Source of the DNA: an uncultured Myxococcales bacterium
GTDB lineage: Bacteria > Myxococcota_A > UBA9042
Length of the DNA: 64,000 bases
Assembly: GCA_903919145.1 (NCBI GenBank)
Contig: CAIXGW010000016.1
Coordinates: forward strand, 113,367-177,366
Reading direction: 5' to 3'
In this document: one piece after another, positions 1 through 64,000 of the stretch
Layout of the letters: every line of letters begins with the position of its first letter
How positions within the stretch are numbered: position 1 is the stretch's first letter
Made by a program: the position numbers and the translations under genes
Notes under the pieces: generated by a model
The model's input: the letters and a program-made list of their open reading frames with translations, nothing else
Database searches by the model: none
What the model was told of the DNA's origin: nothing

Positions 1-270
1 CGGTTGGCCTGGCCACCCTGCAATTCCACCAGGATCAGCTCAACCTGCGGCAGCGCCAGGCCCAGCGCCAGCGCCACCATCCCGGCGCCCGCCCCAAGGT
101 CCAGCACCTGCGGCGGCGGCAAACCTGGCCTGCGCTGGGCCAGCAGCTGACCGGCAAACCACGCCAGCGCCAGGGAGTCTACCGAGGTCCGGTGACCTTG
201 CCGCGACTGCAGCAGGCGCAAGCGGCCGCGCAGCAGAATGTCTAGCGTTTCGTCAGGATGGGGAGTCGGC
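1..270 (-). CDS. SAM-dependent methyltransferase, partial (N-terminal part; gene continues beyond window start)
   Basis: Reverse-strand translation from ATG near 270 gives MPTPHPDETLDILLRGRLRLLQSRQGHRTSVDSLALAWFAGQLLAQRRPGLPPPQVLDLGAGAGMVALALG...; contains the LDLGAGxG SAM-binding motif of small-domain methyltransferases. Not in the ORF track because it is truncated by the window edge. Confidence 0.55.
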
Positions 271-462
271 ATGGGCTCCGTGGCCGGCAAGACGGCGCAC
301 GCCCGGGAGGTCTAGCCGAGGGCAGGGCGTGGCGAGGGGCGGCCACCGCAACAGCTGGCTGGTCGCACAGGCCTTGCTGGGAGAGTCGCCGAGCTCAGTG
401 CTGCGGTTTCGCGGGCCCGCCCCGCCGGCCAAGCGATCGAGCTGGCTTGGTGGGCAGGGACT

Positions 463-2067
463 TTACTGAGCGACAAAGGTGACCGGGCTGTCCAGGGGCA
501 TCGGCGGCAGGGCGACCAGCGCCGGGCCAGGGCTTGCCACGCCGCGCGGCAAGTACGCTGCTGCGCCGGCCTCCAGGGGCTTGTTCGACTCAGTGTAGAA
601 CAGCCAGCCTGCAACACCGGCCAGGGCCACGCCCAGGCCCAGGCCCACGCCCGACAGCGTGGCTTTGGTCTGCGCGCTGGACTTGTAGTCCTCTAGGATC
701 GTCGCGTACTCGGTCTTGTTGGCCTGGGTATACGCCCCTGCGCATTCTTGAGAAGGATCCGCGCAGTAGTAGGCCTTGACGCTGGAAAGGTCCAGGTAGC
801 TCGACAGGCCCACGCCCATGCCGAGCATGGCCACCGCGCCGCCCGCGGCCACCCAGCCCATGGTCGAACCGTGCCAGGGCTTGGTCGCGCCAGCGGGGGT
901 GGTGGGTTCGGCGACGTTTTTGTCAGCCTTTTCGCCAAGGATGGTGACGATCACCTTGTTGACCGCGCGCTTGCTGATGCCGACCTTGGGTACCTTGACC
1001 TCGCCGGCCGAGCGCACCAGCTTGCCACTGGCCACGTCGACCAGGTACGAGGCCAGCTTGCCGTCGATGACGCCCACGGCGCACACCAGGTTGACGTCCA
1101 GATCCTTGCCAATGGCCACGGCGTCCTGCAGGACCCGGGCTTCGGCGCTCTTGAAGTCGGCGTACTTGAGGCCGACGCGGTCGTCTTCTAGGGCCAGGTG
1201 CGACTCAAAGCCCAGATCGACGCTGACCTTGGCCACTGCGCCGCCGTCTACCTTGACGTTGCGCAGCATCGAGGTCTCTGAGCCAGCCTGCAGGCGCAAG
1301 CCGTAGACGCCCGGGATCAGGTCGGGGACGGAAGCGGGGGTGGCGCCGCGGTCATTGCCGCCAAGGATGATGCGTGCTCCGGTGGGCGTCGATGCCACTT
1401 CGACCGAGCCCTTGGGCATCTTCTCGATCTTCTTGACTTCGGCCTTGAACAGCTCGACGACGTCGGGGCGGTAGTTGTCGTCGGTGACTTTGGCCTTGAA
1501 GCCAAACGTGGTGATGACAATGCGGAAAACCTCGCTGGCGGCGCCCTTGTCTCCGGCGGCTACGTAGGCGGTGGCCAGCTGGGCCAGCACGTCCAAGTAT
1601 TCGTCTCTCAGCTTGGCATCGGCGCCGGGAGCGGCCAGGGCGGCGCGGTACTTGGCTTCGGCTGCGTTCAAGGCCTTGATGGCGCCCTGGAAGTCGGCGT
1701 TGTCGAGCAGATCGACCGCCTTCTTGCGCGAGTCGGTCAAGCCGGCGCGGCGGTCATCGGTCAGCGCCGTCGGCACCTGCACCCGGTCCTTGCGCACCTT
1801 CTCTGCGGTGGTCTTGCCGTCGACCAAGATGATGTCGCCGGGGCTCTCTTCGCGGAAAGCAGAGGTAATTTCAGCAAGGTACTTGCCGGTCAGCGGGTCG
1901 GCTTCCTCGCCCGTGCGCAGCTCGACAATGGCCAAGGTGCGCTCGACGTCGCCGTCCGCCGCCAGAGCCGTCAGAGCCATCGGCTGGGCCATGCCCAACA
2001 GCAGCAGGCAGGCGAGCGATTGCTGCGCCAAGCGCCGCAGGGAAACCTTGGGGGACATCTTGCCCAT
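463..2067 (-). CDS. PEGA domain-containing secreted/membrane-anchored protein
   Basis: 534 aa ORF with N-terminal signal peptide and a central PEGA-like motif (STPTGARIILGGNDRGATPASVPDLIPGVYGLRLQ). C-terminal hydrophobic segment. No closer family call possible. Confidence 0.6.
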   Translation of the reverse strand: MGKMSPKVSLRRLAQQSLACLLLLGMAQPMALTALAADGDVERTLAIVELRTGEEADPLTGKYLAEITSAFREESPGDIILVDGKTTAEKVRKDRVQVPTALTDDRRAGLTDSRKKAVDLLDNADFQGAIKALNAAEAKYRAALAAPGADAKLRDEYLDVLAQLATAYVAAGDKGAASEVFRIVITTFGFKAKVTDDNYRPDVVELFKAEVKKIEKMPKGSVEVASTPTGARIILGGNDRGATPASVPDLIPGVYGLRLQAGSETSMLRNVKVDGGAVAKVSVDLGFESHLALEDDRVGLKYADFKSAEARVLQDAVAIGKDLDVNLVCAVGVIDGKLASYLVDVASGKLVRSAGEVKVPKVGISKRAVNKVIVTILGEKADKNVAEPTTPAGATKPWHGSTMGWVAAGGAVAMLGMGVGLSSYLDLSSVKAYYCADPSQECAGAYTQANKTEYATILEDYKSSAQTKATLSGVGLGLGVALAGVAGWLFYTESNKPLEAGAAAYLPRGVASPGPALVALPPMPLDSPVTFVAQ

Positions 2068-2397
2068 ACCAGCCTCTGGATGTTGTTGCGCATTTTCGCA
2101 ACGGCTTGCGTCGTTCTCTGCCCTGCGGCCCTTTGCTGGAGGGTGGCGCAGGTCCGCGCGGTACCCCGCAACGCGCAGGCGGGCCGAGGTATCGCAACCC
2201 GGCGGATGATAGGCCCATGCAGCGCCGCGGTCAAGGACTGTGTGGTCCCAAGCGGCCGGACTAATTAACTGAAAAAGTTAGCCATTGCCAGCTTGACTGG
2301 CCCCGCCTTGGGTTCGGCTGCGGTCTCAAGGCGTCTCGGCGACCGGCTGCGAGACTGAATTTCGCCCAGAAGCACAATAGAATTAAGCAGAATACGC

Positions 2398-2413
2398 TGG
2401 CACGTACCTTGCA
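2398..2413 (+). promoter_or_regulatory. sigma-54 (RpoN) -24/-12 promoter, TGGCACG-N4-TTGCA
   Basis: Sequence ctgGCACgtaccTTGCAcc matches the canonical TGGCAC-N5-TTGCA with correct GG/GC spacing. It sits ~45 nt upstream of ATG 2457 of the lamin-tail-domain lipoprotein gene, in a divergent intergenic region. Confidence 0.6.
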
Positions 2414-2456
2414 CCCCTGCCCAGGCGTGGGCGGTGGCCAGAGCGTGGAGGCGGCA

Positions 2457-3188
2457 ATGCAGGGATTGAGGGTCAGCAAGGACTGGGCGTGGATCTGGGC
2501 AGCAGCAGTGGCGTGGGCGTGGCTGGCGGGCTGCAGCGCGCCCAGCAGCGGGGCCGAGCGCAGTGGCGCCGCCGATGGGCGGCAGCTGGCCGTCGCGGCT
2601 ATGGAATTGCCCGCGCCAGCTACCGTGGCCGTGCAGGCAACGCGACCCAGGGTTGTCATCAGCGAGCTGCTGACCGATCCGCTGTTGCGCGATGAGGGCG
2701 CGGGCGACTATGTCGAGATCGCCAACCTGGCCACCGTCTCTGTGCGGCTGGCTGATCTGGCGCTGCTGCTGCCTTCAGGCAAGAAGATGGCCATTGAGCG
2801 CCCCCGTCAGCCGTGGCTGCAGCCCGGCGAAGTGGCGGTGGTGCAGGGATCGGAGGCTCCGGGGCGCATTCGGGTCAAGGGGCTGCGCTTGCCCAACGCG
2901 GCAGGCCGTCTGGAGCTGTGGTGGCGCGGTGAGCGGATCGACGTGGCCCAGTGGCAGCGGCGCCGGCCGTGGCCGCGATCCAGGCCGGGGGTGGCGCTGG
3001 AGCGAGTGTCTCCCCAGGTCGACGGCAGCGGGCCGGCCGCGTGGCGGCAGGCCAGCGAGGTCGTCGATCGTCTGGAGCGCGGCTCGCCGGGAGCGGTGGT
3101 GTGGCCCTGCGCGGCGGTCGCCGGAACTGCGATGGCGCGGACGTGCGCCCCCTCTCGGCCTGCGCGCCTGCGCCACTGCCCGCGGTGA
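2457..3188 (+). CDS. lamin tail domain (LTD) lipoprotein
   Basis: ORF track start is TTG 2409, but this overlaps the sigma-54 promoter, so ATG 2457 (MQGLRVSKDWAWIWAAAVAWAWLAGCSAP, lipobox LAGC) is preferred. Core RVVISELLTDPLLRDEGAGDYVEIANLATVSVRLADLAL...LQPGEVAVV matches the LTD pattern (ISEv...geYVEi.N....v.L.gw.L). Confidence 0.6.
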   Translation: MQGLRVSKDWAWIWAAAVAWAWLAGCSAPSSGAERSGAADGRQLAVAAMELPAPATVAVQATRPRVVISELLTDPLLRDEGAGDYVEIANLATVSVRLADLALLLPSGKKMAIERPRQPWLQPGEVAVVQGSEAPGRIRVKGLRLPNAAGRLELWWRGERIDVAQWQRRRPWPRSRPGVALERVSPQVDGSGPAAWRQASEVVDRLERGSPGAVVWPCAAVAGTAMARTCAPSRPARLRHCPR

Positions 3189-3255
3189 CAACGCCCGGCA
3201 GTGCCGCCGAAAAACGCAACAGGCCGACCTCATTGCTGAGACCGGCCTGCTGTTG

Positions 3256-3331
3256 GGTGGCTGGGGGGGGACTTGAACCCTCGACCTAGCGATTATGAGT
3301 CGCTCGCTCTAACCAGCTGAGCTACCCAGCC
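3256..3331 (-). tRNA. tRNA-Met (anticodon CAT; elongator-type, G1-C72 paired; could alternatively be tRNA-Ile2/lysidine)
   Basis: Reverse complement reads GGCTGGGTAGCTCAGCTGGTTAGAGCGAGCGACTCATAATCGCTAGGTCGAGGGTTCAAGTCCCCCCCAGCCACC. This gives a cloverleaf with D-loop AGCTGGTTAGAGC, anticodon loop CTCATAA and T-loop GGTTCAAGTCC. CCA is not encoded. Confidence 0.85.
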
Positions 3332-3383
3332 ACCGGAGCGCAACCAGCAGACGACGCGAAGTCGCAGCTGGAATGCGATCGAT

Positions 3384-3809
3384 TTAACGCTTGCTGAACT
3401 GGAAGCGCGCGCGGGCGGCAGAGCGGCCGTACTTCTTGCGCTCCTTGGCGCGTGGATCGCGGGTCAGCAGGCCAGCGGCCTTGAGCGCGGGGCGCAGTTC
3501 GGGAGAGAACACCGTCAGGGCGCGCGAGATGCCGTGGCGAATCGCACCGGCCTGGCCAGCCAGACCGCCGCCAGCGACGGAGATCTTGACGTCGAACTGA
3601 CCCATCTGCTCGATCACGCCAAAGGGCTCGTTGACAACCATTTCCAGGGTCGGGCGGCGCAGGTACTCGGCCAGCTCGCGGTTGTTGACCGTGATGGTGC
3701 CGGTGCCTTGAGAAATGTACACGCGCGCAGTGGCCTCCTTGCGGCGGCCAGTGGCGTACCAGCGCTTGCTGGCGGCGGAGGAGTCAGAGACGCGACGAGT
3801 GGTTGCCAT
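3384..3809 (-). CDS. rpsI: 30S ribosomal protein S9
   Basis: 141 aa; ...[31 protein letters not shown]...[19 protein letters not shown]...[24 protein letters not shown] is unmistakably uS9. Confidence 0.97.
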
Positions 3810-3889
3810 GTTCTACCTTGAAGTGCGCTGCGAGCGGGTCCGCTGGCGCGATACGAGCAATGTGCTGCGAAAGAAACGCCTGGTTACGG

Positions 3890-4330
3890 CTACAGCGAGC
3901 GGGCGATCGGGTTCTGGGCCGAGTGCGGGTGAACCGCGCCGGCGTAAACCTTCAGCTTGGTGATCAGGCGGCGACCGAGCGCGCCCTTGGGCAACATGCC
4001 CCACACAGCCAAGCGGATCGCCTGCTCAGACTTGCGGCCCAAGAAGATGCGCGCGGGCTCGCTCTTGATGCCGCCGGCAAAACCGGTGTGGCGGTGGTAC
4101 ATCTTGTTCTGCATCTTGTTGCCGGTCAACTTGACCTGCGACGCGTTCAAGACCACCACAAAGTCGCCGCAGTCGGCGTTGGGGGTGAACGACGGCTTGT
4201 CTTTGCCGCGCAGGATGTTGGCGAGCTGGACCGCAGCGCGGCCAAGAACAACATCCTTGAGATCGACCACGTACCACTGGTGCGGCACATCTTGCTTGCG
4301 GACACTGGTGGTCTGCGGGCTGAGGCTCAT
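3890..4330 (-). CDS. rplM: 50S ribosomal protein L13
   Basis: 146 aa; WYVVDLKDVVLGRAAVQLANILRGKDKPSFTPNADCGDFVVVLNASQVKLTGNKMQNKMYHRHTGFAGGIK matches uL13. Forms the conserved rplM-rpsI pair. Confidence 0.97.
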   Translation of the reverse strand: MSLSPQTTSVRKQDVPHQWYVVDLKDVVLGRAAVQLANILRGKDKPSFTPNADCGDFVVVLNASQVKLTGNKMQNKMYHRHTGFAGGIKSEPARIFLGRKSEQAIRLAVWGMLPKGALGRRLITKLKVYAGAVHPHSAQNPIARSL

Positions 4331-4530
4331 GACGGTTCCTTCTGATTCGGGCGCTCTGTTCGGCGCGGCTCACGGGGCCAACTTGACGATGCAAGTGGCG
4401 AGGTCAGTGGGCGCAACTTCTGAAGCAGATCCACGCGGTTCTGCTTGGGGCTGTCGCGCTTGGCCCGGGTCGGCTTGGTGCTGACCCGGCTTGCCTTCGC
4501 AGGCCAGGTTGGTGGCTCGCGAGGGGCGGA

Positions 4531-4559
4531 ATTCTAAAGGCACCGGGGGGGCCTGTCAA
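4531..4559 (-). promoter_or_regulatory. sigma-70-like promoter (TTGACA-N17-TAGAAT) for the rplM-rpsI operon
   Basis: On the minus strand: cTTGACAggcccccccggtgccttTAGAATtcc, ~200 nt upstream of the rplM start codon. Confidence 0.45.
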
Positions 4560-4602
4560 GCGCAAACCGCGCCGACCCCCACCCCCCAGCGCCCGCGGGC
4601 CT

Positions 4603-5766
4603 CTAGAGGCCGGCTTCGGCGCGCAGATCAGCCACGCGATCGGTGCGCTCCCAGGTGAAGCCGGTCTCGCTGCGACCAAAGTGGCCACCTGCGGCGGTGG
4701 CGGTATAGATCGGCCGCAGCAGGTCCAGCTGTTCGATGATCCGCGCTGGGCGGAAGTCGAAGGTGGCCAAGACCGCTTTTTCGATCAGCTCAGGGCTGAC
4801 ATGGTTGGAGCGGTAGCAGTCTACCTTGACGCTTGTGGGGCGGGCCACGCCAATGGCGTAGGACACCTGGACTTCGCACTCGTCGGCGAGGCCGGCGGCG
4901 ACGATGTTCTTGGCCACGTAGCGCGCGTAGTACGCCGCCGAGCGATCGACCTTGGACGGATCCTTGCCAGAGAAGGCACCGCCGCCGTGGCGACCCCAGC
5001 CGCCGTAGGTGTCAACGATGATCTTGCGGCCGGTCAGGCCGGCGTCGCCGTGGGGGCCGCCGATGACAAACTTGCCGGTGGGATTGACGTGAAACTTGGT
5101 GGACGGGGTGATCAGGTGCTTGGGCAGCACCGGCATGATGATGTGCTCTAGCACCTGGGCGCGCAGCTCGTCATAGCTGATGGTGTCGCGGTGCATGGTC
5201 GACAGCACTACGGCATCGATCGCCACGGGCTTGTTGCCGGAGTAGCGGATCGAGACCTGCGACTTGGCATCTGGGCGCAGCCACGGCAAGGCGCGGCTGT
5301 GCAGCAACTTTTCCTGACGACGGGTCAGCTTGTGAGACAAGACGATCGGCAGCGGCATCAGCTCTTCGGTCTGGTTGCAGGCAAAACCGAACATCAGGCC
5401 TTGATCGCCAGCGCCCTGTTCGGGGTCAAGGCCGGCGCCCAGATCCACGCCCTGGGCGATGTCGGCGGACTGCTTGCCGATGGACACCAAGACGCCGCAG
5501 GACTCGGACTCAAAGCGATCGGCGGGATCGTCATAGCCGATGCGGCGGATGGTTTCGCGGGCCACGCTGCGGTAGTCGACGTTGGCGTGGGTCGTGATCT
5601 CGCCGGCCAGGACCACAAGGCCCGTGGTCACCAGGGTCTCGCAAGCAACGCGGGCGCGCGGGTCTTGCGTGAGGATGGCATCGAGGACGGCGTCGGAGAT
5701 CTGGTCGGACACCTTGTCTGGGTGGCCCGCAGAGACTGATTCGCTGGTGAAGGTGAAGTCGCTCAT
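4603..5766 (-). CDS. metK: S-adenosylmethionine synthetase
   Basis: 387 aa; [32 protein letters not shown]...[34 protein letters not shown] is the canonical MetK signature. Confidence 0.97.
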
Positions 5767-5986
5767 GTGCTGTCGTTCCTAGGTGTAGCCCCAGCGCCGG
5801 GGGCGGGAAGAATTGTCTCCCGCGGCGCCGCTGTCAAGATGCCCGGCGCTGCCACTGCAGCGTCGGCCGGCGATCAGGGCTCGCCGCGTCGCCGGGCTAG
5901 AGGGCCGTGCCCGCGGCCTCTTTTTGCAGTGGCATGTCGGCGGCGCGATCGGCTAAACTTGAAGGTTTTGCCACGCCGGAGCCGGT

Positions 5987-8254
5987 GTGACGCACAGAGG
6001 CAACGTGGGCAAGCACATAGGCAGCGCAGACGCAGGTGGACCGGGCTGCCAGACCGTTGCAGCCGGCCGGCGCGGTCGCGGTCCTATTTTTCCGGGCTTG
6101 GCGATCGGGCTGTTGGCGCTGCTGTACAGCTGCGGTGGCAACTATGCCCTTGATTACTATGCTGTGGGCTACGACGCGGCGGGAGACATTGCGGCGCCGA
6201 AATTCGGTGCGGACGCGGTGACCAAAGCGGATGCTGCTGGCAAGGCCGATGCGAGTACGGCCGATGCCGGCACAGAGCCAGACGGGTCAGCTGAAGATGA
6301 AGAGGGCGAGGCGGCCAACCCAGACGGGGTAGGTGCGGCGGATGGCCTGACAGCGGGCCAAGACGGTGCGGCCGGCGGCGGCTGCGGCACCGCCAAAGCC
6401 TGCAGCGAAGACGCCGAGTGCCCATCGCTGCAATGTAGCGTCTCATCGTGCAAATCCGGCTGCTGCGCCAGCACGGCGGCGGCCGCTGGCTCGCCCTGCG
6501 AGGACGGCGACGCCTGCACCACGGGCGACAGCTGCGGCGCCAAAGGCTGCGCCGGCAAGCCGAAAACCTGCGACGACGGCAAAGACTGCACGTCGGACAG
6601 CTGCGACCCGGCAAGCGGAACCTGCGCCTCTGCCCTGGCCCCCGGCTGGTGCCAGATCAACGGCAATTGCCTGGCCGATGGCCAAGCGAGCCTGGCCAGT
6701 GCCTGCAAGGTCTGCGATTCAGCCAAGTCCACTGGGAGCTGGAGTCTTGCCGCCAGCTGCTGCGCCAAAGACGCCGATTGCCCCAAGGGCGGCGCCTGCG
6801 ACGTACCGACCTGCGATCTGGCGACCAACCTCTGCGGATTTCAGCAGGCCGTGGGCTGCTGCGTCGCCGATCAGGACTGCAGCGACGGCAATGCCTGCAC
6901 GATCGACAGCTGCGACGCCGCCAGCGGCACCTGCGCCTACAAGGTCGCCGAGTGCCAAGACCCCAGCCCCTGCCAGACCGCGATCTGCGACGGCAAGAGC
7001 GGCGAGTGCAAGGCCTCTACCAAGGCGGGATGGTGTTTGATTAACGGAACTTGCCAGTCACAGGGAGCCCAGAACGCCGCCAACGGCTGCCAAGTGTGCG
7101 ACTCGCTGGCCAGCCAAGACCAGTGGACCGTGGCCAACGGAATCGGCTGCAATGACGGCAACCCTTGCACATTCAACGACACGTGCGGGCCGGGCGCCAA
7201 GTGCGCTGGCACCATCCAGCAGGGCTGCTGCCTGAGCGATGCCGACTGCGCGCCTTCGGGCAATCCCTGCACGCTCAACAGCTGCGACGCCGCTCTGGGT
7301 CTGTGCATGCCCAAGGCCAAACCCGGCTGCTGCACCACCGGCACCTGCTGCGACGCGGCGACCAAGACGATCAAGCCCGCCAAGACGGTGTGCGGCAGCT
7401 TGCCAGTGTCCACGCAGTACCAGTGCAGCGGCCAGGACGTGCAGCAGCGCGACATCACGGCCGGCTGCAATGGCACCAGCGGCGACGGCTGCTCGACTGC
7501 CGCTGGCGACTTGGTGACGTCGGTCTGGAAGACCGTCCAGAGCTGCGCCTCGGGAACCGTGTGCACAGCCAGTGGTTCTTCGGTCAAGCCGACTTGCAAG
7601 AGCACCGTGCCGGCCGGCTCATGCGCCAACTCCTGCGGCGGCAAGTCGAGCAATGGCGTGTGCTTCTGCGACAGCGTCTGCACGTCAGCGGGCGATTGCT
7701 GCGCCGACTTCAAGGCCACCTGCAGCTGCAGCAGCGGCACCTGCTGCGACACGGCTGCCGGCCTGTTCAAGGCCAAGGGCAGCGCCTGCCCAGGCGTCAA
7801 GTCGCAGTACCAGTGCGTTGGCAAAGAGCTGCAGAAGCGGACCGACAGCGGCAGCTGCGACGGCAAGGGCGTCTGCGGATCCACTGCAACGCCGGCGTGG
7901 GGGGCATGGGTCAAGTCCAAAACCTGTACTTCTACGCAGAACTGCGCCGCCTTGGTCGACTTGAGCGCGGGCGACTGCTACGCCATCCCCCCTGGCAGCT
8001 GCATCGGGGCGTGCGGCACGCTGGGCCAAAGCGAGTGCTATTGCGATGCTATGTGCACCCAACTTGGCGATTGTTGCGGCGATTATGTCAAGGCGGGCTG
8101 CGTAGGCTTGACGGCTTGCGGCGGCAGCGCTCCCAACAGCTGCAAGGGCATCTGCGGCAAGCAGTCTAGCGGCAGCTCGCTGTGCTGGTGCGACACCGGC
8201 TGCGAGACCTTTGGCGATTGCTGCGCAGACAAGGCCCTGTGCGCCTGCCAATGA
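5987..8254 (+). CDS. giant cysteine-rich repeat lipoprotein (Myxococcus-type disulfide repeats, CDDGNPCTxDxCDxxxGxC) with three C-terminal somatomedin-B-like domains
   Basis: 755 aa. N-terminal lipoprotein-like signal (LLALLYSCGG), then an acidic low-complexity linker. Followed by >10 repeats of the type C.DG..CT.DSCD...G.C. The C-terminus has 3 modules with exact SMB cysteine spacing, e.g. CANSCGGKSSNGVCFCDSVCTSAGDCCADFKATC. Confidence 0.8.
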   Translation: MTHRGNVGKHIGSADAGGPGCQTVAAGRRGRGPIFPGLAIGLLALLYSCGGNYALDYYAVGYDAAGDIAAPKFGADAVTKADAAGKADASTADAGTEPDGSAEDEEGEAANPDGVGAADGLTAGQDGAAGGGCGTAKACSEDAECPSLQCSVSSCKSGCCASTAAAAGSPCEDGDACTTGDSCGAKGCAGKPKTCDDGKDCTSDSCDPASGTCASALAPGWCQINGNCLADGQASLASACKVCDSAKSTGSWSLAASCCAKDADCPKGGACDVPTCDLATNLCGFQQAVGCCVADQDCSDGNACTIDSCDAASGTCAYKVAECQDPSPCQTAICDGKSGECKASTKAGWCLINGTCQSQGAQNAANGCQVCDSLASQDQWTVANGIGCNDGNPCTFNDTCGPGAKCAGTIQQGCCLSDADCAPSGNPCTLNSCDAALGLCMPKAKPGCCTTGTCCDAATKTIKPAKTVCGSLPVSTQYQCSGQDVQQRDITAGCNGTSGDGCSTAAGDLVTSVWKTVQSCASGTVCTASGSSVKPTCKSTVPAGSCANSCGGKSSNGVCFCDSVCTSAGDCCADFKATCSCSSGTCCDTAAGLFKAKGSACPGVKSQYQCVGKELQKRTDSGSCDGKGVCGSTATPAWGAWVKSKTCTSTQNCAALVDLSAGDCYAIPPGSCIGACGTLGQSECYCDAMCTQLGDCCGDYVKAGCVGLTACGGSAPNSCKGICGKQSSGSSLCWCDTGCETFGDCCADKALCACQ

Positions 8255-8302
8255 GCGGAATCTGCACGCGGACCGCCGTCCAAGCGGCTGGAACAGGGCG
8301 CC

Positions 8303-9085
8303 GTGTACGATAGCCACGCCCACCTGGACGATCCTGCCACAGCCGTTGCGCAGATGCTGGCACTGCTTGGGCGGCTACCCGATTGGCAGGGCGCGCTGAC
8401 CGCGGGCTACGGGCCAGAGCGCTTTGTCGCCAGCCGGCAGTTGTGCGCAGCGGACCCGCGGATCGTGCGATCCCTGGGGCTGCACCCGTGGTGGCTGGCC
8501 GAGCATCCAGCCGCCCACAGAGAGCTTGGTTGGCTGAAATTGCTTGAGGAACTGCAAAGTTGGCCGGCGGTGGCCCTGGGCGAGATCGGTCTGGACAAGG
8601 GGCTGCGCGAGCGCCTGGACCTGGACCAGCAGGCCCATTGGTTTGAGCGCGGGCTGCGGCTGGCCCAGCAGCAGCGGCTGCCGGTCGTGCTGCACATTGT
8701 GGGTTGGTACGGGCGGGCCCTGGAGATTTTGCGACAGGTCGCGCCGCAGTGGCGCGGGGTGGTGCACCGCTGGTCGGGACCGCCGGAGCTGGTCCAGCCG
8801 TATGCCGACCTTGGCCTGCACATTTCGCTGGCGCTGGAGCCGCGGCCCAACCAGGTCAAGCGCGCGGTGATCGCCCAGGTGGTGCCGCTGGAGCGCCTGC
8901 TGGTAGAGACGGACTGGCCATTTCTGGACCTGAGCTACTCCCAGGCGCTGGCTGCGGCGCAGCAATTGTTGAGCCAGGTGGCCGACTGGCGCGGTCAGGA
9001 CTTGGCATTGCTGCAAGAGGCGGTATACAGCAACGCCCGCGCCCTCTATCTGGGCGGACCGCAGCCGCCCGCCGATCAGCGGTGA
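8303..9085 (+). CDS. TatD-family metal-dependent hydrolase/DNase
   Basis: 260 aa starting MYDSHAHLDDP (TatD N-terminal HxH motif), with LGEIGLD and conserved His/Asp positions downstream. Confidence 0.75.
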   Translation: MYDSHAHLDDPATAVAQMLALLGRLPDWQGALTAGYGPERFVASRQLCAADPRIVRSLGLHPWWLAEHPAAHRELGWLKLLEELQSWPAVALGEIGLDKGLRERLDLDQQAHWFERGLRLAQQQRLPVVLHIVGWYGRALEILRQVAPQWRGVVHRWSGPPELVQPYADLGLHISLALEPRPNQVKRAVIAQVVPLERLLVETDWPFLDLSYSQALAAAQQLLSQVADWRGQDLALLQEAVYSNARALYLGGPQPPADQR

Positions 9086-9118
9086 CAGCGCCAGCGCGAA
9101 TTCGCATGGAGAACCAAA

Positions 9119-10093
9119 GTGGAACAGCAGACCCCAGTCCCAGAGGTGGCGGCCCGGCCGCGGTTGGCCAAGTCGCGCCCGGCGCAGCGGCGCTTTGACC
9201 GGCTGGTGCGCTTGGTGTCGGTGCCCGGCTTTGAGCGGCTACAGGATGCGCACGTGATCGTGTTTGGCGTGGGCGGCGTGGGCGGCTATGCGGCCGAAGG
9301 GCTGGTGCGCAGCGGCATTGGGCGTGTGACGCTGGTCGACTACGACGTGGTCTGCGCCACCAATCTCAACCGCCAGATCCAAGCGCTGACGACCAATGTG
9401 GGCCGGCCCAAGGCAGAGGTCCTGGCCGAGCGCCTGCGCACCATCAATCCGCAGTGCCAGGTCGAGGCGATCGCCGCCTTCTACAGCGCCGAGCGGGCCG
9501 ACGAGCTGCTGCCCTTGACCGACCCTCCGAGCTTTGTGGTCGACGCGATCGACAACGTCACCGCCAAGCTGCACTTGCTCAACCGCTGTAGAAGTCAGGG
9601 GATTGCTGTGGTCAGCTCGATGGGCGCCGCCGGCAAGCTGGACCCTACCCAGGTGCGGGTTGCCGACCTGTACGAGACCCACACCGACCCGCTGGCCCGG
9701 GCGGTGCGGCGGTCTCTGCGCAAGCACTACCAGTGGCCCGAGGCGGGCAAGGGAGCCAAGGTCAGAAGTGGGATTTCCGTAGTGTATTCGTTAGAGAGCC
9801 GGCGCTTTCCGCTGCCGCCCGACTGGGATCGCGAGCACGGTTTTCAGTGCGTCTGCCCGCCCAATGAGGCGGACGTGCACCAGTGCAGCCACCGCAACCT
9901 CATTGAAGGGTCGGCGGTGTTTGTCACTTCGGTGTTTGGCATGACCGCGGCCGCCGTGGTGGTGCGGGCGCTGGTGGGCGAACTGGCGGCGCCGACGATT
10001 GCCGAGCTGCCGCGGTCCGATCACGACCACGACCACGGCCACGACCACGACCACGGCGCTGGGCACGGTCCGGCCCCGTCTGCCCACGGCTAG
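9119..10093 (+). CDS. tcdA: tRNA threonylcarbamoyladenosine dehydratase (ThiF/MoeB E1-like) with C-terminal (His-Asp)n tail
   Basis: 324 aa; VIVFGVGGVGGYAAEGLVRSGIGRVTLVDYDVVCATNLNRQIQAL...GRPKAEVLAERL is the TcdA/CsdL Rossmann core. C-terminus DHDHDHGHDHDHGAGHG is a metal-binding-like low-complexity tail. Confidence 0.8.
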   Translation: MEQQTPVPEVAARPRLAKSRPAQRRFDRLVRLVSVPGFERLQDAHVIVFGVGGVGGYAAEGLVRSGIGRVTLVDYDVVCATNLNRQIQALTTNVGRPKAEVLAERLRTINPQCQVEAIAAFYSAERADELLPLTDPPSFVVDAIDNVTAKLHLLNRCRSQGIAVVSSMGAAGKLDPTQVRVADLYETHTDPLARAVRRSLRKHYQWPEAGKGAKVRSGISVVYSLESRRFPLPPDWDREHGFQCVCPPNEADVHQCSHRNLIEGSAVFVTSVFGMTAAAVVVRALVGELAAPTIAELPRSDHDHDHGHDHDHGAGHGPAPSAHG

Positions 10094-10235
10094 GCCTCAA
10101 AGCCGCCGGCAGCCAGTGTCGTTGCGGAACCCGGAACCGACGTGGTTGGGGGTACGGAAGAGGACCCAGCAGCAGCAGCCAAGACCTGTGGTCAAGAACC
10201 GGGGGTAACCCGAATCGAATCAACGGTCCTGGGTA

Positions 10236-11250
10236 CTAATAGTCGGCCATGGCTTTCTTGGCCGGCCCGGGCTGGCCGCCGGCGACGCCGGTGCCGGAAA
10301 ACGCCATGGTCACATAGAAGCTGGACCACGAGGCGGCTTGACGGGCGGCGGCGCGGATCTTGTCTGGCACGACTTCTTCGCCCTGGCGACCGCCCTGGCG
10401 CCAAGCGGCGATGTGATCGCGCACAGCCTCAATGGCAAAGGTCATTTCGCTCTTGCGAGCCGTCACCTGGGCGTCGTGGCGGGTCAGCCAGTGGTCGGCG
10501 AGCACCACGGCGCCGGCGGCCAGGCACAGGTAGGCGACCATCTCGCTAAAGCCGGCGTCCAGATTGGCTTCGGCAGGAACTTGCAGCGCCGCGGCCTGCG
10601 CCCGATCCATCATCCGCGCCGAGATCAGCGCCGCCGCCAGGTAGGCCCAGGCGTGACCCTGGCCCAGCGCTTTGGTCAGCGTATCGGCTCCGCGCAAGGC
10701 CACGGAGTAGTTTCCGATCTCGGCCCACTCGGCTATGGCATCCAGGAACTTGGTCGGCCAGGCAGCGGCCGGCAGCTCTGCCGTCTCCATCAGAGTATCC
10801 ATCGCAGAACGCGGATTCTCTTGCTTGGCCAGCCACTCGTCCAAGGCATCCAGGACCTGGCCAATGGTGGGGGCATGGAAATTGTCGGCCCACTGGACGG
10901 AGAAGTCGGCGTCGATCAGGTAGACGGACATCCGCGCCAGGCGGTCGGCAGGCCAATGGGGCAGGGCCCAGCGCTCCCACAGCTCTTGCACGGCCATCCA
11001 CACCAGCGGACGGGTATTGTCGTCCAGGCGATCGCCGGCCAGCTCTAGCCAGTCATCCTCTACGTCGGACTGGCGGGTGGCCTTGGCGGCCTCTGCCAGC
11101 AGGGCTTCTTTGCTAGTGACAATGCCCAGTTCAGCCAGGGCGGTCAGCAGATCGGCATCGCTCCAGGCTCGCAAGCTGGGGCTCGCGGCGTCCCAGGTCT
11201 GCAGGCTGTGGGTCTCAGGGGCGGCGGCAGGCGAAGAGGGCTCTGACATG
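10236..11250 (-). CDS. hypothetical acidic protein (no recognisable domain)
   Basis: ORF track gives 10236..11438, but the most plausible start is ATG at 11250 (MSEPSSPAAAPE...), 33 nt downstream of the bcp stop. Protein-like composition (WSDADLLTALAELGIVTSKEALLAEAAK...). Confidence 0.5.
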
Positions 11251-11283
11251 CAAACTCCAAAGTCGGCTGAGGTACCCCGAACT

Positions 11284-11751
11284 CTAACCGAGCTTGGCCA
11301 GCGCCGCCAGCACCTGGTCCACGTGGCCCTTGACCGACACTTTGGGCCAAGCAGCGGCGATGTTGCCCTGGGCGTCGACAAGGTAGGTCGAGCGTATGAT
11401 CCCCTGGACTTGCTTGCCGTACATGACCTTGGTGCCAAAGGCGCCCCAGGCGGCCAGGGTCGACTTGTCGGGGTCGCTCAGCAGGGGAAAGGTGAGTCCA
11501 TACTTGGTCTTGAAGCGGACGTGCGCGGCCACCGAGTCGCCAGAGATGCCCAGTACGGTAGCGCCAAACTGCTCGGCCCACTCTGCTTTGCGGTCGCGGA
11601 AATCGCAGGCCTCTGTGGTGCAACCAGGCGTATCGTCGCGGGGATAGAAGTAGACCACCACCGGGCGGCCGCGCAGGGCTGAGAGGGTGACGGTGCTGCC
11701 GTCATCGGCGGTCAGGGTAAAGTCGGGGGCGGCAGAGCCAAGGGTCAGCAT
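11284..11751 (-). CDS. bcp: thioredoxin-dependent peroxiredoxin Bcp
   Basis: MLTLGSAAPDFTLTADDGSTVTLSALRGRPVVVYFYPRDDTPGCTTEACDFRD...GISGDSVAAHVRFKTKYGLTFPLLSD shows the PxxxTxxC peroxidatic motif. Start taken at the internal Met, because the longer ORF to 11877 adds a non-conserved extension. Confidence 0.9.
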   Translation of the reverse strand: MLTLGSAAPDFTLTADDGSTVTLSALRGRPVVVYFYPRDDTPGCTTEACDFRDRKAEWAEQFGATVLGISGDSVAAHVRFKTKYGLTFPLLSDPDKSTLAAWGAFGTKVMYGKQVQGIIRSTYLVDAQGNIAAAWPKVSVKGHVDQVLAALAKLG

Positions 11752-11900
11752 CGTAGGTCCTGTGCACCCGGACAGTGGGCGCGGATGGGCGCTGAAAGCA
11801 TCAGCATTTGGTCGGCGATCGCAACCAATAGTTGCCGATGCTGCGGAAAGCCGGTACGGTTTGGCCTTGCGCAGCACTCCGCCGCGCTGGGCAGGGTTCT

Positions 11901-12635
11901 ATGCGCATCGCCATCATCAGCGACGTTCACGCCAACATTCAAGCGCTGAGCAAGGTCTTGGAGCGCTGCGACAAGGAAGACGTCGACGAGATCGTCTGCC
12001 TGGGCGATGTTGTGGGTTACGGCGGCAATCCCAATGAATGCTGTGACCTCTTGCGCGAATACTGCTCGGTAGTGCTGATGGGCAACCACGATGCCGCGAC
12101 CGTGGGTGTGATGGATGCCGACTACTACTACGACTCAGCCCGGCGGGTGTTGTACTGGTCGCGCAAGGAGCTGACGGAGGAAAACTTCCGCTGGCTCTAT
12201 AGCTTGCCCTACACCCACCAGCGCCCGGACCTGGATGCGGGCTTCTACCACTCTGCGCCGATCCTGCCGTCGGGCTTCTATTACGTGGTGCGCAACGAAG
12301 AGGCCGAAGCCTTGACCCGCATGAAGGAAGGGTTTTTTACCCACAACTTCATTGGCCACTCGCACCTGACTACGACCTACGAGTACAGCGGCAAGAAGGT
12401 CAAAGACGTCACCGGCAACTACACCTACCGCGAGGGCAATCGCTACCTGTTCAACGTCGGGTCGGTGGGGCAGCCGCGCGATCGCAATCCGCAGGCGTGC
12501 TTTGTGATCTTTGACGCCAAGCGCAAGACCGTAGAGCACGTGCGCGTTCCCTACGACATCGCCGCCGCCCAGGCCCGCATTCGCGAAGTGGGCCACGACG
12601 ACAAGTTTGCCCGCCGCCTCTCTTTGGGGCAGTAG
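11901..12635 (+). CDS. metallophosphoesterase (MJ0936/YfcE-like)
   Basis: MRIAIISDVHANIQAL...VDEIVCLGDVVGYGGNPNEC...LMGNHD... are calcineurin-like phosphoesterase motifs. Start at Met 11901 rather than ORF-track 11832. Confidence 0.85.
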   Translation: MRIAIISDVHANIQALSKVLERCDKEDVDEIVCLGDVVGYGGNPNECCDLLREYCSVVLMGNHDAATVGVMDADYYYDSARRVLYWSRKELTEENFRWLYSLPYTHQRPDLDAGFYHSAPILPSGFYYVVRNEEAEALTRMKEGFFTHNFIGHSHLTTTYEYSGKKVKDVTGNYTYREGNRYLFNVGSVGQPRDRNPQACFVIFDAKRKTVEHVRVPYDIAAAQARIREVGHDDKFARRLSLGQ

Positions 12636-12800
12636 CGGCAGCAGAATCGTTGGGCCCACCAAGAGTGGCTTGGGGCGCGCCAGACCGGGCTTGTTCTAGC
12701 TTGGTTGTACCCGAATTGTTCTGCCTTTGCCTAAGTTTTCCCTGAGTCTGCCCGAGCTGACCAGCCAGCAACTTACGCGCCGACCGCTGCTCGCCGACCT

Positions 12801-15776
12801 CTACTCGCCGGCAAAGACCCGTGCGCGCAGGCGCCAGCGACCGGCCTCGCGCCGCTTGGCGATGGCATCGGTGGGCGTGGCTTTGAGCAGATAGCCTTCG
12901 CCGGAGCCGTTGCTGATGATGACTTCTTTGGGCGCGCCTTCAGCAATCACCAGCTGGCGCAGGTCGCCGTTGCGGCCGAGATCGCGCACCGTCAGCAAGT
13001 AGGGGCCCGCACTGGCGGCCGCCTCAATGCGGATCTGCTTCATGGAAGGGTCGCCGCCGTCGATGCGCAGCCAGTCTACTGCGGCCGAGTCGTCGGTGTC
13101 GCCGTGGTGCCAGGCGCCAAGGACCATGGGCTGGGCAGAATCTTCTGTGTTGTTGGGTTCTTGCTCGGTCTGGTCGGCGGCGTCGGTGATCTGGTAGCGC
13201 AGGGTGTAGAGCACCGGGTCCGGCCGCAGCTCGCCGTTGGCCGGGGCTACCCGCTGCACCAACGCCACGTCTGGCTGCTGCTGCGAGGACCCCACAAAGG
13301 CCAGCACCGGCTTCAGCTCGCCGGGAATGACCTTGCGCGCCGCGATCATCCGCTGCTTGCCGTCGAGCAGGGCCAGGCGCAAGTTGGCCCACTCCTGGCC
13401 GGGCGCCAGCTCCAGGTGGACCTTGAGCAGGCGGCCGTCGATGTTGCCTGGCATGTTGAACTGGTCGCGATCGCCCGGGCCGTCCAGCACGGCGCTGTGG
13501 TCGATGCTGGGCTCCAGCTCGTTGCCCGGGCGCTCGTCATTGGGTTCGCGCTCGCTGTGCATGGAGCGCGGCTTGAGCTCGACCTGCAGCGAGTAGCGGT
13601 CAGACAGCGACTCTCCGGGGATCTGCCCCGGCACCACCAGCTCGGCCAGGCAGACTACCGTGGGGTTCAGGCGTGGGTCGGGCAGGCGCAGCAGCTCGCC
13701 TTGGCCCTTGCCGCGATGGCTGTGAAGGAGCACCGGCCGGCCGCCGTCTTTGTACAGGCTTAGCGCCAAGTCCATGGTTGGCACGCCGGTCACGTGGATC
13801 GCCAGCTCTTGGCCCTCGGCCACTGCGGGCAGGCGGAAGCAGTCGCGATCGCCAGCGGTATCCGAGTGGCGCTTGCCGATCCGCCCCTCTGCAGCTTGGC
13901 CCGGGCCCAGCGGATTGGCTCGGCCAAACTCGTCGTTGGGTTCTTGCTCCTCGGTCGAAGGCGCCGACATCGACCACCACACGCCGCCGGCCAGGGCCAG
14001 CACCGCCGCCGCCAAGGTCGCAAAAAACACGGCGGTTCTGCGGTTTTGGGTGACGCCGCCCGCAGAGAGCTTCTCTTCGGAATCGGCCGCCTCGGCCTGG
14101 CGCAGGGGCGCTGGCTGGGCTTGCGCTGGCGCAGTCGGGCCGTCCAGGGCATTGCCGGCGGGCACAGGCTTGGCCGCGGCAGGTTTGGCGGGATTGGGCT
14201 TGACGGCGGCGGGCTTGGCCACCGCGCCCGCCGGGTCTTTCCAGCTGCTGCGCAGACCGGCCACCAGGGCATGGCTGAGCTCTTCCATGCTCTGGAAGCG
14301 CTCATCTGGGTCCTTGGCCAGGGCTTTGGCCACCAGCGCCTCCAAGGCGGGCGGAACTTGCACAGAGGGAGCTGCTTCGGCCATGGCGGGCAGCGGCTCC
14401 ATCAGGTGGGCCTTGAGGATGTCAAAGGTGTTCTTCTGGCGGAACACGTGCTGGCCCGTCAGCATTCGAAACATCAGCGCGCCCACGGCGTAGATGTCGG
14501 CGCGGCCGTCGATTTCGCCAGCGCGGATCTGCTCTGGGCTCATGAAATACGGCGTGCCAAAGATGTCGCGCTGGCTGTGGATGGTGTACGGGTCGTCAGC
14601 GCCTTGGACCTTTGCCAGGCCGAAGTCGAGGATCTTGATAAAGTCCGGGTGGGCCTGCCCGGTGACCAGCATGATGTTTTCTGGCTTGAGGTCGCGGTGG
14701 ATGATGCCGTGCTTGTGGGCCTCTGCCAGCGAGTCGCACATCTGCAGGACCAGCCGCGCCACCCGGTCGGCCTGCAGCGGGCCCTCTCTCTCTAGCGTGG
14801 CGTCCAGCGCCTCTCCCTCAAGCAACTCCATGACGAGATAAAAGATCTCTCCCCATCGGCCAAAGTCGTAAACCATCACCGTGTGCGGGCTAGACAGCCG
14901 CGAGATGGCCCGCGCCTCTCTGGTAAAGCGGGCGATCAGCTGCTTCTTGGCGACGAGGCTCTCATGGAGCATCTTGATCGCCATGGTCTTTTTGAGGTGG
15001 ACTTGCTCGCAGCGAAAGACCACGCCCATGCCGCCGCGGCCCACCAGAGACTGGACCAAGTAGCGGTCGTCGATCAGCTGGCCCAGGTAGGCGCTGCGCT
15101 GCTCGTCTTCGCCGTCGCCATCTTCCAGCGAGGTGACCAGGGTGGCGGCGTTGGCGGCGTCGCGCGGCTGGCTGTTGGACTTGCCGGTGGGCGTGGCGTT
15201 CTCAAACCCAGAGACTTGCCGCGCCTGCCCGCTGGTGGGCCTGCTGATGCCTGAAGACGGCTTGGGCAGCACTGGGGCGGACTTGCCGGCACCAGCGGCT
15301 GGGCGGCTGGCCAGCGGCACTGACCCGGTGGTGTTGGCGGCGGCCGCGGCGGGGCGCCCAGACCGGACTGGCAGGGTCAGCGCCGGCACTTCGGCCGAAC
15401 CAGGGGTGTGCGGAGCGATGGTCGCCGCGGCCGCGTAGTTGCCTGCCGCGCCTGGTGAATGGGCCGCAGGTGTACCGGCAACCTGGGCAACCGGCAGCGG
15501 CGGTGGCGTGTGCTGGTGAAGGGGCTGCTGGTCGGCCGCCGGATCGGTGGGCACGGGACCGACGATCGTGGCGGCATCATCGTCGATGACTGCGACCCGC
15601 AAGGGGGGGCGGACCGAGGGTTGCAGCGACTTGAGCTCAGCGGCGGGCGGGGTAGCCGTCTCATCGGCTGGCGACGCGGCTTCGCTGGCCGCCACCGGCT
15701 GCAAAGGCTCCCCATCCTCGCGGCAAAACCGCTCGCCGCCTTGATAGGTTCTGCCGCAGCTGGCGCAACGCTTCAT
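12801..15776 (-). CDS. Ser/Thr protein kinase with N-terminal zinc ribbon, one TM segment and C-terminal PPC-like (EPND) repeats
   Basis: 991 aa. Begins MKRCASCGRTYQGGERFCREDGEPL (zinc ribbon). Hanks kinase motifs (VAIKML, HRDLKPENIML, DFGLAK, GTPYFMSPE). Followed by a TM helix, then three repeats containing EPNDE/EPNDER/EPNNTED...GD.D.F motifs (bacterial pre-peptidase C-terminal-like). Confidence 0.9.
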   Translation of the reverse strand: MKRCASCGRTYQGGERFCREDGEPLQPVAASEAASPADETATPPAAELKSLQPSVRPPLRVAVIDDDAATIVGPVPTDPAADQQPLHQHTPPPLPVAQVAGTPAAHSPGAAGNYAAAATIAPHTPGSAEVPALTLPVRSGRPAAAAANTTGSVPLASRPAAGAGKSAPVLPKPSSGISRPTSGQARQVSGFENATPTGKSNSQPRDAANAATLVTSLEDGDGEDEQRSAYLGQLIDDRYLVQSLVGRGGMGVVFRCEQVHLKKTMAIKMLHESLVAKKQLIARFTREARAISRLSSPHTVMVYDFGRWGEIFYLVMELLEGEALDATLEREGPLQADRVARLVLQMCDSLAEAHKHGIIHRDLKPENIMLVTGQAHPDFIKILDFGLAKVQGADDPYTIHSQRDIFGTPYFMSPEQIRAGEIDGRADIYAVGALMFRMLTGQHVFRQKNTFDILKAHLMEPLPAMAEAAPSVQVPPALEALVAKALAKDPDERFQSMEELSHALVAGLRSSWKDPAGAVAKPAAVKPNPAKPAAAKPVPAGNALDGPTAPAQAQPAPLRQAEAADSEEKLSAGGVTQNRRTAVFFATLAAAVLALAGGVWWSMSAPSTEEQEPNDEFGRANPLGPGQAAEGRIGKRHSDTAGDRDCFRLPAVAEGQELAIHVTGVPTMDLALSLYKDGGRPVLLHSHRGKGQGELLRLPDPRLNPTVVCLAELVVPGQIPGESLSDRYSLQVELKPRSMHSEREPNDERPGNELEPSIDHSAVLDGPGDRDQFNMPGNIDGRLLKVHLELAPGQEWANLRLALLDGKQRMIAARKVIPGELKPVLAFVGSSQQQPDVALVQRVAPANGELRPDPVLYTLRYQITDAADQTEQEPNNTEDSAQPMVLGAWHHGDTDDSAAVDWLRIDGGDPSMKQIRIEAAASAGPYLLTVRDLGRNGDLRQLVIAEGAPKEVIISNGSGEGYLLKATPTDAIAKRREAGRWRLRARVFAGE

Positions 15777-15974
15777 ACCGGTTCACACAACCGTTGGCGA
15801 ACTCGCCGTTTCGTCTCAGGGGCTCGGAGCGAGGTACTCACCGCCCCTGCCGAATCCGCCGCTCAAGGCGAGCTGGCAAGCCCAGCACCGCGCAGTCAAC
15901 CCAGCGCCACAGCATAGATCACCGGCGGCAAAGCGTCTACGGGGCCGTCGGTTTGCGCTGTGCCGTTTGGCTGC

Positions 15975-17468
15975 TCAGCGGCCCCAGCGCTTGGGCTGTT
16001 TGCCGGTGATTCGCTGCCAGGAAGGGGTGTAGTACTGGGCAAACGGCAGATCCAGGGGTTCTCTAGCTGCGCCATCGGCCGAGGTGATCCACAGGCGGTG
16101 GCCCTTGCCGTCCTCGTTGGAGACATAGGCCAGGCGCTTGCCACACGGGGCCCAGGTAGGCTCCAAAGAGCGGCGGCCCAGCCCCGGCGTCAGGCGCTGC
16201 ATCTTGCCCTGCAGGTTCACCGTCAGCACGTCAATGGAGTTGCCGCGCTGGCCCGAGTAGGCGATCTTGCCGTCGGGGCCCCAGTCGGGATCGGCGTTGT
16301 AGTTGCCGGCAAAAGTCAGGCGGCGCTGGTTGCTGCCGTCGGTGTTCATGACGTAGACCTGCGGCTCGCCGGTGCGGTCAGAGATAAAGGCGATGTGCTC
16401 GCCGTCGGAGCTGAAGGACGGGCTCAGGTCGTTGGCCGGGTTGCTGGTCAGGTTGCGGTTGGGCTCGCCGTTCCAGTCGATCATCCAGATGTCAGCCTGG
16501 TCGCCGTCATTGATGGTGGCGGCGATGTCCCCGCGGGGGTTTTGGGTACATCCGCGAAATTGAAGGTCTTTTCCGGCAGCAAAGGGCGTGGGCAGGGCCG
16601 CAGCGTCCTTGGCGACCTCCTTGGGCGCCGCGTCTTTCTTCTGCTTGACTGACTTGGGCAGGGTCGGCGTCAGGTCGCTCAAGGCCATCAGCTGCATCGG
16701 GTCGATGCGATACAGGCTGGGCATGCCGGTGCGAAAGCTGGTGTAGGCCAGGCCGCCATCGTGCAACTGAACGGGAAACATGTGGATCCCCGTGTCGCCC
16801 ACCAGCAGCCGGCGGTTGGCTCCGTCGGCATCGACCTGCCAAATGCAGCGCTGGCAGCCGGGGCCCGGCGCGCTGTAGTAGATGACGGTGTCAAAGCTGC
16901 CCTCTATGCCGGTGATGGCACCCTGCACGCCGTTGAGGACGCGGTGGGCCATCGAGCGCACCGAAGCGGTCGGGGCGCTTTGCAGGGTATAGTCCTGTAG
17001 GTCGTACAGCCGCCCGTCGCGGGCGCCCAGCAGCGCCGCACTCAGCTCGTAGTAGCCGGTCTGCTTGCCCGGGCGCAGCGCCGATGCCAGCACATAGTCG
17101 GCGCCCGCTGCCTGCGCTGCCGCCGGACGCAGCTGAAAGCCCGGCAGGGGCGCCTTGGTCATCTGGGCGGCGTGGGCCGACGTCCCCTTGAGGGGTCGCA
17201 CAAACCCAGACAGGCGGGTGTCGCCCAGCAGCACGGACTCTACAATTTCACAGTCTTTCTTGGCTACCGCGCACTGCAGCGGCAACACCATCAGCGCATC
17301 CAGGGGCCGCTGGGTGGCCTCGACAATCACGTACAGCCCCGAGTCGCCGGCATCGCCGGGCTGGGCCGGCTGGATTTGTTGCTGGGCCGCGGCGCTGCCG
17401 GCACTCAGTGCGGCGGTGACAGCCCAGGCAGCTAGCAGCGCCCTTGGCAGTGGAGTCTTGGTGAGCAT
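15975..17468 (-). CDS. TolB-like periplasmic WD40/PD40 beta-propeller protein
   Basis: Signal peptide, then repeated PD40 units (DLSPSFSSDGEHIAFISDRTGEPQVYVMNTDGSNQRRLT, NADPDWGPDGKIAYSG...). Start set at MLTKTPLP (17468). Confidence 0.75.
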   Translation of the reverse strand: MLTKTPLPRALLAAWAVTAALSAGSAAAQQQIQPAQPGDAGDSGLYVIVEATQRPLDALMVLPLQCAVAKKDCEIVESVLLGDTRLSGFVRPLKGTSAHAAQMTKAPLPGFQLRPAAAQAAGADYVLASALRPGKQTGYYELSAALLGARDGRLYDLQDYTLQSAPTASVRSMAHRVLNGVQGAITGIEGSFDTVIYYSAPGPGCQRCIWQVDADGANRRLLVGDTGIHMFPVQLHDGGLAYTSFRTGMPSLYRIDPMQLMALSDLTPTLPKSVKQKKDAAPKEVAKDAAALPTPFAAGKDLQFRGCTQNPRGDIAATINDGDQADIWMIDWNGEPNRNLTSNPANDLSPSFSSDGEHIAFISDRTGEPQVYVMNTDGSNQRRLTFAGNYNADPDWGPDGKIAYSGQRGNSIDVLTVNLQGKMQRLTPGLGRRSLEPTWAPCGKRLAYVSNEDGKGHRLWITSADGAAREPLDLPFAQYYTPSWQRITGKQPKRWGR

Positions 17469-17528
17469 AGAAACCTCCCGATCGCGCCGACGCGGCAGTG
17501 CTGACTCTCCAGGCAATGCGCGGTCAGG

Positions 17529-18854
17529 TCAAGAGCCCTGCGCGGCCTGGGGAGGAGTTTGGGCGCGCAGCTCCTGCAGCCAGCTGCCGACTTGGTCCGC
17601 ATCGGCGGGCTGAACGTAGATGCGCGCCAGCACGGTCTGCTCGGCGTAACGCTGAAACAGGCGGGTGGCTTCAGCCAGCGGCAGCCAGCGCGGCGCCCCC
17701 ACGGGCGGCTTCTTGCGCACAAAAATCGAAGCCGCCCCCTCGCCAGCGTGATATTTGGACAGCGCGCCCTTGCTGGTGACGTGCAGGTGGTCTACGCCTT
17801 CGCTGCGCATGCGGTCGACCAGGGCGGCAATCGGCTCTGCCTGGCCCATGGGTCCGGCGGATTCGACCATCATTTTAAGAGGTTTGAGCTGCAGGATCCC
17901 CGCCGCCCAGCTGGAGATCCCGGCGTATTCGCGCAAGGTTCGCCACAGAGAGTGGTCGTCAAAAGCCAAGTAGGCCTCTGGATCTGCTGGGGCGCGGCAG
18001 GCTTGGGGCCACTGCTCGTAGAAGCGCCGCAGCATGTGGTCGTAGCACACGGACTTCTTGTGAAAGTACACCATCAGAAACATGTGGTGGCGAGAGAGCA
18101 GAAAGTCGTCAAAGCTAAAGATCGCGCGGTCTTCCAGGCCAAGGTGCAGGGTGCCGTCCTCTGCTTCAAAGTGGCACAGGTGCGAGATCAGCCAGTCCAC
18201 ATCAAACTTGCCGTAGCTGACCCCAGTGAAGTAGCTGTCTCGCAACAGGTAGTCCATGCGGTCGACATCGAGCTCCGAGGACACCAGCGAAGACAACAGC
18301 CGCTGCAGGTTGCGGTTGCCGATCTGAAAGACTGCGCCATCGCAGGCGACATCTTCAGAGATGAGCGCGGCAATGTGGCTGGGCTCAATGCCCTGAGGGC
18401 CCAGCACCCGGCGCAGCAGCTCGGTCAGGCCCGAGCCCAGCAGGAACTGCAGGGTGTAGTGCTCGTGCGAGCCGTGGCCCCCGGGCAGCGGGCGGCGCAG
18501 GTTGGGAACGCACAGCTGAGAGCCGCTGGGCAGCAGCACCTCTGACGAGTGAGACAGTGGCGGATGGCCCAGATCGTGGCACAGCGCGGCGATGCGCACG
18601 GTCTGGCGGAGGCGGGCGCGCTCGGCGTTGGCCAGCCAGGGGGTGTCTCGCAAGGCGGCGTCAAAAGCCAGGCCGGCCAGGTGCATGGCGCCCAGCGAGT
18701 GCAAAAAGCGACTGTGGCTGCCGCCGGGAAAGGTAAGTTCTGAAAAACCAAGCTGTTTGATGTTGCGCAGCCGCTGCAGGTACGGCGACTCAATGAGTAC
18801 CTGCTCGGCGGCAGAAACAGCGATCGGGCCGTGGATAGGGTCGCGAATTTCCAT
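17529..18854 (-). CDS. HD-domain phosphohydrolase (dGTPase/SAMHD1-like)
   Basis: MEIRDPIHGPIAVSAAEQVLIESPYLQRLRNIKQLG...SRFLHSLGAMHLAG...AALCHDLGHPPLSHSSE...VDRMDYLLRDSYFTGV is the HD-superfamily dNTP triphosphohydrolase-like core. Start set at internal Met (18854). Confidence 0.7.
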   Translation of the reverse strand: MEIRDPIHGPIAVSAAEQVLIESPYLQRLRNIKQLGFSELTFPGGSHSRFLHSLGAMHLAGLAFDAALRDTPWLANAERARLRQTVRIAALCHDLGHPPLSHSSEVLLPSGSQLCVPNLRRPLPGGHGSHEHYTLQFLLGSGLTELLRRVLGPQGIEPSHIAALISEDVACDGAVFQIGNRNLQRLLSSLVSSELDVDRMDYLLRDSYFTGVSYGKFDVDWLISHLCHFEAEDGTLHLGLEDRAIFSFDDFLLSRHHMFLMVYFHKKSVCYDHMLRRFYEQWPQACRAPADPEAYLAFDDHSLWRTLREYAGISSWAAGILQLKPLKMMVESAGPMGQAEPIAALVDRMRSEGVDHLHVTSKGALSKYHAGEGAASIFVRKKPPVGAPRWLPLAEATRLFQRYAEQTVLARIYVQPADADQVGSWLQELRAQTPPQAAQGS

Positions 18855-18873
18855 GGGTAGAGCGGCTCCGACG

Positions 18874-20841
18874 TCAGGGTAGAGGCGAGGCGGGGGCAGT
18901 GGCCGGTGGGGGCTGCAGCTCTGGCCACAGCTGCAAAGCCAGGCTGCGCTGGTCTGCTGCGCGGAGCTGGCCAAAAAGCGCATGGGCTTGGCTCAGCAGC
19001 TGCCCCTGACCCGGCTGCAAGCGGTCCAGCTTGTGCAGCGCAGTCAGCGCTTCTAGCGGACGACCGGCCTTCTCAGCGGCAAACGCCTGTGCCGACAGCC
19101 ATGGCGGCGCCGCGTCTGGGTCTGCGCCAAAGCGCTGCGCCCAAGCTGCAGCATCGGCCGAACCGGCGGCCACGGCAAGTGCATAAATGTCCAGGGGGCG
19201 GCGACCGGTCAAGGCCGCCGCGGGTAGGCGGGCTGCCACGGCAAAAGCGCGCTGGTACTGGGCGCAGGCCATCCCCCAGTCGATCGCTGCCAGGCGCGCC
19301 GCGACCGCCTTCTTGGGCGATGCGGCCAGGGCCTGGACAAAGGGCTCGGCCGCCGCGCAGTCTTTGGCCGCCAGGGCCGCGTCCAGGCCGTTGACCCACG
19401 CCTTGGGATCGTCTGGATCCAGGGCCAGGGCCGCCAAAGCATGGGGCAGAGCCTGGCGGGGATGCCCTTGAATCGTCAGCTGGTGGGCTAGGTTCAGGCG
19501 CATGCGCAGCGAGCGGGGCTCCAGGCGAACGCCGCGCTCATAGATCTGCAGGGATGTCTGCCAATCCTCAGCCACGGCACGGGTTTGTCCGATGCCGGCA
19601 GCCAGCAACGCGCCCGCCGCCAGCCCCGCCCAGCGCAGCTGCCAGCCGCTCAGCTGCACAGCCAGCGCCACCGCCAGCAGCAGCGACGGCAGGGTCAGCA
19701 GCCGGTCGGCGTAGAGCACCGTCCCCGGGGTCAGCAGGTGCGAGACGGGTAGCCAGCAGCCAAGCACGCCCGCCGCCAGCAGCCAGCCGCCGTGGGGAAG
19801 AATCTCTTGAGACAAGGCCTGGTTGTTGAGCCACTGCCGGGCCCAGTGCAGCAGGACCCAGGCTACTGCCGCCAGCAAAGCGACCAGGCCCAAGCCGCCA
19901 AGGGCCGTCAGCGCTGCTGGGGTCGGCCACGCGGCATAGGTGTAGTCGGGGGCCAGGTGGGCGGGCACCAGCAGCTGCCCCAAGGCTCGGCCGGTCAGGT
20001 CCAGCCCGCCCAGCAGCCGCTGTGGCCAGCCCACATAGGCCAGGGGATTGTCGTGGCGGGGCACTTGGGCCTTGAGCAGCGCGCCCACAGCCCACAGCCG
20101 CCAGGCCAGCCACAGCGCCAGCGCCGCGCCGATGGGCAGCAAAGTGGTGCGCAGCCGCAGCCAGCTCGAGCGCCGCGCGGTCGCCCACAGCGCCCACCAC
20201 ACCAAGCCCGCCAGCGCCGACTCCTTGCTGAGCAGCGCCGCCAAGCCCCACAGACACAACCCTAGGGAATGTCCGATGGGGTAAGCAGAGGCCGTGGCCA
20301 GGCTGAACAGGTGGTGGGTGCCGGCGAGCAGTGCCAGCGCCGCCAGCAGCTCTGGGCGGTAGGCGATGGCCATCACCGCCTCGGTGTGGACCGGGTGGAC
20401 GGCGAACAACAGCGCCGTCAGGCCGCCGGCCAGCTGCGCCTGGGCCAACGGCTGACCGCGCCACGCCAGCCAGCGCTGCACCAGCCAGCCGGCCAGCCAA
20501 GAAACCCCCAGCAGCAGAAGCAATTGGCCAAGATGCCGGCCCTGCGGTGAGTCCAGGCCAAGGCCGATCTCGGCGGCAAAGCTCAGAGTCGCCAGCGGCC
20601 GCGCGGCAAAAACGTAGGCGAATTCTGGGCCGCCAAAGTAGCGGGCCCGCAGCAGCTGCGGCCAATCGACGGGCCACTGCACTTGAGGGTGGCCGGTGAC
20701 GGCGGCGCCATCGTCGTGGACATAGCTGGCGTGCCACGCCGCGGGCAGGTAGGCCGCGCCGATCGCCAACCCCAGCGCCGCCAGCCACAGCAGGGCGCGC
20801 AGCGGCAGTCTGCCAAGGGATCGCCCAGACGATTCCAGCAC
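18874..20841 (-). CDS. polytopic membrane protein with C-terminal TPR-like repeats (TMTC/GT39-like putative glycosyltransferase)
   Basis: 655 aa with >10 predicted TM helices, an N-terminal YVHDD loop motif and a C-terminal alpha-helical repeat region. Abuts the rodA stop with zero spacing. Family assignment is by architecture only. Confidence 0.5.
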   Translation of the reverse strand: MLESSGRSLGRLPLRALLWLAALGLAIGAAYLPAAWHASYVHDDGAAVTGHPQVQWPVDWPQLLRARYFGGPEFAYVFAARPLATLSFAAEIGLGLDSPQGRHLGQLLLLLGVSWLAGWLVQRWLAWRGQPLAQAQLAGGLTALLFAVHPVHTEAVMAIAYRPELLAALALLAGTHHLFSLATASAYPIGHSLGLCLWGLAALLSKESALAGLVWWALWATARRSSWLRLRTTLLPIGAALALWLAWRLWAVGALLKAQVPRHDNPLAYVGWPQRLLGGLDLTGRALGQLLVPAHLAPDYTYAAWPTPAALTALGGLGLVALLAAVAWVLLHWARQWLNNQALSQEILPHGGWLLAAGVLGCWLPVSHLLTPGTVLYADRLLTLPSLLLAVALAVQLSGWQLRWAGLAAGALLAAGIGQTRAVAEDWQTSLQIYERGVRLEPRSLRMRLNLAHQLTIQGHPRQALPHALAALALDPDDPKAWVNGLDAALAAKDCAAAEPFVQALAASPKKAVAARLAAIDWGMACAQYQRAFAVAARLPAAALTGRRPLDIYALAVAAGSADAAAWAQRFGADPDAAPPWLSAQAFAAEKAGRPLEALTALHKLDRLQPGQGQLLSQAHALFGQLRAADQRSLALQLWPELQPPPATAPASPLP

Positions 20842-21957
20842 TTACCTTCCCTTGCGCCGCAGCGCCATGTTGACCAGAAAGCCGCAGCCGACCAGGACCG
20901 TCAGCGCGCTGGAGCCGCCGTAGCTGAACAGCGGCAAGGTGATGCCCACCACTGGCAGCAGACCAATGACCATGCCCGCATTGATGAAAAACTGCCAGAA
21001 GACCAGCGCCGCGATCCCTACCGCCATCAGCGCGTCAAAGCGGTCTTCGGCCTTGCCGGCCAGGTGCAGCGCCCAGCTGATCATGCCGCCATACAGCAGA
21101 AAAAGGCCCAGGCTGCCAAACAGGCCAAAGCGCGCAGCAAAGGGCGCCAGGGCAAAATCAGTATGCATAAAGGGAAGGTGACGCAGGACCGACTGGCGGG
21201 CCTCTGTGTCGCTGCGGCCGACCAGTTGGCCCGAGCCGACCGCCCACAGCGCCTGCTCTGCCTGGGTGCGCTGACTGGCGGGCTTGGGCTGCTCGTTCTC
21301 TTCGATGACCGACTGATACCACGCTTCGGCGCGGCCCTTTTGGTAGTCGTGGATGAGCCCGACCTGCCAGGACAGGCTGACCCCGAGCAGCGCCGCCACC
21401 GCCGCCATCGCCAGCGAGCGGCCGCGCACCCCCTCATACAGGATCATCGACCCGCCAATCAGGGCCACCACCAGCGAAGTGCCCAGATCCGGCTCGCGGT
21501 TGATCAGCACAAACGGCACGCCGATGATCAGCGCTGGCTGCCACAGATCGCGGAGCCGCCACGGCTGGGTGGCGCGGCGCTTGTCAAACCAATCGGCGAC
21601 GGCCAGGATCACGGCTAATTTGGTGAATTCACTTGGTTGCAGGGTGGCGGGGCCAATCTCGATCCAGCGCTTGGAGTAGTTGATCTCCCGGCCGATGAGC
21701 AGGACCAGGCCCAGCAGGACCACCATGGCCTGGTACATCGTCATCGACAGGCGGCGGATGTAGATCGGGTCAAAGGCCGCGGCCAGGCCCGCCGTGATGA
21801 GGCCAAGCACAAACCAGATGGTCTGGGTGCGGTGGTAGGTGGTCGACATCAGGCTGTCGGTGAACACCAAATTGTCCACGGCCAGGGCGCAGATGCCTAA
21901 GGTACACAGCAGTCCTGCAAGGGTCCACGGCTGGCGCAGCCGCTGCAGCGCGCTCAT
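20842..21957 (-). CDS. rodA: SEDS-family peptidoglycan polymerase RodA
   Basis: 371 aa, 10 TM. Motifs PFVLINREPDLGTSLVV..., GLLPVVGITLPLFSYGGSS. Immediately downstream of PBP2 (4-nt overlap). Confidence 0.92.
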   Translation of the reverse strand: MSALQRLRQPWTLAGLLCTLGICALAVDNLVFTDSLMSTTYHRTQTIWFVLGLITAGLAAAFDPIYIRRLSMTMYQAMVVLLGLVLLIGREINYSKRWIEIGPATLQPSEFTKLAVILAVADWFDKRRATQPWRLRDLWQPALIIGVPFVLINREPDLGTSLVVALIGGSMILYEGVRGRSLAMAAVAALLGVSLSWQVGLIHDYQKGRAEAWYQSVIEENEQPKPASQRTQAEQALWAVGSGQLVGRSDTEARQSVLRHLPFMHTDFALAPFAARFGLFGSLGLFLLYGGMISWALHLAGKAEDRFDALMAVGIAALVFWQFFINAGMVIGLLPVVGITLPLFSYGGSSALTVLVGCGFLVNMALRRKGR

Positions 21958-24290
21958 GGAGCAGCCTCTGGCGGCGCAACTTCTTCTTGGGCGGGCTCAG
22001 CTTGCGGCACAGAGGGCTCGTGCTGCGGGTCTTGAGGCGAGCCCTCGGCGGGGGGCTCTTCGACCGTGGGCACGGGTTCTGCCGGCTTGCGCGGGCGCGG
22101 TGGCGGCGCCTCTTTCTCTAGGGGGGCAGGATGCTTGGCGAACCACGCGTCGACGATCTGCTTGGCAATGGGCGCTGCGTTGTGGCCGCCAGAGCCACCG
22201 TGCTCGATCAAGACAACCACAACAATCTGCGGGTCATTCCACGGCGCCCAGCCGGCAAACCACGCGTGGTCATTCTGCAGCCACGCCGACAGCCGGGCCA
22301 GCTGCGCCGGGTCGTCTTTGAGCCGCTCTGCCATGTCCTTGCGCACCCGCTGCGGGGCTTGGGCGGTGCCGGTCTTGCCCGCCATCGACACCGTGTTGGG
22401 CCGCGCGGTGTAGGCGGTGCCGCCTTGCTCGTTGACCACGGCGCGCAGCGCCTCTCTGACGACGCGCAGCGTTGCCGGGCGGATGTCCAACCTGCGCGTC
22501 GGCGGGCGGTTGGGCGCCACCAAGCGACCCTGGGTGTCTTCCAGGCCCGCCACCACGGTCAGGGTCGGCAGCTCGCCGCCATTGGCCAAAGCCGCATAAA
22601 CCCTAGCCAATTGCAGAGGAGAGCTTAGAACGTCCTTCTGGCCGACCGCCGTTGACAGGGCAAAGCCCGGAAAGTAGCCGCCGGGCACATGCTGGCGGTA
22701 CCACTCGCGCGAAGGGACCCGGCCAATCGACTCTCGCAGCTCTACGCCCGTGGGCTCGCCAAAACCCAGCTTGCGCGACCACTGCTCCAAGCGGTCGATG
22801 CCCAACGCCTCGCCAACCTTGTAGAAGTACACGTCGCAGCTGCCGCGCAGCGCGTCATGCAGGTCGACCTCGCCGTGGCCGCGGCGGTTGTGGCAGTGAA
22901 AGCGCCGACCGCCAAAATCGTAGTGACCTCCGCAGGTGTACTCGGTCTTGGTGTTGACGACCCCCTCCTCCAAGGCGGCGATGGCCGGGACGATCTTGTA
23001 GGTCGAAGCCGGCGGAAAGGGGTGCAGGGCCTTGTTGAGCAGGGGCGCATAGGCGGCAATCTCTGCCAGGGGCCGCGACTGCGGGGCGCGCTTGCCAGAC
23101 AGGGCATTGGGGTCAAAGCTGGGCTTGGCGTACATCGCCAGGATCTGCCCGCTGTTGGGGTCAATCACCACCGCCGCGCCAGAGTAGACGTCTTTCATGG
23201 CCTGCTTGGCCGCGCGCTGCAGGTCCATGTTGAGGGTCAGGCGCACATTGGCGCCCGCGGTTACCGGCCGCGGCTTGATGGCGGCGACCAGGTCTTCCAG
23301 GTCCTTGGCCGCCTCTTCTCCGCCCGAGCGCTTGACCAGGACCTGCTCGCCGTCCAGACCGCGCAGCGGCCGGTCCAGGGTCATTTCAATGCCAGCGCGG
23401 CCCATCCGGTCGTTCAGGCCGTGGCGCGGGGGGCCAAAAGGCAGCAGCGGCTCCATGTCGCGGGGGGCCACGTAGCCCATGTGGCCAAGCACGTGGCTGG
23501 CCAGATAGCGATAGGGGTACTCTCTTTGGATCTCTGCAATCACCCTGGTCTCTTGCAGCCGATGCTGGTTGGCGCGCAGCACGGCGACTTCGTCGTTGAA
23601 GGTGCGGCGGCACAGCGCGCACTGCAGGATGTGCTGGTCGCGGCGGATGGTGGTGCCGTCATAGGGGCAGGTGCTGCCTTGGTGAAAATCGCGCTCGCAG
23701 GCCGCGCAGTGCCAACCTTCTCCAACCGACTGCAGCCGCCGCTGGTCAAAGGGGCAGGTGCGCTTGCCGGGCACGGCCTCAAAGTGGCGTCCGCAGGCAG
23801 TGCAGAAGCCGTGCGGCTCCTGAGGCACCAGCTCCAGTGGGCTGGAATCATAGGGGCAGTGGGTAGACACCAAGTCGCGCCGCACCGTGAGCGGTCGCCG
23901 CTTGCGCGGATCCGCCGGCCGGGTCAGCTCAGCCACCAGATCGGCATACTCGGCGTCGGTCATGTCGATCAGCTCGCGCAGGGTCTGGGCAAGAGGCTGG
24001 ATGCGATCGGGCTTGACGCGATTGGTCATCACCTCTAGCGAGTGGCTCTCTATGTTGCGGGCCAGCACGGTGCCGTCGGCGGCCTTGATGAGTCCGCGCG
24101 GCGCCTGGGCCCGGACCCGCGAAACCCGCTCAATCACAGCGTACTTCTGGTAGCGGTCGCCGCGGACCATCTGCACCAGCGCCAGCCGCGCGGTCAAAGC
24201 CAGCACCGCCAGCGCCACCACCGCCAAAGCCACGCGGACGTGGCTGCGGTAGCGCGTGGGGTCGTGGGATTTGCCAAGGGGCAGGGCCAT
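21954..24290 (-). CDS. mrdA: penicillin-binding protein 2 (elongasome transpeptidase) with ~100-aa triple zinc-ribbon insertion and Pro/Glu-rich C-terminal tail
   Basis: 778 aa. N-terminal TM. Transpeptidase motifs (STYKIVPAIAALEEG = SxxK, SSN-like, KTGTAQ = KTG). Between the anchor/dimerisation region and the core lies CPYD...CTACGRHF / CPFD...CAACERDF / CPYD...CALCRRTF. C-terminal PPPRPRKPAEPVPTVEEPPAEG... tail. Confidence 0.9.
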   Translation of the reverse strand: MALPLGKSHDPTRYRSHVRVALAVVALAVLALTARLALVQMVRGDRYQKYAVIERVSRVRAQAPRGLIKAADGTVLARNIESHSLEVMTNRVKPDRIQPLAQTLRELIDMTDAEYADLVAELTRPADPRKRRPLTVRRDLVSTHCPYDSSPLELVPQEPHGFCTACGRHFEAVPGKRTCPFDQRRLQSVGEGWHCAACERDFHQGSTCPYDGTTIRRDQHILQCALCRRTFNDEVAVLRANQHRLQETRVIAEIQREYPYRYLASHVLGHMGYVAPRDMEPLLPFGPPRHGLNDRMGRAGIEMTLDRPLRGLDGEQVLVKRSGGEEAAKDLEDLVAAIKPRPVTAGANVRLTLNMDLQRAAKQAMKDVYSGAAVVIDPNSGQILAMYAKPSFDPNALSGKRAPQSRPLAEIAAYAPLLNKALHPFPPASTYKIVPAIAALEEGVVNTKTEYTCGGHYDFGGRRFHCHNRRGHGEVDLHDALRGSCDVYFYKVGEALGIDRLEQWSRKLGFGEPTGVELRESIGRVPSREWYRQHVPGGYFPGFALSTAVGQKDVLSSPLQLARVYAALANGGELPTLTVVAGLEDTQGRLVAPNRPPTRRLDIRPATLRVVREALRAVVNEQGGTAYTARPNTVSMAGKTGTAQAPQRVRKDMAERLKDDPAQLARLSAWLQNDHAWFAGWAPWNDPQIVVVVLIEHGGSGGHNAAPIAKQIVDAWFAKHPAPLEKEAPPPRPRKPAEPVPTVEEPPAEGSPQDPQHEPSVPQAEPAQEEVAPPEAAP

Positions 24291-24293
24291 GCG

Positions 24294-24812
24294 TCAGCGC
24301 CTCAGCAGCTCGGCGCCGCGCGACTGCTGATCGAAGCGGCGGCGGATCCGCTCCATCAGTGCGAATTGCCCAGGCGCCACCAGCATGGTGGTCAGGGCCA
24401 AAGGCAGCGCTGTGGCAGCCACTTCGGCGTAGTTCTCAAAGCTGCGGTGAAAGACCGACTCAAAAGCCAGGAATAGCGCAGACGACAACAGCGACGCCGC
24501 CGCCGAAGTGGCGATCACCGGCAGCGGGCTGATGAGATCGACGCGCGACTGCAGGCCGCGGGCCAACAGCGCGATCAGCACATTGATTTCGGCGTAGACC
24601 CCTACCGGCGCCGACATCGAAAAGCCGTCTTTGAGCAGCCCCACGGCAAAGCCGGTCAGCACCGCCGGCACGGTGGCGCAGCGCGAGCCGACGTAGAGCG
24701 ACGTCAACAGCGCCACGTCTGGGGCGTACAGCTGCGCATCCAGGTGGCCCAGCAGTGGGCTGATCACCGCCAGCAGTAGGTAAGCCATCAAGATCCATGC
24801 AAGATGCTTCAT
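24294..24812 (-). CDS. mreD: rod shape-determining protein MreD
   Basis: 172 aa small polytopic membrane protein between mreC and mrdA. Conserved operon position. Confidence 0.8.
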   Translation of the reverse strand: MKHLAWILMAYLLLAVISPLLGHLDAQLYAPDVALLTSLYVGSRCATVPAVLTGFAVGLLKDGFSMSAPVGVYAEINVLIALLARGLQSRVDLISPLPVIATSAAASLLSSALFLAFESVFHRSFENYAEVAATALPLALTTMLVAPGQFALMERIRRRFDQQSRGAELLRR

Positions 24813-25852
24813 GGCGGTGCGTCCGGGGTGTTGGCGGGGTCCAAGGTGCGCTTGGGCGCTGGCTTGCCCAGGTCGGCCGGCTTTGGGGTGTCGCTGGGTT
24901 TGCGCAAAGGCGCTGGAGCAGCCAGCTCGCCGGGCTTGGGCGGATCGGGCGTCTTTAATTCCATAGGCTTGGCCGCCGGACCTCGGCGATCCGGCTCGGT
25001 CTGAGCGCCACGGTAGTCGGTCACGACCAGCACTTCTTCCAGCGTGGCGTAGGCCACTGCGGGGGCCAACACAAACTCGTGGTAGGGGCCCTGGCGCGTC
25101 GACTTGGGGTCGGCGATGTGGCCAATCTCAAGCCCGGCCGGGAAGACCCGGTCGTGGCCGGTGGTCAGCACCGCGTCGCCGGCGATGAGCGGCACGGCGC
25201 GCTCGGCGTTGTCGAGGTAGACAAATTGCGCACCGAATTCGCCCTTCTTGCCCTTGCCGCTCACCGAGCCGACCACCCCCTTGCCGGGCACCGTGGCGTG
25301 GACGTTGGAGCGGGCGTCGGTGACCAGCATCACGTCGGCAAAAGGTCCAGAGACCTTCTCGATTCTGCCCACAATGCCGTCATGGGTAATGACAGCCTGG
25401 CCCTCTTGCACCGCGGCGCCTTCGATGTCGATCTTCAGCCTGACCACCTGAAAGACCTGCGACACGTCGCGGCCGACCACCCGAGCGGGCAGGGTGGTAA
25501 AGTCGCGGTGCTGATCTCGAAATTCGCAGAGCTTTTTGACCCGCAGCAGCTCCTCGGCCAAGGTGCGGGTGCGCAGCGCCTCGCCAAGCAAGATGCGGTT
25601 CTCGCGTTCGAGGTCGCGGTTGCGGGCCTCTGTCTTGGTCAAAAGCACATAGGCGGAAAGCAACTGCTTGACCTCGCCGACGCCGTCGTGGCTCAGGCTA
25701 CTTGCCGGGCCGGTCAGCGCCATCATCGCCTTCTCTACCGCCGACGTCTCTGGGCGCACTTTGCCGTGGTAATACATCGACCCGACTGGCGAGATCAGCA
25801 CCAGGGCCAGCACCAGCTTTTGCCGATATCGCAGCAGCAGGTCGCGCCACAT
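24809..25852 (-). CDS. mreC: rod shape-determining protein MreC
   Basis: 347 aa. N-terminal TM, coiled-coil region (LTKTEARNRDLERENRILLGEALRTRTLAEELLRVKKL), beta-rich MreC core, Pro-rich C-terminal tail. Confidence 0.85.
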   Translation of the reverse strand: MWRDLLLRYRQKLVLALVLISPVGSMYYHGKVRPETSAVEKAMMALTGPASSLSHDGVGEVKQLLSAYVLLTKTEARNRDLERENRILLGEALRTRTLAEELLRVKKLCEFRDQHRDFTTLPARVVGRDVSQVFQVVRLKIDIEGAAVQEGQAVITHDGIVGRIEKVSGPFADVMLVTDARSNVHATVPGKGVVGSVSGKGKKGEFGAQFVYLDNAERAVPLIAGDAVLTTGHDRVFPAGLEIGHIADPKSTRQGPYHEFVLAPAVAYATLEEVLVVTDYRGAQTEPDRRGPAAKPMELKTPDPPKPGELAAPAPLRKPSDTPKPADLGKPAPKRTLDPANTPDAPP

Positions 25853-25930
25853 TGCCTGATCCTTCTCCAGATAGACGGCCGCAACCGCAGCGCCAAACAG
25901 CCAAGTGTATCCTGTGCCGCCCCGGTCCGG

Positions 25931-26518
25931 CTACCGTTTCCGCAGGGCGCGATCGCGGCGGGTGCGGACGATGTACTGGGCGACCAGCAGCGGCACAGCC
26001 AGGGCCAGGGCCGCGGTGGGGATCCAGAACCAAGCAGACGCGCTGGGATCGCCGCTGGCCCGCACGCTGGCCTGGGCGCGGTCAAATAACAGCGCACCCC
26101 AGGCGAGGGTTACGGCCACCGCCACCGTGGTCTGGGCCCCGCGCCGCAGCCAGCCCCAGCGGCGCTTCCAGCGCAGAGAGTTGGCGACCAGCACGCTGGC
26201 ACACAGGCCGCCGGTCAGGTAGACGCCCCAGTCGGTCAAGCCCAGCCGCCACGCGGCGACTCCGCCGGCAATCCCGCCGCTGAGGTGGACAAGCACGGCG
26301 GCGCGGTGGGTCCAGTGGCCGCGGCGCAGGCTGGCGACCGGCGCCAGCGTCATCTCTGCCAGGGCTTCGACGGCCTCGGCGGCGCCAAGATGCCGCTGAT
26401 TGGGTTGGGTATCGCCGCCCAGGGGATCCAGATCGCCGCTGGGGTCAGCGCCCGCAGGGTGCTCGGGTGGCTCAGCCGGCGCGGGCTGCTGCAGCTGACC
26501 TGGCGCTTGCGAGCTCAT
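25931..26518 (-). CDS. hypothetical membrane protein
   Basis: 195 aa with a Pro/Ala-rich N-terminus and 3-4 predicted TM helices. Same strand, between the ATP-grasp gene and mreC. Confidence 0.45.
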   Translation of the reverse strand: MSSQAPGQLQQPAPAEPPEHPAGADPSGDLDPLGGDTQPNQRHLGAAEAVEALAEMTLAPVASLRRGHWTHRAAVLVHLSGGIAGGVAAWRLGLTDWGVYLTGGLCASVLVANSLRWKRRWGWLRRGAQTTVAVAVTLAWGALLFDRAQASVRASGDPSASAWFWIPTAALALAVPLLVAQYIVRTRRDRALRKR

Positions 26519-26589
26519 CTACACCCCCAAGCCCTAGCAGCCCCAGTAGCTAGCCGAGCCCCTGCGTGCCGGGGCGCCACCTGGGTGAC

Positions 26590-26629
26590 CAACAACCGCC
26601 TGTCCAGCGGATCGAACAGGCGGTTGTTG
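26590..26629 (-). terminator. perfect 14-bp stem hairpin (CAACAACCGCCTGT-N12-ACAGGCGGTTGTTG), putative intrinsic terminator/processing site without U-tract
   Basis: Begins 4 nt after the ATP-grasp stop codon (26633-26635) and precedes the 25931..26518 gene on the same strand. Confidence 0.5.
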
Positions 26630-26632
26630 AGG

Positions 26633-27982
26633 CTACTGGCCGTAGCGGACCTGCACATTGGTGACCAGCGCCTTGAGCGCCTCTACCACCTGCTCGGTCC
26701 GCGGCGCCCGGACCAGGGCCCAGCCTTCGCCTTCGTAGCCATCCGCGCGCAGCTGGCCGACCACCGGCAGCTTGCGGTCCACCACCAGCGATCCGGCCAA
26801 TTGCTGTGCGATGTCAAGACCTTTGACCTCAGCCACCCGGCGACCTTTGCCCGTGCCGCGAAAGAACGCGGCGCCCACTGCCCAATTGCGCTGCAGATCG
26901 CCAGGCCACGTCTCGTGTACCACCAGGTTGGCCCACAGCGACACAAAGTCGCGCTCCAGCGCCAGGCCGTTCATGGGCATGATATGCACGCCGGGGGGCC
27001 GCGCGCCGACTTCGCTGACCACGTGGCTACCGTCTTTGCGCAGGAACCACTCCATGTGGGTCAGGCCGGTGCCCATGCCCAGGGCCTGCAGCGCGGCGTG
27101 GTTGGTCGGGCGAAACTGACTGAACTCTTGACGATCCTCTTCTTTGGGCAGCACCACGCAGTACTGCATCCACGGGTTTTCCAGCACTTCTAGAGGCCGG
27201 TTCATGTACCAGGTGCCCGAGTCCCACAGCGGCTGACCGCGCACGCTGACCGTCTCAAAGGTGCGCTCGGCGCCGGTGACGAATTCCTCAGCCTGCAAGG
27301 GCCGATCGATAGAAGGCCGCTGTTGCTTGAGTGCCGCCGCCAGCTGGGACTCGGAGTCGATGCGCTGGGTGCCGCGCGAGCCCAGGCCATCGACCGGCTT
27401 GAGAATCAGCGGAAAACCAACGACATTGGCAAAGTCCCAGGCGTCGCCGTCATTTTCGATAAGGGCGTGGCGGGCCACTGGCACTCCGGCAGCGCGCAGC
27501 ACGTCTTTCATGACCGACTTGTCGCGGAACTGGACGGCCGTTTTGGCGTTCATGCCCGGAAGTTGGGCGATGTCTCGCGCTTCGCCCAGGGGCACCTGCA
27601 GCTGCTCCAGGAAGCCGTGCAGGCCGTCCAGAGGGCCGTGGCGCTTCTGCAGGGCGATGCACGCCGCGCCCAGATCGCCGCCGGCCAGGCTGTTGCGCAC
27701 CTGCCAGTGGCCGGCGAGCTTGGCCTGCAGGTCGCCTGGCAGCTTGGCCATGGGATCCTGGCTGATGACCACCGTGCGGCAGTTGGCCAGGTTGGCAAAG
27801 GCCCTGAGGTAGCGAATGGTGTTGTCTTGAAAGAACGGCGCGACCACCGCAACGGTCTTGACCTCGGCGGCCACGGGGGCGTCTACCACAGGCGCGAGCT
27901 TCTTGGCCGTTGTGGACTTGGCCGCTGTGGACTTGGTCGCTGCGGACGTGGTCTTGGCGGGCTTGGCGGCGGGAGTCGACAC
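26633..27982 (-). CDS. ATP-grasp domain protein with histone-H1-like Ala/Lys/Thr-rich N-terminal tail
   Basis: 449 aa. N-terminal MSTPAAKPAKTTSAATKSTAAKSTTAKKLAPVV low-complexity region. ATP-grasp core (...VGFPLILKPVDGLGSRGTQRIDSESQL...) and a C-terminal substrate domain. Substrate unknown. Confidence 0.6.
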   Translation of the reverse strand: MSTPAAKPAKTTSAATKSTAAKSTTAKKLAPVVDAPVAAEVKTVAVVAPFFQDNTIRYLRAFANLANCRTVVISQDPMAKLPGDLQAKLAGHWQVRNSLAGGDLGAACIALQKRHGPLDGLHGFLEQLQVPLGEARDIAQLPGMNAKTAVQFRDKSVMKDVLRAAGVPVARHALIENDGDAWDFANVVGFPLILKPVDGLGSRGTQRIDSESQLAAALKQQRPSIDRPLQAEEFVTGAERTFETVSVRGQPLWDSGTWYMNRPLEVLENPWMQYCVVLPKEEDRQEFSQFRPTNHAALQALGMGTGLTHMEWFLRKDGSHVVSEVGARPPGVHIMPMNGLALERDFVSLWANLVVHETWPGDLQRNWAVGAAFFRGTGKGRRVAEVKGLDIAQQLAGSLVVDRKLPVVGQLRADGYEGEGWALVRAPRTEQVVEALKALVTNVQVRYGQ

Positions 27983-28218
27983 GGTGACCTACTTTGGCGA
28001 AGAGAAGCGGGAGGCAGCCCAGGGAGGCATGGCTCGGTGAGGGAGACATCAACGGCAGATTGTAGCCCAACAATTCCGGGTCCGTCATCTGCGATCCGCC
28101 GTGGCCGCTGCGAGCGGTGATTTTCTGGCATGATCAGCAGTTGGCGGAGGAAGTTGGCAGAACGCCTGCGACCGTGAAACGCTAGCGACTGTAGGGCGAC
28201 CGCCCAAGAGAGGACCGT

Positions 28219-29238
28219 GTGCGCCAACTGAGCGATTTTCCCTTTGAGCCATGGCTACTAGAGGGGTTGCAGCGGGCCCAGCGCTTGGTGCTGATGACCC
28301 ACGTGGGGCCCGATGCCGATGGCCTGGGCGCGCAGCTGGCCTTTGGTCGCGCGGCGGAGCTGGCTGGCAAGCAAGTCAGCATTGTCAATGAGGATCCCTG
28401 CCCGGCGCGCTACAGCTGGATGGACCCGCAGCGGCGGATAGGCTGCTATGCCGATCAGGCGCACCTGCTTGAATGCGCTGATCTGGCTCTGATTTTTGAC
28501 GCCAACGAGGTAGAGAGGGCGCTGAGGCCGGCGCGGCGGGCCGTCGAGCTTGGCGTGCCGCTGTGGGTGATCGACCACCATCCGTGCAGCCCCGACCTGC
28601 AAGTCCAGGGCTTGATTGCGGTGGACTTCTCCAGCTCGGGCGAGCTGGTCTGGCAGCTGATCAAGGCGCTGGGCTGGCCGGTCGATGCCGAAGTAGCGGC
28701 GGCGGTGTACGCAGCTATCTCGTTTGACACCGGGTCCTTCCGCTTTGTGCGCAACCAGGCTCGCACCTTTGAAGTGGCGGCTGAGCTGCTGCGGACCGGC
28801 ATGAACGCCAACCCGATCCAAGAGGCGCTGTTTGCCAGCCGGCCGCGCGACGAATTGCTGATGCTGGGCAGGGTGATCCAGCAGGTGCGCTTTGCCGGCC
28901 AGGGGCGGATCGCCTGGGCGCTGCTGACCCGCGACGTCACCGCCGGCCTGGACGTGGCAGAGGATGCCCTGGGCGAAGTCATTCCGACGCTGATTGGCAT
29001 TGAAGGGGTGCTGATTGCCGCCATGGTCAAGCCCGGGCGCACCAGCGACGAGTGGAAGGTCTCTTTGCGCAGCAAGGCCGCGGTCAAGGTGGGCTATGTG
29101 ATGCGGGCGCTGGGCGGTGGCGGCCATGATCACGCGGCTGGGGCGACGCTGATGGGCGATCCGGCACCGCAACTGCAGGCGATTCTGACCGAACTGGAAC
29201 AAGCACTGCACGCTCAGGTGGATGGCAGCGTCGGCTGA
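28219..29238 (+). CDS. nrnA: DHH/DHHA1 phosphoesterase, oligoribonuclease/pAp phosphatase NrnA-like
   Basis: 339 aa; LVLMTHVGPDADGLGAQLAF, VIDHHP, and C-terminal DHHA1 (GGGHDHAAGATL). Confidence 0.8.
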   Translation: MRQLSDFPFEPWLLEGLQRAQRLVLMTHVGPDADGLGAQLAFGRAAELAGKQVSIVNEDPCPARYSWMDPQRRIGCYADQAHLLECADLALIFDANEVERALRPARRAVELGVPLWVIDHHPCSPDLQVQGLIAVDFSSSGELVWQLIKALGWPVDAEVAAAVYAAISFDTGSFRFVRNQARTFEVAAELLRTGMNANPIQEALFASRPRDELLMLGRVIQQVRFAGQGRIAWALLTRDVTAGLDVAEDALGEVIPTLIGIEGVLIAAMVKPGRTSDEWKVSLRSKAAVKVGYVMRALGGGGHDHAAGATLMGDPAPQLQAILTELEQALHAQVDGSVG

Positions 29239-29259
29239 GCGAGCCAGCAAGAGGAACCC

Positions 29260-29484
29260 TTGGCCAAGCAGCAGCGCAATCGCAAAGATCCTTTGGTTTG
29301 CCTGTGCAATCAGGTGCCGGAGTCGGCCATCGTGGCTGCGATGGACAGTGGCGCGACCTCCTTGGCGCAGCTGTTTGACCAGACCTTTGCCGGCTGCGGA
29401 CCGTGCGGCGGGTCTTGCCAGCCCCAGCTGATTGCCATGCTTGAGGAATATCGGCGCCGGGTCCAGCGCGGCGGGGAGCCCTAG
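29260..29484 (+). CDS. bfd: BFD-like [2Fe-2S]-binding protein (bacterioferritin-associated ferredoxin family)
   Basis: 74 aa; CLCNQVPESAIVAAMDSGATSLAQLFDQTFAGCGPCGGSC matches the Bfd C-x-C...C-x2-C cluster-binding pattern. Confidence 0.8.
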   Translation: MAKQQRNRKDPLVCLCNQVPESAIVAAMDSGATSLAQLFDQTFAGCGPCGGSCQPQLIAMLEEYRRRVQRGGEP

Positions 29485-31092
29485 ATGGCCGCCGACGACC
29501 GCACCTGGCTGGCGCGCCTGGCGCCGGTGGTGGCCCAGCTGTCTACCCTGGCGTGGGCGGGGGCGCGCAACTCAGCTCGCGGGCAGCAGTTATTTCGAGA
29601 CGGTGCCGTTGGCCGCCTCAGCGGGCGCGACAGCGGGCTGCAGGTGCTGGTGGTCAGCGGCCAAGACAGCGACGACTCCGGCGGCGAAGTGGTGATGCTG
29701 GCGCTCGCCGAAGGCTTGACCGGCCAGAGCGCCCTGACCAGCCAGTGTACTTGCGGGGCGCCGCGCTGTGCCCATGCGGTGGCTGCCGTGCTGGAGGTAC
29801 AGCGGCGCGGCAAGGCGGTGGTAGAGAGCCAGCGGACCCAAGACTCGGTGATGGGGGCTCTGCGCCAACGCCTGCAAGTGCGCTCCGCGGCGACCGAAGA
29901 CCGGGCCTCGCTGCTGGATCTCCAGCGGCTGCCGCTGGATGCCGCGGTCGACATGGTGGCCTTGACCTGGCGGCAGTCGCTGCGGCCGGGCGCGCCAGAA
30001 GTCCTTGATCTGGAGAAGATGACCGAGCGCGTGGTGGAGGCCGTGGTCGCTCAGCCCGAGCAGGCGCGCCAGTGGGCCCTGCGGCTGCTGACGGCCCTGG
30101 GGGCGCGCAAAGTGGTGTTTACGCCCCTGCCTGAAGCGGCGGAGGCGGCGGTGCTGCGCTTGGCGGGCGTCTTTGACTACGCCGACATCAACCAAGAGAT
30201 TCAAACGGTTCTGGTCGATCAGGCCCTGGATGGCCACCCGCAGGTCGCGCCACACGTGGGCCACACGCTGGTGCGGCTGGCGAGCCGGGCAGCTGACCCG
30301 CGCCAGGCGCTGATCGCTCAGTTGCTGCAGTGGCGTGCCAAACAACCCCATGATCTGTGGAGAGAATCTGGGCAGGTCAGCGGGCGCGACTTGCTGTTCT
30401 CTGGCCTTGTGGATCAATGCCTGGCCCAGGGCGACGTGGCCTCTGCCCAAGAACTGGCCATGGCGTGGCCGCCCCTGCGCTCTGCCCTGACGGCCCTGGC
30501 GCAAGAGCTGGCGGCGGCGGGGCAATTCGAGGCGCTCATCCGCCTGCTTGGCTGGTACGATCCGCGCGGGGGGCTGTGGCAAGCCGGCTCAGAGGCTGGC
30601 GTTTCGGCTGCCATGGCGGCGGGACTGCCGGCGGTGGCGGCGCGCCTGGCGCTGTGGGCGTTTGAGCGCCAGCCGGTGCGCAGCTGGCTGCAGTGGCTGC
30701 ACCGGACCTGCCCGCCGGCAGAGTGGCAGCAGCGGCGCTCGGCGTTGATCGACAAGGCCTTGACCTGGGAAGACCCAGAGTGGCTGCCCGCCTGCCTGCA
30801 GGACCAGCCCGACGCGGCGGCGGCGCTGCTGCAGGCGGTCACACTGGCGCCGCTGCGAGACAAGTGCGTGCGCGGCTGCCTAGAAAGGCTAGAGAAGATC
30901 GATCCGCTGCGCGCGCTGATGGGCCGAGAAGTGCGGATTCGCGGCTTGCTGGGGGCTGGGGCCGTGCCGCCCAAGGTGCTGCGCTTGGAATTGTTGGCGC
31001 TGATGGACGTGGCGGATCGGCTGCAGGAGCCGGGCTTGGCCAAGGACTACAGCAAGCTGTTGGTGCGCGAGCTGGGCGATCGGGCGGCCTAG
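29485..31092 (+). CDS. SWIM zinc-finger domain protein (otherwise uncharacterised, alpha-helical)
   Basis: 535 aa; CTCGAPRCAHAVAAVLEV fits the SWIM CxCxnCxH signature at ~aa 95. The remainder is a Leu/Ala-rich helical repeat region. Confidence 0.5.
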   Translation: MAADDRTWLARLAPVVAQLSTLAWAGARNSARGQQLFRDGAVGRLSGRDSGLQVLVVSGQDSDDSGGEVVMLALAEGLTGQSALTSQCTCGAPRCAHAVAAVLEVQRRGKAVVESQRTQDSVMGALRQRLQVRSAATEDRASLLDLQRLPLDAAVDMVALTWRQSLRPGAPEVLDLEKMTERVVEAVVAQPEQARQWALRLLTALGARKVVFTPLPEAAEAAVLRLAGVFDYADINQEIQTVLVDQALDGHPQVAPHVGHTLVRLASRAADPRQALIAQLLQWRAKQPHDLWRESGQVSGRDLLFSGLVDQCLAQGDVASAQELAMAWPPLRSALTALAQELAAAGQFEALIRLLGWYDPRGGLWQAGSEAGVSAAMAAGLPAVAARLALWAFERQPVRSWLQWLHRTCPPAEWQQRRSALIDKALTWEDPEWLPACLQDQPDAAAALLQAVTLAPLRDKCVRGCLERLEKIDPLRALMGREVRIRGLLGAGAVPPKVLRLELLALMDVADRLQEPGLAKDYSKLLVRELGDRAA

Positions 31093-31146
31093 GGCCCACA
31101 GGCCTGACCCAATTTGCCCGTGGGGCTGGCTTGGATGGCAGCCGCC

Positions 31147-31950
31147 CTACTTGGGCGAGGTGCCGCTGTCCAGCTTCTTGTCCATCTTGTCTAGCTTGTC
31201 TTCGATGTTCTCTAGCTTTTTCAGCTCGCGGCCACTGACCCAGCCCATGGTCAAGCTGAAGATGACAAAGCGCTGCCTGCTGGACTCGCTGGACTGCTTG
31301 TCGCTCAAGGTCACCAGCGTCTGGCTGATGTCGACCGATGGCATGAAATGAAAGGTGCGACCGCGCAGCTGCACGCCGGCGCTGCCGCCGACCGACAGGA
31401 AGTTGCCGCTGATGCCGCTGAGGTCCTTGTCGGTTGAGTTCAGGCTTGAGTAGCCGACGTAGGGCGCAAGGTTCAGGGCTAAGGTGTCGTTGAGGTCATA
31501 GGTGGCGATCACTGGCAGGGTGGCAGAGATGCCTTCAATGGGGCCCAAGGCCCGAAAGCCCAGCGCGGGAGCCAGCGCCATGTGCAGGTCGCCGCTGCGC
31601 AAGAACCGATACTTGGCATCGATTTCTAGCAGGACGCTGCCCAGGGCCGCTCTGCCGCCCACTTCCAGGTCGTCGGTGACGCCGATGTGGTAGGCGAATT
31701 CAGGGATCACGTTGGGGATGGTGATCGAGGGCTCTTTGGTGGTGGTCTTGGTGCCATTGACGGTGGTGGTGGTCTCGGCGCCGCCGATCTGAAAAGCGCT
31801 GAAGGTGAGGTTCATGTCGCCCTCGCCCTTTTCCAGCGTGCGGGCGGTGCGGTAGACGCCAGAGGCGAGGCAGCCGGGCAGCCCAAGGCAGGCCAGCAGG
31901 GCAGCAGCGAGCAGCGCAGAGCGGTGGCCAAGGGGCGGGTGGGCGAAAAT
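31147..31950 (-). CDS. hypothetical lipoprotein with C-terminal coiled coil
   Basis: Start set at ATG 31950 (MLPIFAHPPLGHRSALLAAALLACLGLPGCLASG, lipobox), preceded by a perfect AGGAGG Shine-Dalgarno at 31954-31959. C-terminal KKLENIEDKLDKMDKKLD coiled coil. The longer ORF-track start (32280) is unsupported. Confidence 0.6.
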   Translation of the reverse strand: MFAHPPLGHRSALLAAALLACLGLPGCLASGVYRTARTLEKGEGDMNLTFSAFQIGGAETTTTVNGTKTTTKEPSITIPNVIPEFAYHIGVTDDLEVGGRAALGSVLLEIDAKYRFLRSGDLHMALAPALGFRALGPIEGISATLPVIATYDLNDTLALNLAPYVGYSSLNSTDKDLSGISGNFLSVGGSAGVQLRGRTFHFMPSVDISQTLVTLSDKQSSESSRQRFVIFSLTMGWVSGRELKKLENIEDKLDKMDKKLDSGTSPK

Positions 31951-32176
31951 CGGCAGCATGGGGACCTCCTGACCGGGCACGGGCCGATGGGCGCTGGGCC
32001 ACAGCCACTGGCGTGGGCGCCCAATCTGCACAGACGCCTCACTATCGCGCCAAACCGGCAGTGCCACAAGTCGCCAAGCTACGGCGCGCGACAGGTCCTC
32101 CATCGACACGGAAGGCGACCGCTGCGACAATCGCCGCATGCGCGGTCCCCGTCGACCGCTCTTGCGCAAGGGGAGC

Positions 32177-33382
32177 ATGAAAGCGTTGCAGGGCCTGAAG
32201 ATCCTCGACCTGACAAGCCTGTGGCCCGGACCGCTGGCCACCCTGCTGCTGGCCGATCTGGGCGCTGAGGTGCTGCGCATCGAGCCCCCCGACCGCCCGG
32301 ATTTGCTGCGCTATTTGGCCCCCCTAGACCAGCACGGCCAAGGAGCAGCCTGGTCTTTTGCCGGCCGCGGCAAGCGAAGCCTGGCCTTGAATCTCAAGAG
32401 CGCCCAAGGCCGCGAGATCCTGCTGCAGCTGATCGACAGCTATGACATCGTGGTGGAGCAGTTTCGCCCCGGTGTCTTGGACCGCCTTGGCGTGGGCTAC
32501 CAAGCCCTGGCCAAGCGGCAGCCGCGGCTGATCTGGTGCTCTATCACTGGTTTTGGCCAGGACGGGCCGTGGCGCGATCGCCCTGGGCATGACATCAACT
32601 ACATGGCGGCAAGCGGCTTGGCCTACCTGATGGGTGGCGAGCGCGGCGGTCCCACGCCGTGGACGGCGCTGCCCGGCGATGTAGCCGGCGGAACTTGGCC
32701 GGCCGTTGTGGGAATTTTGGCAGCCGTTATCCAGCGCGCCGCCAGCGGCCGCGGCCAGCAGATCGACATTGCCATGGGCGAAGGCGCGCTGTTTCTCAAC
32801 GCCCTGGCCGCCAGCGGCGTGCTGGCCGGCGGCGAAGACCCGCAGCCGGGCACGGGAGACCTCGGCGGCGGCTCGGCTTTTGACTACTATCACACCCAAG
32901 ACGGCCGCTGGCTGGCCATGGCGGCGCTGGAACCCAAGTTCTGGGAGGGGTTCTGCCAGGCGGTGGGCCGACCGGACTTGCTGCACGCGCCAGCGAGCAC
33001 GGCGGAAGAGACCGCTGCACTCAAGCGTGAAATCCAGGCGGAGCTGGCGGCCAAGCCGTTTGACCACTGGGTAGAGGTCTTTGAGCGCATTCCAGTCTGC
33101 GTGGAGCCGGTGCGCTCTACCGCAGAGGCGCTGCAATTGCCGCAATTTGTCCATCGAAACAGCGTCATCCAGGTCGCTCATCCGGCAGGCGGCCAAGTGG
33201 CGCAGCTGGCCAGCCCAGTGCGCTTGTCTGACAGCCCGGCCGCTCCGGCCATGGCGGGGGTCGCTCCGGGCTGGCACACCCGCCAGGTGCTGGCTGAGCT
33301 GGGGCTGGCTGCAGCGCGGGTAGACGAGCTTTGCGCTAGTGGCGCGGTCATGGACGGCCAGGCGCAAGGAGAAATCCTATGA
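32177..33382 (+). CDS. CoA-transferase family III (CaiB/BaiF) protein
   Basis: MKALQGLKILDLTSLWPGPLATLLLADLGAEVLRIEPP is the classic family III CoA-transferase N-terminus, and the remainder is alignable in architecture. Confidence 0.85.
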   Translation: MKALQGLKILDLTSLWPGPLATLLLADLGAEVLRIEPPDRPDLLRYLAPLDQHGQGAAWSFAGRGKRSLALNLKSAQGREILLQLIDSYDIVVEQFRPGVLDRLGVGYQALAKRQPRLIWCSITGFGQDGPWRDRPGHDINYMAASGLAYLMGGERGGPTPWTALPGDVAGGTWPAVVGILAAVIQRAASGRGQQIDIAMGEGALFLNALAASGVLAGGEDPQPGTGDLGGGSAFDYYHTQDGRWLAMAALEPKFWEGFCQAVGRPDLLHAPASTAEETAALKREIQAELAAKPFDHWVEVFERIPVCVEPVRSTAEALQLPQFVHRNSVIQVAHPAGGQVAQLASPVRLSDSPAAPAMAGVAPGWHTRQVLAELGLAAARVDELCASGAVMDGQAQGEIL

Positions 33383-34077
33383 CTACCAAGGTTTTTGTTG
33401 CCGGAGCCACGGGTTTTGTTGGCAAGGCGCTGGTGGCGGAAGCCTGCCGCCAGGGCGCCCAGGTGTGGGCGCATGTCCGGCCCGACTCTCCACAACTGCA
33501 GAACTGGCAAGGGTATTTTTCCGGGATCGGTGCCGAGGTCAGCACGGCTGCGTGGCAACCAGAGGCCATCGCCGCCGAGCTGCGGCGGACCGCCCCCCAA
33601 TGGGTGTTTTGCTGCATTGGCACCACCGCCAAGCGCATGGGGCGCGACGGAAAGGCGGCCAACAGCTATGAAACCGTGGACTATGGCTTGACCAAGATGC
33701 TGGCTGACGCCGTCGGCCAGGTGGGCGGAGTAGAGCGGCTGGTCTACTTGTCTTCCCTCGGCGCCGGTCCCTCGGCTGCCGGTGCCTATTTGCAGTGGCG
33801 ACACCGCGCTGAGCAAGCCGTGCAAGCCTGCGGCGTGGCCTGGACCATTGCCCGGCCGTCTTTCATCACCGGCCAGCGCGATGTGAGCCGACCTGCCGAG
33901 CACTCCGCGTCGCTGGTGGCCGATGGCTTGCTGAACGCCTTGGGTTTTTTGGGCGCCACTACTACCCGCCAGCGCTACCGCTCGACCGATGACACCACCC
34001 TGGCCCGGGCCCTGTGGCGGCTCGCCAACGACCCTGGCGCTGCCGGCAAGGTGGTTTTGTCTGAAGATTTGCACTGA
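33379..34077 (+). CDS. NAD(P)H-binding oxidoreductase (atypical SDR/NmrA-like)
   Basis: MTTKVFVAGATGFVGKALVAE Rossmann motif. ATGA overlap with the upstream CoA-transferase gene suggests co-translation. Confidence 0.75.
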   Translation: MTTKVFVAGATGFVGKALVAEACRQGAQVWAHVRPDSPQLQNWQGYFSGIGAEVSTAAWQPEAIAAELRRTAPQWVFCCIGTTAKRMGRDGKAANSYETVDYGLTKMLADAVGQVGGVERLVYLSSLGAGPSAAGAYLQWRHRAEQAVQACGVAWTIARPSFITGQRDVSRPAEHSASLVADGLLNALGFLGATTTRQRYRSTDDTTLARALWRLANDPGAAGKVVLSEDLH

Positions 34078-34217
34078 TTGTGTGTAGGCCGATCAAGGCC
34101 GAGCCTCCGCCGTGGAGAAAGGGGCCGGCCATGTGCTAGCCTGCCGGGCAGGTCGCGATCGGCCAGGCTTCACAGCCGCCAGGGCGACCCCTGCGACCGA
34201 ATTGGCCACAAGGGGAC

Positions 34218-35168
34218 ATGGAAATGCACACACCGTTCAATTGGCGCACATGGGCTGGAGCGCTGGCGGCAGTTGGCGCGCTGGCGGCCTGCCAGGAGGC
34301 CTCTGACGGCACCTTGGTAGGGTCCAGCGAAGCGGACTCGATCGGCGCCGACATGGCGATGGGCAAAGACGGCGCGGCGGCGACTGGTGACGCCGATGGT
34401 GGCGCTTTGTCCGTTGATTCTGCTGCAGAAATCGCCGCAGCCAGCGACACGGCCAGCGACGTGCCGCCTGATTCAGCCCCAACCGACACAGCCCCCGTCG
34501 ACACTGCGCCGGCCGACAGTGCGCCGACGGACTCCGCCCCGACGGACAGTTCCCCAGCCGACACCGCCCCAGCCGACACCGCCAAGCCCGACGCGGCCGA
34601 TACCGATCAGGATCCCTGCGCCGCCAAGCAGGCCCAGTTTGACGCGGTCAAGGTCAAGGCGCTGGCTTGCTCGACTCCCTTTGAGTGCTACAAGCCGGCC
34701 CCGGCGGACGGCAAGTGCCAGACCTGCCAGCGACACTTCAACGGCAACTCTGCGGATTCGCAAAACCTGATTGACATGGCTGCCATGCTCAAGGGCAACG
34801 GCTGCGGCGCAACCTGCGGCACTGGCTGCTACAACATGGCCACCCACGTGGGCGTATGCGGCGGCGGGCAATGTGCGACCAAGGAACTGACCTGCAAAGA
34901 GCTCGACGCTGCGGCGGCGGCGGCTCTAGCGGAAGGCGCCAAGTGCTCCAGCGATGCCGACTGCACCTTCAAGGTCTCTAACACCCTTGCGTGCGGCTGC
35001 CCGACGTTTGTCAACGTCAAGACCATGGGGCCGGCCAAGCCGCTGTTCAACTACATGAAGATGCTGGTTCTTGCCTATAAGGCTAAGCTCTGCACTGCGG
35101 AGACCAGCTGTGCCTGCCCGGATCCCAACACCGCCAAGTGCGTGGCTGGCATGTGCATCGCCCAGTAG
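34218..35168 (+). CDS. secreted Cys-rich lipoprotein with (D-T/S-A-P) tandem repeats
   Basis: Signal/lipobox (LAAVGALAACQEA). Repeats DTAPVDTAPADSAPTDSAPTDSSPADTAPADTAKPD. C-terminal domain with ~20 Cys. Confidence 0.55.
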   Translation: MEMHTPFNWRTWAGALAAVGALAACQEASDGTLVGSSEADSIGADMAMGKDGAAATGDADGGALSVDSAAEIAAASDTASDVPPDSAPTDTAPVDTAPADSAPTDSAPTDSSPADTAPADTAKPDAADTDQDPCAAKQAQFDAVKVKALACSTPFECYKPAPADGKCQTCQRHFNGNSADSQNLIDMAAMLKGNGCGATCGTGCYNMATHVGVCGGGQCATKELTCKELDAAAAAALAEGAKCSSDADCTFKVSNTLACGCPTFVNVKTMGPAKPLFNYMKMLVLAYKAKLCTAETSCACPDPNTAKCVAGMCIAQ

Positions 35169-35218
35169 TCGCCCTGGGAACGTCAGTTCCTGCAGCAGTT
35201 TTGCGGTGTTGCGGCCGA

Positions 35219-36592
35219 CTACGTCTCCGGATCCTCTTCCTTGCCGTCTAGGCGCAGCGGCCCGCCGTGCATGGGCATGGTGGTGCGGAACGCGCGCTTG
35301 GTGGGGCCCGGTGCCTGGGTCTTTGAGAAATCCTCTGGCATTTCAGGCGAGGGCTGGGCAGGGTCCAGGGCGATGGCGCCGCTCAAGCTGCGTACGGCGG
35401 TGGGGGCGTGGGGCAGAAAGCCGGTCTGCGGCGCTGGGGCCTCCGGCTTGGTCTGCGAGGTCCGACTGCGCGCTGGCGCTATCTTTGGCATGGCGGCATC
35501 GCCCGCTGGGCCGGTGTGGCGGTTGCGGCTCGGCGGCGGCTTGCCGTCCAAGCGAAAGACCTGCATCTCCATGGATGTCTTGGACAGGTCTGCCGCGACA
35601 GCGATCAGGGCCTCTCTCATCGCCTGCGAGTCGGCAAAGCGGTCCGCCTTGTCTTTGGCCAGGGCCTTGACCACCAGGTCGACAAACCCCTGGCTCAACC
35701 GCGTCTTGGCGGCGCGCCACAGATCGGGCAGCGGCCGCGACAGGTGGGCCTGCATCAGCTTGACCGGGTTGAGGTCGGCAAACGGCACATCTCCCGAGAC
35801 GCAGCGGTACAGGATAATACCTAGAGAATACAAGTCACTGCGTCCGTCAAGCTCCAGCCCCTGGCACTGTTCGGGGCTCATGTACGCTGGGGTTCCCAAG
35901 GCCATGCCGGTGGTCGTCAGGGTTGAGCCGCTGGTCTGGGCGATGCCAAAATCCAGCACCTTGACAATGGCTTCGCCGGCCACTTCGGCGAGCACAATGT
36001 TGGCGGGCTTCAGGTCGCGGTGTACCAAGCGGCGCTGATGGGCCTCTTGCAGAGAGCGCAGCACCGGAACGGCAAAATCGATGCACTCCTGCTCTGTCAG
36101 CACCCCGGGCTGGCTGCGGGCGAGCAGATCGGTAGCGCCGGCCTGGCCGGACCACCGCTGCTCAAGCCGCTCTTCCAGCGACTCGCCGCGCAGCAGCTCC
36201 ATGGCCAGCCAAAAGGAGCCGCCTTCGGTCTGGCCAACGTCAAACACCCGGATTGTATTGGGGTGTGCCAGCCCGGCCGTGACGCGGGCCTCTCGGTAGA
36301 AGCGGCGCACCGCCTGCTCATCCGGGCCCGGCCACGCGGCCTTGAGGACCTTGATGGCCACCTCTTGGTCGGTGACGACGTGGCGAGCCGTAAACACCGT
36401 GGAGTAGCCGCCCTCTCCGAGCACTCTGACAATGCGGTAGCGGTCGCCCACCGTGTCGCCCGGGCGGACTTGAGCCGTTGGCACGTACTTGCGCAGGATG
36501 ACGGTGGTGGTTCTGTCTTCTGGGCATAGGGTTACGGCAGTGCGCAACCCGCACTCCGGACACATGCGCAAGGAAGTGTCAAACAAGTTCAT
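35219..36592 (-). CDS. Ser/Thr protein kinase with N-terminal zinc ribbon
   Basis: MNLFDTSLRMCPECGLRTAVTLCPEDRTT zinc ribbon, then Hanks kinase (VAIKVLK, HRDLKPANIVL, DFGIAQ, GTPAYMSPEQ) and a Pro-rich C-terminal region. Confidence 0.9.
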   Translation of the reverse strand: MNLFDTSLRMCPECGLRTAVTLCPEDRTTTVILRKYVPTAQVRPGDTVGDRYRIVRVLGEGGYSTVFTARHVVTDQEVAIKVLKAAWPGPDEQAVRRFYREARVTAGLAHPNTIRVFDVGQTEGGSFWLAMELLRGESLEERLEQRWSGQAGATDLLARSQPGVLTEQECIDFAVPVLRSLQEAHQRRLVHRDLKPANIVLAEVAGEAIVKVLDFGIAQTSGSTLTTTGMALGTPAYMSPEQCQGLELDGRSDLYSLGIILYRCVSGDVPFADLNPVKLMQAHLSRPLPDLWRAAKTRLSQGFVDLVVKALAKDKADRFADSQAMREALIAVAADLSKTSMEMQVFRLDGKPPPSRNRHTGPAGDAAMPKIAPARSRTSQTKPEAPAPQTGFLPHAPTAVRSLSGAIALDPAQPSPEMPEDFSKTQAPGPTKRAFRTTMPMHGGPLRLDGKEEDPET

Positions 36593-36752
36593 GCTGCAGG
36601 AATGCGGCAGACCCAAACCGCGCCGCTGACCTTGCCACGATGCAGGGTTATGCGCAACCGCCGCAGGGTTTTGCCGGTGGCGCCCTTGCAAAAACACCCG
36701 GAGGATGCTGGACTAGATGCCCCGCCGGCCGCCAGTCGGCCATAGTCAGGTC

Positions 36753-37595
36753 ATGCCGTCTCCAGAACATCCCGACGTTTCCCGTGGCTACATCATCCCG
36801 ATCGGCGGCGCCGAAGACAAGATCGCCGACCGCGTGATTTTGCGACGTTTTGTCGATTTGTGCGGCGGGTCCAAGGCGTCGATTGCCATCCTGCCCACGG
36901 CCTCTGAGCTGGGCTCGACCGGCAGCCGCTACGAAGAGGTCTTTCGCGACATCGGCGTAGCCAGCGCCCGCGAGCTGCCGTACCAGTCGCGCCAGCAAGC
37001 CGATCGCGCCGATTGGATGGAATTCCTGATGCAGGCCACCGGCGTGTTCATGACCGGCGGCAATCAGCTGCGCCTATCGACCATCCTGGGGGGAACCGCG
37101 GTCGCCCAAGCGCTGCGGCGGCGCAATGCCCTTGGCGTGCACATCGCCGGCACTTCGGCGGGCGCAGCCTTCTTGAGCGAGCACATGATCGCCGGTGGCA
37201 AGGGCGGCTCGACCCCGCGCGGCGGCCAGGTGACGCTGGCTCCCGGCCTCGGCTTGACCAACCGCATCATTGTGGACCAGCACTTCCGTCAGCGCGACCG
37301 GTTGGGTCGGGTGTTGGCCGCCGTGGCCTACAACCCCTTCGCCATTGGCATGGGCTTTGACGAGAACACCGCCGGGTTCATTGGCCCCGACAATGTCATG
37401 GAAATCGCCGGTGAAGGCGGGATCACCATCATCGACGTGAGCCAGTTGCTGTACTCGGGCATGGCCACGGCTGAGCCCAACCAGCCGGTCAACCTGATTG
37501 GCGTGCGGCTGCACATTCTGACTCCGGGGTCGCGCTACGACCTGGAGAACCGGGTGGCCACGCCGCCGCCGCCGCGGGTTGTTGAAGAGCCCTGA
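36753..37595 (+). CDS. cphB: cyanophycinase (peptidase S51)
   Basis: IIPIGGAEDK...SIAILPTASE...GVFMTGGNQLRL...GVHIAGTSAGAAFLSEHMIAGG shows the S51 catalytic Ser context GTSAGA. A weak sigma-54-like element (cGGtggcgcccTTGCA, 36675-36690) lies upstream. Confidence 0.85.
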   Translation: MPSPEHPDVSRGYIIPIGGAEDKIADRVILRRFVDLCGGSKASIAILPTASELGSTGSRYEEVFRDIGVASARELPYQSRQQADRADWMEFLMQATGVFMTGGNQLRLSTILGGTAVAQALRRRNALGVHIAGTSAGAAFLSEHMIAGGKGGSTPRGGQVTLAPGLGLTNRIIVDQHFRQRDRLGRVLAAVAYNPFAIGMGFDENTAGFIGPDNVMEIAGEGGITIIDVSQLLYSGMATAEPNQPVNLIGVRLHILTPGSRYDLENRVATPPPPRVVEEP

Positions 37596-37631
37596 CGCTA
37601 CAAGATTTCTCGGAAGACCGGGGAGGGCGCC

Positions 37632-38405
37632 GTGACTGCTTGGGCCGCATTGATGGCACAGGCCCGCCAGCTGGGGCTGAGTTGCCCTGCGCCCACCGCC
37701 GAATGGCTTGAGCGCTGGCCGTGTGACCTCAGCGACCGGATGGCCGCGCTGCTGGCGGACGGCTGGCCCCAGGCGGCGCTTGAGCTTGGAAGTTCTACAG
37801 TTTTTGGTGATCCGGCGCAGCTGGTCGCTGGCCTGGGCACCGACTGGCCGCCGCATTTGCTGCCGCTGGCCCGCCGCGGTGCCGAAGCGCTGGGCTGGGA
37901 CGCCAGGCTGGACCGGGTGATGGTGCTGAGCACTGGACAGCTCCGCTGCGAATACCCTAGCCTGGATGAATGGTTGACTCTTGTCACGGCCTGGCTACAG
38001 CTGGCAGGAAGGGCGCCGCTGGCCCAGGCTGGGGCGTGGACGGCGGTGGACTCCAAGACGTGGGCGCGCCTGGCCCAGGGGCTGCCTGCGGCGCTGCTGC
38101 AGAGCTGGACGCTGACCGCCACCGCAGGAGCCGAGCAGGTGGCCGAGCGGCTGCGCCAAGAGCGGCGGCAGGCCCTGGCTACTGCGCGTTGGGCAGGAGT
38201 TGTGGTGGGCGTGGCGCCGCTTGGCGGCTGGTTTCTTGGGGCTGCCCAGGACCCGCCACAGCCGGCGCTGGCCGCGGGGCTGGCGGCGCTGGTGGTGGGC
38301 GGCGCGCCGACCCTGCTGATGGGCCAGGCGATGAAGAGGGCCCGCCAACTGACGGTACAGTTGCAGCAAGTGCAGGACCTGGATCGGCCGCCGGCCAGGG
38401 ACTGA
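37632..38405 (+). CDS. hypothetical protein with C-terminal TM helices
   Basis: 257 aa, protein-like composition, no recognisable motif. Confidence 0.4.
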   Translation: MTAWAALMAQARQLGLSCPAPTAEWLERWPCDLSDRMAALLADGWPQAALELGSSTVFGDPAQLVAGLGTDWPPHLLPLARRGAEALGWDARLDRVMVLSTGQLRCEYPSLDEWLTLVTAWLQLAGRAPLAQAGAWTAVDSKTWARLAQGLPAALLQSWTLTATAGAEQVAERLRQERRQALATARWAGVVVGVAPLGGWFLGAAQDPPQPALAAGLAALVVGGAPTLLMGQAMKRARQLTVQLQQVQDLDRPPARD

Positions 38406-38436
38406 GCAGCCCCCCCGAAGGCCCCTTGGAGGAAGC

Positions 38437-41400
38437 ATGACCCGGTGGATCTCTATGGCAGCAGTGGGGTTGTTGGCAGTAGCGACAACGGCGGCTGCGA
38501 CTGCGGCCCTGGCGACCGGCCACGAGCAGCTACCGGGGACGTGGCGCGAAGTGCGCCGCCAAGTCGAGGGGCAGCGCGCCGACGTGTGGCTGGATCTGCC
38601 AGCCGGCTGGTTTGGGCCCCAGGGTCTGGACGAGCTGCACCTGGAGGCCCTGCAGCGCCGCTATCTGGCCGTCATCGGCGAGCCACCAGAGCAGAGCCTG
38701 CCGGTGCACGCACCCTGGCTGGGGGCTGGCTATGTCCTGGAAAGTCAGCAACAGCCTGGGGATCTGGACCGGCCGCCGGCCCTGCCGGATCAGGTGCGCC
38801 ACGTGGAGTTGTGGGGGCGCTTGCCTCAGCGGGTGTCGCGGCTGGCTGTGCGGCCGGGGCAGTGGACGCGGCTGGTGCAGCTGGTGGCGGACCCCGAGCC
38901 AGTACCGCGCCGACCTTGGGAAAAGCCGCTGCCGGCGGCGCCGGTGGCATCGACCCTGGATGGCGACACGCTGCCCACCCAGGGCAAAGGCTTTCTGAGC
39001 GGCAAGACGGTCTACCTCAGCCCAGGCCATGGCTTTACCTGGACGCAGAACCTGAACCGTTGGGCGACCCAGCGGGGCAACACCCACAACTTGGTAGAGG
39101 ATTTGCTCAACGCTGAGGCAGCCTTTCACTACCTGGTGCCCATGCTGCGCAACGCCGGCGCCCAGGTTGTCACGATGCGCGAGCGCGACCTCAACAGCGC
39201 CGAAGCTGTGGTCGACGACGCCAGCGCCAAGGCCGCCAACGGCAGTGGCTACTCGGAGATCAGCGGCAACTGGCAGGCCGGCACCATCCCCGGCTTTGCC
39301 GCAAAGGCCACGGTGCAGGGCAGCGACAATCCCTTTGTGTTGGGCAGCTATCGGGCCGCCAAGGCCACCGCCGGTGTCGCGACCGCCGCTGCTCAGTTTG
39401 TCCCGTCTGTTCCCACCACCGGGCGCTACGCCGTCTACGTCACTTGGACCGCCAGCGCCAACCGGGTGCCCGACGCCCACTATGAAGTCCGCCACCTGGG
39501 CGGCAGCAGCCATGTGCGCCTGGACCAGACCAAGCACGGCGGCACCTGGGCATGGCTGGGCTATTTCAGTTTTGCCGCGGGCGTCGACCCCAGCAAGGGC
39601 TCGATCGTCTTGCACAATGACACCCTGAGCGGGCTTGCCGACCGCTACGTCATCGCCGACGCTGTGCGCTTTGGCGGCGGCATGGGCAGCGTGGAGCGCG
39701 GCACTGGCAAGCCTCCGGCGGCCGGACCCAATTCTGGTAGGCCGCGCTGGGAAGAAAGTTGCAGGACGTACGCACAGTTTTCTGGAGCACCGTCTTCGGT
39801 GTGGGACTACTCTTCGGACGACCCCAGCGACGACGTCTCCTGCCGCAGCCGCATGGCCGCCTGGCACCACGAAGAGGGCGAGGACGCGATCTTTCTGAGC
39901 TGGCACACCAACGCCCCGTCGCCGGCCCGCGGCACTTCGACCTATGTCTATGGCCCCAACGCTCCCGATGGAAGCTACGACTTCACCGGTACCAAGGGGT
40001 CTGACGCTTTTGGCAAGCTGGTGCAGAAAGTCATGGTGGCCGACATCAAGGCCCTGTGGGACCCGGCTTGGAAGGACCGTGGCGTCTACACCGCCTACTT
40101 TGGCGAGATCAATCCCAAGCACAACAATGAGATGCCTTCCGCCCTGGTCGAGGCGGCCTTTCACTCGACCAAGGAGGACGCCGACCAGCTGCGCGAGCCG
40201 CGCTTTCGCCACCTGCTGGCCCGCTCGCTGTACAAGGCCATTGCCCAGTACTTTGCCGACCGCGACAAGGTGCCGCTGCAGCTGCTGCCAGAGCCGCCCC
40301 AGGCCGTGCAGATGGTGCGGACCGCCGCGGGGACGGCCCAGGTACAGTGGCAGCCGGGACCGACGGGCAGCGTCTACGGCCAGGCGCCCACCAGCTACCT
40401 GGTGCAATTGTCTAAGGATGGTCTTGGTTTTGACGAGGGTACCCCTGCGACGGGCACCAGCGTTGTGGTACCGCTGCCGGCGGGCGCCCAGCCGCTGTTT
40501 GCCCGGGTGGTGGCCATCAATCTTGGCGGGGCGAGCCTGCCGTCGGCGGTGGTGGGCGCGGTCGAGGGCTGTGCCGGCGCGCCGCGGGCCTTGGCGGTGC
40601 AGGGCTTTACGCGCCTGGACTCGGCCCTGGCCCCGGTGGACGACCTGAGCGCCTACTCTCTGGCCAGTGTCCAGCGGCTGCGCCAGAGCAAGATGAACAC
40701 CTATGACTATCTGGTCGCCCACGTCCAGGGCCTGGCGGCTGCGGGGCTGGGCGTCGACAGCGCCGAGAGGCTGGCGGTGACCCCGGCGCTGCTGGCGGGC
40801 CACGCGCTGGTCGACTGGGCGGCGGGAGAAAACTCAAGCATTGAAGGGATCTTTGATGCAGCCGCCAAGCAGGCCATGACCGATTGGCTGCAGGGCGGCA
40901 GCGGCCGCAGCTGGTGGCTCAACGGCGCCGAGGTTCTATGGACGCTGGAAGCCAAAGGCGGCCCGGCAGGCGGCGACTGGCTGGAGACCTGGTTTGGCGC
41001 GCGCTATGGCAGCGATGACGCGGGGATCTACACAGTGCAGGGCGCGGCAGGCATCGCCGGGTCGTGGAACTTTGACGATGGCACCGGTGCGGCGTACCAC
41101 GTCGACTTCCCCGATGTGCTATTGCCCAAGGCTTCGGCAACTATATTGAACTACGCCAGCGGCAAGGGGGTGGCGGCGACGCTGAACCAGCTGCCCAACA
41201 AGTCCAACGCCTTGCTGCTGGGTGTGCCGCTGGAAACGGTCTATCCGCTGCCGGCCCGCCAGGAGCTATTTGCCAAGCTGGTGGCAGCGTCTCTGCCGAC
41301 CACCACCTGCCCGGGCGGCACCGGCGCGGACGCGGGGTCCACGGACGCCGCCGCCGACGTGGGGCTCCCTGACGCCGGGGGAGACGACGCGGGGCCGGCC

Positions 41401-41730
41401 GACGGCGCAGAGTCGGATAGCACGGGTGGTTCTGACGGGACCCAGGACGACGCTGCAGGAGTCGACGGCGCCGGACCTGACGCCGGCTCTGGCGATGGCG
41501 CACCAGCAGACAGCCCTGGTGCCGACGTCGCGCCTGGGGATTTGGCCACCGTGGACGCCGCCGCCGACAGTGTCGCCAAGCCGCTCCCTGTGGCCCCCGC
41601 CCCCGTGGACGATGGCTGCCAAGCGGCGCGCCGCAGCGGGCACGGCGACGCGGCGGTGCTGCTTGGACTGCTGGCCTTGGGCACTCTGCAGGCTCGGCGG
41701 CGGCGGGTGGGGGCATGGCCCTGTGGCTGA
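38437..41730 (+). CDS. large secreted cell-wall amidase-domain protein (embedded Amidase_3 / N-acetylmuramoyl-L-alanine amidase domain) with MYXO-CTERM-like sorting tail
   Basis: 1097 aa with signal peptide. The central region SWHTNAPSPARGTSTYVYGPNAP...AFGKLVQKVMVADIKALWDPAWKDRGVYTAYFGEINPKHNNEMPSALVEAAFHSTKEDADQLREPRFRHLLARSLYKAIAQYF matches Amidase_3 (AmiC-type) motifs. There is an Asp/Gly-rich acidic region. The C-terminal ...DDGCQAARRSGHGDAAVLLGLLALGTLQARRRR is a Cys + hydrophobic + Arg cluster. Confidence 0.75.
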   Translation: MTRWISMAAVGLLAVATTAAATAALATGHEQLPGTWREVRRQVEGQRADVWLDLPAGWFGPQGLDELHLEALQRRYLAVIGEPPEQSLPVHAPWLGAGYVLESQQQPGDLDRPPALPDQVRHVELWGRLPQRVSRLAVRPGQWTRLVQLVADPEPVPRRPWEKPLPAAPVASTLDGDTLPTQGKGFLSGKTVYLSPGHGFTWTQNLNRWATQRGNTHNLVEDLLNAEAAFHYLVPMLRNAGAQVVTMRERDLNSAEAVVDDASAKAANGSGYSEISGNWQAGTIPGFAAKATVQGSDNPFVLGSYRAAKATAGVATAAAQFVPSVPTTGRYAVYVTWTASANRVPDAHYEVRHLGGSSHVRLDQTKHGGTWAWLGYFSFAAGVDPSKGSIVLHNDTLSGLADRYVIADAVRFGGGMGSVERGTGKPPAAGPNSGRPRWEESCRTYAQFSGAPSSVWDYSSDDPSDDVSCRSRMAAWHHEEGEDAIFLSWHTNAPSPARGTSTYVYGPNAPDGSYDFTGTKGSDAFGKLVQKVMVADIKALWDPAWKDRGVYTAYFGEINPKHNNEMPSALVEAAFHSTKEDADQLREPRFRHLLARSLYKAIAQYFADRDKVPLQLLPEPPQAVQMVRTAAGTAQVQWQPGPTGSVYGQAPTSYLVQLSKDGLGFDEGTPATGTSVVVPLPAGAQPLFARVVAINLGGASLPSAVVGAVEGCAGAPRALAVQGFTRLDSALAPVDDLSAYSLASVQRLRQSKMNTYDYLVAHVQGLAAAGLGVDSAERLAVTPALLAGHALVDWAAGENSSIEGIFDAAAKQAMTDWLQGGSGRSWWLNGAEVLWTLEAKGGPAGGDWLETWFGARYGSDDAGIYTVQGAAGIAGSWNFDDGTGAAYHVDFPDVLLPKASATILNYASGKGVAATLNQLPNKSNALLLGVPLETVYPLPARQELFAKLVAASLPTTTCPGGTGADAGSTDAAADVGLPDAGGDDAGPADGAESDSTGGSDGTQDDAAGVDGAGPDAGSGDGAPADSPGADVAPGDLATVDAAADSVAKPLPVAPAPVDDGCQAARRSGHGDAAVLLGLLALGTLQARRRRVGAWPCG

Positions 41731-41780
41731 AGGTGGAGCTCTGCCGGCTCTCCGCGAATTCCCCAACAGCGACAGCGATC

Positions 41781-41795
41781 TAACATTGGGTCAGG
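41781..41795 (+). repeat. solo REP-like motif copy: taacattgggtcagg
   Basis: Intergenic, 50 nt after the stop of the 38437-41730 gene. 15/15 identical to the core at 53683 and 54655. Confidence 0.6.
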
Positions 41796-42080
41796 GTATG
41801 ACGGCCACTGCCACGGTCGCATAGCCAGGGGCGTTGCCTCCATCGAGGACCAGCCAAACCCGCCTGGGATGGGCAGCCAGCTGCGACGGGGCGGCGAAGG
41901 TGGCGGGGCGGGCACAGCGTTGCACGCAGGATGCTTTCAGCCAGTAGGTCGATGCTTGGGGGTGTGCCGGGCCAAACACTAGCACTGGCGCGGAGATAAC
42001 ATAGCCTTGGGCAATGTTGGAGCGCTTGACGCTGGCCCAACGCAGGGCGCAAAATAGCCGGAATTGCCGCCGAGGTTGCC

Positions 42081-45000
42081 ATGCCTGCATCCCCTATGCC
42101 GCGTTTCCGCTCGCCGGGCTGGATACGCCGTTTGTTGCCGGCGCTGCTGGTTGTTGCCGCGGGTGGCTGTGGCTCCGACGACGCGGTTCAAGGCCTGGTG
42201 GATCAAGATGCCAGCATCGACGCGACTGCCGATAGCGCCGTGGACAGCCAGGGTAGTGGGAAGTGCTGAAAAGTAAAGGAGGACTGTCCGGCCGCAGCGG
42301 CGGCGTGCCAGGCGGCGCAGTACCACCCGAGCTTGGGCTGCCTGCTGGTGGCCGTACCTGACGGCACCATCTGCAACGACGGCAACGCCTGCACGGCCAG
42401 CGACCTGTGCCTGGCGGGAACCTGCAAGGCGGGCACCGCGGCCGACTGTGGCGACGGTGACCCCTGCACCAGCGACAGCTGCGACGGCGCCAAAGGCTGC
42501 CAGCATGGCCCCGCCGCCGACGGCACCGCCTGCTCTGACGGCGACCCGTGTACCGACGCCGACAGCTGCGCTCAGGGAAAGTGTTTGGCCGGCAAGGGCA
42601 TCTGCGGCTGCAAGTCCAACGCGGAGTGCCAAGACGACGGCAACCTCTGCAATGGCGTGCCGTACTGCGACAAGTCCAACCCTACGGCGCCCAAGTGCCT
42701 GACCAATCCGGCTACGGTGGTCTACTGCCCTGGCGGCTTTGACACAGCCTGCCTCAAGAAGGCCTGCGAACCCAGCAGCGGCACCTGCGCCCCGACGCCG
42801 ATCGAGCTGGCCGTTCAGACCTGCACAGGCGCCAACAGCTGAATCTAGATGAAGAATCAAGGCGGAGCTCCCGTGCCCAAGGTCATTGCCTGCGACGACG
42901 GCAACAAATGCAGCGACGGCGACCTGTGCAAGAACGGCAAATGCAGCGGCGAAGCCAAGAACTGCAGCGACGAGACGGCTTGTACCGCGGACACCTGTGA
43001 CCCGCTGGCTGGCTGCAAGAACTCTCCGCAGACCAGCCTGTGCGACGACCTGGACACCTGCACCGCCGACAGCTGCAGTGCGGTGGCAGGCTGCATCCAC
43101 AAGGCCCTGACCGGCGGCTGTGACGACGCCAGCCCGTGCACCAGCGGCGATACCTGCGGCGCCGGCGGCTGCATTGGCAAGCCGGTGATCTGCGATGACA
43201 AGAACCCCTGCACCGACGATTCCTGCGAAACGACAGAAGGTTGTGTGAGCCTGCCCAACGCCGCGACCTGCAGCACCGGCGAGGCCTGCGCGCCGCTGGG
43301 GCAGTGCGGCGGTGGCATTTGCGCGGCGCTGCCCCCTCCGCTGGGTATCGCCTTGGTGGACGGGGTGGGTACAGACAAGCCCGCCCAGCTGCTGGCCTAA
43401 GACCTCAATGCGGCTTGGCTGGTGGGCTCGACCTCCTCTGGCGCCAAGGGGCCGAGTGACGTGTGGCTGGTCAAGCTGGCGGCGGGCGGTGGCGTGGCCG
43501 GCGAGGTGCTGGTCGGCGCGGAAGGCGAGGAGACTGCGGCTGCGGCGGTGAGCACCGGCGGCGGTGGCGCGCTGGTGGTGGGTTCGGTCAAACCCGGGCC
43601 CCTGGGTGGGCAAGACGCCTTCTTGGTGCGCTTTGGCGCCGATGCGACGGTGGTCTGGAAGCAGGTGGCTGGCGAGGCGGCCGATGACGCTGCCCTGGCG
43701 GTGGCGCTGTTTGGCAAAGACGAGGCGTGGATTGCCGGCAGCTCGCAGCAAAAAGGGCTGACGCTGCCCTGGGTCACGCGCGTTTCGGCGGTGGGTACTG
43801 TGCTGTGGCAGAAGCCGCTGGCCGGCGCGGCCGGGGTGGCGCGGGCGGTGGCGGCAATTCCCGGTGGCGGCGCCTGGCTGGCCGGAGAGCGCCTGGATCC
43901 CGCCGGCAAGCCAGTGTGGTGGGCCGCGCGGTTGGCTGCCGACGGCAAAATCCTGTGGGAGTGCGGCCTCTCTGCGCTGACGGGCTCTGCCAACGCCGTG
44001 GTCGTAATGGCCGATGGCGGCGCGCTATTGGCCGATTGGCAGGGGGCTGGCTTTGAGGATGCGCGGGCGGCCAGGGTCGATGGCGCGGGCAAGGTCTTGT
44101 GGGACAAGCTGTTTGGCGGTGCTGGCGGCGCCTGGTTTGGCCAGCTGACCTTGGCCGAGGCGCAGACTGTGCGCTTTGCCGGCCAGCGCGAAGTCGACGG
44201 CACGTGGCACGCCTGGGTCGGAGGGCTGGACCTGGGGGGGGCAGCCGGTGTGGGACCGCACCCCGGTGCAGGCCAGCAGCGGTGGGGCCGTGACGGTCGC
44301 AGCGCTGAGCTCTGGCTACCTGACGCTGGCTGCGGGCTGGGCCGATGCGACGACCAAGGGCGGGGCAGTGCGAGTCGTCCGGGCCGACCCGTGGGGCTAT
44401 GCCACCTGCCAGGCCCAGGGCGACTGCGCCGGCAAGACCACCCAGGTGTGCGACGACGCCAATCCGTGCACCAACGACACCTGCTTTGCCCTGCTGGGCT
44501 GTTCGCACCAGCTCAACGCTTTGGCTTGCGACGACTGCAATCCTTGCACAGAGAACGACCTCTGCGACGCCGGGCAGTGCGCGGGAGACGGCCAGGGCAC
44601 CTGCGACGACGGCAACCCCTGCACCCAAGACCTGTGCAACCTCAGCGGCGGCTGCAGCCACACCCCGCTGACCGGCGGCTGCAGTGACGGCAACTTCTGT
44701 ACCCTCAAGGACCAGTGCGCAGGAGGCTTCTGCAAGCCCGGGCTGCTGGACGGCTGCGACGACAGCAATACGTGCACCGACGACAGCTGCCTGCCAAGCA
44801 AGGGCTGCCAGCATCTGCCCAACAGCAGCGACTGCCAGTCGGGCAACTGCACCTATGCCGACAGCTGCATCAAGGGGGCTTGCGTTTCTTCCGCCAAGGC
44901 GGGCTTTGTAGACCAGTGGTACGGCACGGCGGTGGCCGAGCGGCCGCGCAAGCTCGCGCAGATCGGTCAGGAGGGATTCTGGTTGGTGGGAGACAGCTAC

Positions 45001-46347
45001 GAGCTCAGCAGCGCCGACGGCTACCTGGTGCGAACGGATGCCAACGGCGCCGCCTTGTCCAAAGCGGTGGTCAAGCCCTCTTTTGGCAATTCGGTGGGCG
45101 CCGACTACCTGACCGGCGTGGTTGCCACCTCCTTTGGCGCGATGATCGCAGGCGGTACAGGCAGTTGTCAGCAGCGCGGCTGGATCTTGCGCGTCGACCC
45201 CAGCGGCAAAGAGGTGTGGTCCAAGCCCTATAGCCACGACAACGGCCACTCCTGTACGCCTGGCGCCAACACGGGATTCTTCTATGACATCGCCGATGGC
45301 CAAGACGGCAGCCGGGCCGCCGTGGGCTGGCTGCACGGCTACCCGTGGACCAATGACGTGCTGCAGGCCTGGGTGGTACGGGTCGACAAAGACGGCGTGA
45401 TGCTCACCAACAACCTCTTTCACAAGGGGGCAGCGATCTTCTATGGCGTGGCGCCCTTGGGGGGCCAAGGCTATGCCGCGGTGGGCGCCACCCAAGAGAC
45501 CACTGCGGGCGGCTGGGATGACTTGGTAAGCCAGCTTGGCGCCAATGGATCGGCGCTGTGGCACAAGAAGCTGGGCGGCACCGGCAACGACTACCTGGTC
45601 GAGGCCGAGGCTGCGCCAGACGGCGGTGTCTATGCCGCGGGACGGAGCGCCTCGGGCGGTGCGGGCAATGACGACGGCTGGGTAGTCCGCCTGGACGTTG
45701 CCGGCAATTTGCTGTGGCAGCGAACCTACGGCGGTGGCCAAAATGACGGGTTGAGCGGCATCAGTGTGATGCCCGGCGGCGGGGTGGTCGTGGCCGGCGA
45801 CACCTACAGCAAAGGCAAGGGCGGCGCGAACTTGTGGCTGGTAGGCCTGGATCCCGCTGGCAACGTGCACTGGGAGCGGGTGCAGGGCTCGGCCAGCGAC
45901 GACGTCATCCAAGCGCTGGTCCCCTTGACTGGTAGTGGCCTGGCCGCCGCTGCCTATGGCACACCGCCCAAAGCGGCGGCCCACGACTTCCGCTTGTTAG
46001 TGTTGGACAACTTTGGCCACTTCTCCTGCAGCGAAGCAGGCAGCTGTTTTGGCAAGGTGCTGGCGGAGTGCAGCGACGGCCAGGTATGCACGGCGGACGA
46101 CTGCAACGCTACCAGCGGCTGCACGGTCAGCGCGGCTACGTGGCCTTGCAGCGACGGAGACGCCTGCACCGAGAAGGAAAGCTGCCAAGGAGCCACCTGC
46201 GCGGGCGGCGGGCCCGTGGCCTGCGATGACAAGAACCCATGCACCAAGGACAATTGCGACAAGGTCAAGGGCTGCATCGCCGAACCCGTGGCCAATGGCA
46301 CCTCCTGCGGCACCGGAAAGACCTGCACTTTGGGCATCTGCAAATAG
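42081..46347 (+). pseudogene. disrupted giant lipoprotein gene (signal peptide + cysteine-rich repeats + beta-propeller-like repeats + cysteine-rich repeats), interrupted by four in-frame stops and a +1 frameshift in a G8 tract
   Basis: ORFs 42081-42269, 42333-42842, 42849-43400 and 43422-44241 are all in the same frame. They are separated only by TGA (42267), TGA (42840)/TAG (42846) and TAA (43398), with protein-like readthrough. Only the first has a signal peptide (LLVVAAGGCGS). At G8 (44234-44241) the coding frame shifts +1 into ORF 44176-46347. The repeat unit spanning the shift reads ...TWHAWVGGLDLGG|QPVWDRTP..., matching sister repeats (ANLWLVGLDPAGNVHWERV). Confidence 0.55.
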
Positions 46348-46471
46348 CGGCACGGGCCCCGCAACATGAATTCGCTGGCGTGCGCTGCCCTGCCAGGTGG
46401 GGCGCCAGGACGCCCACTGCGAATTGGGCGAACCAATCACGATCTGCTGAGAGTACAAGCGGGAGAAGGCG

Positions 46472-49208
46472 ATGAATTTCTGCATGACCAACATGGTGCC
46501 GGCCCTGCTGCTCGCTTGTGCCACCGTGGTAGTGGCCTGTACTCCTGCCAAGCTAGACGAGGCCAAGGTTACAGGCTCAGACACCACCCAGGACGTTGCG
46601 GATGCAGGGGCGACTGACGCCGCGGCCGGCAGCGACGCCGGTGCGGACGCCGGGGCCGATGCGGACGCCACCGCTGACACCGGAGTCGGTCCCGATGCAA
46701 TTTCAGGCGATTTGGCAGGGGCTTGCGGGAGTCCAGCCGATTGCCCCAAGCCAGATCAGTGTCAGCAGGCGACCTGTGTGGGGGGCCAGTGCGGCACGGC
46801 GCCCCTGGCGAGCGGCAAGTGCGACGACGGCGAGCCCTGCACCCTGGGCGACAGCTGCCAAGCCGGCGTCTGCAAGCCGGGCAGTGGCTGGGATCTGGTG
46901 GCCTGTGCCTGCCATCCCGACCCGGCCTATGCGCGCGGCTGCCCAGACGACGGCGACCTGTGCAACGGCCAGCAGGTCTGCACCAAGAACGCCAGCGGCT
47001 ATGCGTGCAAAGCCGGTCCCGTGCCCGCAGCGTGCGCCGACAGCGACTCGACCGACTGCGTGACATCGACGTACGACCCCAAGACCGGCCAGTGCGTCAA
47101 GGCCAACCTCAAGAAGGGCTCGACGTGCTCCGCCGGCTTTCCGACCGCCTGGGAGTGCGTGGTCAACCAGCAGTGCGATGGCCAGGGCAAGTGCGATTTT
47201 CAGAACAACTGCGAGTGCATGGAAGACAGCGAGTGCTCTGCCAAAGACGACGACAGCCTGTGCAACGGCAAGCTGTTCTGCAACAAGGACCCCAAGGCCA
47301 GCGGCCCCAAGTGCCAGGTCAACCCCAAGTCGGTGGTGTCTTGCAGCGCCAGCAATGACACGGCCTGCCTCAAGAACGCCTGCACCAAAGCGACCGGCAA
47401 GTGCGCGATGAGCCCGGCCGAGGGGGTCAAGCAGGTCTGCGACGACAAGTCGGGCCAGTGCTGGTGGTATCCGCTGGAGCCGACCGACGTCAAGCCGGCG
47501 CTGGTCAGCTGCAACGACGGCCTGGGCTGTACCCTCAACGACGAGTGCAAGGCCGGCAAGTGCATTGGCCAGACCGACGCCTGCGCCTGCAAGACCGACG
47601 CCGAGTGCCAGGGCATAGAGCCATGGCTGTCTCTCAACGATCGGTGCCGTGGAAAACCCTACTGCGACAAAAGCAATTCTGCCTCGCCGGTGTGCAAGCT
47701 CAACCCTGCAACGGTGCCGCAGTGCTCGGCTGGCCTGGACACGACTTGCGCCAAGAACGTCTGCGCGCCCTACAGCGGCAAGTGCGAGAGCCGGCCGCGC
47801 AGCCAGGTCTACAAGCGCAAGTGCGGCGACGATCCCGCCAAGGGCTGTTCAGAATGTGCTGACGATGACCCCAGCTGCGTATGGGCCGTCTTGCCTACCT
47901 CGCAGGCACCGTGGACGGGGTATGACAAGCTCAAGTGCGACGACGGCAACGCCTGCACCGCCAACGAGTCTTGCCTGGGCGGCCAGTGCCTCGCCACCAA
48001 TTGGCTGTGCAGCTGCGCCAAAGACGCCGACTGCGCCGACGACGACAACCTGTGCAGCGGCACGCCCTACTGCGAAAAGGCTTCGGGCAAGTGCAAGACC
48101 AACCCAGCTAGCGTGGTGGCCTGCAGCCCCGCCAATGACACCGACTGCGCCAAGAACAGCTGCGACGACCGGCAAGTGCCAGCTCAAGCCTGTGTCCGGC
48201 ACCAATGTGGCCTGCAATGACGGCGACTCCTGCACCGCGTCAGACACCTGCGAGAACGGACAGTGCGTCTCAGGCACCAACATCTGCCCGTGCAAGACCA
48301 ACTCTGACTGCGCCGCCAAAGAAGACGGCAACGTCTGCAACGGCACCCTCTACTGCGACAAGACCGCCAGCCCGCCGGCGTGCGTAGTCAACCCAGCCAC
48401 GGTGTTGACCTGCCCCAAAGGTCTGGACAACCAGTGCCGCCTCAACCTGTGCGACCCCAAATCCGGGGCCTGCCAGCTGACGCCCATCCAAGAAGGCATT
48501 GGCTGCAGCGACGGCAATCCCTGCACCGCTGGCGACGTCTGCACGGCCGGCCAGTGCTCGCCCTTGGCGTTTGTCTGCGACTGCACCAGCAATGCCGACT
48601 GCGCCAGCAAGGAAGACGACGACCTGCGCAACGGCACGCTGTTTTGCAACCAATTAAAATGCCAAGTTAATCCGGCGACGGTGGTCAAGTGCCCGGTCGG
48701 CGCCAGCAATCCTTGCGTCAGCGTGCAGTGCGACGGCAAGACCGGCCAGTGCGGCGCCAAGCCGGTGGTCGCGCTGTTCGTCCCCTGTGACGACGGCAAT
48801 CCCTGCACCAAGGGCGATACCTGCCAGGCCGGCAGCTGCAGCGCTGGCGCCAACCTCTGCACCTGCACGGCAGACAGCCAGTGCGCTGGGCTGGACGACG
48901 GTAACCCGTGCAATGGCGAGCTGTTCTGCGACCTGTCTGCCGCGCCGTTCTCCTGCAAGCCCAAGCCGGCCACCGCCATCTTGTGTGACGGCGTGGGAGA
49001 GAGCGAGTGCCAAAAGAACATCTGCGAGCTGGAGACGGCGCAGTGCAAGCTCAAGCCCATGGCCTGGCTATGCAATGACGGCAATCCCTGCACCTTGGAC
49101 GCTTGCTCGCCAGCGGGCACCTGCAGTTTTGATGCCGTCGCCGACGGTCTGAGCTGCGGCGGCACCGCCAGTTGCAAGCAAGGCCAGTGCGTGGCGCCAG
49201 AGCAGTGA
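46472..49208 (+). CDS. giant cysteine-rich repeat lipoprotein, apparently frameshifted near 48164-48170 (frame 2 46472-48175, then frame 0 to 49208)
   Basis: Lipoprotein signal MNFCMTNMVPALLLACATVVVAC. >20 repeats of type C.DG..CT.D.C..G.C / CxKNxC..xTGKC. The frame-2 ORF ends in non-repeat junk (DDRQVPAQACVRHQCGLQ*). Frame 0 picks up the repeat exactly at ...TGKCQLKPVSGTNVACNDGDSC. A single-nt indel at gacgaccggcaag restores ...CAKNSCD(D)TGKCQLKP... Confidence 0.6.
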
Positions 49209-49371
49209 GGCAAGCGACGAGCCCGCGGCGCACCGCTTGGGCCCATCCGGTCCTAGTCTTGCTGGGGTGACGTTGGGCAGGCGGCAGGCGTGCAACTTGG
49301 CGTCGGGCAGCGGCCAAGCGGTGGGTCAGCCGACAAGCTATCGTTCAAAGACAGAGTATTCGTTCGGTGCG

Positions 49372-50010
49372 CTAGGCCCCGCGCGTCAGCTCCAGCTGCA
49401 GGGGCAGGCCGTCGCGGTGCACCGCCAGCTTGAATGGTTTGCCCACCGCCACCTTGCCCACCAGCGCGTCGAACTCTGCGCGATGGCGCACCGGCTTGCC
49501 GTCCACGGCCACAATCACGTCAAAGGGCTTGAGTCCAGCGACATAGGCGGGGGTCCCCCGGGCCACGGCGCTGACGGGGACGCCCTCGCTCTCAAACGAG
49601 CCAAACCAGCAGGGCAGCCCCTTGGCCGGCGCCGGCCCAGCTGCCTTTAGCTTGCCCTCGCTGGCTTTGGCCGGGGTCTTGCCGCGCTCTGGCGTGGCGC
49701 CCTTAGCCGAAGCATATGAAGTGCAAACATTTTCTCGCCAGGTCGACTGACTCCCTGCGGGGCCGGCCTCGTGGTTGACCTCGGCCCGCGCGGCACACAG
49801 GGCTGCCCACAGCTTGGTTTCCTTGACGTTCATGCGCTCGCGGGCGGCCACCGTGCAGATGCGCGACCAGGCGCAGCTGTGCTGCAACGACAGCTTGGCC
49901 CAGGCCTTGGCGCGGATCAGCTCCAAGATCTCCAGATCGCCGGCCGAGCAGAAAGAACAAGACGGCCAAGCCAGCTCGTTGATGGGATCCTTGGCCATGG
50001 GCAACCTCAC
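49372..50010 (-). CDS. PDZ domain protein with Cys-containing N-terminal region
   Basis: C-terminal GVPVSAVARGTPAYVAGLKPFDVIVAVDGKPVRHRAEFDALVGKVAVGKPFKLAVHRDG is a PDZ fold signature. The N-terminal CSFCSAG...HSCAWSRIC has 6 Cys. Confidence 0.6.
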   Translation of the reverse strand: MRLPMAKDPINELAWPSCSFCSAGDLEILELIRAKAWAKLSLQHSCAWSRICTVAARERMNVKETKLWAALCAARAEVNHEAGPAGSQSTWRENVCTSYASAKGATPERGKTPAKASEGKLKAAGPAPAKGLPCWFGSFESEGVPVSAVARGTPAYVAGLKPFDVIVAVDGKPVRHRAEFDALVGKVAVGKPFKLAVHRDGLPLQLELTRGA

Positions 50011-50049
50011 GTCGATGCGGAGAATGGGTTTGTGGCCTGGGCGCCGCGA

Positions 50050-51678
50050 TCAGCGCTGGAGCACCGTGTCGCGCTGGCCCTGTTCGTCGTCGAGTTCTGG
50101 GTAGTCTATGGACCAGTGCAGGCCGCGCGACTCGCGTCGCTGCAGGGCCGAGGTGACTATCAGCTGGGCCACCGTGGTGATGTTGCGCAGCTCGATGAGG
50201 TCGGGGGTCAGCAGAAAACGCCAGTAGTCCTCTCGTACTTCGGTCTCGATGAGCTGCAGCCGCCGCTGGGCGCGCAGAAGCCGGCGGTTGCTGCGCACGA
50301 TGCCCACGTAGTTCCACATCAGGCGGCGAATCTCGTCCCAGCTCTGACTGACGACGACCTGCTCGTCGGGGTCGCCTGCCTGGCCGGTATCCCATTGCGG
50401 TACGCGGAGTTGGTCGGCACCGCCCCGCTCGGCCAAGACCTTGAGCGCCGTGGTGGCCGCCCGCTCGGCATAGACCACCGCCTCAAGCAGGGAGTTGGAA
50501 GCAAGGCGGTTGGCGCCGTGCAGGCCGGTGCAGCTGACTTCGCCAATGGCCAACAGCCCAAAGATGTTGGTCTCTGCGTCCCGGTTGACCTGCACCCCAC
50601 CGCACTGGTAGTGGGCACCGGGAACCACCGGAATCGGCTGGCGGCGCATGTCGATGCCCAACTCCATACAGCGGGCGTGGATGGTCGGAAAGTGCTCTTC
50701 CAGGAACGCAGCCGGCAGGTGGGTCATGTCGAGGAACACGCAGTCTTCGCCCGACGCCTTGAGCTCGGTGTCGATGGCCCGCGCCACGATATCGCGGGGG
50801 GCCAAGTCCTTGCGCGGATCGTAGCGGGGCATAAACGCCTCGCCGCGGCCATTGCGCAAGATGCCGCCTTCGCCGCGCAGCGCCTCTGAAATCAGAAAGT
50901 TCTTGGCCTGCGGGTGATACAGGCACGTCGGGTGAAACTGGAAGAACTCCATGTTGGCGACGCGCGCGCCGGCCCGCCAGGCCATGGCCAAGCCGTCGCC
51001 TGTGGCCACGTCGGGATTGGTGGTGTAGAGGTAGGTCTTGCCGGCGCCACCGGTGGCCAAGCACACCACCGCGGCACTGATGGCAACGACGCGGTTGCGC
51101 TGGATGTCCAGGGCATAGGTGCCAAGGATCTGGTCGCCCTTGCCGCCGGGGACGCCGCGACCGGTGCCTTTGGCAAAGCGCGCGCGGGTGATTAGATCGA
51201 TCGCTTGATGGTGCTCCAGCACCAAGATGTTGGGGTGGGCCAGCACTTTTTCGACCAGCGCCAGCTCAATGGCGACGCCGGTGTGGTCGGCCTGATGGGC
51301 TACCCGGCGAGCGCTGTGGCCGCCTTCGCGGGTCAGGTGCAGCTGGCCGTCCTCGCCGCGGTCAAAACTCACACCCTGGGCCATCAGCCGCCCAATGGCC
51401 GCCGGGCCGGCTTGCACGACCAGAGCCACCGCCTCCTTGCGGCACAGCCCCGCACCGGCAACCAGCGTGTCCTGAATGTGCTGCTCAATGGTGTCGTGGC
51501 TGGGATCGAGCACCGCGGCGATGCCTCCCTGCGCCCACACCGTATTGCTGTTGCTGAGCTCGCGCTTGGTGACCAGGGTGACTTGGGCCTGCTCTGCCAC
51601 CGCCAGGGCAAAACTAAGCCCCGCCACACCGCTGCCAATCACCACCACGTCGCTGGTGTGCTCCAGTGGGTCCATCAT
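50050..51678 (-). CDS. nadB: L-aspartate oxidase
   Basis: DVVVIGSGVAGLSFAL (FAD Rossmann); NTVWAQGGIAAVL (no covalent-FAD His, unlike SdhA/FrdA); RGEGGILRN; ~540 aa. Start taken at MMDPLEH. Confidence 0.85.
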   Translation of the reverse strand: MMDPLEHTSDVVVIGSGVAGLSFALAVAEQAQVTLVTKRELSNSNTVWAQGGIAAVLDPSHDTIEQHIQDTLVAGAGLCRKEAVALVVQAGPAAIGRLMAQGVSFDRGEDGQLHLTREGGHSARRVAHQADHTGVAIELALVEKVLAHPNILVLEHHQAIDLITRARFAKGTGRGVPGGKGDQILGTYALDIQRNRVVAISAAVVCLATGGAGKTYLYTTNPDVATGDGLAMAWRAGARVANMEFFQFHPTCLYHPQAKNFLISEALRGEGGILRNGRGEAFMPRYDPRKDLAPRDIVARAIDTELKASGEDCVFLDMTHLPAAFLEEHFPTIHARCMELGIDMRRQPIPVVPGAHYQCGGVQVNRDAETNIFGLLAIGEVSCTGLHGANRLASNSLLEAVVYAERAATTALKVLAERGGADQLRVPQWDTGQAGDPDEQVVVSQSWDEIRRLMWNYVGIVRSNRRLLRAQRRLQLIETEVREDYWRFLLTPDLIELRNITTVAQLIVTSALQRRESRGLHWSIDYPELDDEQGQRDTVLQR

Positions 51679-51705
51679 CAAGGTAACTCCTTGCAAGCCA
51701 TGGGG

Positions 51706-52785
51706 CTATCCGCCGATAGAGCTCATGGCCTCAGCGGTGGCCACGCGGTCAAAGCGGTGGGCATCGACCTTGCCGGCCAGCGCCTCAGCAATGGCGGCGC
51801 GGATCTCCTGGTCATTGGCGCCGCCCCGCAGCAGGTCGCGCAGGCTCAGCGCTCCGGCGGTAGATAGGCATTCGCGCAGAGTGCCAGTCGGAGAGAGCCG
51901 GACACGGTTGCAAAGTTCGCAAAATTGCTCAGTGACAGCGGCAATCAGGCCGAGCTTGACCGCCAGCTCGGGGCGGCGCCGGTGCTGGGCCAGCCAGCGC
52001 TTGGCCGGTCCGCCGCCGGGGGTACCGTCCAGGGGGGCCGGCTGCAGGTCCCAGTCGGTGACCAGCGCCTCTCTCACCGCCGCCACCGGCAAGAACGTCT
52101 GCGGGCCCCAGAAGTCGTCAACGCCAATGGGCATGTACTCAATATAGCGCAGGATCAGGTCGCGCTCGCCGGCAAAGAGGGCCAGGTCGCTCAGCTCGTC
52201 GTCGTTCAGTCCTTTGAGGACCACCGCGTTGAGCTTGGTGTGGGCAAACCCCGCCTGCTGCGCCGCGGCAATGCCATCCAGGACTGCGCCGAGCTTTCCC
52301 TGGCGCGTCAGCTGGGCAAACCGCGCCTCCTTGAGGGTGTCCAAAGATACATTGAGCCGGCTGAGCCCTGCGGCCTTGAGCGGCCCTGCCAGGGGGGCCA
52401 GCAGGTGACCGTTGGTGGTCATCGAAAGGTCTTGGATACCGGGAATCTCTGCCAGCATCGCCACCAGGTCGACGATACCGCGTCGCACCAGCGGTTCGCC
52501 GCCCGTCAGGCGGACTTTGCGCACACCCAAGGCGACAAACTGCTCCACCAAGGAGCGAATTTCCTCAAAGCTCAGCAGGCGGTCGTGGCCCACCACCGGC
52601 ACCCCGGCGGCGGGCATGCAGTAGGTGCAGCGGTAGTTGCAGCGGTCGGTCACCGAGACGCGCAAGTACTCAACCCGGCGGTGCTGCAGGTCGACCAACT
52701 TGAAAGGGTTCAGCGGCTTGGCTGGGTGAGCAGCGCCGCCGATCGTCAAGCTTTGCGGGCTGTGGCACGGGCTGGGGAGGCTCAC
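51706..52785 (-). CDS. moaA: GTP 3',8-cyclase MoaA (radical SAM, molybdenum cofactor biosynthesis)
   Basis: YLRVSVTDRCNYRCTYCMP (CxxxCxxC radical SAM), downstream GGEPLVRRGIVDL, and a C-terminal second-cluster Cys (CELCNRVRLS). N-terminal extension relative to E. coli, so the exact start is uncertain. Confidence 0.85.
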   Translation of the reverse strand: MSLPSPCHSPQSLTIGGAAHPAKPLNPFKLVDLQHRRVEYLRVSVTDRCNYRCTYCMPAAGVPVVGHDRLLSFEEIRSLVEQFVALGVRKVRLTGGEPLVRRGIVDLVAMLAEIPGIQDLSMTTNGHLLAPLAGPLKAAGLSRLNVSLDTLKEARFAQLTRQGKLGAVLDGIAAAQQAGFAHTKLNAVVLKGLNDDELSDLALFAGERDLILRYIEYMPIGVDDFWGPQTFLPVAAVREALVTDWDLQPAPLDGTPGGGPAKRWLAQHRRRPELAVKLGLIAAVTEQFCELCNRVRLSPTGTLRECLSTAGALSLRDLLRGGANDQEIRAAIAEALAGKVDAHRFDRVATAEAMSSIGG

Positions 52786-53024
52786 AGCGGCGATGCCTTC
52801 TCGACGGTGCCAATCGCGCCTTGCACCGCCAGTTCAGCCACAACGTTGTGGGCGGCGTGCTCTTCGGCGTAGTCGGCGATGACCTGGGCCTGCCCGGCCA
52901 GCACCTGCTTGAGCAGGGCCACCCGTGCCTCATGGGCGCGCTGCCCCTGGCCATGCTTTTGGACGATCCGCTCGACGCGCTCGAGCTTGGCGGCGGGAAA
53001 GGAGCTGAGTCTGACCTGGTACAT
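52782..53024 (-). CDS. small hypothetical protein (80 aa)
   Basis: ORF with high GC3 overlapping the moaA start by 4 nt (ATGA). No recognisable motif. Could be spurious. Confidence 0.3.
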   Translation of the reverse strand: MYQVRLSSFPAAKLERVERIVQKHGQGQRAHEARVALLKQVLAGQAQVIADYAEEHAAHNVVAELAVQGAIGTVEKASPL

Positions 53025-53132
53025 GGCGACCTCCGGACAGCATGATCGCCCCCGCCGCCGTCCAGGTCAACCTGCTGTCTGCAGTTGGCCCGCCCGCGGC
53101 CCGTCCTGCACTTGCGCCGGGAAGATTCGCTG

Positions 53133-53149
53133 CCTGACCCAATGTTAAC
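53133..53149 (-). repeat. 17-nt REP-like motif copy (left inverted end): gttaacattgggtcagg on the minus strand
   Basis: Exact 15-17 nt match to the copies at 54653, 53683 and 41781. Confidence 0.7.
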
Positions 53150-53351
53150 TTTTTGGTATTGCATGATTTTCTCGACATCCTTGTCGTCCAGCACTTCGGC
53201 ATCTGGCCATGCTCTGAGAATCTGAGCCAAGAGGGCTATCGGGGCATTGGCCAGAAGTGGGGAAGCGGTCCCGAAAACTAACCCTCAGCAGTACACAAAG
53301 CCAATCCCTGAGCGCTCGGACCGAGCCGAGTAGTCCTTTCGGCCAACTGCG

Positions 53352-54611
53352 CTAGTCCGGCACCGGCATCGTCCCAACCAGGGTATGTGGCGGCAGACGA
53401 AAGCGCGGCCCCGTGAGCCCCTCGAGGCTCGACCGTGCCCGCGTTCGCCATCGCTGCTTTGCCTCTGCATACGCCGCGCACACGGCTAGGTACTGCTCTT
53501 CGTATGCTATGACTTCCTTGAGGTTCGCCGACAACAGGTAGGGCATCCTCTTCTTCTTGCCGTTGCGCTTCTTTGCCTTTGGGGGGCCTTGCTCGTAGGG
53601 CATGTCGTACTCCGACTTGCGATCAGGAATGCAGACCACCTCCACCCCGGATGTCCCGAAATAACCATTTGTGTCAGGCGTATAACATTGGGTCAGGCTC
53701 TCTTGCTGCTGCTCCATGGCGAATCGCGCTGGGCCACTGAGCAGCGGGGTCTTGCGCAGCACGTGCAGCGGCACGGTCGCCACCTCGTCGGCGATCGCGC
53801 GATAGCGGAGTTGCAGCTCGCCCGGGCTGAGGTCGGCCCAGCACCGCGGCGGGCTGATCGGCAACTCCACAGTTCGCGTGTAGGCATCCAGCGGACCAGC
53901 ACCGGCCTTCAGTTGGGCGTCGCGGTAGCGTCTTGTGAGATCAATCAGTTTTCCGATCAGTGGCTTGCCATCGATCATGGGGGCGGCGCAGGAGACCCCA
54001 GGAAACTGAATTGGATGATCGACCAAGCCGGCCTTGACGCCTTGGCCGAGAATGTAGCGGATGCGCCGTCCAACCGAGACTTCATCTTGAGCGACCGCCA
54101 CCCACTTGTTTTCACACCAGAACTTCCCGTTTGAGCCAAGGCGCTCGTGAGCAAGCCGGGCCAGTCCTCCGTGAAAATGCATCAGGAATTTGCAGAACTT
54201 TCCAGAGCTCGCGATCTCGAACAGGCCGTGGTAGTGGTTGGTCATGAAATGCACGGCGACGATCTTGACTTCGTAGATGGTGGCGGCCAGAAACAACAGG
54301 CCGACGATTCTGCCGCTCAGCTCTTGATCGTTGGGGTCAAAGGCGAACTTTCCGTTGTTGGTGCGAATCGTGATTTCCTGCAGGTACTTGGGGTCGTAGT
54401 AGCGGACCAAGCTGGCGCAGCGTGGTTCAAGGAGCTTCTTGCTGTTGGCCTTGGAGTCTTGGCGAATCGCATTCATCGGGGACCGTCCACCAGTGACGTT
54501 GCAGCTGGTATAGAAGGTTTCGTCAGTTGGCGACAAAAACCGCGGCGGCTTACGCAAATTGCCGAAAGAAACTTTTGCCCGTGGTTGGCTGTCGCGATTG
54601 CGCGATCGCAC
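53352..54611 (-). CDS. IS200/IS605-family-like Y1 (HUH) transposase-like protein, long form (REP-associated tyrosine transposase candidate)
   Basis: 419 aa. Core ...KIVAVHFMTNHYHGLFEI...(HUH motif HYH)...GKFWCENKWVAVAQDEVSVGRRIRYILGQG (catalytic Tyr context resembling YIxNQ/YIxNNP). ~200-aa C-terminal extension with KKRNGKKKR. Lower GC than the flanks. Start codon uncertain (alternative Met at 54476). Confidence 0.5.
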   Translation of the reverse strand: MRSRNRDSQPRAKVSFGNLRKPPRFLSPTDETFYTSCNVTGGRSPMNAIRQDSKANSKKLLEPRCASLVRYYDPKYLQEITIRTNNGKFAFDPNDQELSGRIVGLLFLAATIYEVKIVAVHFMTNHYHGLFEIASSGKFCKFLMHFHGGLARLAHERLGSNGKFWCENKWVAVAQDEVSVGRRIRYILGQGVKAGLVDHPIQFPGVSCAAPMIDGKPLIGKLIDLTRRYRDAQLKAGAGPLDAYTRTVELPISPPRCWADLSPGELQLRYRAIADEVATVPLHVLRKTPLLSGPARFAMEQQQESLTQCYTPDTNGYFGTSGVEVVCIPDRKSEYDMPYEQGPPKAKKRNGKKKRMPYLLSANLKEVIAYEEQYLAVCAAYAEAKQRWRTRARSSLEGLTGPRFRLPPHTLVGTMPVPD

Positions 54612-54652
54612 TGCGACTCAGCGAACACGAGAATTGCCTATGGATGGAGCAC

Positions 54653-54669
54653 AGATAACATTGGGTCAG
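54653..54669 (+). repeat. 17-nt REP-like motif copy (right inverted end): gataacattgggtcagg
   Basis: Inverted relative to the 53133 copy. The following ~10 nt (ctctgttgg) also resemble the internal copy (ctctcttgc). Confidence 0.7.
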
Positions 54670-54775
54670 GCTCTGTTGGTTTTGGGAACTGGGGCGTCTT
54701 GGGCTTGCCGCCGCGCTCGCCGTGCTGTACAGCCTAGGGGCGGCCCCGGCTCGTTGGTCGCAGTGGAGGCTGGGT

Positions 54776-55630
54776 GTGCATGTAGTCGTGGCGGGTTGCG
54801 GGTGGCTGGGCTTGGCCATCGGGCGTGAGCTGTTGAACCAGGGGCATCGAGTGACGGCGGTGCGCCGAGACCCGGCCAGGGCGGCGGAGTTGGCTGCGGC
54901 GGGGTTGGAGCCGTTGGTGCTGGACTTGACTGAGCCGAACGCGCATCGGCAGTTGCCTGCGGACGTGCAGGCGCTGGTGGGTTGTCAGTCGGCGCGCTCG
55001 GATAGCGCCGAGGGCTATCGCGCGGCCTACCTGGGCGTCAACCGGACGCTGCTGCGTGCGGCCGAGGAGCTGCAGGTGCAGGCGCTGGTCTATACTGGAT
55101 CTACGGGTGTTTTTGGCTATAGCGATGGCCGTGAGGTTCAGGAGGATGCAGCGGTGGACCCGCGCAGTCCCACGGCAGAAGTGCTCGTAGAGGCTGAGCA
55201 GCTGCTGGTCGAGGCCGGGCAGCGCGGCCTGCCGACGCGGGTGGTGCGCTTGTCAGGACTCTACGGTCCAGGGCGTTGGGGGACGCAGCAGCGGGTCCGC
55301 TCGGGGGCGCTGGCCCTGGGACCAGGGGACGACGCTTTCATGAACTTCTGCCACCTTGACGACGCCGTGGCTGCCGTGCTGGGCGCCTTGCGGTCTGGCC
55401 GCGATGGCGCCATCTACCACGCGAGCGATGCCGCGCCGCCGCGCCGTAGCGAGGTGGTGCAGTGGATGGCAGCGCGTTTGGGCATCCAAGCGCGGGTTTC
55501 AGCGCAGCCTGCCGCTGTCGGTGCGGCCAACCGTCGCATCCGTGCGGAGTGGAGCCGTCAACAGCTAGGGCTGACGCTGGTACATCCGGACTTTCGCTCT
55601 GGTTTTTCACTTGCGCCCACGGTGTCCTGA
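54776..55630 (+). CDS. NAD-dependent epimerase/dehydratase-family (extended SDR) protein
   Basis: VHVVVAGCGWLGLAIGRELLNQGHRVTAVRRDPARAAELAAAGLEPLVLDL Rossmann fold. Start probably GTG ~54776 (the ORF track gives an upstream start at 54722 that overlaps the repeat region). Confidence 0.7.
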   Translation: MHVVVAGCGWLGLAIGRELLNQGHRVTAVRRDPARAAELAAAGLEPLVLDLTEPNAHRQLPADVQALVGCQSARSDSAEGYRAAYLGVNRTLLRAAEELQVQALVYTGSTGVFGYSDGREVQEDAAVDPRSPTAEVLVEAEQLLVEAGQRGLPTRVVRLSGLYGPGRWGTQQRVRSGALALGPGDDAFMNFCHLDDAVAAVLGALRSGRDGAIYHASDAAPPRRSEVVQWMAARLGIQARVSAQPAAVGAANRRIRAEWSRQQLGLTLVHPDFRSGFSLAPTVS

Positions 55631-55761
55631 GCCCGTTGCGGCAGGGATGTGGGGAGGCGCACCTCTCGGCACCTGCTTTTGAACTGCAGCACCTCTTGCG
55701 CTAGAATACCGACCTTGGCCCCGGCGGAATCTCCTGCCGACCGAGCCCATAAGGGGTCGCG

Positions 55762-58700
55762 ATGAATGCGCAGCAATTGCCCAGCCGCCCGGTGCCGTTG
55801 ACACAGGCGTTCCGCAGTCAGCTATCGACGTTGACCACCTTTTCTGGGCTTGCCCGGCTGCTGCCCTTGGCATTGATGGTCATGCTGGGCGCTGGAGCCG
55901 GTTGCGGCACCGTGGCCGTGCAAGAAGCTCCGGGCGGCGCCAGCGGCTCCACCGACGCCGCAGTCAGTGGCGACGCGACGGACGCCGACACCGCCAGCAC
56001 GGCCGACACCACGCCAGTCGACGTGCCGGTAAAGGCTGAATGCGAGACCGATTTTGACTGCTTTGCCATCGTGACCGGAAAGAACCCTTGCAGCCCGCCG
56101 GTGTGCGAAGCCGGCAAGTGCACCAAGAAGAAGAAGGCCGCAGGTACTGCGTGCAACGACCCTTCTCTCTCGCCCGGCGACTGCCAGAAAATGGCCTGCA
56201 ATGACATGGGCATCTGCGCTGTGGCGGATCTGGCCAACGGCACATCCTGCGGGCTAGGCGTTTGCGGCAAGAAGTGCGACGTCGGCCTGTGCGTGGCTGC
56301 CAGCGCCACCGACTATGATGACGGCAATGCCTGTACCAAAGACTATTGCAATCAAGGATTTGAGGTCCGCCACGACCCAATCACCGACCTGACCGAGCTG
56401 TGCGACGACAGCGATGCGTGCACCAGTGGCGACGCGTGCGTGAAAGGCAAGTGCAAAGGCCAAGCGCTGAGCTGCAATGACGGCATTGCGTGCACGGCTG
56501 ATAGCTGCGACCCGGTCAAGGGCTGTGTAGCCGCGCCCAAAGATGAGCTGTGCGATGACGGCGACGTCTGCACCAAGCAGACCTGCGACGCGGCCACCGG
56601 CTGCAAACAGGCCGGCTTTGCTGCCGGTGTCAGCTGCGACGACGGCAACGCCTGTACCAGCGGAGAAACCTGCAACGATCAGGGTATTTGCGCCGGCGAG
56701 TCAACTTGCAGCTGCAGCGCGGACGCCGACTGCAAGCAGGACAACTTGTGCCTTGGCCCGGTGGCGTGTGTCACCGGCAAGTGCGTCGCCGACTCGACCA
56801 AAGCCGTGAATTGCGACAGCAGTGGCGACACCGCGTGCATGAAGAGCGTCTGCGCCGCCAGTACCGGCCAGTGCAGCCTGCAGCCGCTGGCCGAGGGCAA
56901 GACCTGCGAAGACGGCAACGCTTGCACCTCGCTCTCGACTTGCGTTGCTGGCCAGTGCAGCGGCACTGCCGACAAGAAGTGCGACGACAGCAATCCGTGC
57001 ACCGCCGACGCGTGCTCGCCGCAAAGTGGCTGCGTCTACACGGCCAACAGCGCCAGCTGCGACGATGGAAATCCCTGCACTACCAGTGACATCTGCGACA
57101 AGGGTGGCTGCACCGGCAGCCCGCTGCCCTGCGACGACGGCCTTTCTTGCACGCTGGACAGCTGCGACACCAAGACCGGCAAGTGCGCCAACCAGCCAAC
57201 CGCCAAAGCCTGCGACGACAGCCAGCCTTGCACCACCGACGCCTGCGACCTGACCAAGGGCTGCACCAACGTGCCAGCCAATGGTCTGGCCTGTGACGAC
57301 GGTGACAACTGCACCTCGCCAGACAAGTGCAGCGCCGGTAAGTGCGGTGGCCCCTACACCTGCCAGTGCAAGGCCAACGCCGACTGCAATGACAACAACC
57401 CTTGCACGGTAGACAAGTGCGACGCCGGTAAGTGCTCAGCCGACCCCACCGCCGCCAACGGCACAGCGTGCAGTTCCTCTGACAAGTGCCAAATGCCCAA
57501 CACCGGCAAGTGTAGCGCCGGCGTGTGCGCGGCTACCAACCAGCCCATCACTTGCACCGCGCTGACCACCTGCCAGAATGCCGCCTGCAACCCGGCCAGC
57601 GGCAAATGCGAAAGTGTCAACAAGCCCGACGGCACCGGCTGCGATGCCGACAAAGATGGCTGTACCGTTGCCGACAAGTGCGCGGCCGGTCAGTGCGTGG
57701 CCGGTGTCAAGGCCCAGTGTGCCAGTACCGGGCCCTGCAGCGCCGGCACCTGCAAGTCCGACGCAGCGCAACCGTCCGGGTATAGCTGCACCCAGACAGC
57801 ACTGGCCGCTGGAACGGCCTGCGAAGACGGGCAGTACTGCACCGGCGGAGACAAGTGCGACTCGGCCGGCAAGTGCGCCGCTGGGCCTGCGGTGTCTTGC
57901 GCTTCTTTGACCGATGCCTGCAACACCGGCACCTGCGATGAGGGCAAGGACCAGTGCATCAAGACCGCCAAGGCCAGCACCGTGGCGTGCGACGATGCGT
58001 TGTACTGTTCGATTTCAGACCATTGCGATGGCGTGGGCAAGTGCATTGGCGGCAGCGCCCGCACCTGTGCCGGGGGCAACTGCTTGGTGGGGGCCTGCGA
58101 CGAGGCTGGCGACAAGTGCGGCACCAAGCCCGCAGCTGCTGGCGCGACCTGCACCGACGGCAGCATTTGCACCCAGGCCGACACCTGTGACAGCGCCGGC
58201 GTGTGCAAGGGCGCCAATCCCCAGGTCTGTGACGACAAGAACCCCTGCACGACCGATAGCTGTGACGCCGTCAAGGGCTGCGTCTACACCCCCGCTGCGG
58301 GTGCCACCTGCGACGACGGCAATTCCTGCACCACCGGCGACAAGTGCGACACTGCCGGCAATTGCCAGGCCGGCACTTTTGTCTGCCAGTGCCAGACGGA
58401 CGCGGGCTGCAACGACGCCAACGCCTGCACCACGGACAAGTGTGTGGCCAACAAGTGCAGCAATACCATCACCGCAGGGGCCGTCTGCGATGACAAGAAC
58501 CCGTGCTCGCTGGCCAGCACGTGCAACTCCACTGGCGCCTGCGTGGCTGACGCCACCAAGACCTACGACTGCTCGGCGCAAAACGACACCTGCAACACTG
58601 GCGTTTGCTACGCTTCGACCGCTGGTACGGCAGCTTGCAAGAAGCAGCCCAAGCCCAAGGGCGTGAGCTGCGACGATGGCCAGTACTGCACAACTGGCGA

Positions 58701-60156
58701 TCTTTGCGATGATGTGGGCAAGTGCATCGGCGGCGTCGCCCCCACCTGCCCCAAGCCCGCCACCTGCATGGCTGCCCTGTGCACCGAAGCGGCCAAAGGC
58801 TGTACCACCCAGCCCCAAGCCTTGGGTACCGCCTGCAGCGACAACGACCCCTGCACTGCGGGCGACAACTGCAATGGAACCGGCACCTGTACGGTCGGCT
58901 CACCGATGGCCGACTTCTCTGCCTGTGACGACGCCATTGCCGCGACCGGCGGCGACTTTTGCTACAACAAGCTGTGCAAGGGCTTTGCGCTGCAGAACGG
59001 CCCTGCGCTTGGGCCGATTGGCCGCATCGACTACCAAAGCCAGGCCAAGACGTGGACCGCTACCAGCAACCCGGGCTATGTGGCAGATGAACTGGCCCCC
59101 AACAACTGGTCGGTGCATGTCGCCAAGACCACGCCCGACGTGTCGCTGCAGGTGTGGACGCAAACCATGGGCGCTATGCCCGGCACCTTGCACGCCACAG
59201 CGGACCAGGTGATGGTCGGGCTTGGCAACGGGTTGTGGGTCCAGCCCGCCGGGTTGACGACGTGGAAGAATACCTCTGCTCTGCACACGGCCATCAAGGC
59301 CGCGGTCAGCGCGTCTATCGATTGGGACAGCGTCGACACCCGCCTGAGCGGCACCACGCTGTACGTCGGCCTGACGGGCTTTGCTCCGCTCAACAACTTG
59401 ACCTTCTTGCTGCAGTGTTCTGGCGACAACGCCTTTGCCGGTGCCTGGACCTGCAAGGCCTTTGCCATGCCGAGCTCTTTGAAAATGGTTAGTTCCAAGC
59501 TGTGGACCTACACCTCTTGCTTGGCCTGCCCCGTCACGACCCACCACGCCGTGGCCGGCCTGGTCAAGAGCGGCACCACCACCGTGTCGGGCATCAATGA
59601 GTACAACAACCCCTTTGGCGGCACCGGCTACGTGGCCACCGTTGGCCCGACCTACTCGGCGCCCACCACATTGCTGTTTGCCGACAACTGGCACTCCGGC
59701 TACGCGCTCAAGAGCCAGACCGGAGCGACGTTCCAGTGGCTGGTTGGGCCTCTTGGCACCATTGCCTATGGCAAGTTTGGCTCGGCGGGCATCTTCAGCG
59801 CCTCGGTCACCAAAGGTGTCCAGTCGAGCTACAACTTCCGCAACATCGTCAAGTACGGGTCCACAGTGCTGGTGTCTGGCAGCAAGCCCGATCCTGCCAA
59901 CACTTCAAACCGCTTGCCGGTGGTGTTCAGCCATACCGACCTGATTGACCAGCAGTCAGGGGCTAGCTACTGGACAGAGCTCATCCTGCCGGCCGCGCCT
60001 TTCAACCAAGTCTACTGCGCCGTCGATGGCATCACCGCGCCGTCGATGTCGGTGGCGGCTGGCGGCCTGATGGTGTGGGTCAACACCTGCAACAACCAGA
60101 CCCTGAGCAAGGGCGTGCTGGCGCGGCGCGGCTACGTCTACTACCGGCCGTTCTAA
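55762..60156 (+). CDS. giant (1464 aa) cysteine-rich repeat lipoprotein with C-terminal ~480-aa Cys-poor globular domain
   Basis: Signal/lipobox (LALMVMLGAGAGCGTV). ~25 tandem Myxococcus-type disulfide repeats (C.DGN.CT.D.CD...G.C). The C-terminal domain (from ~FALQNGPALGPIGRIDYQ) has no recognisable family. Confidence 0.85.
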   Translation: MNAQQLPSRPVPLTQAFRSQLSTLTTFSGLARLLPLALMVMLGAGAGCGTVAVQEAPGGASGSTDAAVSGDATDADTASTADTTPVDVPVKAECETDFDCFAIVTGKNPCSPPVCEAGKCTKKKKAAGTACNDPSLSPGDCQKMACNDMGICAVADLANGTSCGLGVCGKKCDVGLCVAASATDYDDGNACTKDYCNQGFEVRHDPITDLTELCDDSDACTSGDACVKGKCKGQALSCNDGIACTADSCDPVKGCVAAPKDELCDDGDVCTKQTCDAATGCKQAGFAAGVSCDDGNACTSGETCNDQGICAGESTCSCSADADCKQDNLCLGPVACVTGKCVADSTKAVNCDSSGDTACMKSVCAASTGQCSLQPLAEGKTCEDGNACTSLSTCVAGQCSGTADKKCDDSNPCTADACSPQSGCVYTANSASCDDGNPCTTSDICDKGGCTGSPLPCDDGLSCTLDSCDTKTGKCANQPTAKACDDSQPCTTDACDLTKGCTNVPANGLACDDGDNCTSPDKCSAGKCGGPYTCQCKANADCNDNNPCTVDKCDAGKCSADPTAANGTACSSSDKCQMPNTGKCSAGVCAATNQPITCTALTTCQNAACNPASGKCESVNKPDGTGCDADKDGCTVADKCAAGQCVAGVKAQCASTGPCSAGTCKSDAAQPSGYSCTQTALAAGTACEDGQYCTGGDKCDSAGKCAAGPAVSCASLTDACNTGTCDEGKDQCIKTAKASTVACDDALYCSISDHCDGVGKCIGGSARTCAGGNCLVGACDEAGDKCGTKPAAAGATCTDGSICTQADTCDSAGVCKGANPQVCDDKNPCTTDSCDAVKGCVYTPAAGATCDDGNSCTTGDKCDTAGNCQAGTFVCQCQTDAGCNDANACTTDKCVANKCSNTITAGAVCDDKNPCSLASTCNSTGACVADATKTYDCSAQNDTCNTGVCYASTAGTAACKKQPKPKGVSCDDGQYCTTGDLCDDVGKCIGGVAPTCPKPATCMAALCTEAAKGCTTQPQALGTACSDNDPCTAGDNCNGTGTCTVGSPMADFSACDDAIAATGGDFCYNKLCKGFALQNGPALGPIGRIDYQSQAKTWTATSNPGYVADELAPNNWSVHVAKTTPDVSLQVWTQTMGAMPGTLHATADQVMVGLGNGLWVQPAGLTTWKNTSALHTAIKAAVSASIDWDSVDTRLSGTTLYVGLTGFAPLNNLTFLLQCSGDNAFAGAWTCKAFAMPSSLKMVSSKLWTYTSCLACPVTTHHAVAGLVKSGTTTVSGINEYNNPFGGTGYVATVGPTYSAPTTLLFADNWHSGYALKSQTGATFQWLVGPLGTIAYGKFGSAGIFSASVTKGVQSSYNFRNIVKYGSTVLVSGSKPDPANTSNRLPVVFSHTDLIDQQSGASYWTELILPAAPFNQVYCAVDGITAPSMSVAAGGLMVWVNTCNNQTLSKGVLARRGYVYYRPF

Positions 60157-60363
60157 GAGCCTGGCGCAGTCGTGTTGCAGCCTGAAGCCAAGCGCGCAGA
60201 AGGGCTGGCTCGACTGGGGCGTGCGGCAATTCTACAGGGGTGATAGGGCTCTGACTGGCCGCAGGCTCCCTGGGGGCGTTTGGCAGTCGCGACGGCCGAC
60301 ACCGCCCAGCCGACAGTGCCCAGCCGACAGTGCCCAGCCGAAAGTGCCCGTCGCCACCAAGGG

Positions 60364-62904
60364 TCACCGGTGCCGAAGCACCGCCGAGCAGCGCCGCCGC
60401 CGCACTGCCAAGGTCGCCAAGGCCGCCCACAACCACCCAAGAGCCCCAGGCGAGCTAGCCGGCCCAGAGCTGCAGCCGCTGTCGCGGTTTTCTGGCGCTG
60501 TGGCTGGCACCGCTGCGGCACCTGCGCCGCCGGCATCTACCAAGCCAGCGGCCCCGGGATCGGCAGCAGCGCCGCCACTGGCGTCTAAATCCTTGGCCAG
60601 CAGGTCGGCGTCCTGTGCGGGGCTGGGCGAAAAATCGCTTGGGTTGGCAGCGTCTTGCGGGTCGGCGTCGTCCAGGAACCACACGGTGTCGGCAGGCGGG
60701 GTGTCGGTCGGGGCAGTGTCGGTCGGGGCAGTGTCGGCTGGGGTTGTGTCTGCAACGGTGGCGGCGTCGGTGGTTGCGTTCGCGTCGGCTACGGCGTCCG
60801 GTCCATCCTTGCCGGCGTCTGGTGCGGCATCGGCTGGGGCGGCGGCGTCTGCCAGCCCGGCGTCGGTAGCTGTGGAGCCTGCGTCGTTTTCTCCAGGGCC
60901 CGTATCGACTGGCGGCGGTGGCGCCACAGGCTCAGCCAGAAACACCCCGGTCAGGTCGACCACCACATGGCTGCGGCCGCCGGCTTTGAGGCAGAGCGAG
61001 CCCTTGGGGCCCAAGCCCATCCAGGCGGCGCTGGCAACGGTGTGGTTCTCTCGGAAGTTGAGGTTGGAGGTGGCGGCGGGCTTGCCACACGGGCCAAACG
61101 CCAAGAAGCCATCGGTGCGCGGGTTGACCGCTGCCAGGTTGAAGGACACGCCGACGGCATCGGCGGGAAAGCCCGGCATGTCGGCAAAGCGCAGCTCAAG
61201 CTCTTTGCCAGGTTGGACTTTGCCGGTCCAGCGGCCCGCAGGCTGTCGGGTGTCGACCAGCCGCACCGGCGCCACTGCCTGCCACGGCGAGCCTTTGCCC
61301 GGCGTGAACGAGCCATACACGTCCACCAGCAAGTGCGTAGGCACCGAGGCCACGGCGCAGATCCCGCCCGCGCCCATGGGGGCCAACACGGCGGCGGCGC
61401 GGTTTTCGCCTTGGGCAAAGTTGACGTTGGAGGTGTCGGGGGCGGGCTTGTCGCACGGGTAGACGGTGATGAACCCGGGGTACATGGGCGTGACCGCGGT
61501 GATTCCCAGCGCCAGGGCGGAGACCGCGGTGTTGCCGTCGATCAATTTGCGCGGTTGGCCGGGGAGCAGCGGCTTGTCTGTGGTGCGGGTGTCCAAGGCG
61601 CGGTAGGGGGTCACGGGCGAAAAGCCTGCGCCTTGTTTGGTGAAATAGCCCTGCAGGTCGCCAATGAGGTGGGTGGCGACCAGGCTGTAGACGGAGACGG
61701 TGTCTTTGGCGCCCAGCCGCACCGGGCCCATGTTGGCCGCCGCCGCCGCTGCCTCATAGTTGAGCAAAGACACGTTGGGCATGGGCGCCGCGCCCGACCA
61801 CACCGTCAAGAAGCCTGCCGCGGCAGCCTCGACGGCCGCAAGGTTAAGGACCACGGCGCTAGAGCCGGCGGGAACCAGCTGCGCATTGCCCCACGCCGCG
61901 CTGGTGCCGGCGGCCATGCGCCCTTTGGCGTCGGCGACCAGGCCCTGCAGCGGCGCCGCCAGAGCCGGGACCCGCGTGTCAAAAATCCGTTTGGGCATGG
62001 GCGTCTGGAGCCAAGCCGGCTGGCCCTGCGGCTGGTAGGGCGGCAGCGGGAAATTGGCGTCCAGCACCGACGGACGCTCGCAGTGGGGCGCCGGCCCTGA
62101 GCCCTTGGCGTAGATGGCCAAGTGGGGGCCGACCACCCGCTCAACGCCGTCGGACGGATGGTTGAGAACGCCGGCTCCTTGCTGCCAGAACGTCGACGAG
62201 CCGCCGCCATCCAGGTTGAAGGCCCGATCGGCGCCAAGCTCGATCAGCACCTGGGCCATCTCGATGCAGGTCATGCCCTTCCAGCCGTTGCGCCCGTCGA
62301 CCACAATCAGAATCAGCTTGTTGCCATCGGCAGACAGGCCAACGCCGGTGCGCGGGTCTATCGGGCAATCGGCGCCGGTCAGCTTGCCGTTGAGCACCAG
62401 CGACCAGTGGCCGCTTAGGACTTCTTGCATCCAGGCGGGGTCAAAGTCCTTGTCTTGGGCATCGTCCCAGATCTCCGCGCGCTCACTGCCAAAAGCCAGC
62501 AGGGCGTCTTTGGCCAGGGTCTGCGGCCACGCCACACCCGCATGGCCCGCAATGCCGTAGGTGACGTAGGCAGGCTTGTTGACGCAGGGCTTAAAGGGGC
62601 TCTTGACCGGATCGACGTCGATGGGGCGGCAGGAAAAATCGGCGTTGATGGCCAGCTGAGCCCCCACCGCCGCAGCAAAAGAGGAGGTTTTCTGCTGGCG
62701 TTCCTCAAAGGCCGTGTGGCGGACCGCGATCCCAGCCGTGCACAGGTCGACCACCGCCGCTTCCAGATTCAGCTTGTTGGGGCCAGTGCGGTGCAACCGC
62801 TGGACGCCGGCAAAAGGCGTGGTCCAAGTGTCCGCTGCCAGAGCGCTGCCGGCCGTAGCAGTGAAGACAAGCGCTGCTGCAATCCACGCCCAACGAATCG
62901 TCAT
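60364..62904 (-). CDS. secreted phosphodiester glycosidase (NAGPA/DUF2233-family) protein with repeat region, (P/T-D-T-A)n linker and MYXO-CTERM-like sorting tail
   Basis: 846 aa. Signal peptide MTIRWAWIAAALVFTATAGSALA. NAGPA-like core (INADFS...LNGKL...GVGLSADGNKLILIVVDGRNGWKGMTCIEMAQVLIELGADRAFNLDGGGSSTFW). Tandem ~120-aa repeats. Low-complexity ADTTPADTAPTDTAPTDTPPADT. C-terminal GCSSGPASSPGALGWLWAALATLAVRRRR. Confidence 0.8.
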   Translation of the reverse strand: MTIRWAWIAAALVFTATAGSALAADTWTTPFAGVQRLHRTGPNKLNLEAAVVDLCTAGIAVRHTAFEERQQKTSSFAAAVGAQLAINADFSCRPIDVDPVKSPFKPCVNKPAYVTYGIAGHAGVAWPQTLAKDALLAFGSERAEIWDDAQDKDFDPAWMQEVLSGHWSLVLNGKLTGADCPIDPRTGVGLSADGNKLILIVVDGRNGWKGMTCIEMAQVLIELGADRAFNLDGGGSSTFWQQGAGVLNHPSDGVERVVGPHLAIYAKGSGPAPHCERPSVLDANFPLPPYQPQGQPAWLQTPMPKRIFDTRVPALAAPLQGLVADAKGRMAAGTSAAWGNAQLVPAGSSAVVLNLAAVEAAAAGFLTVWSGAAPMPNVSLLNYEAAAAAANMGPVRLGAKDTVSVYSLVATHLIGDLQGYFTKQGAGFSPVTPYRALDTRTTDKPLLPGQPRKLIDGNTAVSALALGITAVTPMYPGFITVYPCDKPAPDTSNVNFAQGENRAAAVLAPMGAGGICAVASVPTHLLVDVYGSFTPGKGSPWQAVAPVRLVDTRQPAGRWTGKVQPGKELELRFADMPGFPADAVGVSFNLAAVNPRTDGFLAFGPCGKPAATSNLNFRENHTVASAAWMGLGPKGSLCLKAGGRSHVVVDLTGVFLAEPVAPPPPVDTGPGENDAGSTATDAGLADAAAPADAAPDAGKDGPDAVADANATTDAATVADTTPADTAPTDTAPTDTPPADTVWFLDDADPQDAANPSDFSPSPAQDADLLAKDLDASGGAAADPGAAGLVDAGGAGAAAVPATAPENRDSGCSSGPASSPGALGWLWAALATLAVRRRRCSAVLRHR

Positions 62905-63294
62905 GGGGCCTCCGGCTGGTTGGCGGTGGGCAATCGGTCCAAGAGAGCCTCGCCCTCACGCTGGGCTGGCCAGGGTGGCCGGAGCCAGTGCGGCGGCGAG
63001 CGCTGGCGAATCCATGGGCGATAGCAAGCTGTTCTGACAGAGGAGTTTCTGACCGCGCCCCAAGGGGCGACGCTTGTCGCTCAGCATAGCAGAAGGGCCA
63101 GAACGTGAGGAGCCAGCGCGGTAACTCTGGCCCCAGCGCTGCGACCGGCGCGGCTAGGGGCCCTGGGGGCACGCTTTGCGGGGGAGCCTGCCGCCGCTGC
63201 GCCGCCGCCGGACGCTGATGGCGCTGGCATCGCCGAGTTCTGAGCTTGTTGCGCGGCCAGAAGGCACCCGAGGAAGGTGGCCCGCGACCTGGCG

Positions 63295-64000
63295 CTATTG
63301 GCGCAGACCGGGGGCTTCCTGGCCGGTGCGCTGCACATACTCTGTGTAGCCGCCGCCAAAAACGTGAATGCCCTCAGGCGTCAGCTCAAGCACGCGGTTG
63401 CTCAGCTCAGCCAGAAAGTGCCGATCGTGGGAGACGAACAGCATCGTTCCCTCAAAGCGCTTGAGCGCCCGGATCAGCATCTCTTTGGTCGTCATGTCGA
63501 GGTGGTTGGTCGGCTCGTCAAGGACCAGGAAATTGGGCGGATCGTAGAGCATTTTGGCCATCACCAGCCGGGCCTTCTCGCCGCCCGAGAGGATGCGACA
63601 CTTCTTCTCTACCTCTTCGCCCGAAAAGCCGAAACAGCCGGCCAGCGAGCGCAGCTGCCCTACCGACGCCAGCGGAAAAGCATTCTGCAAAGAGTCAAAC
63701 ACCGTCTGGTCGGGCGCCAGCAACTCCATGGCATGCTGAGCAAAATAGCCCAACTTGACGCTGCCACCCAGGTTGACGATGCCGCGATCGGCCAAGGTGG
63801 TCTGGGCCGCCAGCTTGAGCAAGGTCGACTTGCCAGCGCCGTTGACGCCCATTACGCACCAGCGCTCATGGCGGCGCACTAAGAAGTCAAAGCCCTGGTA
63901 GATGACCTTGTTGCCATAGGCTTTGTGCACGGCCTTCATCGCCAGGACGTCGTCACCAGAGCGCGGCGGGGTGCGAAAATCGAACTCAATGACCTCGCGG
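63295..64000 (-). CDS. ABC-F family ATPase, partial (C-terminal ABC domain; gene continues beyond window end)
   Basis: MKAVHKAYGNKVIYQGFDFLVRRHERWCVMGVNGAGKSTLLK (Walker A)...LSGGEKARLVMAKML (signature)...FLVLDEPTNHLD (Walker B). The reading frame stays open to position 64000. Confidence 0.85.
   Translation of the reverse strand, partial: REVIEFDFRTPPRSGDDVLAMKAVHKAYGNKVIYQGFDFLVRRHERWCVMGVNGAGKSTLLKLAAQTTLADRGIVNLGGSVKLGYFAQHAMELLAPDQTVFDSLQNAFPLASVGQLRSLAGCFGFSGEEVEKKCRILSGGEKARLVMAKMLYDPPNFLVLDEPTNHLDMTTKEMLIRALKRFEGTMLFVSHDRHFLAELSNRVLELTPEGIHVFGGGYTEYVQRTGQEAPGLRQ

Follow-up and report, generated by a model that had tools for sequence, protein, structure and literature searches.

Bacterial pseudogenes produced by nonsense or frameshift mutations are seen as fragmented open reading frames (ORFs) and have been catalogued in many genomes. 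Poly-G and poly-C contingency loci of surface proteins are known from Neisseria, Haemophilus, and Campylobacter, and a run of 7 to 8 G would rank among the shorter tracts of the well-studied loci of this kind. Among myxobacteria, the TraA receptor of Myxococcus xanthus is a surface protein with cysteine-rich repeats.

The locus considered here occupies positions 42081 to 46347 of a 64,000-nt stretch of DNA (hereafter, the window), whose host is an uncultured Myxococcota-like bacterium, apparently from lake metagenomes. Like known pseudogenes, it is homologous to an ORF that is sense in relatives, carries multiple independent disabling lesions, retains the original frame and codon bias in its fragments, and is a large non-essential gene of an expanded surface-protein family. 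Nothing essential sets it apart from them; its decay would be very recent, and both an adjacent paralogue and the orthologue of a related lineage are independently broken. With contingency loci, it shares a G run inside a surface-protein coding sequence and a one-base length difference between near-identical strains. Unlike theirs, its tract is short (7 to 8 G), not conserved in the orthologue, linked to flanking single-nucleotide polymorphisms (SNPs), and placed behind three stop sites, 2.15 kb from the start of the gene, and the in-frame allele cannot restore a signal peptide–bearing protein.

The first-pass annotation, made from the sequence alone, had proposed that one coding signal is cut here by stop codons and by a shift in a run of eight G (G8). 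Four ORFs on the + strand (42081–42269, 42333–42842, 42849–43400, and one beginning at 43422) all have start coordinates equal to 0 modulo 3 and are closed by in-frame TGA (42267–42269), TGA (42840–42842) followed by TAG (42846–42848), and TAA (43398–43400). The G8 run, GGGGGGGG, lies at 44234–44241, and the ORF at 44176–46347 is in the +1 frame. In a frame plot of third-position GC, the signal is unbroken from ~42230 to ~44150 at values of 0.8 to 0.9; after ~44150, it moves to the +1 frame and continues to 46347. When translated with read-through, the gene can be aligned over its full length with the locus of a related contig, L003, at 81% amino acid identity over 1,412 aligned positions. Together with the existence of an allele with seven G (G7) that is in frame, these observations bear out the proposal of a single coding signal. 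Just 5′ of the start codon, a consensus scan found a weak, putative promoter-like site, TTGACG-18-CAAAAT (42026–42055, + strand); the scan returned three sites in 7.9 kb versus 0.3 expected. Scans for Rfam families, tRNAs, and tandem repeats revealed nothing relevant to the locus.

The five fragments, all on the + strand, encode parts of what looks like one exported protein. Fragment 1 (42081–42269) contains a signal peptide, the lipobox LLVVAAGGC, and a D/A-rich linker, and closes at the first TGA, at a position occupied by K-S-C-E/Q in orthologues; an alternative reading of the changes at this site is a −2/+2 indel pair. Fragments 2 (42270–42842) and 3 (42849–43400) consist of cysteine-rich repeats that score 25.8 and 51.5 bits, respectively, with the Pfam family Dicty_CTDC (PF00526), whose gathering threshold of 27 bits places fragment 3 above and fragment 2 just below. 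Fragment 4 (43401–44240), which has no signal peptide of its own, holds the first propeller-like repeat region; its sole database match is a protein with the Pfam SBBP “Beta-propeller repeat.” The protein search that returned this weak match missed P0001, the index being lossy for a low-complexity query. Fragment 5 (44242–46347) comprises cysteine repeats, a second beta-propeller (44899–45990), and C-terminal cysteine repeats, and scores 83.6 bits with Dicty_CTDC (79.1 bits for the ORF of the G7 allele). As the first-pass annotation had it, the signal peptide and lipobox are confined to fragment 1, and fragments 2 to 5, composed of disulfide-rich and propeller modules, have no export signal.

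The AlphaFold model of the second propeller has a pLDDT of 84 and a pTM of 0.88, and its best Foldseek match is the C-terminal beta-propeller of CylK (Protein Data Bank 7roo; E = 1e-19, TMq = 0.82). At the sequence level, NF047494 (LipL53 family lipoproteins) matched with 27.7 bits and E = 1e-6 against a curated cut-off of 400, and no match to PF06739 (SBBP) was found up to E = 5. A resemblance of the propellers to the SBBP type is thus supported at the level of the predicted fold, with weak sequence matches. The protein differs from SBBP proteins and CylK in setting its propellers between arrays of cysteine repeats; its sequence scores fall far short of the family cut-offs, and nothing points to an enzymatic function. 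Like TraA, it is a large cell-surface protein from a Myxococcota-like organism and contains repeated short disulfide modules of the C-x-D-x-N-x-C-T-x-D-x-C type. It differs in that a PA14-like variable domain was not detected, in the lack of a MYXO-CTERM tail (the protein ends in ...GKTCTLGICK), and in having an N-terminal lipobox and two beta-propellers. The ancestral protein would have been a surface lipoprotein, exported through Sec and the lipobox, made of Dicty_CTDC-type disulfide modules and two seven-blade-like beta-propellers.

Two close relatives were available, L003 and L015, both at ~80% nucleotide identity, and one of them (L003) carries its own −2 frameshift elsewhere in the gene. 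The comparison with related loci suggested in the first-pass annotation was run on both and favors its view that one gene for a secreted repeat lipoprotein is in decay. L003 has sense codons at all three stop sites: its single 820-aa N-terminal ORF runs through sites 1 and 2, and the TAA at 43398–43400 corresponds to Lys AAA in the DNA alignment. L015 (P0124), which covers the N-terminal 384 aa and hence sites 1 and 2, is intact at both. Because these relatives read sense at the stop sites and retain 1,149 nt of repeat modules missing from the window, the ancestor is reconstructed as one ORF of ~1,800 aa. More distant homologues of 1,300 to 1,700 aa combine a signal peptide, cysteine repeats, and propellers in one chain. 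A scan of genome contigs with propeller 2 as query returned such distant homologues only (29 to 41% identity), the species of the window not being among them. Two metagenome contig scans with propeller 1 and the N-terminal alignment as queries gave zero matches, and exact look-up of the 699-aa protein of the G8 allele found no gene on record.

Stop site 2 (42840–42851, + strand) reads TGA ATC TAG ATG. In a three-way codon alignment with L003 and L015, it contains four window-specific substitutions (42842 C>A, 42844 G>T, 42847 G>A, and 42849 C>A) that change C-S-W-L to stop-I-stop-M. A templated or engineered origin of the mutation clusters at sites 1 and 2 was considered and rejected, as the intact lineages show five changes in 12 nt within the same 684-nt region. 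Since the clusters are not unusual and the AT-rich patches at them have no second copy within the window, we claim no special mutational mechanism. While the stops and the shift listed in the first-pass annotation stand, the list turned out to be incomplete. An in-frame deletion has removed 1,149 nt (383 codons), and its junction lies at 42899–42905 (+ strand), inside a repeated TGCGACGAC-GGC motif; the missing modules are present in both L003 and L015. A cysteine conserved in both relatives is changed to tyrosine in fragment 2 (42321–42323), and a conserved glycine of CDDGNPC is changed to cysteine in fragment 5 (44536–44538).

At the G tract (44234–44241, + strand), the +1 shift of G8 is found in the window and L002 only. 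G7, which is in frame, is found in three other assemblies (L001/L004/L016, L006, and L007). L003 has AGCGGCGGG at this position, read as AGC GGC GGG CAG, with no homopolymer. Tract length is linked to the SNP at 43236 in five of five cases, with 43236G accompanying G8 (window and L002) and 43236A accompanying G7 (L001, L006, and L007); the G7 haplotype retains L003-like states at 43236 and 46058. In L001, a 974-aa ORF that opens beyond stop site 3 and lacks a signal peptide continues through the tract. Every G7 assembly carries all three of the stop sites that precede this ORF.

One possibility raised in the first-pass annotation was that the gene is intact and the stops and extra G are assembly or base-calling errors in a repetitive, high-GC region. 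The region is indeed repetitive, with a GC content of 68%, one assembly breaks within the gene at 44606–44625, and a G7/G8 difference is a classic error type. Against this, the stop-delimited 62- and 164-aa ORFs recur on 7 and 10 contigs, respectively, although some assemblies may re-assemble the same samples, so that independent observations are fewer than contigs. In L001/L004/L016, L002, L005, L006, L007, and L008, the stop-bearing region matches the window at 99.87 to 100% identity. At least seven contigs with names of their own share these stops; the names follow two styles (scaffold_N and k141_N), separate k141 assemblies are among them, and the records cite three BioSample accessions (SAMEA6872827, SAMEA6872828, and SAMEA6872832). 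Four substitutions would be needed at site 2, which is implausible as a consensus error, and the length of the tract varies in step with a SNP located 1 kb from it. The source data set was probably assembled from Illumina reads with MEGAHIT (PMC8121793; the link to this paper is drawn from the “BUCK21” label). Since housekeeping genes of the window (MetK, S9, L13, RodA, PBP2, and MreC) match Pfam families over their full length, the assembly is not generally error-ridden. Judging by this recurrence, the stop codons are real, and an artefact is barely credible. The same annotation had found slipped-strand phase variation of a surface protein at the tract the more interesting possibility; G7 would then be the “on” state and G8 the “off” state. 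Both alleles do occur naturally in otherwise ~99.98% identical DNA, the gene belongs to a surface-exposed family, and G/C runs of at least 7 are rare here (5 observed versus ~39 in shuffled sequences). However, all three stop sites precede the run, so that slippage there cannot bring back a secreted protein: the supposed “on” state would be an ORF lacking a Shine-Dalgarno motif that cannot yield the ancestral exported protein. The absence of a conserved tract in L003 and the complete length-SNP linkage, as expected of stable strain alleles, also speak against switching. Phase variation is thus very unlikely, and G8 is, as far as these alignments indicate, a late, strain-level lesion rather than a demonstrated on/off switch.

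The fragments could also be functional products, translated separately by re-initiation at the TAG-ATG or jointly by read-through of the stops. An ATG, itself derived, directly follows TAG at 42846–42851, GGAG is located 7 nt before a GTG at 42873, and dN/dS is low in all fragments (0.05 to 0.19 relative to L003), a value that fits very recent death and fragments under continuing selection alike. Yet all three stop codon types are in frame, so they cannot be put down to one reassignment or suppressor; the orthologues have ordinary sense codons there, which leaves no conserved recoding site, and L003 lacks a slippery run at the shift position, contrary to a programmed frameshift. The GGAG belongs to the ancestral coding sequence (KNQGGAP) and occurs in L003 too, fragments 2 to 5 are disulfide-rich or propeller modules that lack an export signal, and recent inactivation accounts for the low dN/dS. 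Fission or recoding is therefore highly improbable. No Shine-Dalgarno–like motif was found before 42849, 43422, or 44176, whereas such a motif precedes many genuine starts in the window; since they have neither export signals nor such motifs, fragments 2 to 5 are predicted to give no functional product.

We conclude, with a probability of roughly 0.9, that 42081–46347 is a gene that was inactivated recently, is still decaying, and derives from a single ORF of ~1,800 codons. Nonsense mutations, which account for four stop codons at three sites, and the loss of a conserved cysteine are shared across the lineage. So is the 1,149-nt in-frame loss of modules by recombination between repeats, which may predate inactivation. 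Later, in the sub-lineage of the window and L002, slippage from G7 to G8 would have added the frameshift, along with two derived amino acid changes. With no more than the first 62 codons still joined to the signal peptide, the gene is expected to yield no functional product for export at any G-tract length; we infer that it has lost its function and is not expressed. The dN/dS of ~0.1 in every fragment suggests that the decay is recent. Window-specific changes fall on the three codon positions in the ratio 15/13/35, versus 13/7/37 and 10/13/32 in the two intact lineages, which likewise points to a recent inactivation. At the level of sequence comparison, then, the locus is a plain, recent pseudogene that opens no new mechanism. 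The five ORFs at 42081–46347 should be annotated as one pseudogene and not as separate hypothetical proteins, and in-frame stops in metagenome-assembled genomes can be checked without reads by comparison of independent assemblies. The locus offers a snapshot of birth-and-death turnover in a greatly expanded cysteine-repeat/beta-propeller surface-protein family of uncultured Myxococcota-like bacteria.

Three independent knock-outs are seen in this family of giant surface lipoproteins: the stops of the window lineage, the −2 frameshift of L003, and a 5-nt deletion in the adjacent paralogue. That inactivation is adaptive and recurrent rather than neutral seems unlikely, if less so than the alternatives weighed above. 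If true, it would point to selection for shedding an exposed surface antigen or receptor (such as one that a phage or predator uses or that serves kin recognition), and the G7 tract might act as a mutational hot spot in adaptive loss. In a 16.9-kb comparison of two strains, three of four differences fall within the pseudogene, which fits neutral evolution, four being too few to test. The paralogous lipoprotein gene (46472–49208, + strand), one of the neighbors among which the first-pass annotation had seen intact copies, is itself frameshifted, so not all of them are intact. According to the frame plot and translations, it is split into ORFs 46472–48220 and 47649–49208 by the deletion, which falls between 48167 and 48168; at this point the window reads GAC G ACC and L003 reads GAC GCC AAG ACC (SCDAKTGKC). 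The split is common to at least six contigs, and these two ORFs should likewise be annotated as one pseudogene.

The ORF list and the translation of 42081–46347 agree with the first-pass annotation in placing four successive ORFs (42081–42269, 42333–42842, 42849–43400, and 43422 onward) in one common frame, separated by TGA at 42267–42269 (site 1), TGA at 42840–42842 plus TAG at 42846–42848 (site 2), and TAA at 43398–43400 (site 3). An eight-G run lies at 44234–44241, and 3′ of it the protein-like reading moves to the +1 frame, in the ORF at 44176–46347. This jump, also claimed earlier, is visible in the third-position GC plot as a single unbroken coding signal in the first frame from ~42230 to ~44150 and a clean change to the +1 frame thereafter, with signal up to 46347. 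Long antisense ORFs are also listed across the region; every homology result backs the plus strand.

A homology search identified an orthologue, P0001, with 85% amino acid identity. It is encoded on L003, a contig of a related lineage with ~80% nucleotide identity to the window and unchanged gene order. The N-terminal part of the gene is one 820-aa ORF in L003, which reads GKSCEKKEDCP at site 1, SGCSWLKNQGG at site 2, and QLLAKELNGAW (Lys, AAA) at site 3. The protein P0124, from a third relative (contig L015), is ~80% identical to both the window and L003; it covers the N-terminal 384 aa only, with sites 1 and 2 intact. The comparison of orthologous loci proposed earlier thus yields sense codons at all three stop sites in L003 and at sites 1 and 2 in L015. 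In distant homologues of 1300 to 1700 aa, the signal peptide, D/A-rich linker, cysteine repeats, propeller repeats, and C-terminal cysteine module all lie in one chain. Judged from these alignments, the ancestral state is a single long ORF.

Extra repeat modules of 1149 nt (383 codons) are present in L003 and L015 and missing from the window. Since the junction, at ~42899–42905, falls in a repeated TGCGACGAC-GGC motif, the sequences indicate an in-frame deletion through recombination between repeats. The reconstructed window protein has 1421 aa compared to ~1809 aa for its L003 equivalent, and the two are 81% identical. L003 carries a −2 frameshift of its own at ~3775 (window ~43270), which splits the orthologue into 820-aa and 1007-aa ORFs; this frameshift, known from a single Logan contig, would mean that the gene was also disrupted independently in that lineage.

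At site 1, the window reads AAG TGC TGA AAA GTA AAG, L003 reads AAG TCT TGC GAA AAG AAG, and L015 reads AAG TCC TGT CAA ACC AAG, a pattern that could reflect multiple substitutions or, alternatively, paired −2/+2 indels. Site 2 combines four window-specific changes (TGC to TGA, AGC to ATC, TGG to TAG, and CTN to ATG), which convert Cys-Ser-Trp-Leu to stop-Ile-stop-Met, and site 3 is an AAA to TAA change. The changes at sites 1 and 2 are no more tightly clustered than those of the intact lineages in the same region, and so nothing is concluded from clustering. Other altered residues are a conserved Cys to Tyr at 42321, Gly to Cys at 43962, and Gly to Cys at 44536 in a CDDGNPC motif.

The first-pass annotation had also considered assembly or basecalling errors as the source of the stops. 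Exact protein look-ups recovered the same locus in further public assemblies, where the stop-delimited ORFs recur (the 62-aa ORF on 7 contigs and the 164-aa ORF on 10). The contigs L001/L004/L016, L002, L005, L006, L007, and L008 have 99.87 to 100% DNA identity to the window over the stretches covered, and each stop site that one of them spans is present in it. The record names comprise three BioSamples (SAMEA6872827, -28, and -32) and two contig-naming styles. The “BUCK21” label suggests, by inference, that the data come from the stratified lakes of Buck et al. 2021, a dataset assembled from Illumina reads with MEGAHIT (PMC8121793). Because some samples may have been assembled more than once, the truly independent observations are fewer than the contigs, yet clearly more than one. 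Housekeeping genes of the window (MetK, S9, L13, RodA, PBP2, and MreC) have full-length domain matches, so the assembly is not generally error-prone. Assembly error as the explanation of the stops is thus effectively excluded, and comparison of assemblies proved able to replace read pile-ups. The MEGAHIT assembly ERZ27313213 is broken at window positions 44606–44625, within the cysteine-repeat array, where contigs L002 and L017 share just a 20-nt overlap; assembly at this point was probably limited by repeats or strain mixture.

Every fragment has a window-L003 dN/dS of 0.05 to 0.19 (dS ~0.8 to 0.9). In a three-way comparison, window-specific changes at codon positions 1/2/3 number 15/13/35, compared to 13/7/37 and 10/13/32 in the two intact lineages. 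Such values point to purifying selection during almost all of the window-L003 divergence and to recent inactivation. Low dN/dS would also be compatible with residual function, as expected if the locus were recoded or had undergone fission into functional fragments. This alternative is not supported, since TGA, TAG, and TAA all occur among the in-frame stops, the orthologues encode amino acids there, and no export signals accompany the downstream fragments.

Phase variation at the G tract, another earlier proposal, stands insofar as G7 and G8 alleles both exist. The window and L002 carry G8 with G at 43236, while L001/L004/L016, L006, and L007 carry the in-frame G7, which opens a 974-aa ORF, with A at 43236; tract length and this base are linked in five of five assemblies. 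Both haplotypes carry the stops, which therefore predate the haplotype split. The G7 haplotype matches L003 at 43236 (Glu/Lys) and 46058 (Val/Ala), so the window haplotype has two derived nonsynonymous changes plus the inserted G. A functional phase switch, however, fails two of three defining tests. All three stop sites precede the tract, and no signal peptide or Shine-Dalgarno–like motif was found for the 974-aa ORF; G7/G8 switching thus cannot regulate an exported protein. The homopolymer is also absent from L003, which reads AGC GGC GGG at the homologous place, making the tract particular to the window’s lineage. G/C runs of at least 7 are strongly avoided in the window (5 observed versus ~39 in shuffles, ~8-fold rarer); one of the five is the only other G8 run, at 3263–3270 within a tRNA-Met gene (3254–3332, minus strand). 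The simplest reading of G8 is a slippage mutation in an already dead gene, although the tract may be hypermutable within populations. Four differences in total separate the window from the 16.9-kb scaffold L016 (window 38201–55087): three fall within 42081–46347 (at 43236, at 46058, and in the G tract), and the fourth is at 54741. Three of four in the pseudogene fits relaxed constraint, with numbers too small for a test.

With genuine stops and sense codons in relatives, the proposed decay of a single secreted repeat-lipoprotein gene is upheld: 42081–46347 is an ordinary recent pseudogene of an uncharacterized expanded surface lipoprotein family, and the practical gain is an improved annotation of the locus. 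A possible rival reading is that an exposed surface protein was lost repeatedly because the loss was adaptive. Fragment 1 (42081–42269) encodes a basic N-region, a hydrophobic core, and a lipobox-like AGGC, at whose position L003 has VSAC and L015 has GAGC. The cysteine modules match Pfam Dicty_CTDC above threshold. The product of 44899–45990 was modeled as an all-beta structure with 26 strands (pLDDT 84, pTM 0.88), best superposed on the CylK beta-propeller (E 1e-19, TMq 0.82); sequence matches to SBBP-type propellers are weak.

The adjacent cysteine-repeat lipoprotein paralogue (46472–49208) is a second pseudogene. Five nucleotides have been deleted between 48167 and 48168 (GAC G ACC versus GAC GCC AAG ACC in L003), which breaks it into ORFs 46472–48220 and 47649–49208; the split recurs on at least six contigs, and the L003 counterpart is intact. 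The upstream gene (38437–41730) encodes a 1097-aa amidase protein with Golvesin_C and Amidase_3 domains, whose tail (…DDGCQAARRSGHGDAAVLLGLLALGTLQARRRR), as read from the sequence, resembles a MYXO-CTERM sorting signal. In assembly L005, one G is missing at 41494, in the low-complexity C-terminal region of this gene. The Somatomedin_B domain, known mainly in animal proteins, has three matches (PF01033, E 2e-10) near the C terminus of the cysteine-rich lipoprotein paralogue at 5987–8254. An uncultured Myxococcota-like organism is indicated jointly by the amidase tail, by several Ser/Thr kinases encoded in the window, and by MetK, whose nearest named relative, 74% identical, comes from a “Deltaproteobacteria bacterium” MAG.

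Follow-up and report, generated by a model that had tools for sequence, protein, structure and literature searches.

RAYTs (REP-associated tyrosine transposases) and their REP repeats are the standard example of transposase domestication in bacteria; nearly all work on them concerns Proteobacteria and repeats that form hairpins. A RAYT gene is expected to be flanked by 16-mers that recur tens to hundreds of times across the genome. Protein and repeat co-evolve in these systems (PMC8266576, PMC5581495), and the class 2 proteins carry a tyrosine signature, Y-x3-N-P, defined in PMC6006769 (Table 1). Some tnpA-REP genes contain in-frame REP copies (PMC6006769). In TnpA-Y1 class 3, known from Proteobacteria, Acidobacteria and Planctomycetes, the Tyr motif is of the Q type and the atypical secondary structures have a CnGA foot (PMC6006769). 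A further category, the TIRtron or TIRYT (Di Nocera et al. 2013, PMC3733652), pairs a tyrosine transposase with terminal inverted repeats (TIRs): its RAYT-like genes are flanked by TIRs of moderately abundant families. TIRtrons fall largely into subclass 2.1 of Quentin et al. 2018 (PMC6006769) and Group 1 of Bertels et al. 2017.

The locus reported here adds a new branch to a known type of domesticated mobile element and is not a classic REP system, since its motif is found also inside the gene and as solo copies elsewhere. Its closest described category is TIRtron/TIRYT (PMC3733652), rather than REP/RAYT or IS200/IS605. The window, the whole stretch of DNA that was analysed, comprises 64 kb of an uncultured Myxococcales bacterium (Myxococcota_A; UBA9042; GCA_903919145.1, contig CAIXGW010000016.1, 113,367-177,366), and copy counts for the source genome refer to this window alone. 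We compared it with relative loci designated L121, L122, L123-129, L130/L133, L134, L137, L145 and L150/L151, of which L145 was the one relative returned by a metagenome scan with protein patterns. The features of the window, by position and strand, are as follows:

31103..31117, + strand: probable degenerate solo copy of the 15-mer (12/15 bases) in a 54-nt convergent intergenic spacer
41781..41795, - strand: exact solo copy of the 15-mer in a convergent intergenic region
41990..42019, - strand: solo copy of the motif family belonging to another paralogue (L150/L151 type), extended into the small palindrome TAACATAGCCTTGGGCAATGTTG
53133..53147, + strand: downstream (3') end, an exact 15-mer inverted relative to the upstream and intragenic copies
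53148..53351, - strand: 3' spacer from the stop codon to the downstream motif, as aligned with L122, L121 and L123
53352..54476, - strand: gene of the Y1/HUH tyrosine enzyme, long form, 374 aa, extendable to a GTG at 54611 (419 aa)
53683..53697, - strand: intragenic copy, an exact 15-mer oriented like the upstream copy and encoding LTQCY
54535..54545, - strand: conserved 5'-leader box CCGCGGTTTTT, the second perfectly conserved 5'-spacer island between the window and L122
54653..54673, - strand: upstream (5') end, the 21-nt block GAGCCTGACCCAATGTTATCT containing the 15-mer at 54656-54670 (gene-strand CCTGACCCAATGTTA)

The cassette spans 1,538 bp (53133-54670) and is framed by inverted 15-mers. 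A preliminary description of this DNA had given the frame as 17-nt inverted repeats; the inverted pair is real and exact over 15 nt, but over 17 nt only 16 positions agree, and the right arm lies at 54654-54670 instead of 54653-54669. Likewise, the GC content had been put at about 54% against a background of about 68%; the first value applies only to the non-coding ends (54-55%), and the cassette as a whole has 58.4% (CDS, 59.7%) against a window mean of 66.5%. It is nevertheless the lowest-GC stretch of 1,538 nt in the entire window. We rejected low GC as a sign of recent insertion because every homologous cassette, including those long resident, lies 3-8 points under its flanks. No target-site duplication was found at the cassette.

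The 15-mer TAACATTGGGTCAGG has four exact copies in the 64 kb when both strands are counted: three read on the + strand (41781-41795, 53683-53697 and 54656-54670) and one as the exact reverse complement at 53133-53147. Allowing up to three mismatches gave five matches in the window against 0.62 expected, and none of 100 shuffles reached five, which bears out the earlier view that the recurrence exceeds chance. The upstream copy lies about 180-195 nt 5' of the start codon, and a motif copy at about -183 to -195 is also present in homologous loci of the window lineage and of the L150/L151 and L130/L133 lineages. The inverted downstream copy recurs in L122, L121, L123, L130 and L151. Inside the gene, the exact copy at 53683 had been correctly noted, and a second, degenerate unit (53662-53678) follows just after it. 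The exact solo copy at 41781, also as first described, is 51 nt past the stop of the ORF at 38437..41730, and its flanks are without similarity to the cassette. The degenerate copy in the convergent spacer matches at 12 of 15 bases, starts at 31103 and not at 31102, and has an uninterrupted 12-mer, GCCTGACCCAAT, in common with the downstream copy; it is only probably a true motif copy, since 0.62 matches are expected by chance at three mismatches and mismatch counts alone are therefore compatible with chance. Outside the cassette there are thus one exact and one degenerate solo 15-mer in 62 kb. The copy of the other motif family at 41990..42019 agrees with the L151 cassette's upstream end at 22 of 23 nt and with the L151 solo copy at 21 of 22 nt, and the cognate gene of this motif type is not in the 64-kb window. 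Motif copies occur far from any cognate gene, and the solo copies and the cassette have nothing in common beyond the 15-mer (22-23 nt in the case of the other motif type). A scan of a 596-Gb collection with the bare 15-mer gave at least 118 single matches in unrelated taxa, which we took as chance.

The repeat is not a REP, because the 15-mer is non-palindromic and nothing folds around its copies; it also lacks a GT[AG]G foot. Hairpin potential around each copy had been proposed as a check, and no hairpin was formed around any copy in the window (z -0.66 to +2.2). Rfam returned no match for 52800-55000 at E <= 1. The palindromic flanking REPs with a 5' GT[AG]G foot that accompany RAYTs are absent from the window, and imperfect hairpins are found in the L130/L133 sister lineage. 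To our knowledge, all structurally characterised Y1 enzymes recognise a hairpin, and the motif of the window has none.

The encoded protein has the fold and the catalytic residues of the Y1/HUH superfamily, with an HUH motif and a catalytic Tyr on a ferredoxin-like core. The HUH motif, NHYHG, lies at 54228-54236 (H81, H83) and the catalytic Tyr141 at 54054-54056, in the context RIRYILGQG (Y141-I-L-G-Q145-G/A). Both motifs had been recognised at the outset, and H81, H83, Y141 and Q145 are invariant, together with the HUH and Tyr motifs, in 33 homologues. The suggested resemblance of the Tyr context to that of RAYTs did not hold, as the protein has Y-I-L-G-Q-G where class 2 RAYTs have Y-x3-N-P. 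The 419-aa protein first described corresponds to an existing ORF (GTG at 54611), but the database form of 374 aa starts at its M46 (54476), where a conserved GGAnGG Shine-Dalgarno-like box is present in four loci, and the first 45 codons are not conserved as protein. A 'PRF' stretch within them looked conserved; in L121 and L123, however, the reading frame changes and meets stop codons, so that this conservation is at the DNA level and reflects the CCGCGGTTTTT box. This box lies about 65 nt 5' of the start codon, is also present in L121, L123, L150 and L151, and scored as a weak terminator-like site; it is possibly a weak terminator-like or regulatory site.

Four parts make up the protein: a RAYT-like core of about 165 aa, a conserved extension to about residue 245, a disordered linker (residues 248-276) and a conserved C-terminal region of about 90 aa. 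The structure was predicted with pLDDT 83 and pTM 0.80, the linker falling below pLDDT 50. Matches to family profiles were weak but specific, being confined to Y1_Tnp and REP_Tyr_transpos. The preliminary description had named PF01797 and RAYT models as the test of its assignment, and the protein falls short of both: Y1_Tnp (PF01797) gave 19.4 bits (E = 1.2e-3, model positions 33-118) against a gathering cut-off of 23, and the RAYT equivalog NF047646 gave 31.7 bits against a cut-off of 80. Some relatives scored 26-35 bits with PF01797, above the cut-off, and wider-clade relatives 25-56 bits with NF047646. Sequence likeness to solved Y1 transposases was marginal (E ~0.05), a PDB structural search with residues 165-374 (the ~200 non-core residues) gave no convincing match, and a Pfam search found no HTH or DnaA_C domain in the protein. 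Close homologues formed only 33 clusters among 5.8 billion proteins; a family profile retrieved about 150 representatives (50% identity) at E <= 1e-30 and about 1,100 at E <= 1e-10. The clade is an unannotated, deep-branching, long-form branch of the Y1/HUH (IS200/RAYT) enzymes.

The cassette is old and vertically inherited, as the sister genome (L122) shares the locus, the repeats and a host-like synonymous divergence. The preliminary description had proposed to look for an insertion by comparison with related genomes; in the sister genome the cassette stands at the syntenic locus, repeats included. At identical residues, the same codon is used in 50% of cases in the gene and in 47-67% in its neighbours. 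The gene has long been resident here, is present once in the 64 kb, and no homologue was found in plasmid records, phage records or viral contigs. On the evidence of the 64 kb and the syntenic orthologue, it is thus single-copy, vertically inherited and housekeeping-like, as RAYTs are. The 21-nt block GAGCCTGACCCAATGTTATCT is 100% identical between the window and the sister genome, and the remaining 5' spacer is about 55% identical, a comparison that indicates purifying selection on the motif, the spacers around it having diverged. In the 3' spacer, about 145 nt are specific to this genome, being absent from the homologous loci and unique among the sequences compared. A short ORF at 53230-53130, earlier proposed as a partner gene or remnant of the insertion target, lies here; it is not supported as a gene, none having been called at it in three assemblies, and we rejected both proposals. 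An invertible segment between the intragenic and the inverted downstream copies is unlikely, given the same orientation in three of three assemblies; inversion of this segment would put a TAA straight after the Cys codon.

Measured against the described systems, the locus resembles TIRtrons in having a RAYT-like Y1/HUH gene between non-palindromic terminal inverted repeats at fixed distances, and this bracketing pair of non-REP repeats is conserved in L122, L121, L123 and L151. Common to both are also TIRs that in some cases make up small families of dispersed copies (single, dimeric or grouped), a low gene copy number, and the possibility of several different genes per genome, each with its own TIR. 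The TIR of the window contains TGGGTCAG, which agrees with the published GGGGWSAS core at 7 of 8 bases. It differs from TIRtrons in that the full core and the C-terminal HTH of subclass 2.1 (Bac_DnaA_C, HTH_23, HTH_28) are lacking: the protein has 374 aa against about 238 aa, carries Y-x3-Q-[GA] where TIRtron proteins carry Y-x3-N-P, and in place of a Bac_DnaA_C or HTH_23/28 tail (no Pfam match) has a family-specific extension, a disordered linker and a C-terminal region without a PDB match. The conserved intragenic motif copy is a further difference.

With REPtrons (RAYT/TnpA-REP; E. coli 4ER8; NF047646) the locus shares a single-copy, vertically inherited gene and cognate repeats that flank it in inverted orientation and disperse in intergenic DNA. 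These shared traits are what stands of the initial assignment to a REP/RAYT system, but the motif is not a REP, having neither palindrome nor GT[AG]G foot, the protein lacks Y-x3-NP and scores below the family cut-offs, and the density of solo copies seems low in the 64-kb window. Like class 3 repeats, with their CnGA foot, the window motif begins with CTGA, and the L130/L133 hairpins begin with CGGA, CCGA or CAGA; class 3 proteins, however, have about 178 aa, NHVH and Y-x4-Q. Subclass 2.4 provides in-frame REP copies within a tnpA gene, but its insertions lie between the HUH and Tyr motifs instead of in a post-core linker, and positional conservation is not described for them. The IS200/IS605 transposases (TnpA of IS608 and ISDra2; PF01797) have the same HUH/Tyr catalytic core and Y-x3-Q spacing, and their elements are likewise small cassettes bounded by end-specific DNA signals, without target duplication. 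Those enzymes, in contrast, are dimeric and of about 150 aa, subterminal hairpins in direct orientation, all on one strand, form their ends, and the elements are multi-copy and near-identical, whereas the cassette is present once in the window, with inverted ends and without hairpins.

The arrangement of upstream, linker and downstream copies is also found in L122, L121 and L123-129, and other lineages have it with other motifs: a hairpin type in L130/L133, CCAGGGCTTTGGTT in L137, GCACCCTTGTGTCAGA in L145 and CCCAAGGCAATGTTA in L150/L151. Judged from these alignments, the motif changes along with the protein lineage, which recalls the co-evolution of RAYT and REP, and the layout is conserved: one copy upstream at about -185, one in linker-coding DNA and one downstream, usually inverted. 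Inverted ends are not a universal rule, since the downstream copy is direct and distant in L133 and lies past another gene in L137. Several relatives also show dispersal or movement. A solo motif copy is present at 6095 in L151, and L137 has an extra inverted copy at 12487, past the neighbouring gene, and three more in 107-nt tandem units. In a close relative, a 1,473-bp cassette, 99% identical, occurs in three flank combinations, or 2-3 contexts (on short metagenome contigs, where chimeras across a 1.5-kb repeat are possible), with breakpoints 7-11 nt outside the motif on the left and inside it on the right. Homology between L134 and L133 stops exactly at the distal hairpin.

We consider the locus best explained, with a probability of about 0.62, as a TIRtron/REPtron-like unit: a single-copy, vertically inherited, (semi-)domesticated and deep-branching Y1/HUH gene framed by inverted copies of a putative recognition 15-mer. 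By analogy with TnpA-REP and IS608 TnpA, from which we infer DNA binding, strand preference and cleavage site alike, the protein would bind its own motif, probably as single-stranded DNA at replication forks, and would cleave and rejoin DNA next to it via Tyr141, with a metal ion held by H81 and H83. Such activity would now and then disperse the short motif, and in rarer cases the entire cassette. Recognition would probably be sequence-specific, because the motif of the window lineage has no hairpin, and the family-specific extension and C-terminal regions may take part. An ordinary autonomous insertion sequence of a new type, still mobile, with 15-17-bp terminal inverted repeats and a Y1 transposase, could also present inverted ends, a GC below that of the host at all loci and, as in the close relative, 99%-identical cassettes in different flanks with breaks at the motifs; its solo motifs would be scars or remnants. 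We regard this as distinctly unlikely, as the gene is single in 64 kb, occupies the same locus in the sister genome with the synonymous divergence of host genes, has no target-site duplication, and is known from just 33 close clusters in 5.8 billion proteins, with no plasmid, phage or viral carrier found; the sharing of nothing but the short motif between solo copies and cassette also argues against this account. A double-stranded operator is very unlikely to be the main role of the motif. Under this account, binding by non-catalytic regions of the protein or by a host factor would control the gene, with the solo copies as sites of a regulon and without any movement of DNA, yet the catalytic HUH and Tyr residues do not vary within the family and motif copies coincide with cassette breakpoints in relatives. 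The solo copies, moreover, lie in convergent 3' spacers and not at promoters, and the 107-nt tandem arrays of L137 resemble repeat proliferation; consistent with an operator are the non-palindromic motif without a hairpin, its fixed position at about -185 beside a second conserved leader box, and the long presence of the gene at its locus.

For the TIRtron/REPtron-like unit, the copy inside the gene calls for its own explanation. It is the sole conserved island in alignment columns 300-400 of an otherwise hypervariable, disordered linker. That tolerant setting, and the precedent of subclass 2.4 tnpA-REP genes (PMC6006769), would suit an in-frame passenger insertion without a function of its own, an account that we find doubtful: the copy stands at the same linker position in five lineages and clearly matches the upstream motif of its own lineage in at least three of them. 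Scores for cognate upstream and linker copies reach 14-21 against a between-lineage background of 9.2 ± 1.2 (maximum 13), and the match is just 8-12 nt in the other two lineages. In L130/L133 the linker copy has 48-51 nt in common with the upstream copies, and between the window and the sister genome 14 of its 15 bases are kept though the linker has diverged. On these alignments, the copy inside the gene has most likely been maintained as a third site for binding or cleavage, serving autoregulation or as an alternative end, and is probably no accident. A stronger version, in which the upstream-intragenic-downstream layout is itself the functional unit and the enzyme uses the copy in linker DNA as a third binding or cleavage site, we put forward only tentatively, as an unlikely but possible reading.

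These findings have consequences for annotation. The window protein and several of the relatives tested escape the curated Pfam and NCBIfam models; the gene is better called a RAYT-like or TIR-associated Y1 tyrosine enzyme than an IS200 transposase or a hypothetical protein, and its low GC should not be taken for recent horizontal transfer. In this one small family, cognate DNA signals extend from imperfect hairpins at one end to a plain 15-mer at the other, so the family constitutes a natural series for how Y1 enzymes change their DNA recognition. Were the three-copy layout indeed the functional unit, the linker site could limit the enzyme's own expression or integrity through self-targeting feedback; alternatively, the linker copy could be an alternative end that releases a 3' sub-cassette. 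A self-regulatory device of this sort is not described for HUH transposases and would help explain the long persistence of the gene in single copy. The positionally conserved motif copy in a disordered linker yields a directly testable hypothesis of self-regulation.

The minus-strand gene at 53352..54476 lies in a 1,538-bp cassette (53133-54670) between inverted copies of its own 15-mer, and further copies are found within the gene and apart from it.

Copies of the 15-mer TAACATTGGGTCAGG in the window
41781, plus strand: exact; solo copy
53683, plus strand: exact; intragenic copy
54656, plus strand: exact; upstream end of the gene
53133: exact reverse complement; downstream end of the gene
31103: 3 mismatches; probable solo copy

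At up to 3 mismatches the 15-mer occurs at 5 sites against 0.62 expected, and 5 sites were reached in 0 of 100 shuffles. The preliminary description was right that its recurrence in 64 kb is not chance, and right about solo copies, exact at 41781 and probable at 31103. The inverted pair it gave as 17 nt is real and exact over 15 nt, but identity is 16/17 over the full length and the right arm (54654-54670) had been placed one base off. The hairpin potential it raised was not borne out: no copy in the window lies in sequence able to fold into one, so the signal in the window lineage is a plain sequence and not a REP. The cassette does have the lowest GC of the window's 1,538-bp stretches, but at 58.4% against a mean of 66.5% (sd 1.9); the ~54% first claimed applies only to the non-coding ends (54-55%), the CDS being 59.7%.

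The 419-aa ORF first described exists (53352..54611, minus strand), but the protein in public collections has 374 aa, starting at M46 (54476) after a GGAnGG box kept in four loci, and the 45 codons before this start lack conservation as protein. The proposed HUH and Tyr motifs are upheld by 33 aligned homologues, in which H81 and H83 (NHYHG), W120, Y141 and Q145 (RYILGQ) are invariant. Searches against the suggested profile models gave specific matches that fall below cut-off, with Y1_Tnp as the sole Pfam match (19.4 bits, cut-off 23) and REP_Tyr_transpos as the sole NCBIfam match (31.7 bits, cut-off 80). The RAYT cut-off was also missed by 10 of 10 relatives tested (25-56 bits), and Pfam Y1_Tnp detects just part of the relatives tested. 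Among 1.84 billion representatives searched with a profile, 154 proteins reach E ≤ 1e-30, 1,097 reach ≤ 1e-10 and 3,753 reach ≤ 1e-3; many have 300-370 aa and the motif Y-[IL]-x-x-[QH]-G. AlphaFold models the window protein confidently (pLDDT 83, pTM 0.80), the exceptions being the termini and residues 248-276. No convincing PDB match was found for the ~200 non-core residues, in which an extension reaching about aa 245 precedes the disordered linker and a conserved ~90-aa region carrying the basic patch. The host, an uncultured Myxococcota, has an L-aspartate oxidase with 70-76% identity to proteins of named Myxococcales and Myxococcota MAGs.

All loci of 62-70%-identical proteins carry three sites, with 0-3 substitutions per site. 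Homologues at ~40% identity keep the layout with a different motif sequence.

Cognate motifs across homologous loci
Three-site layout: upstream at about -185; intragenic, same orientation; downstream, inverted
L130, L133 (hairpin-type lineage): 25-nt imperfect palindrome GGACAGTCC-N4-GGGATTGTCTGA; two copies upstream, one intragenic, one downstream
L137: CCAGGGCTTTGGTT
L145: GCACCCTTGTGTCAGA; two copies upstream, 183 nt apart, and one in the linker
L150, L151: CCCAAGGC(A/T)A(T/C)GTTA

The L130/L133 motif folds into a hairpin (z down to -2.3), and 48-51 nt are common to its upstream and intragenic copies. Protein alignment and model place the intragenic copy in the hypervariable linker, predicted to be disordered, where it is the sole conserved island (LTQCY, CLxHEN or PGLCQ by lineage). 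Cognate upstream and linker sequences match with scores of 14-21 in three lineages, against a between-lineage background of 9.2 ± 1.2 (maximum 13); in the remaining two lineages the match is 8-12 nt only. In the window gene a degenerate second unit (53662-53678, gene strand CCTGACACAAATGGTTA) directly follows the intragenic 15-mer, and the linker may hold a tandem motif pair. The window-type locus L121 has, just 5' of its upstream copy, a further tandem of two degenerate units that resemble the motif (590-647; CTGACCCAGATCAAC and TCGACCCAGATCAAC). An L130/L133-type hairpin (AGACATTGCCCTGGGGACTGTCTGG) lies 62 nt past the downstream 15-mer of another window-type cassette (L123, 1832-1858), so that a single genome contains more than one motif family. 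A marginal match to 19/25 positions of the L133-type motif (AGACACAACCCTAGGGAATGTCCGA, 20252-20276), inside a long minus-strand ORF of the window, could be of chance origin.

Motifs are also found away from cognate genes. The window carries, at 41990-42019, a motif of the L150/L151 type (GGAGATAACATAGCCTTGGGC), the family of another paralogue. It is identical at 22/23 nt to the L151 cassette end and at 21/22 to the solo copy there, which is exact and 3.7 kb from its gene. The window copy, extended to a small palindrome (TAACATAGCCTTGGGCAATGTTG), is situated at the 3' end of ORF 41979..43751, 200 nt away from the solo 15-mer; its cognate gene is absent from the window. This copy implies that the genome has a second cognate gene elsewhere and that solo motifs cluster. 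In L137 (11462-12500) an inverted copy lies past a neighbouring histone-deacetylase-family gene, which may be a passenger, and 6.5 kb off a convergent spacer is filled by a 107-nt unit repeated three times in tandem (17434-17754), with the 20-mer ACCCAGGGCTTTGGTTAGCC in every unit.

The related-genome comparison did not bear out a recent insertion. In a sister genome (NadB 96% identical), the syntenic locus L122 holds the gene between an epimerase-like gene and small-ORF/MoaA/NadB genes. Where residues are identical, the codons agree as well in 50% of cases for this gene and in 47-67% for its six neighbours, so the gene has diverged together with them. The 5' spacer is 55% identical overall but perfectly keeps a 21-nt block, GAGCCTGACCCAATGTTATCT, and the box CCGCGGTTTTT (54535-54545, minus strand, ~65 nt 5' of the start codon). 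This box, scored as a weak terminator-like site, is perfect in six loci of two lineages, within a leader that is not conserved. Low GC was rejected as a sign of recent arrival: homologous cassettes each lie 3-8 GC points under their own flanks, and the low GC therefore belongs to the element itself. No homologue was found in plasmid, phage and viral collections. The compared sequences indicate that the cassette is an old resident under selection. Its stop-to-downstream-motif spacer (53148-53351) is ~145 nt longer than in L121, L122 and L123, and the extra stretch matched neither Rfam nor any sequence compared. The locus is flanked by genes for very large secreted proteins that are rich in Cys and carry Dicty_CTDC repeats (55762-60156, 1,464 aa; others at ~43-46 kb); they are conserved at 79% identity in the sister genome.

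Whole cassettes appear to have moved in relatives. The 1,473-bp cassette of homologues P0005 and P0183 (99% identical) occurs in three contexts, which combine two different left flanks with two different right flanks, and homology begins 7-11 nt 5' of the upstream motif and stops within the downstream motif, after TAACATAGGGT; for homologue P0019, homology between two contexts stops exactly at the distal hairpin's outer edge. These contexts are short metagenome contigs in which chimeric joins are possible. L146 5112-5263 and L123 104-254 are 79% similar, one being sequence upstream of a cassette and the other lying ~520 nt past the downstream end of a cassette in another context, which may reflect rearrangement or paralogous flanks at these cassettes.

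The REP/RAYT reading first proposed stands as regards the superfamily of the enzyme and the system's logic, but not for the repeat type, a plain 15-mer, or for family membership, given the scores below cut-off. TIRYT/TIRtron is the closest published description (PMC3733652), while subclass 2.4 is already known for repeats inserted in frame within tnpA-REP genes, and class 3 for atypical structures with a CnGA foot (PMC6006769). Unlike these, the present family has long-form proteins whose Tyr motif is Q-type and whose non-core regions are new, its motifs run from hairpins to a plain 15-mer although the family is small, and it carries an intragenic copy conserved in position whose sequence tracks the lineage's motif. 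In architecture and population behaviour the unit resembles a REPtron or TIRtron. Its Y1 enzyme gene, apparently single-copy and inherited vertically, is framed by copies of a putative recognition sequence that co-evolves with it and also forms a small dispersed family; by analogy with TnpA-REP and IS608 TnpA (PMC3479197, PMC8266576), Tyr141 would cleave and rejoin single-stranded DNA beside the motif.
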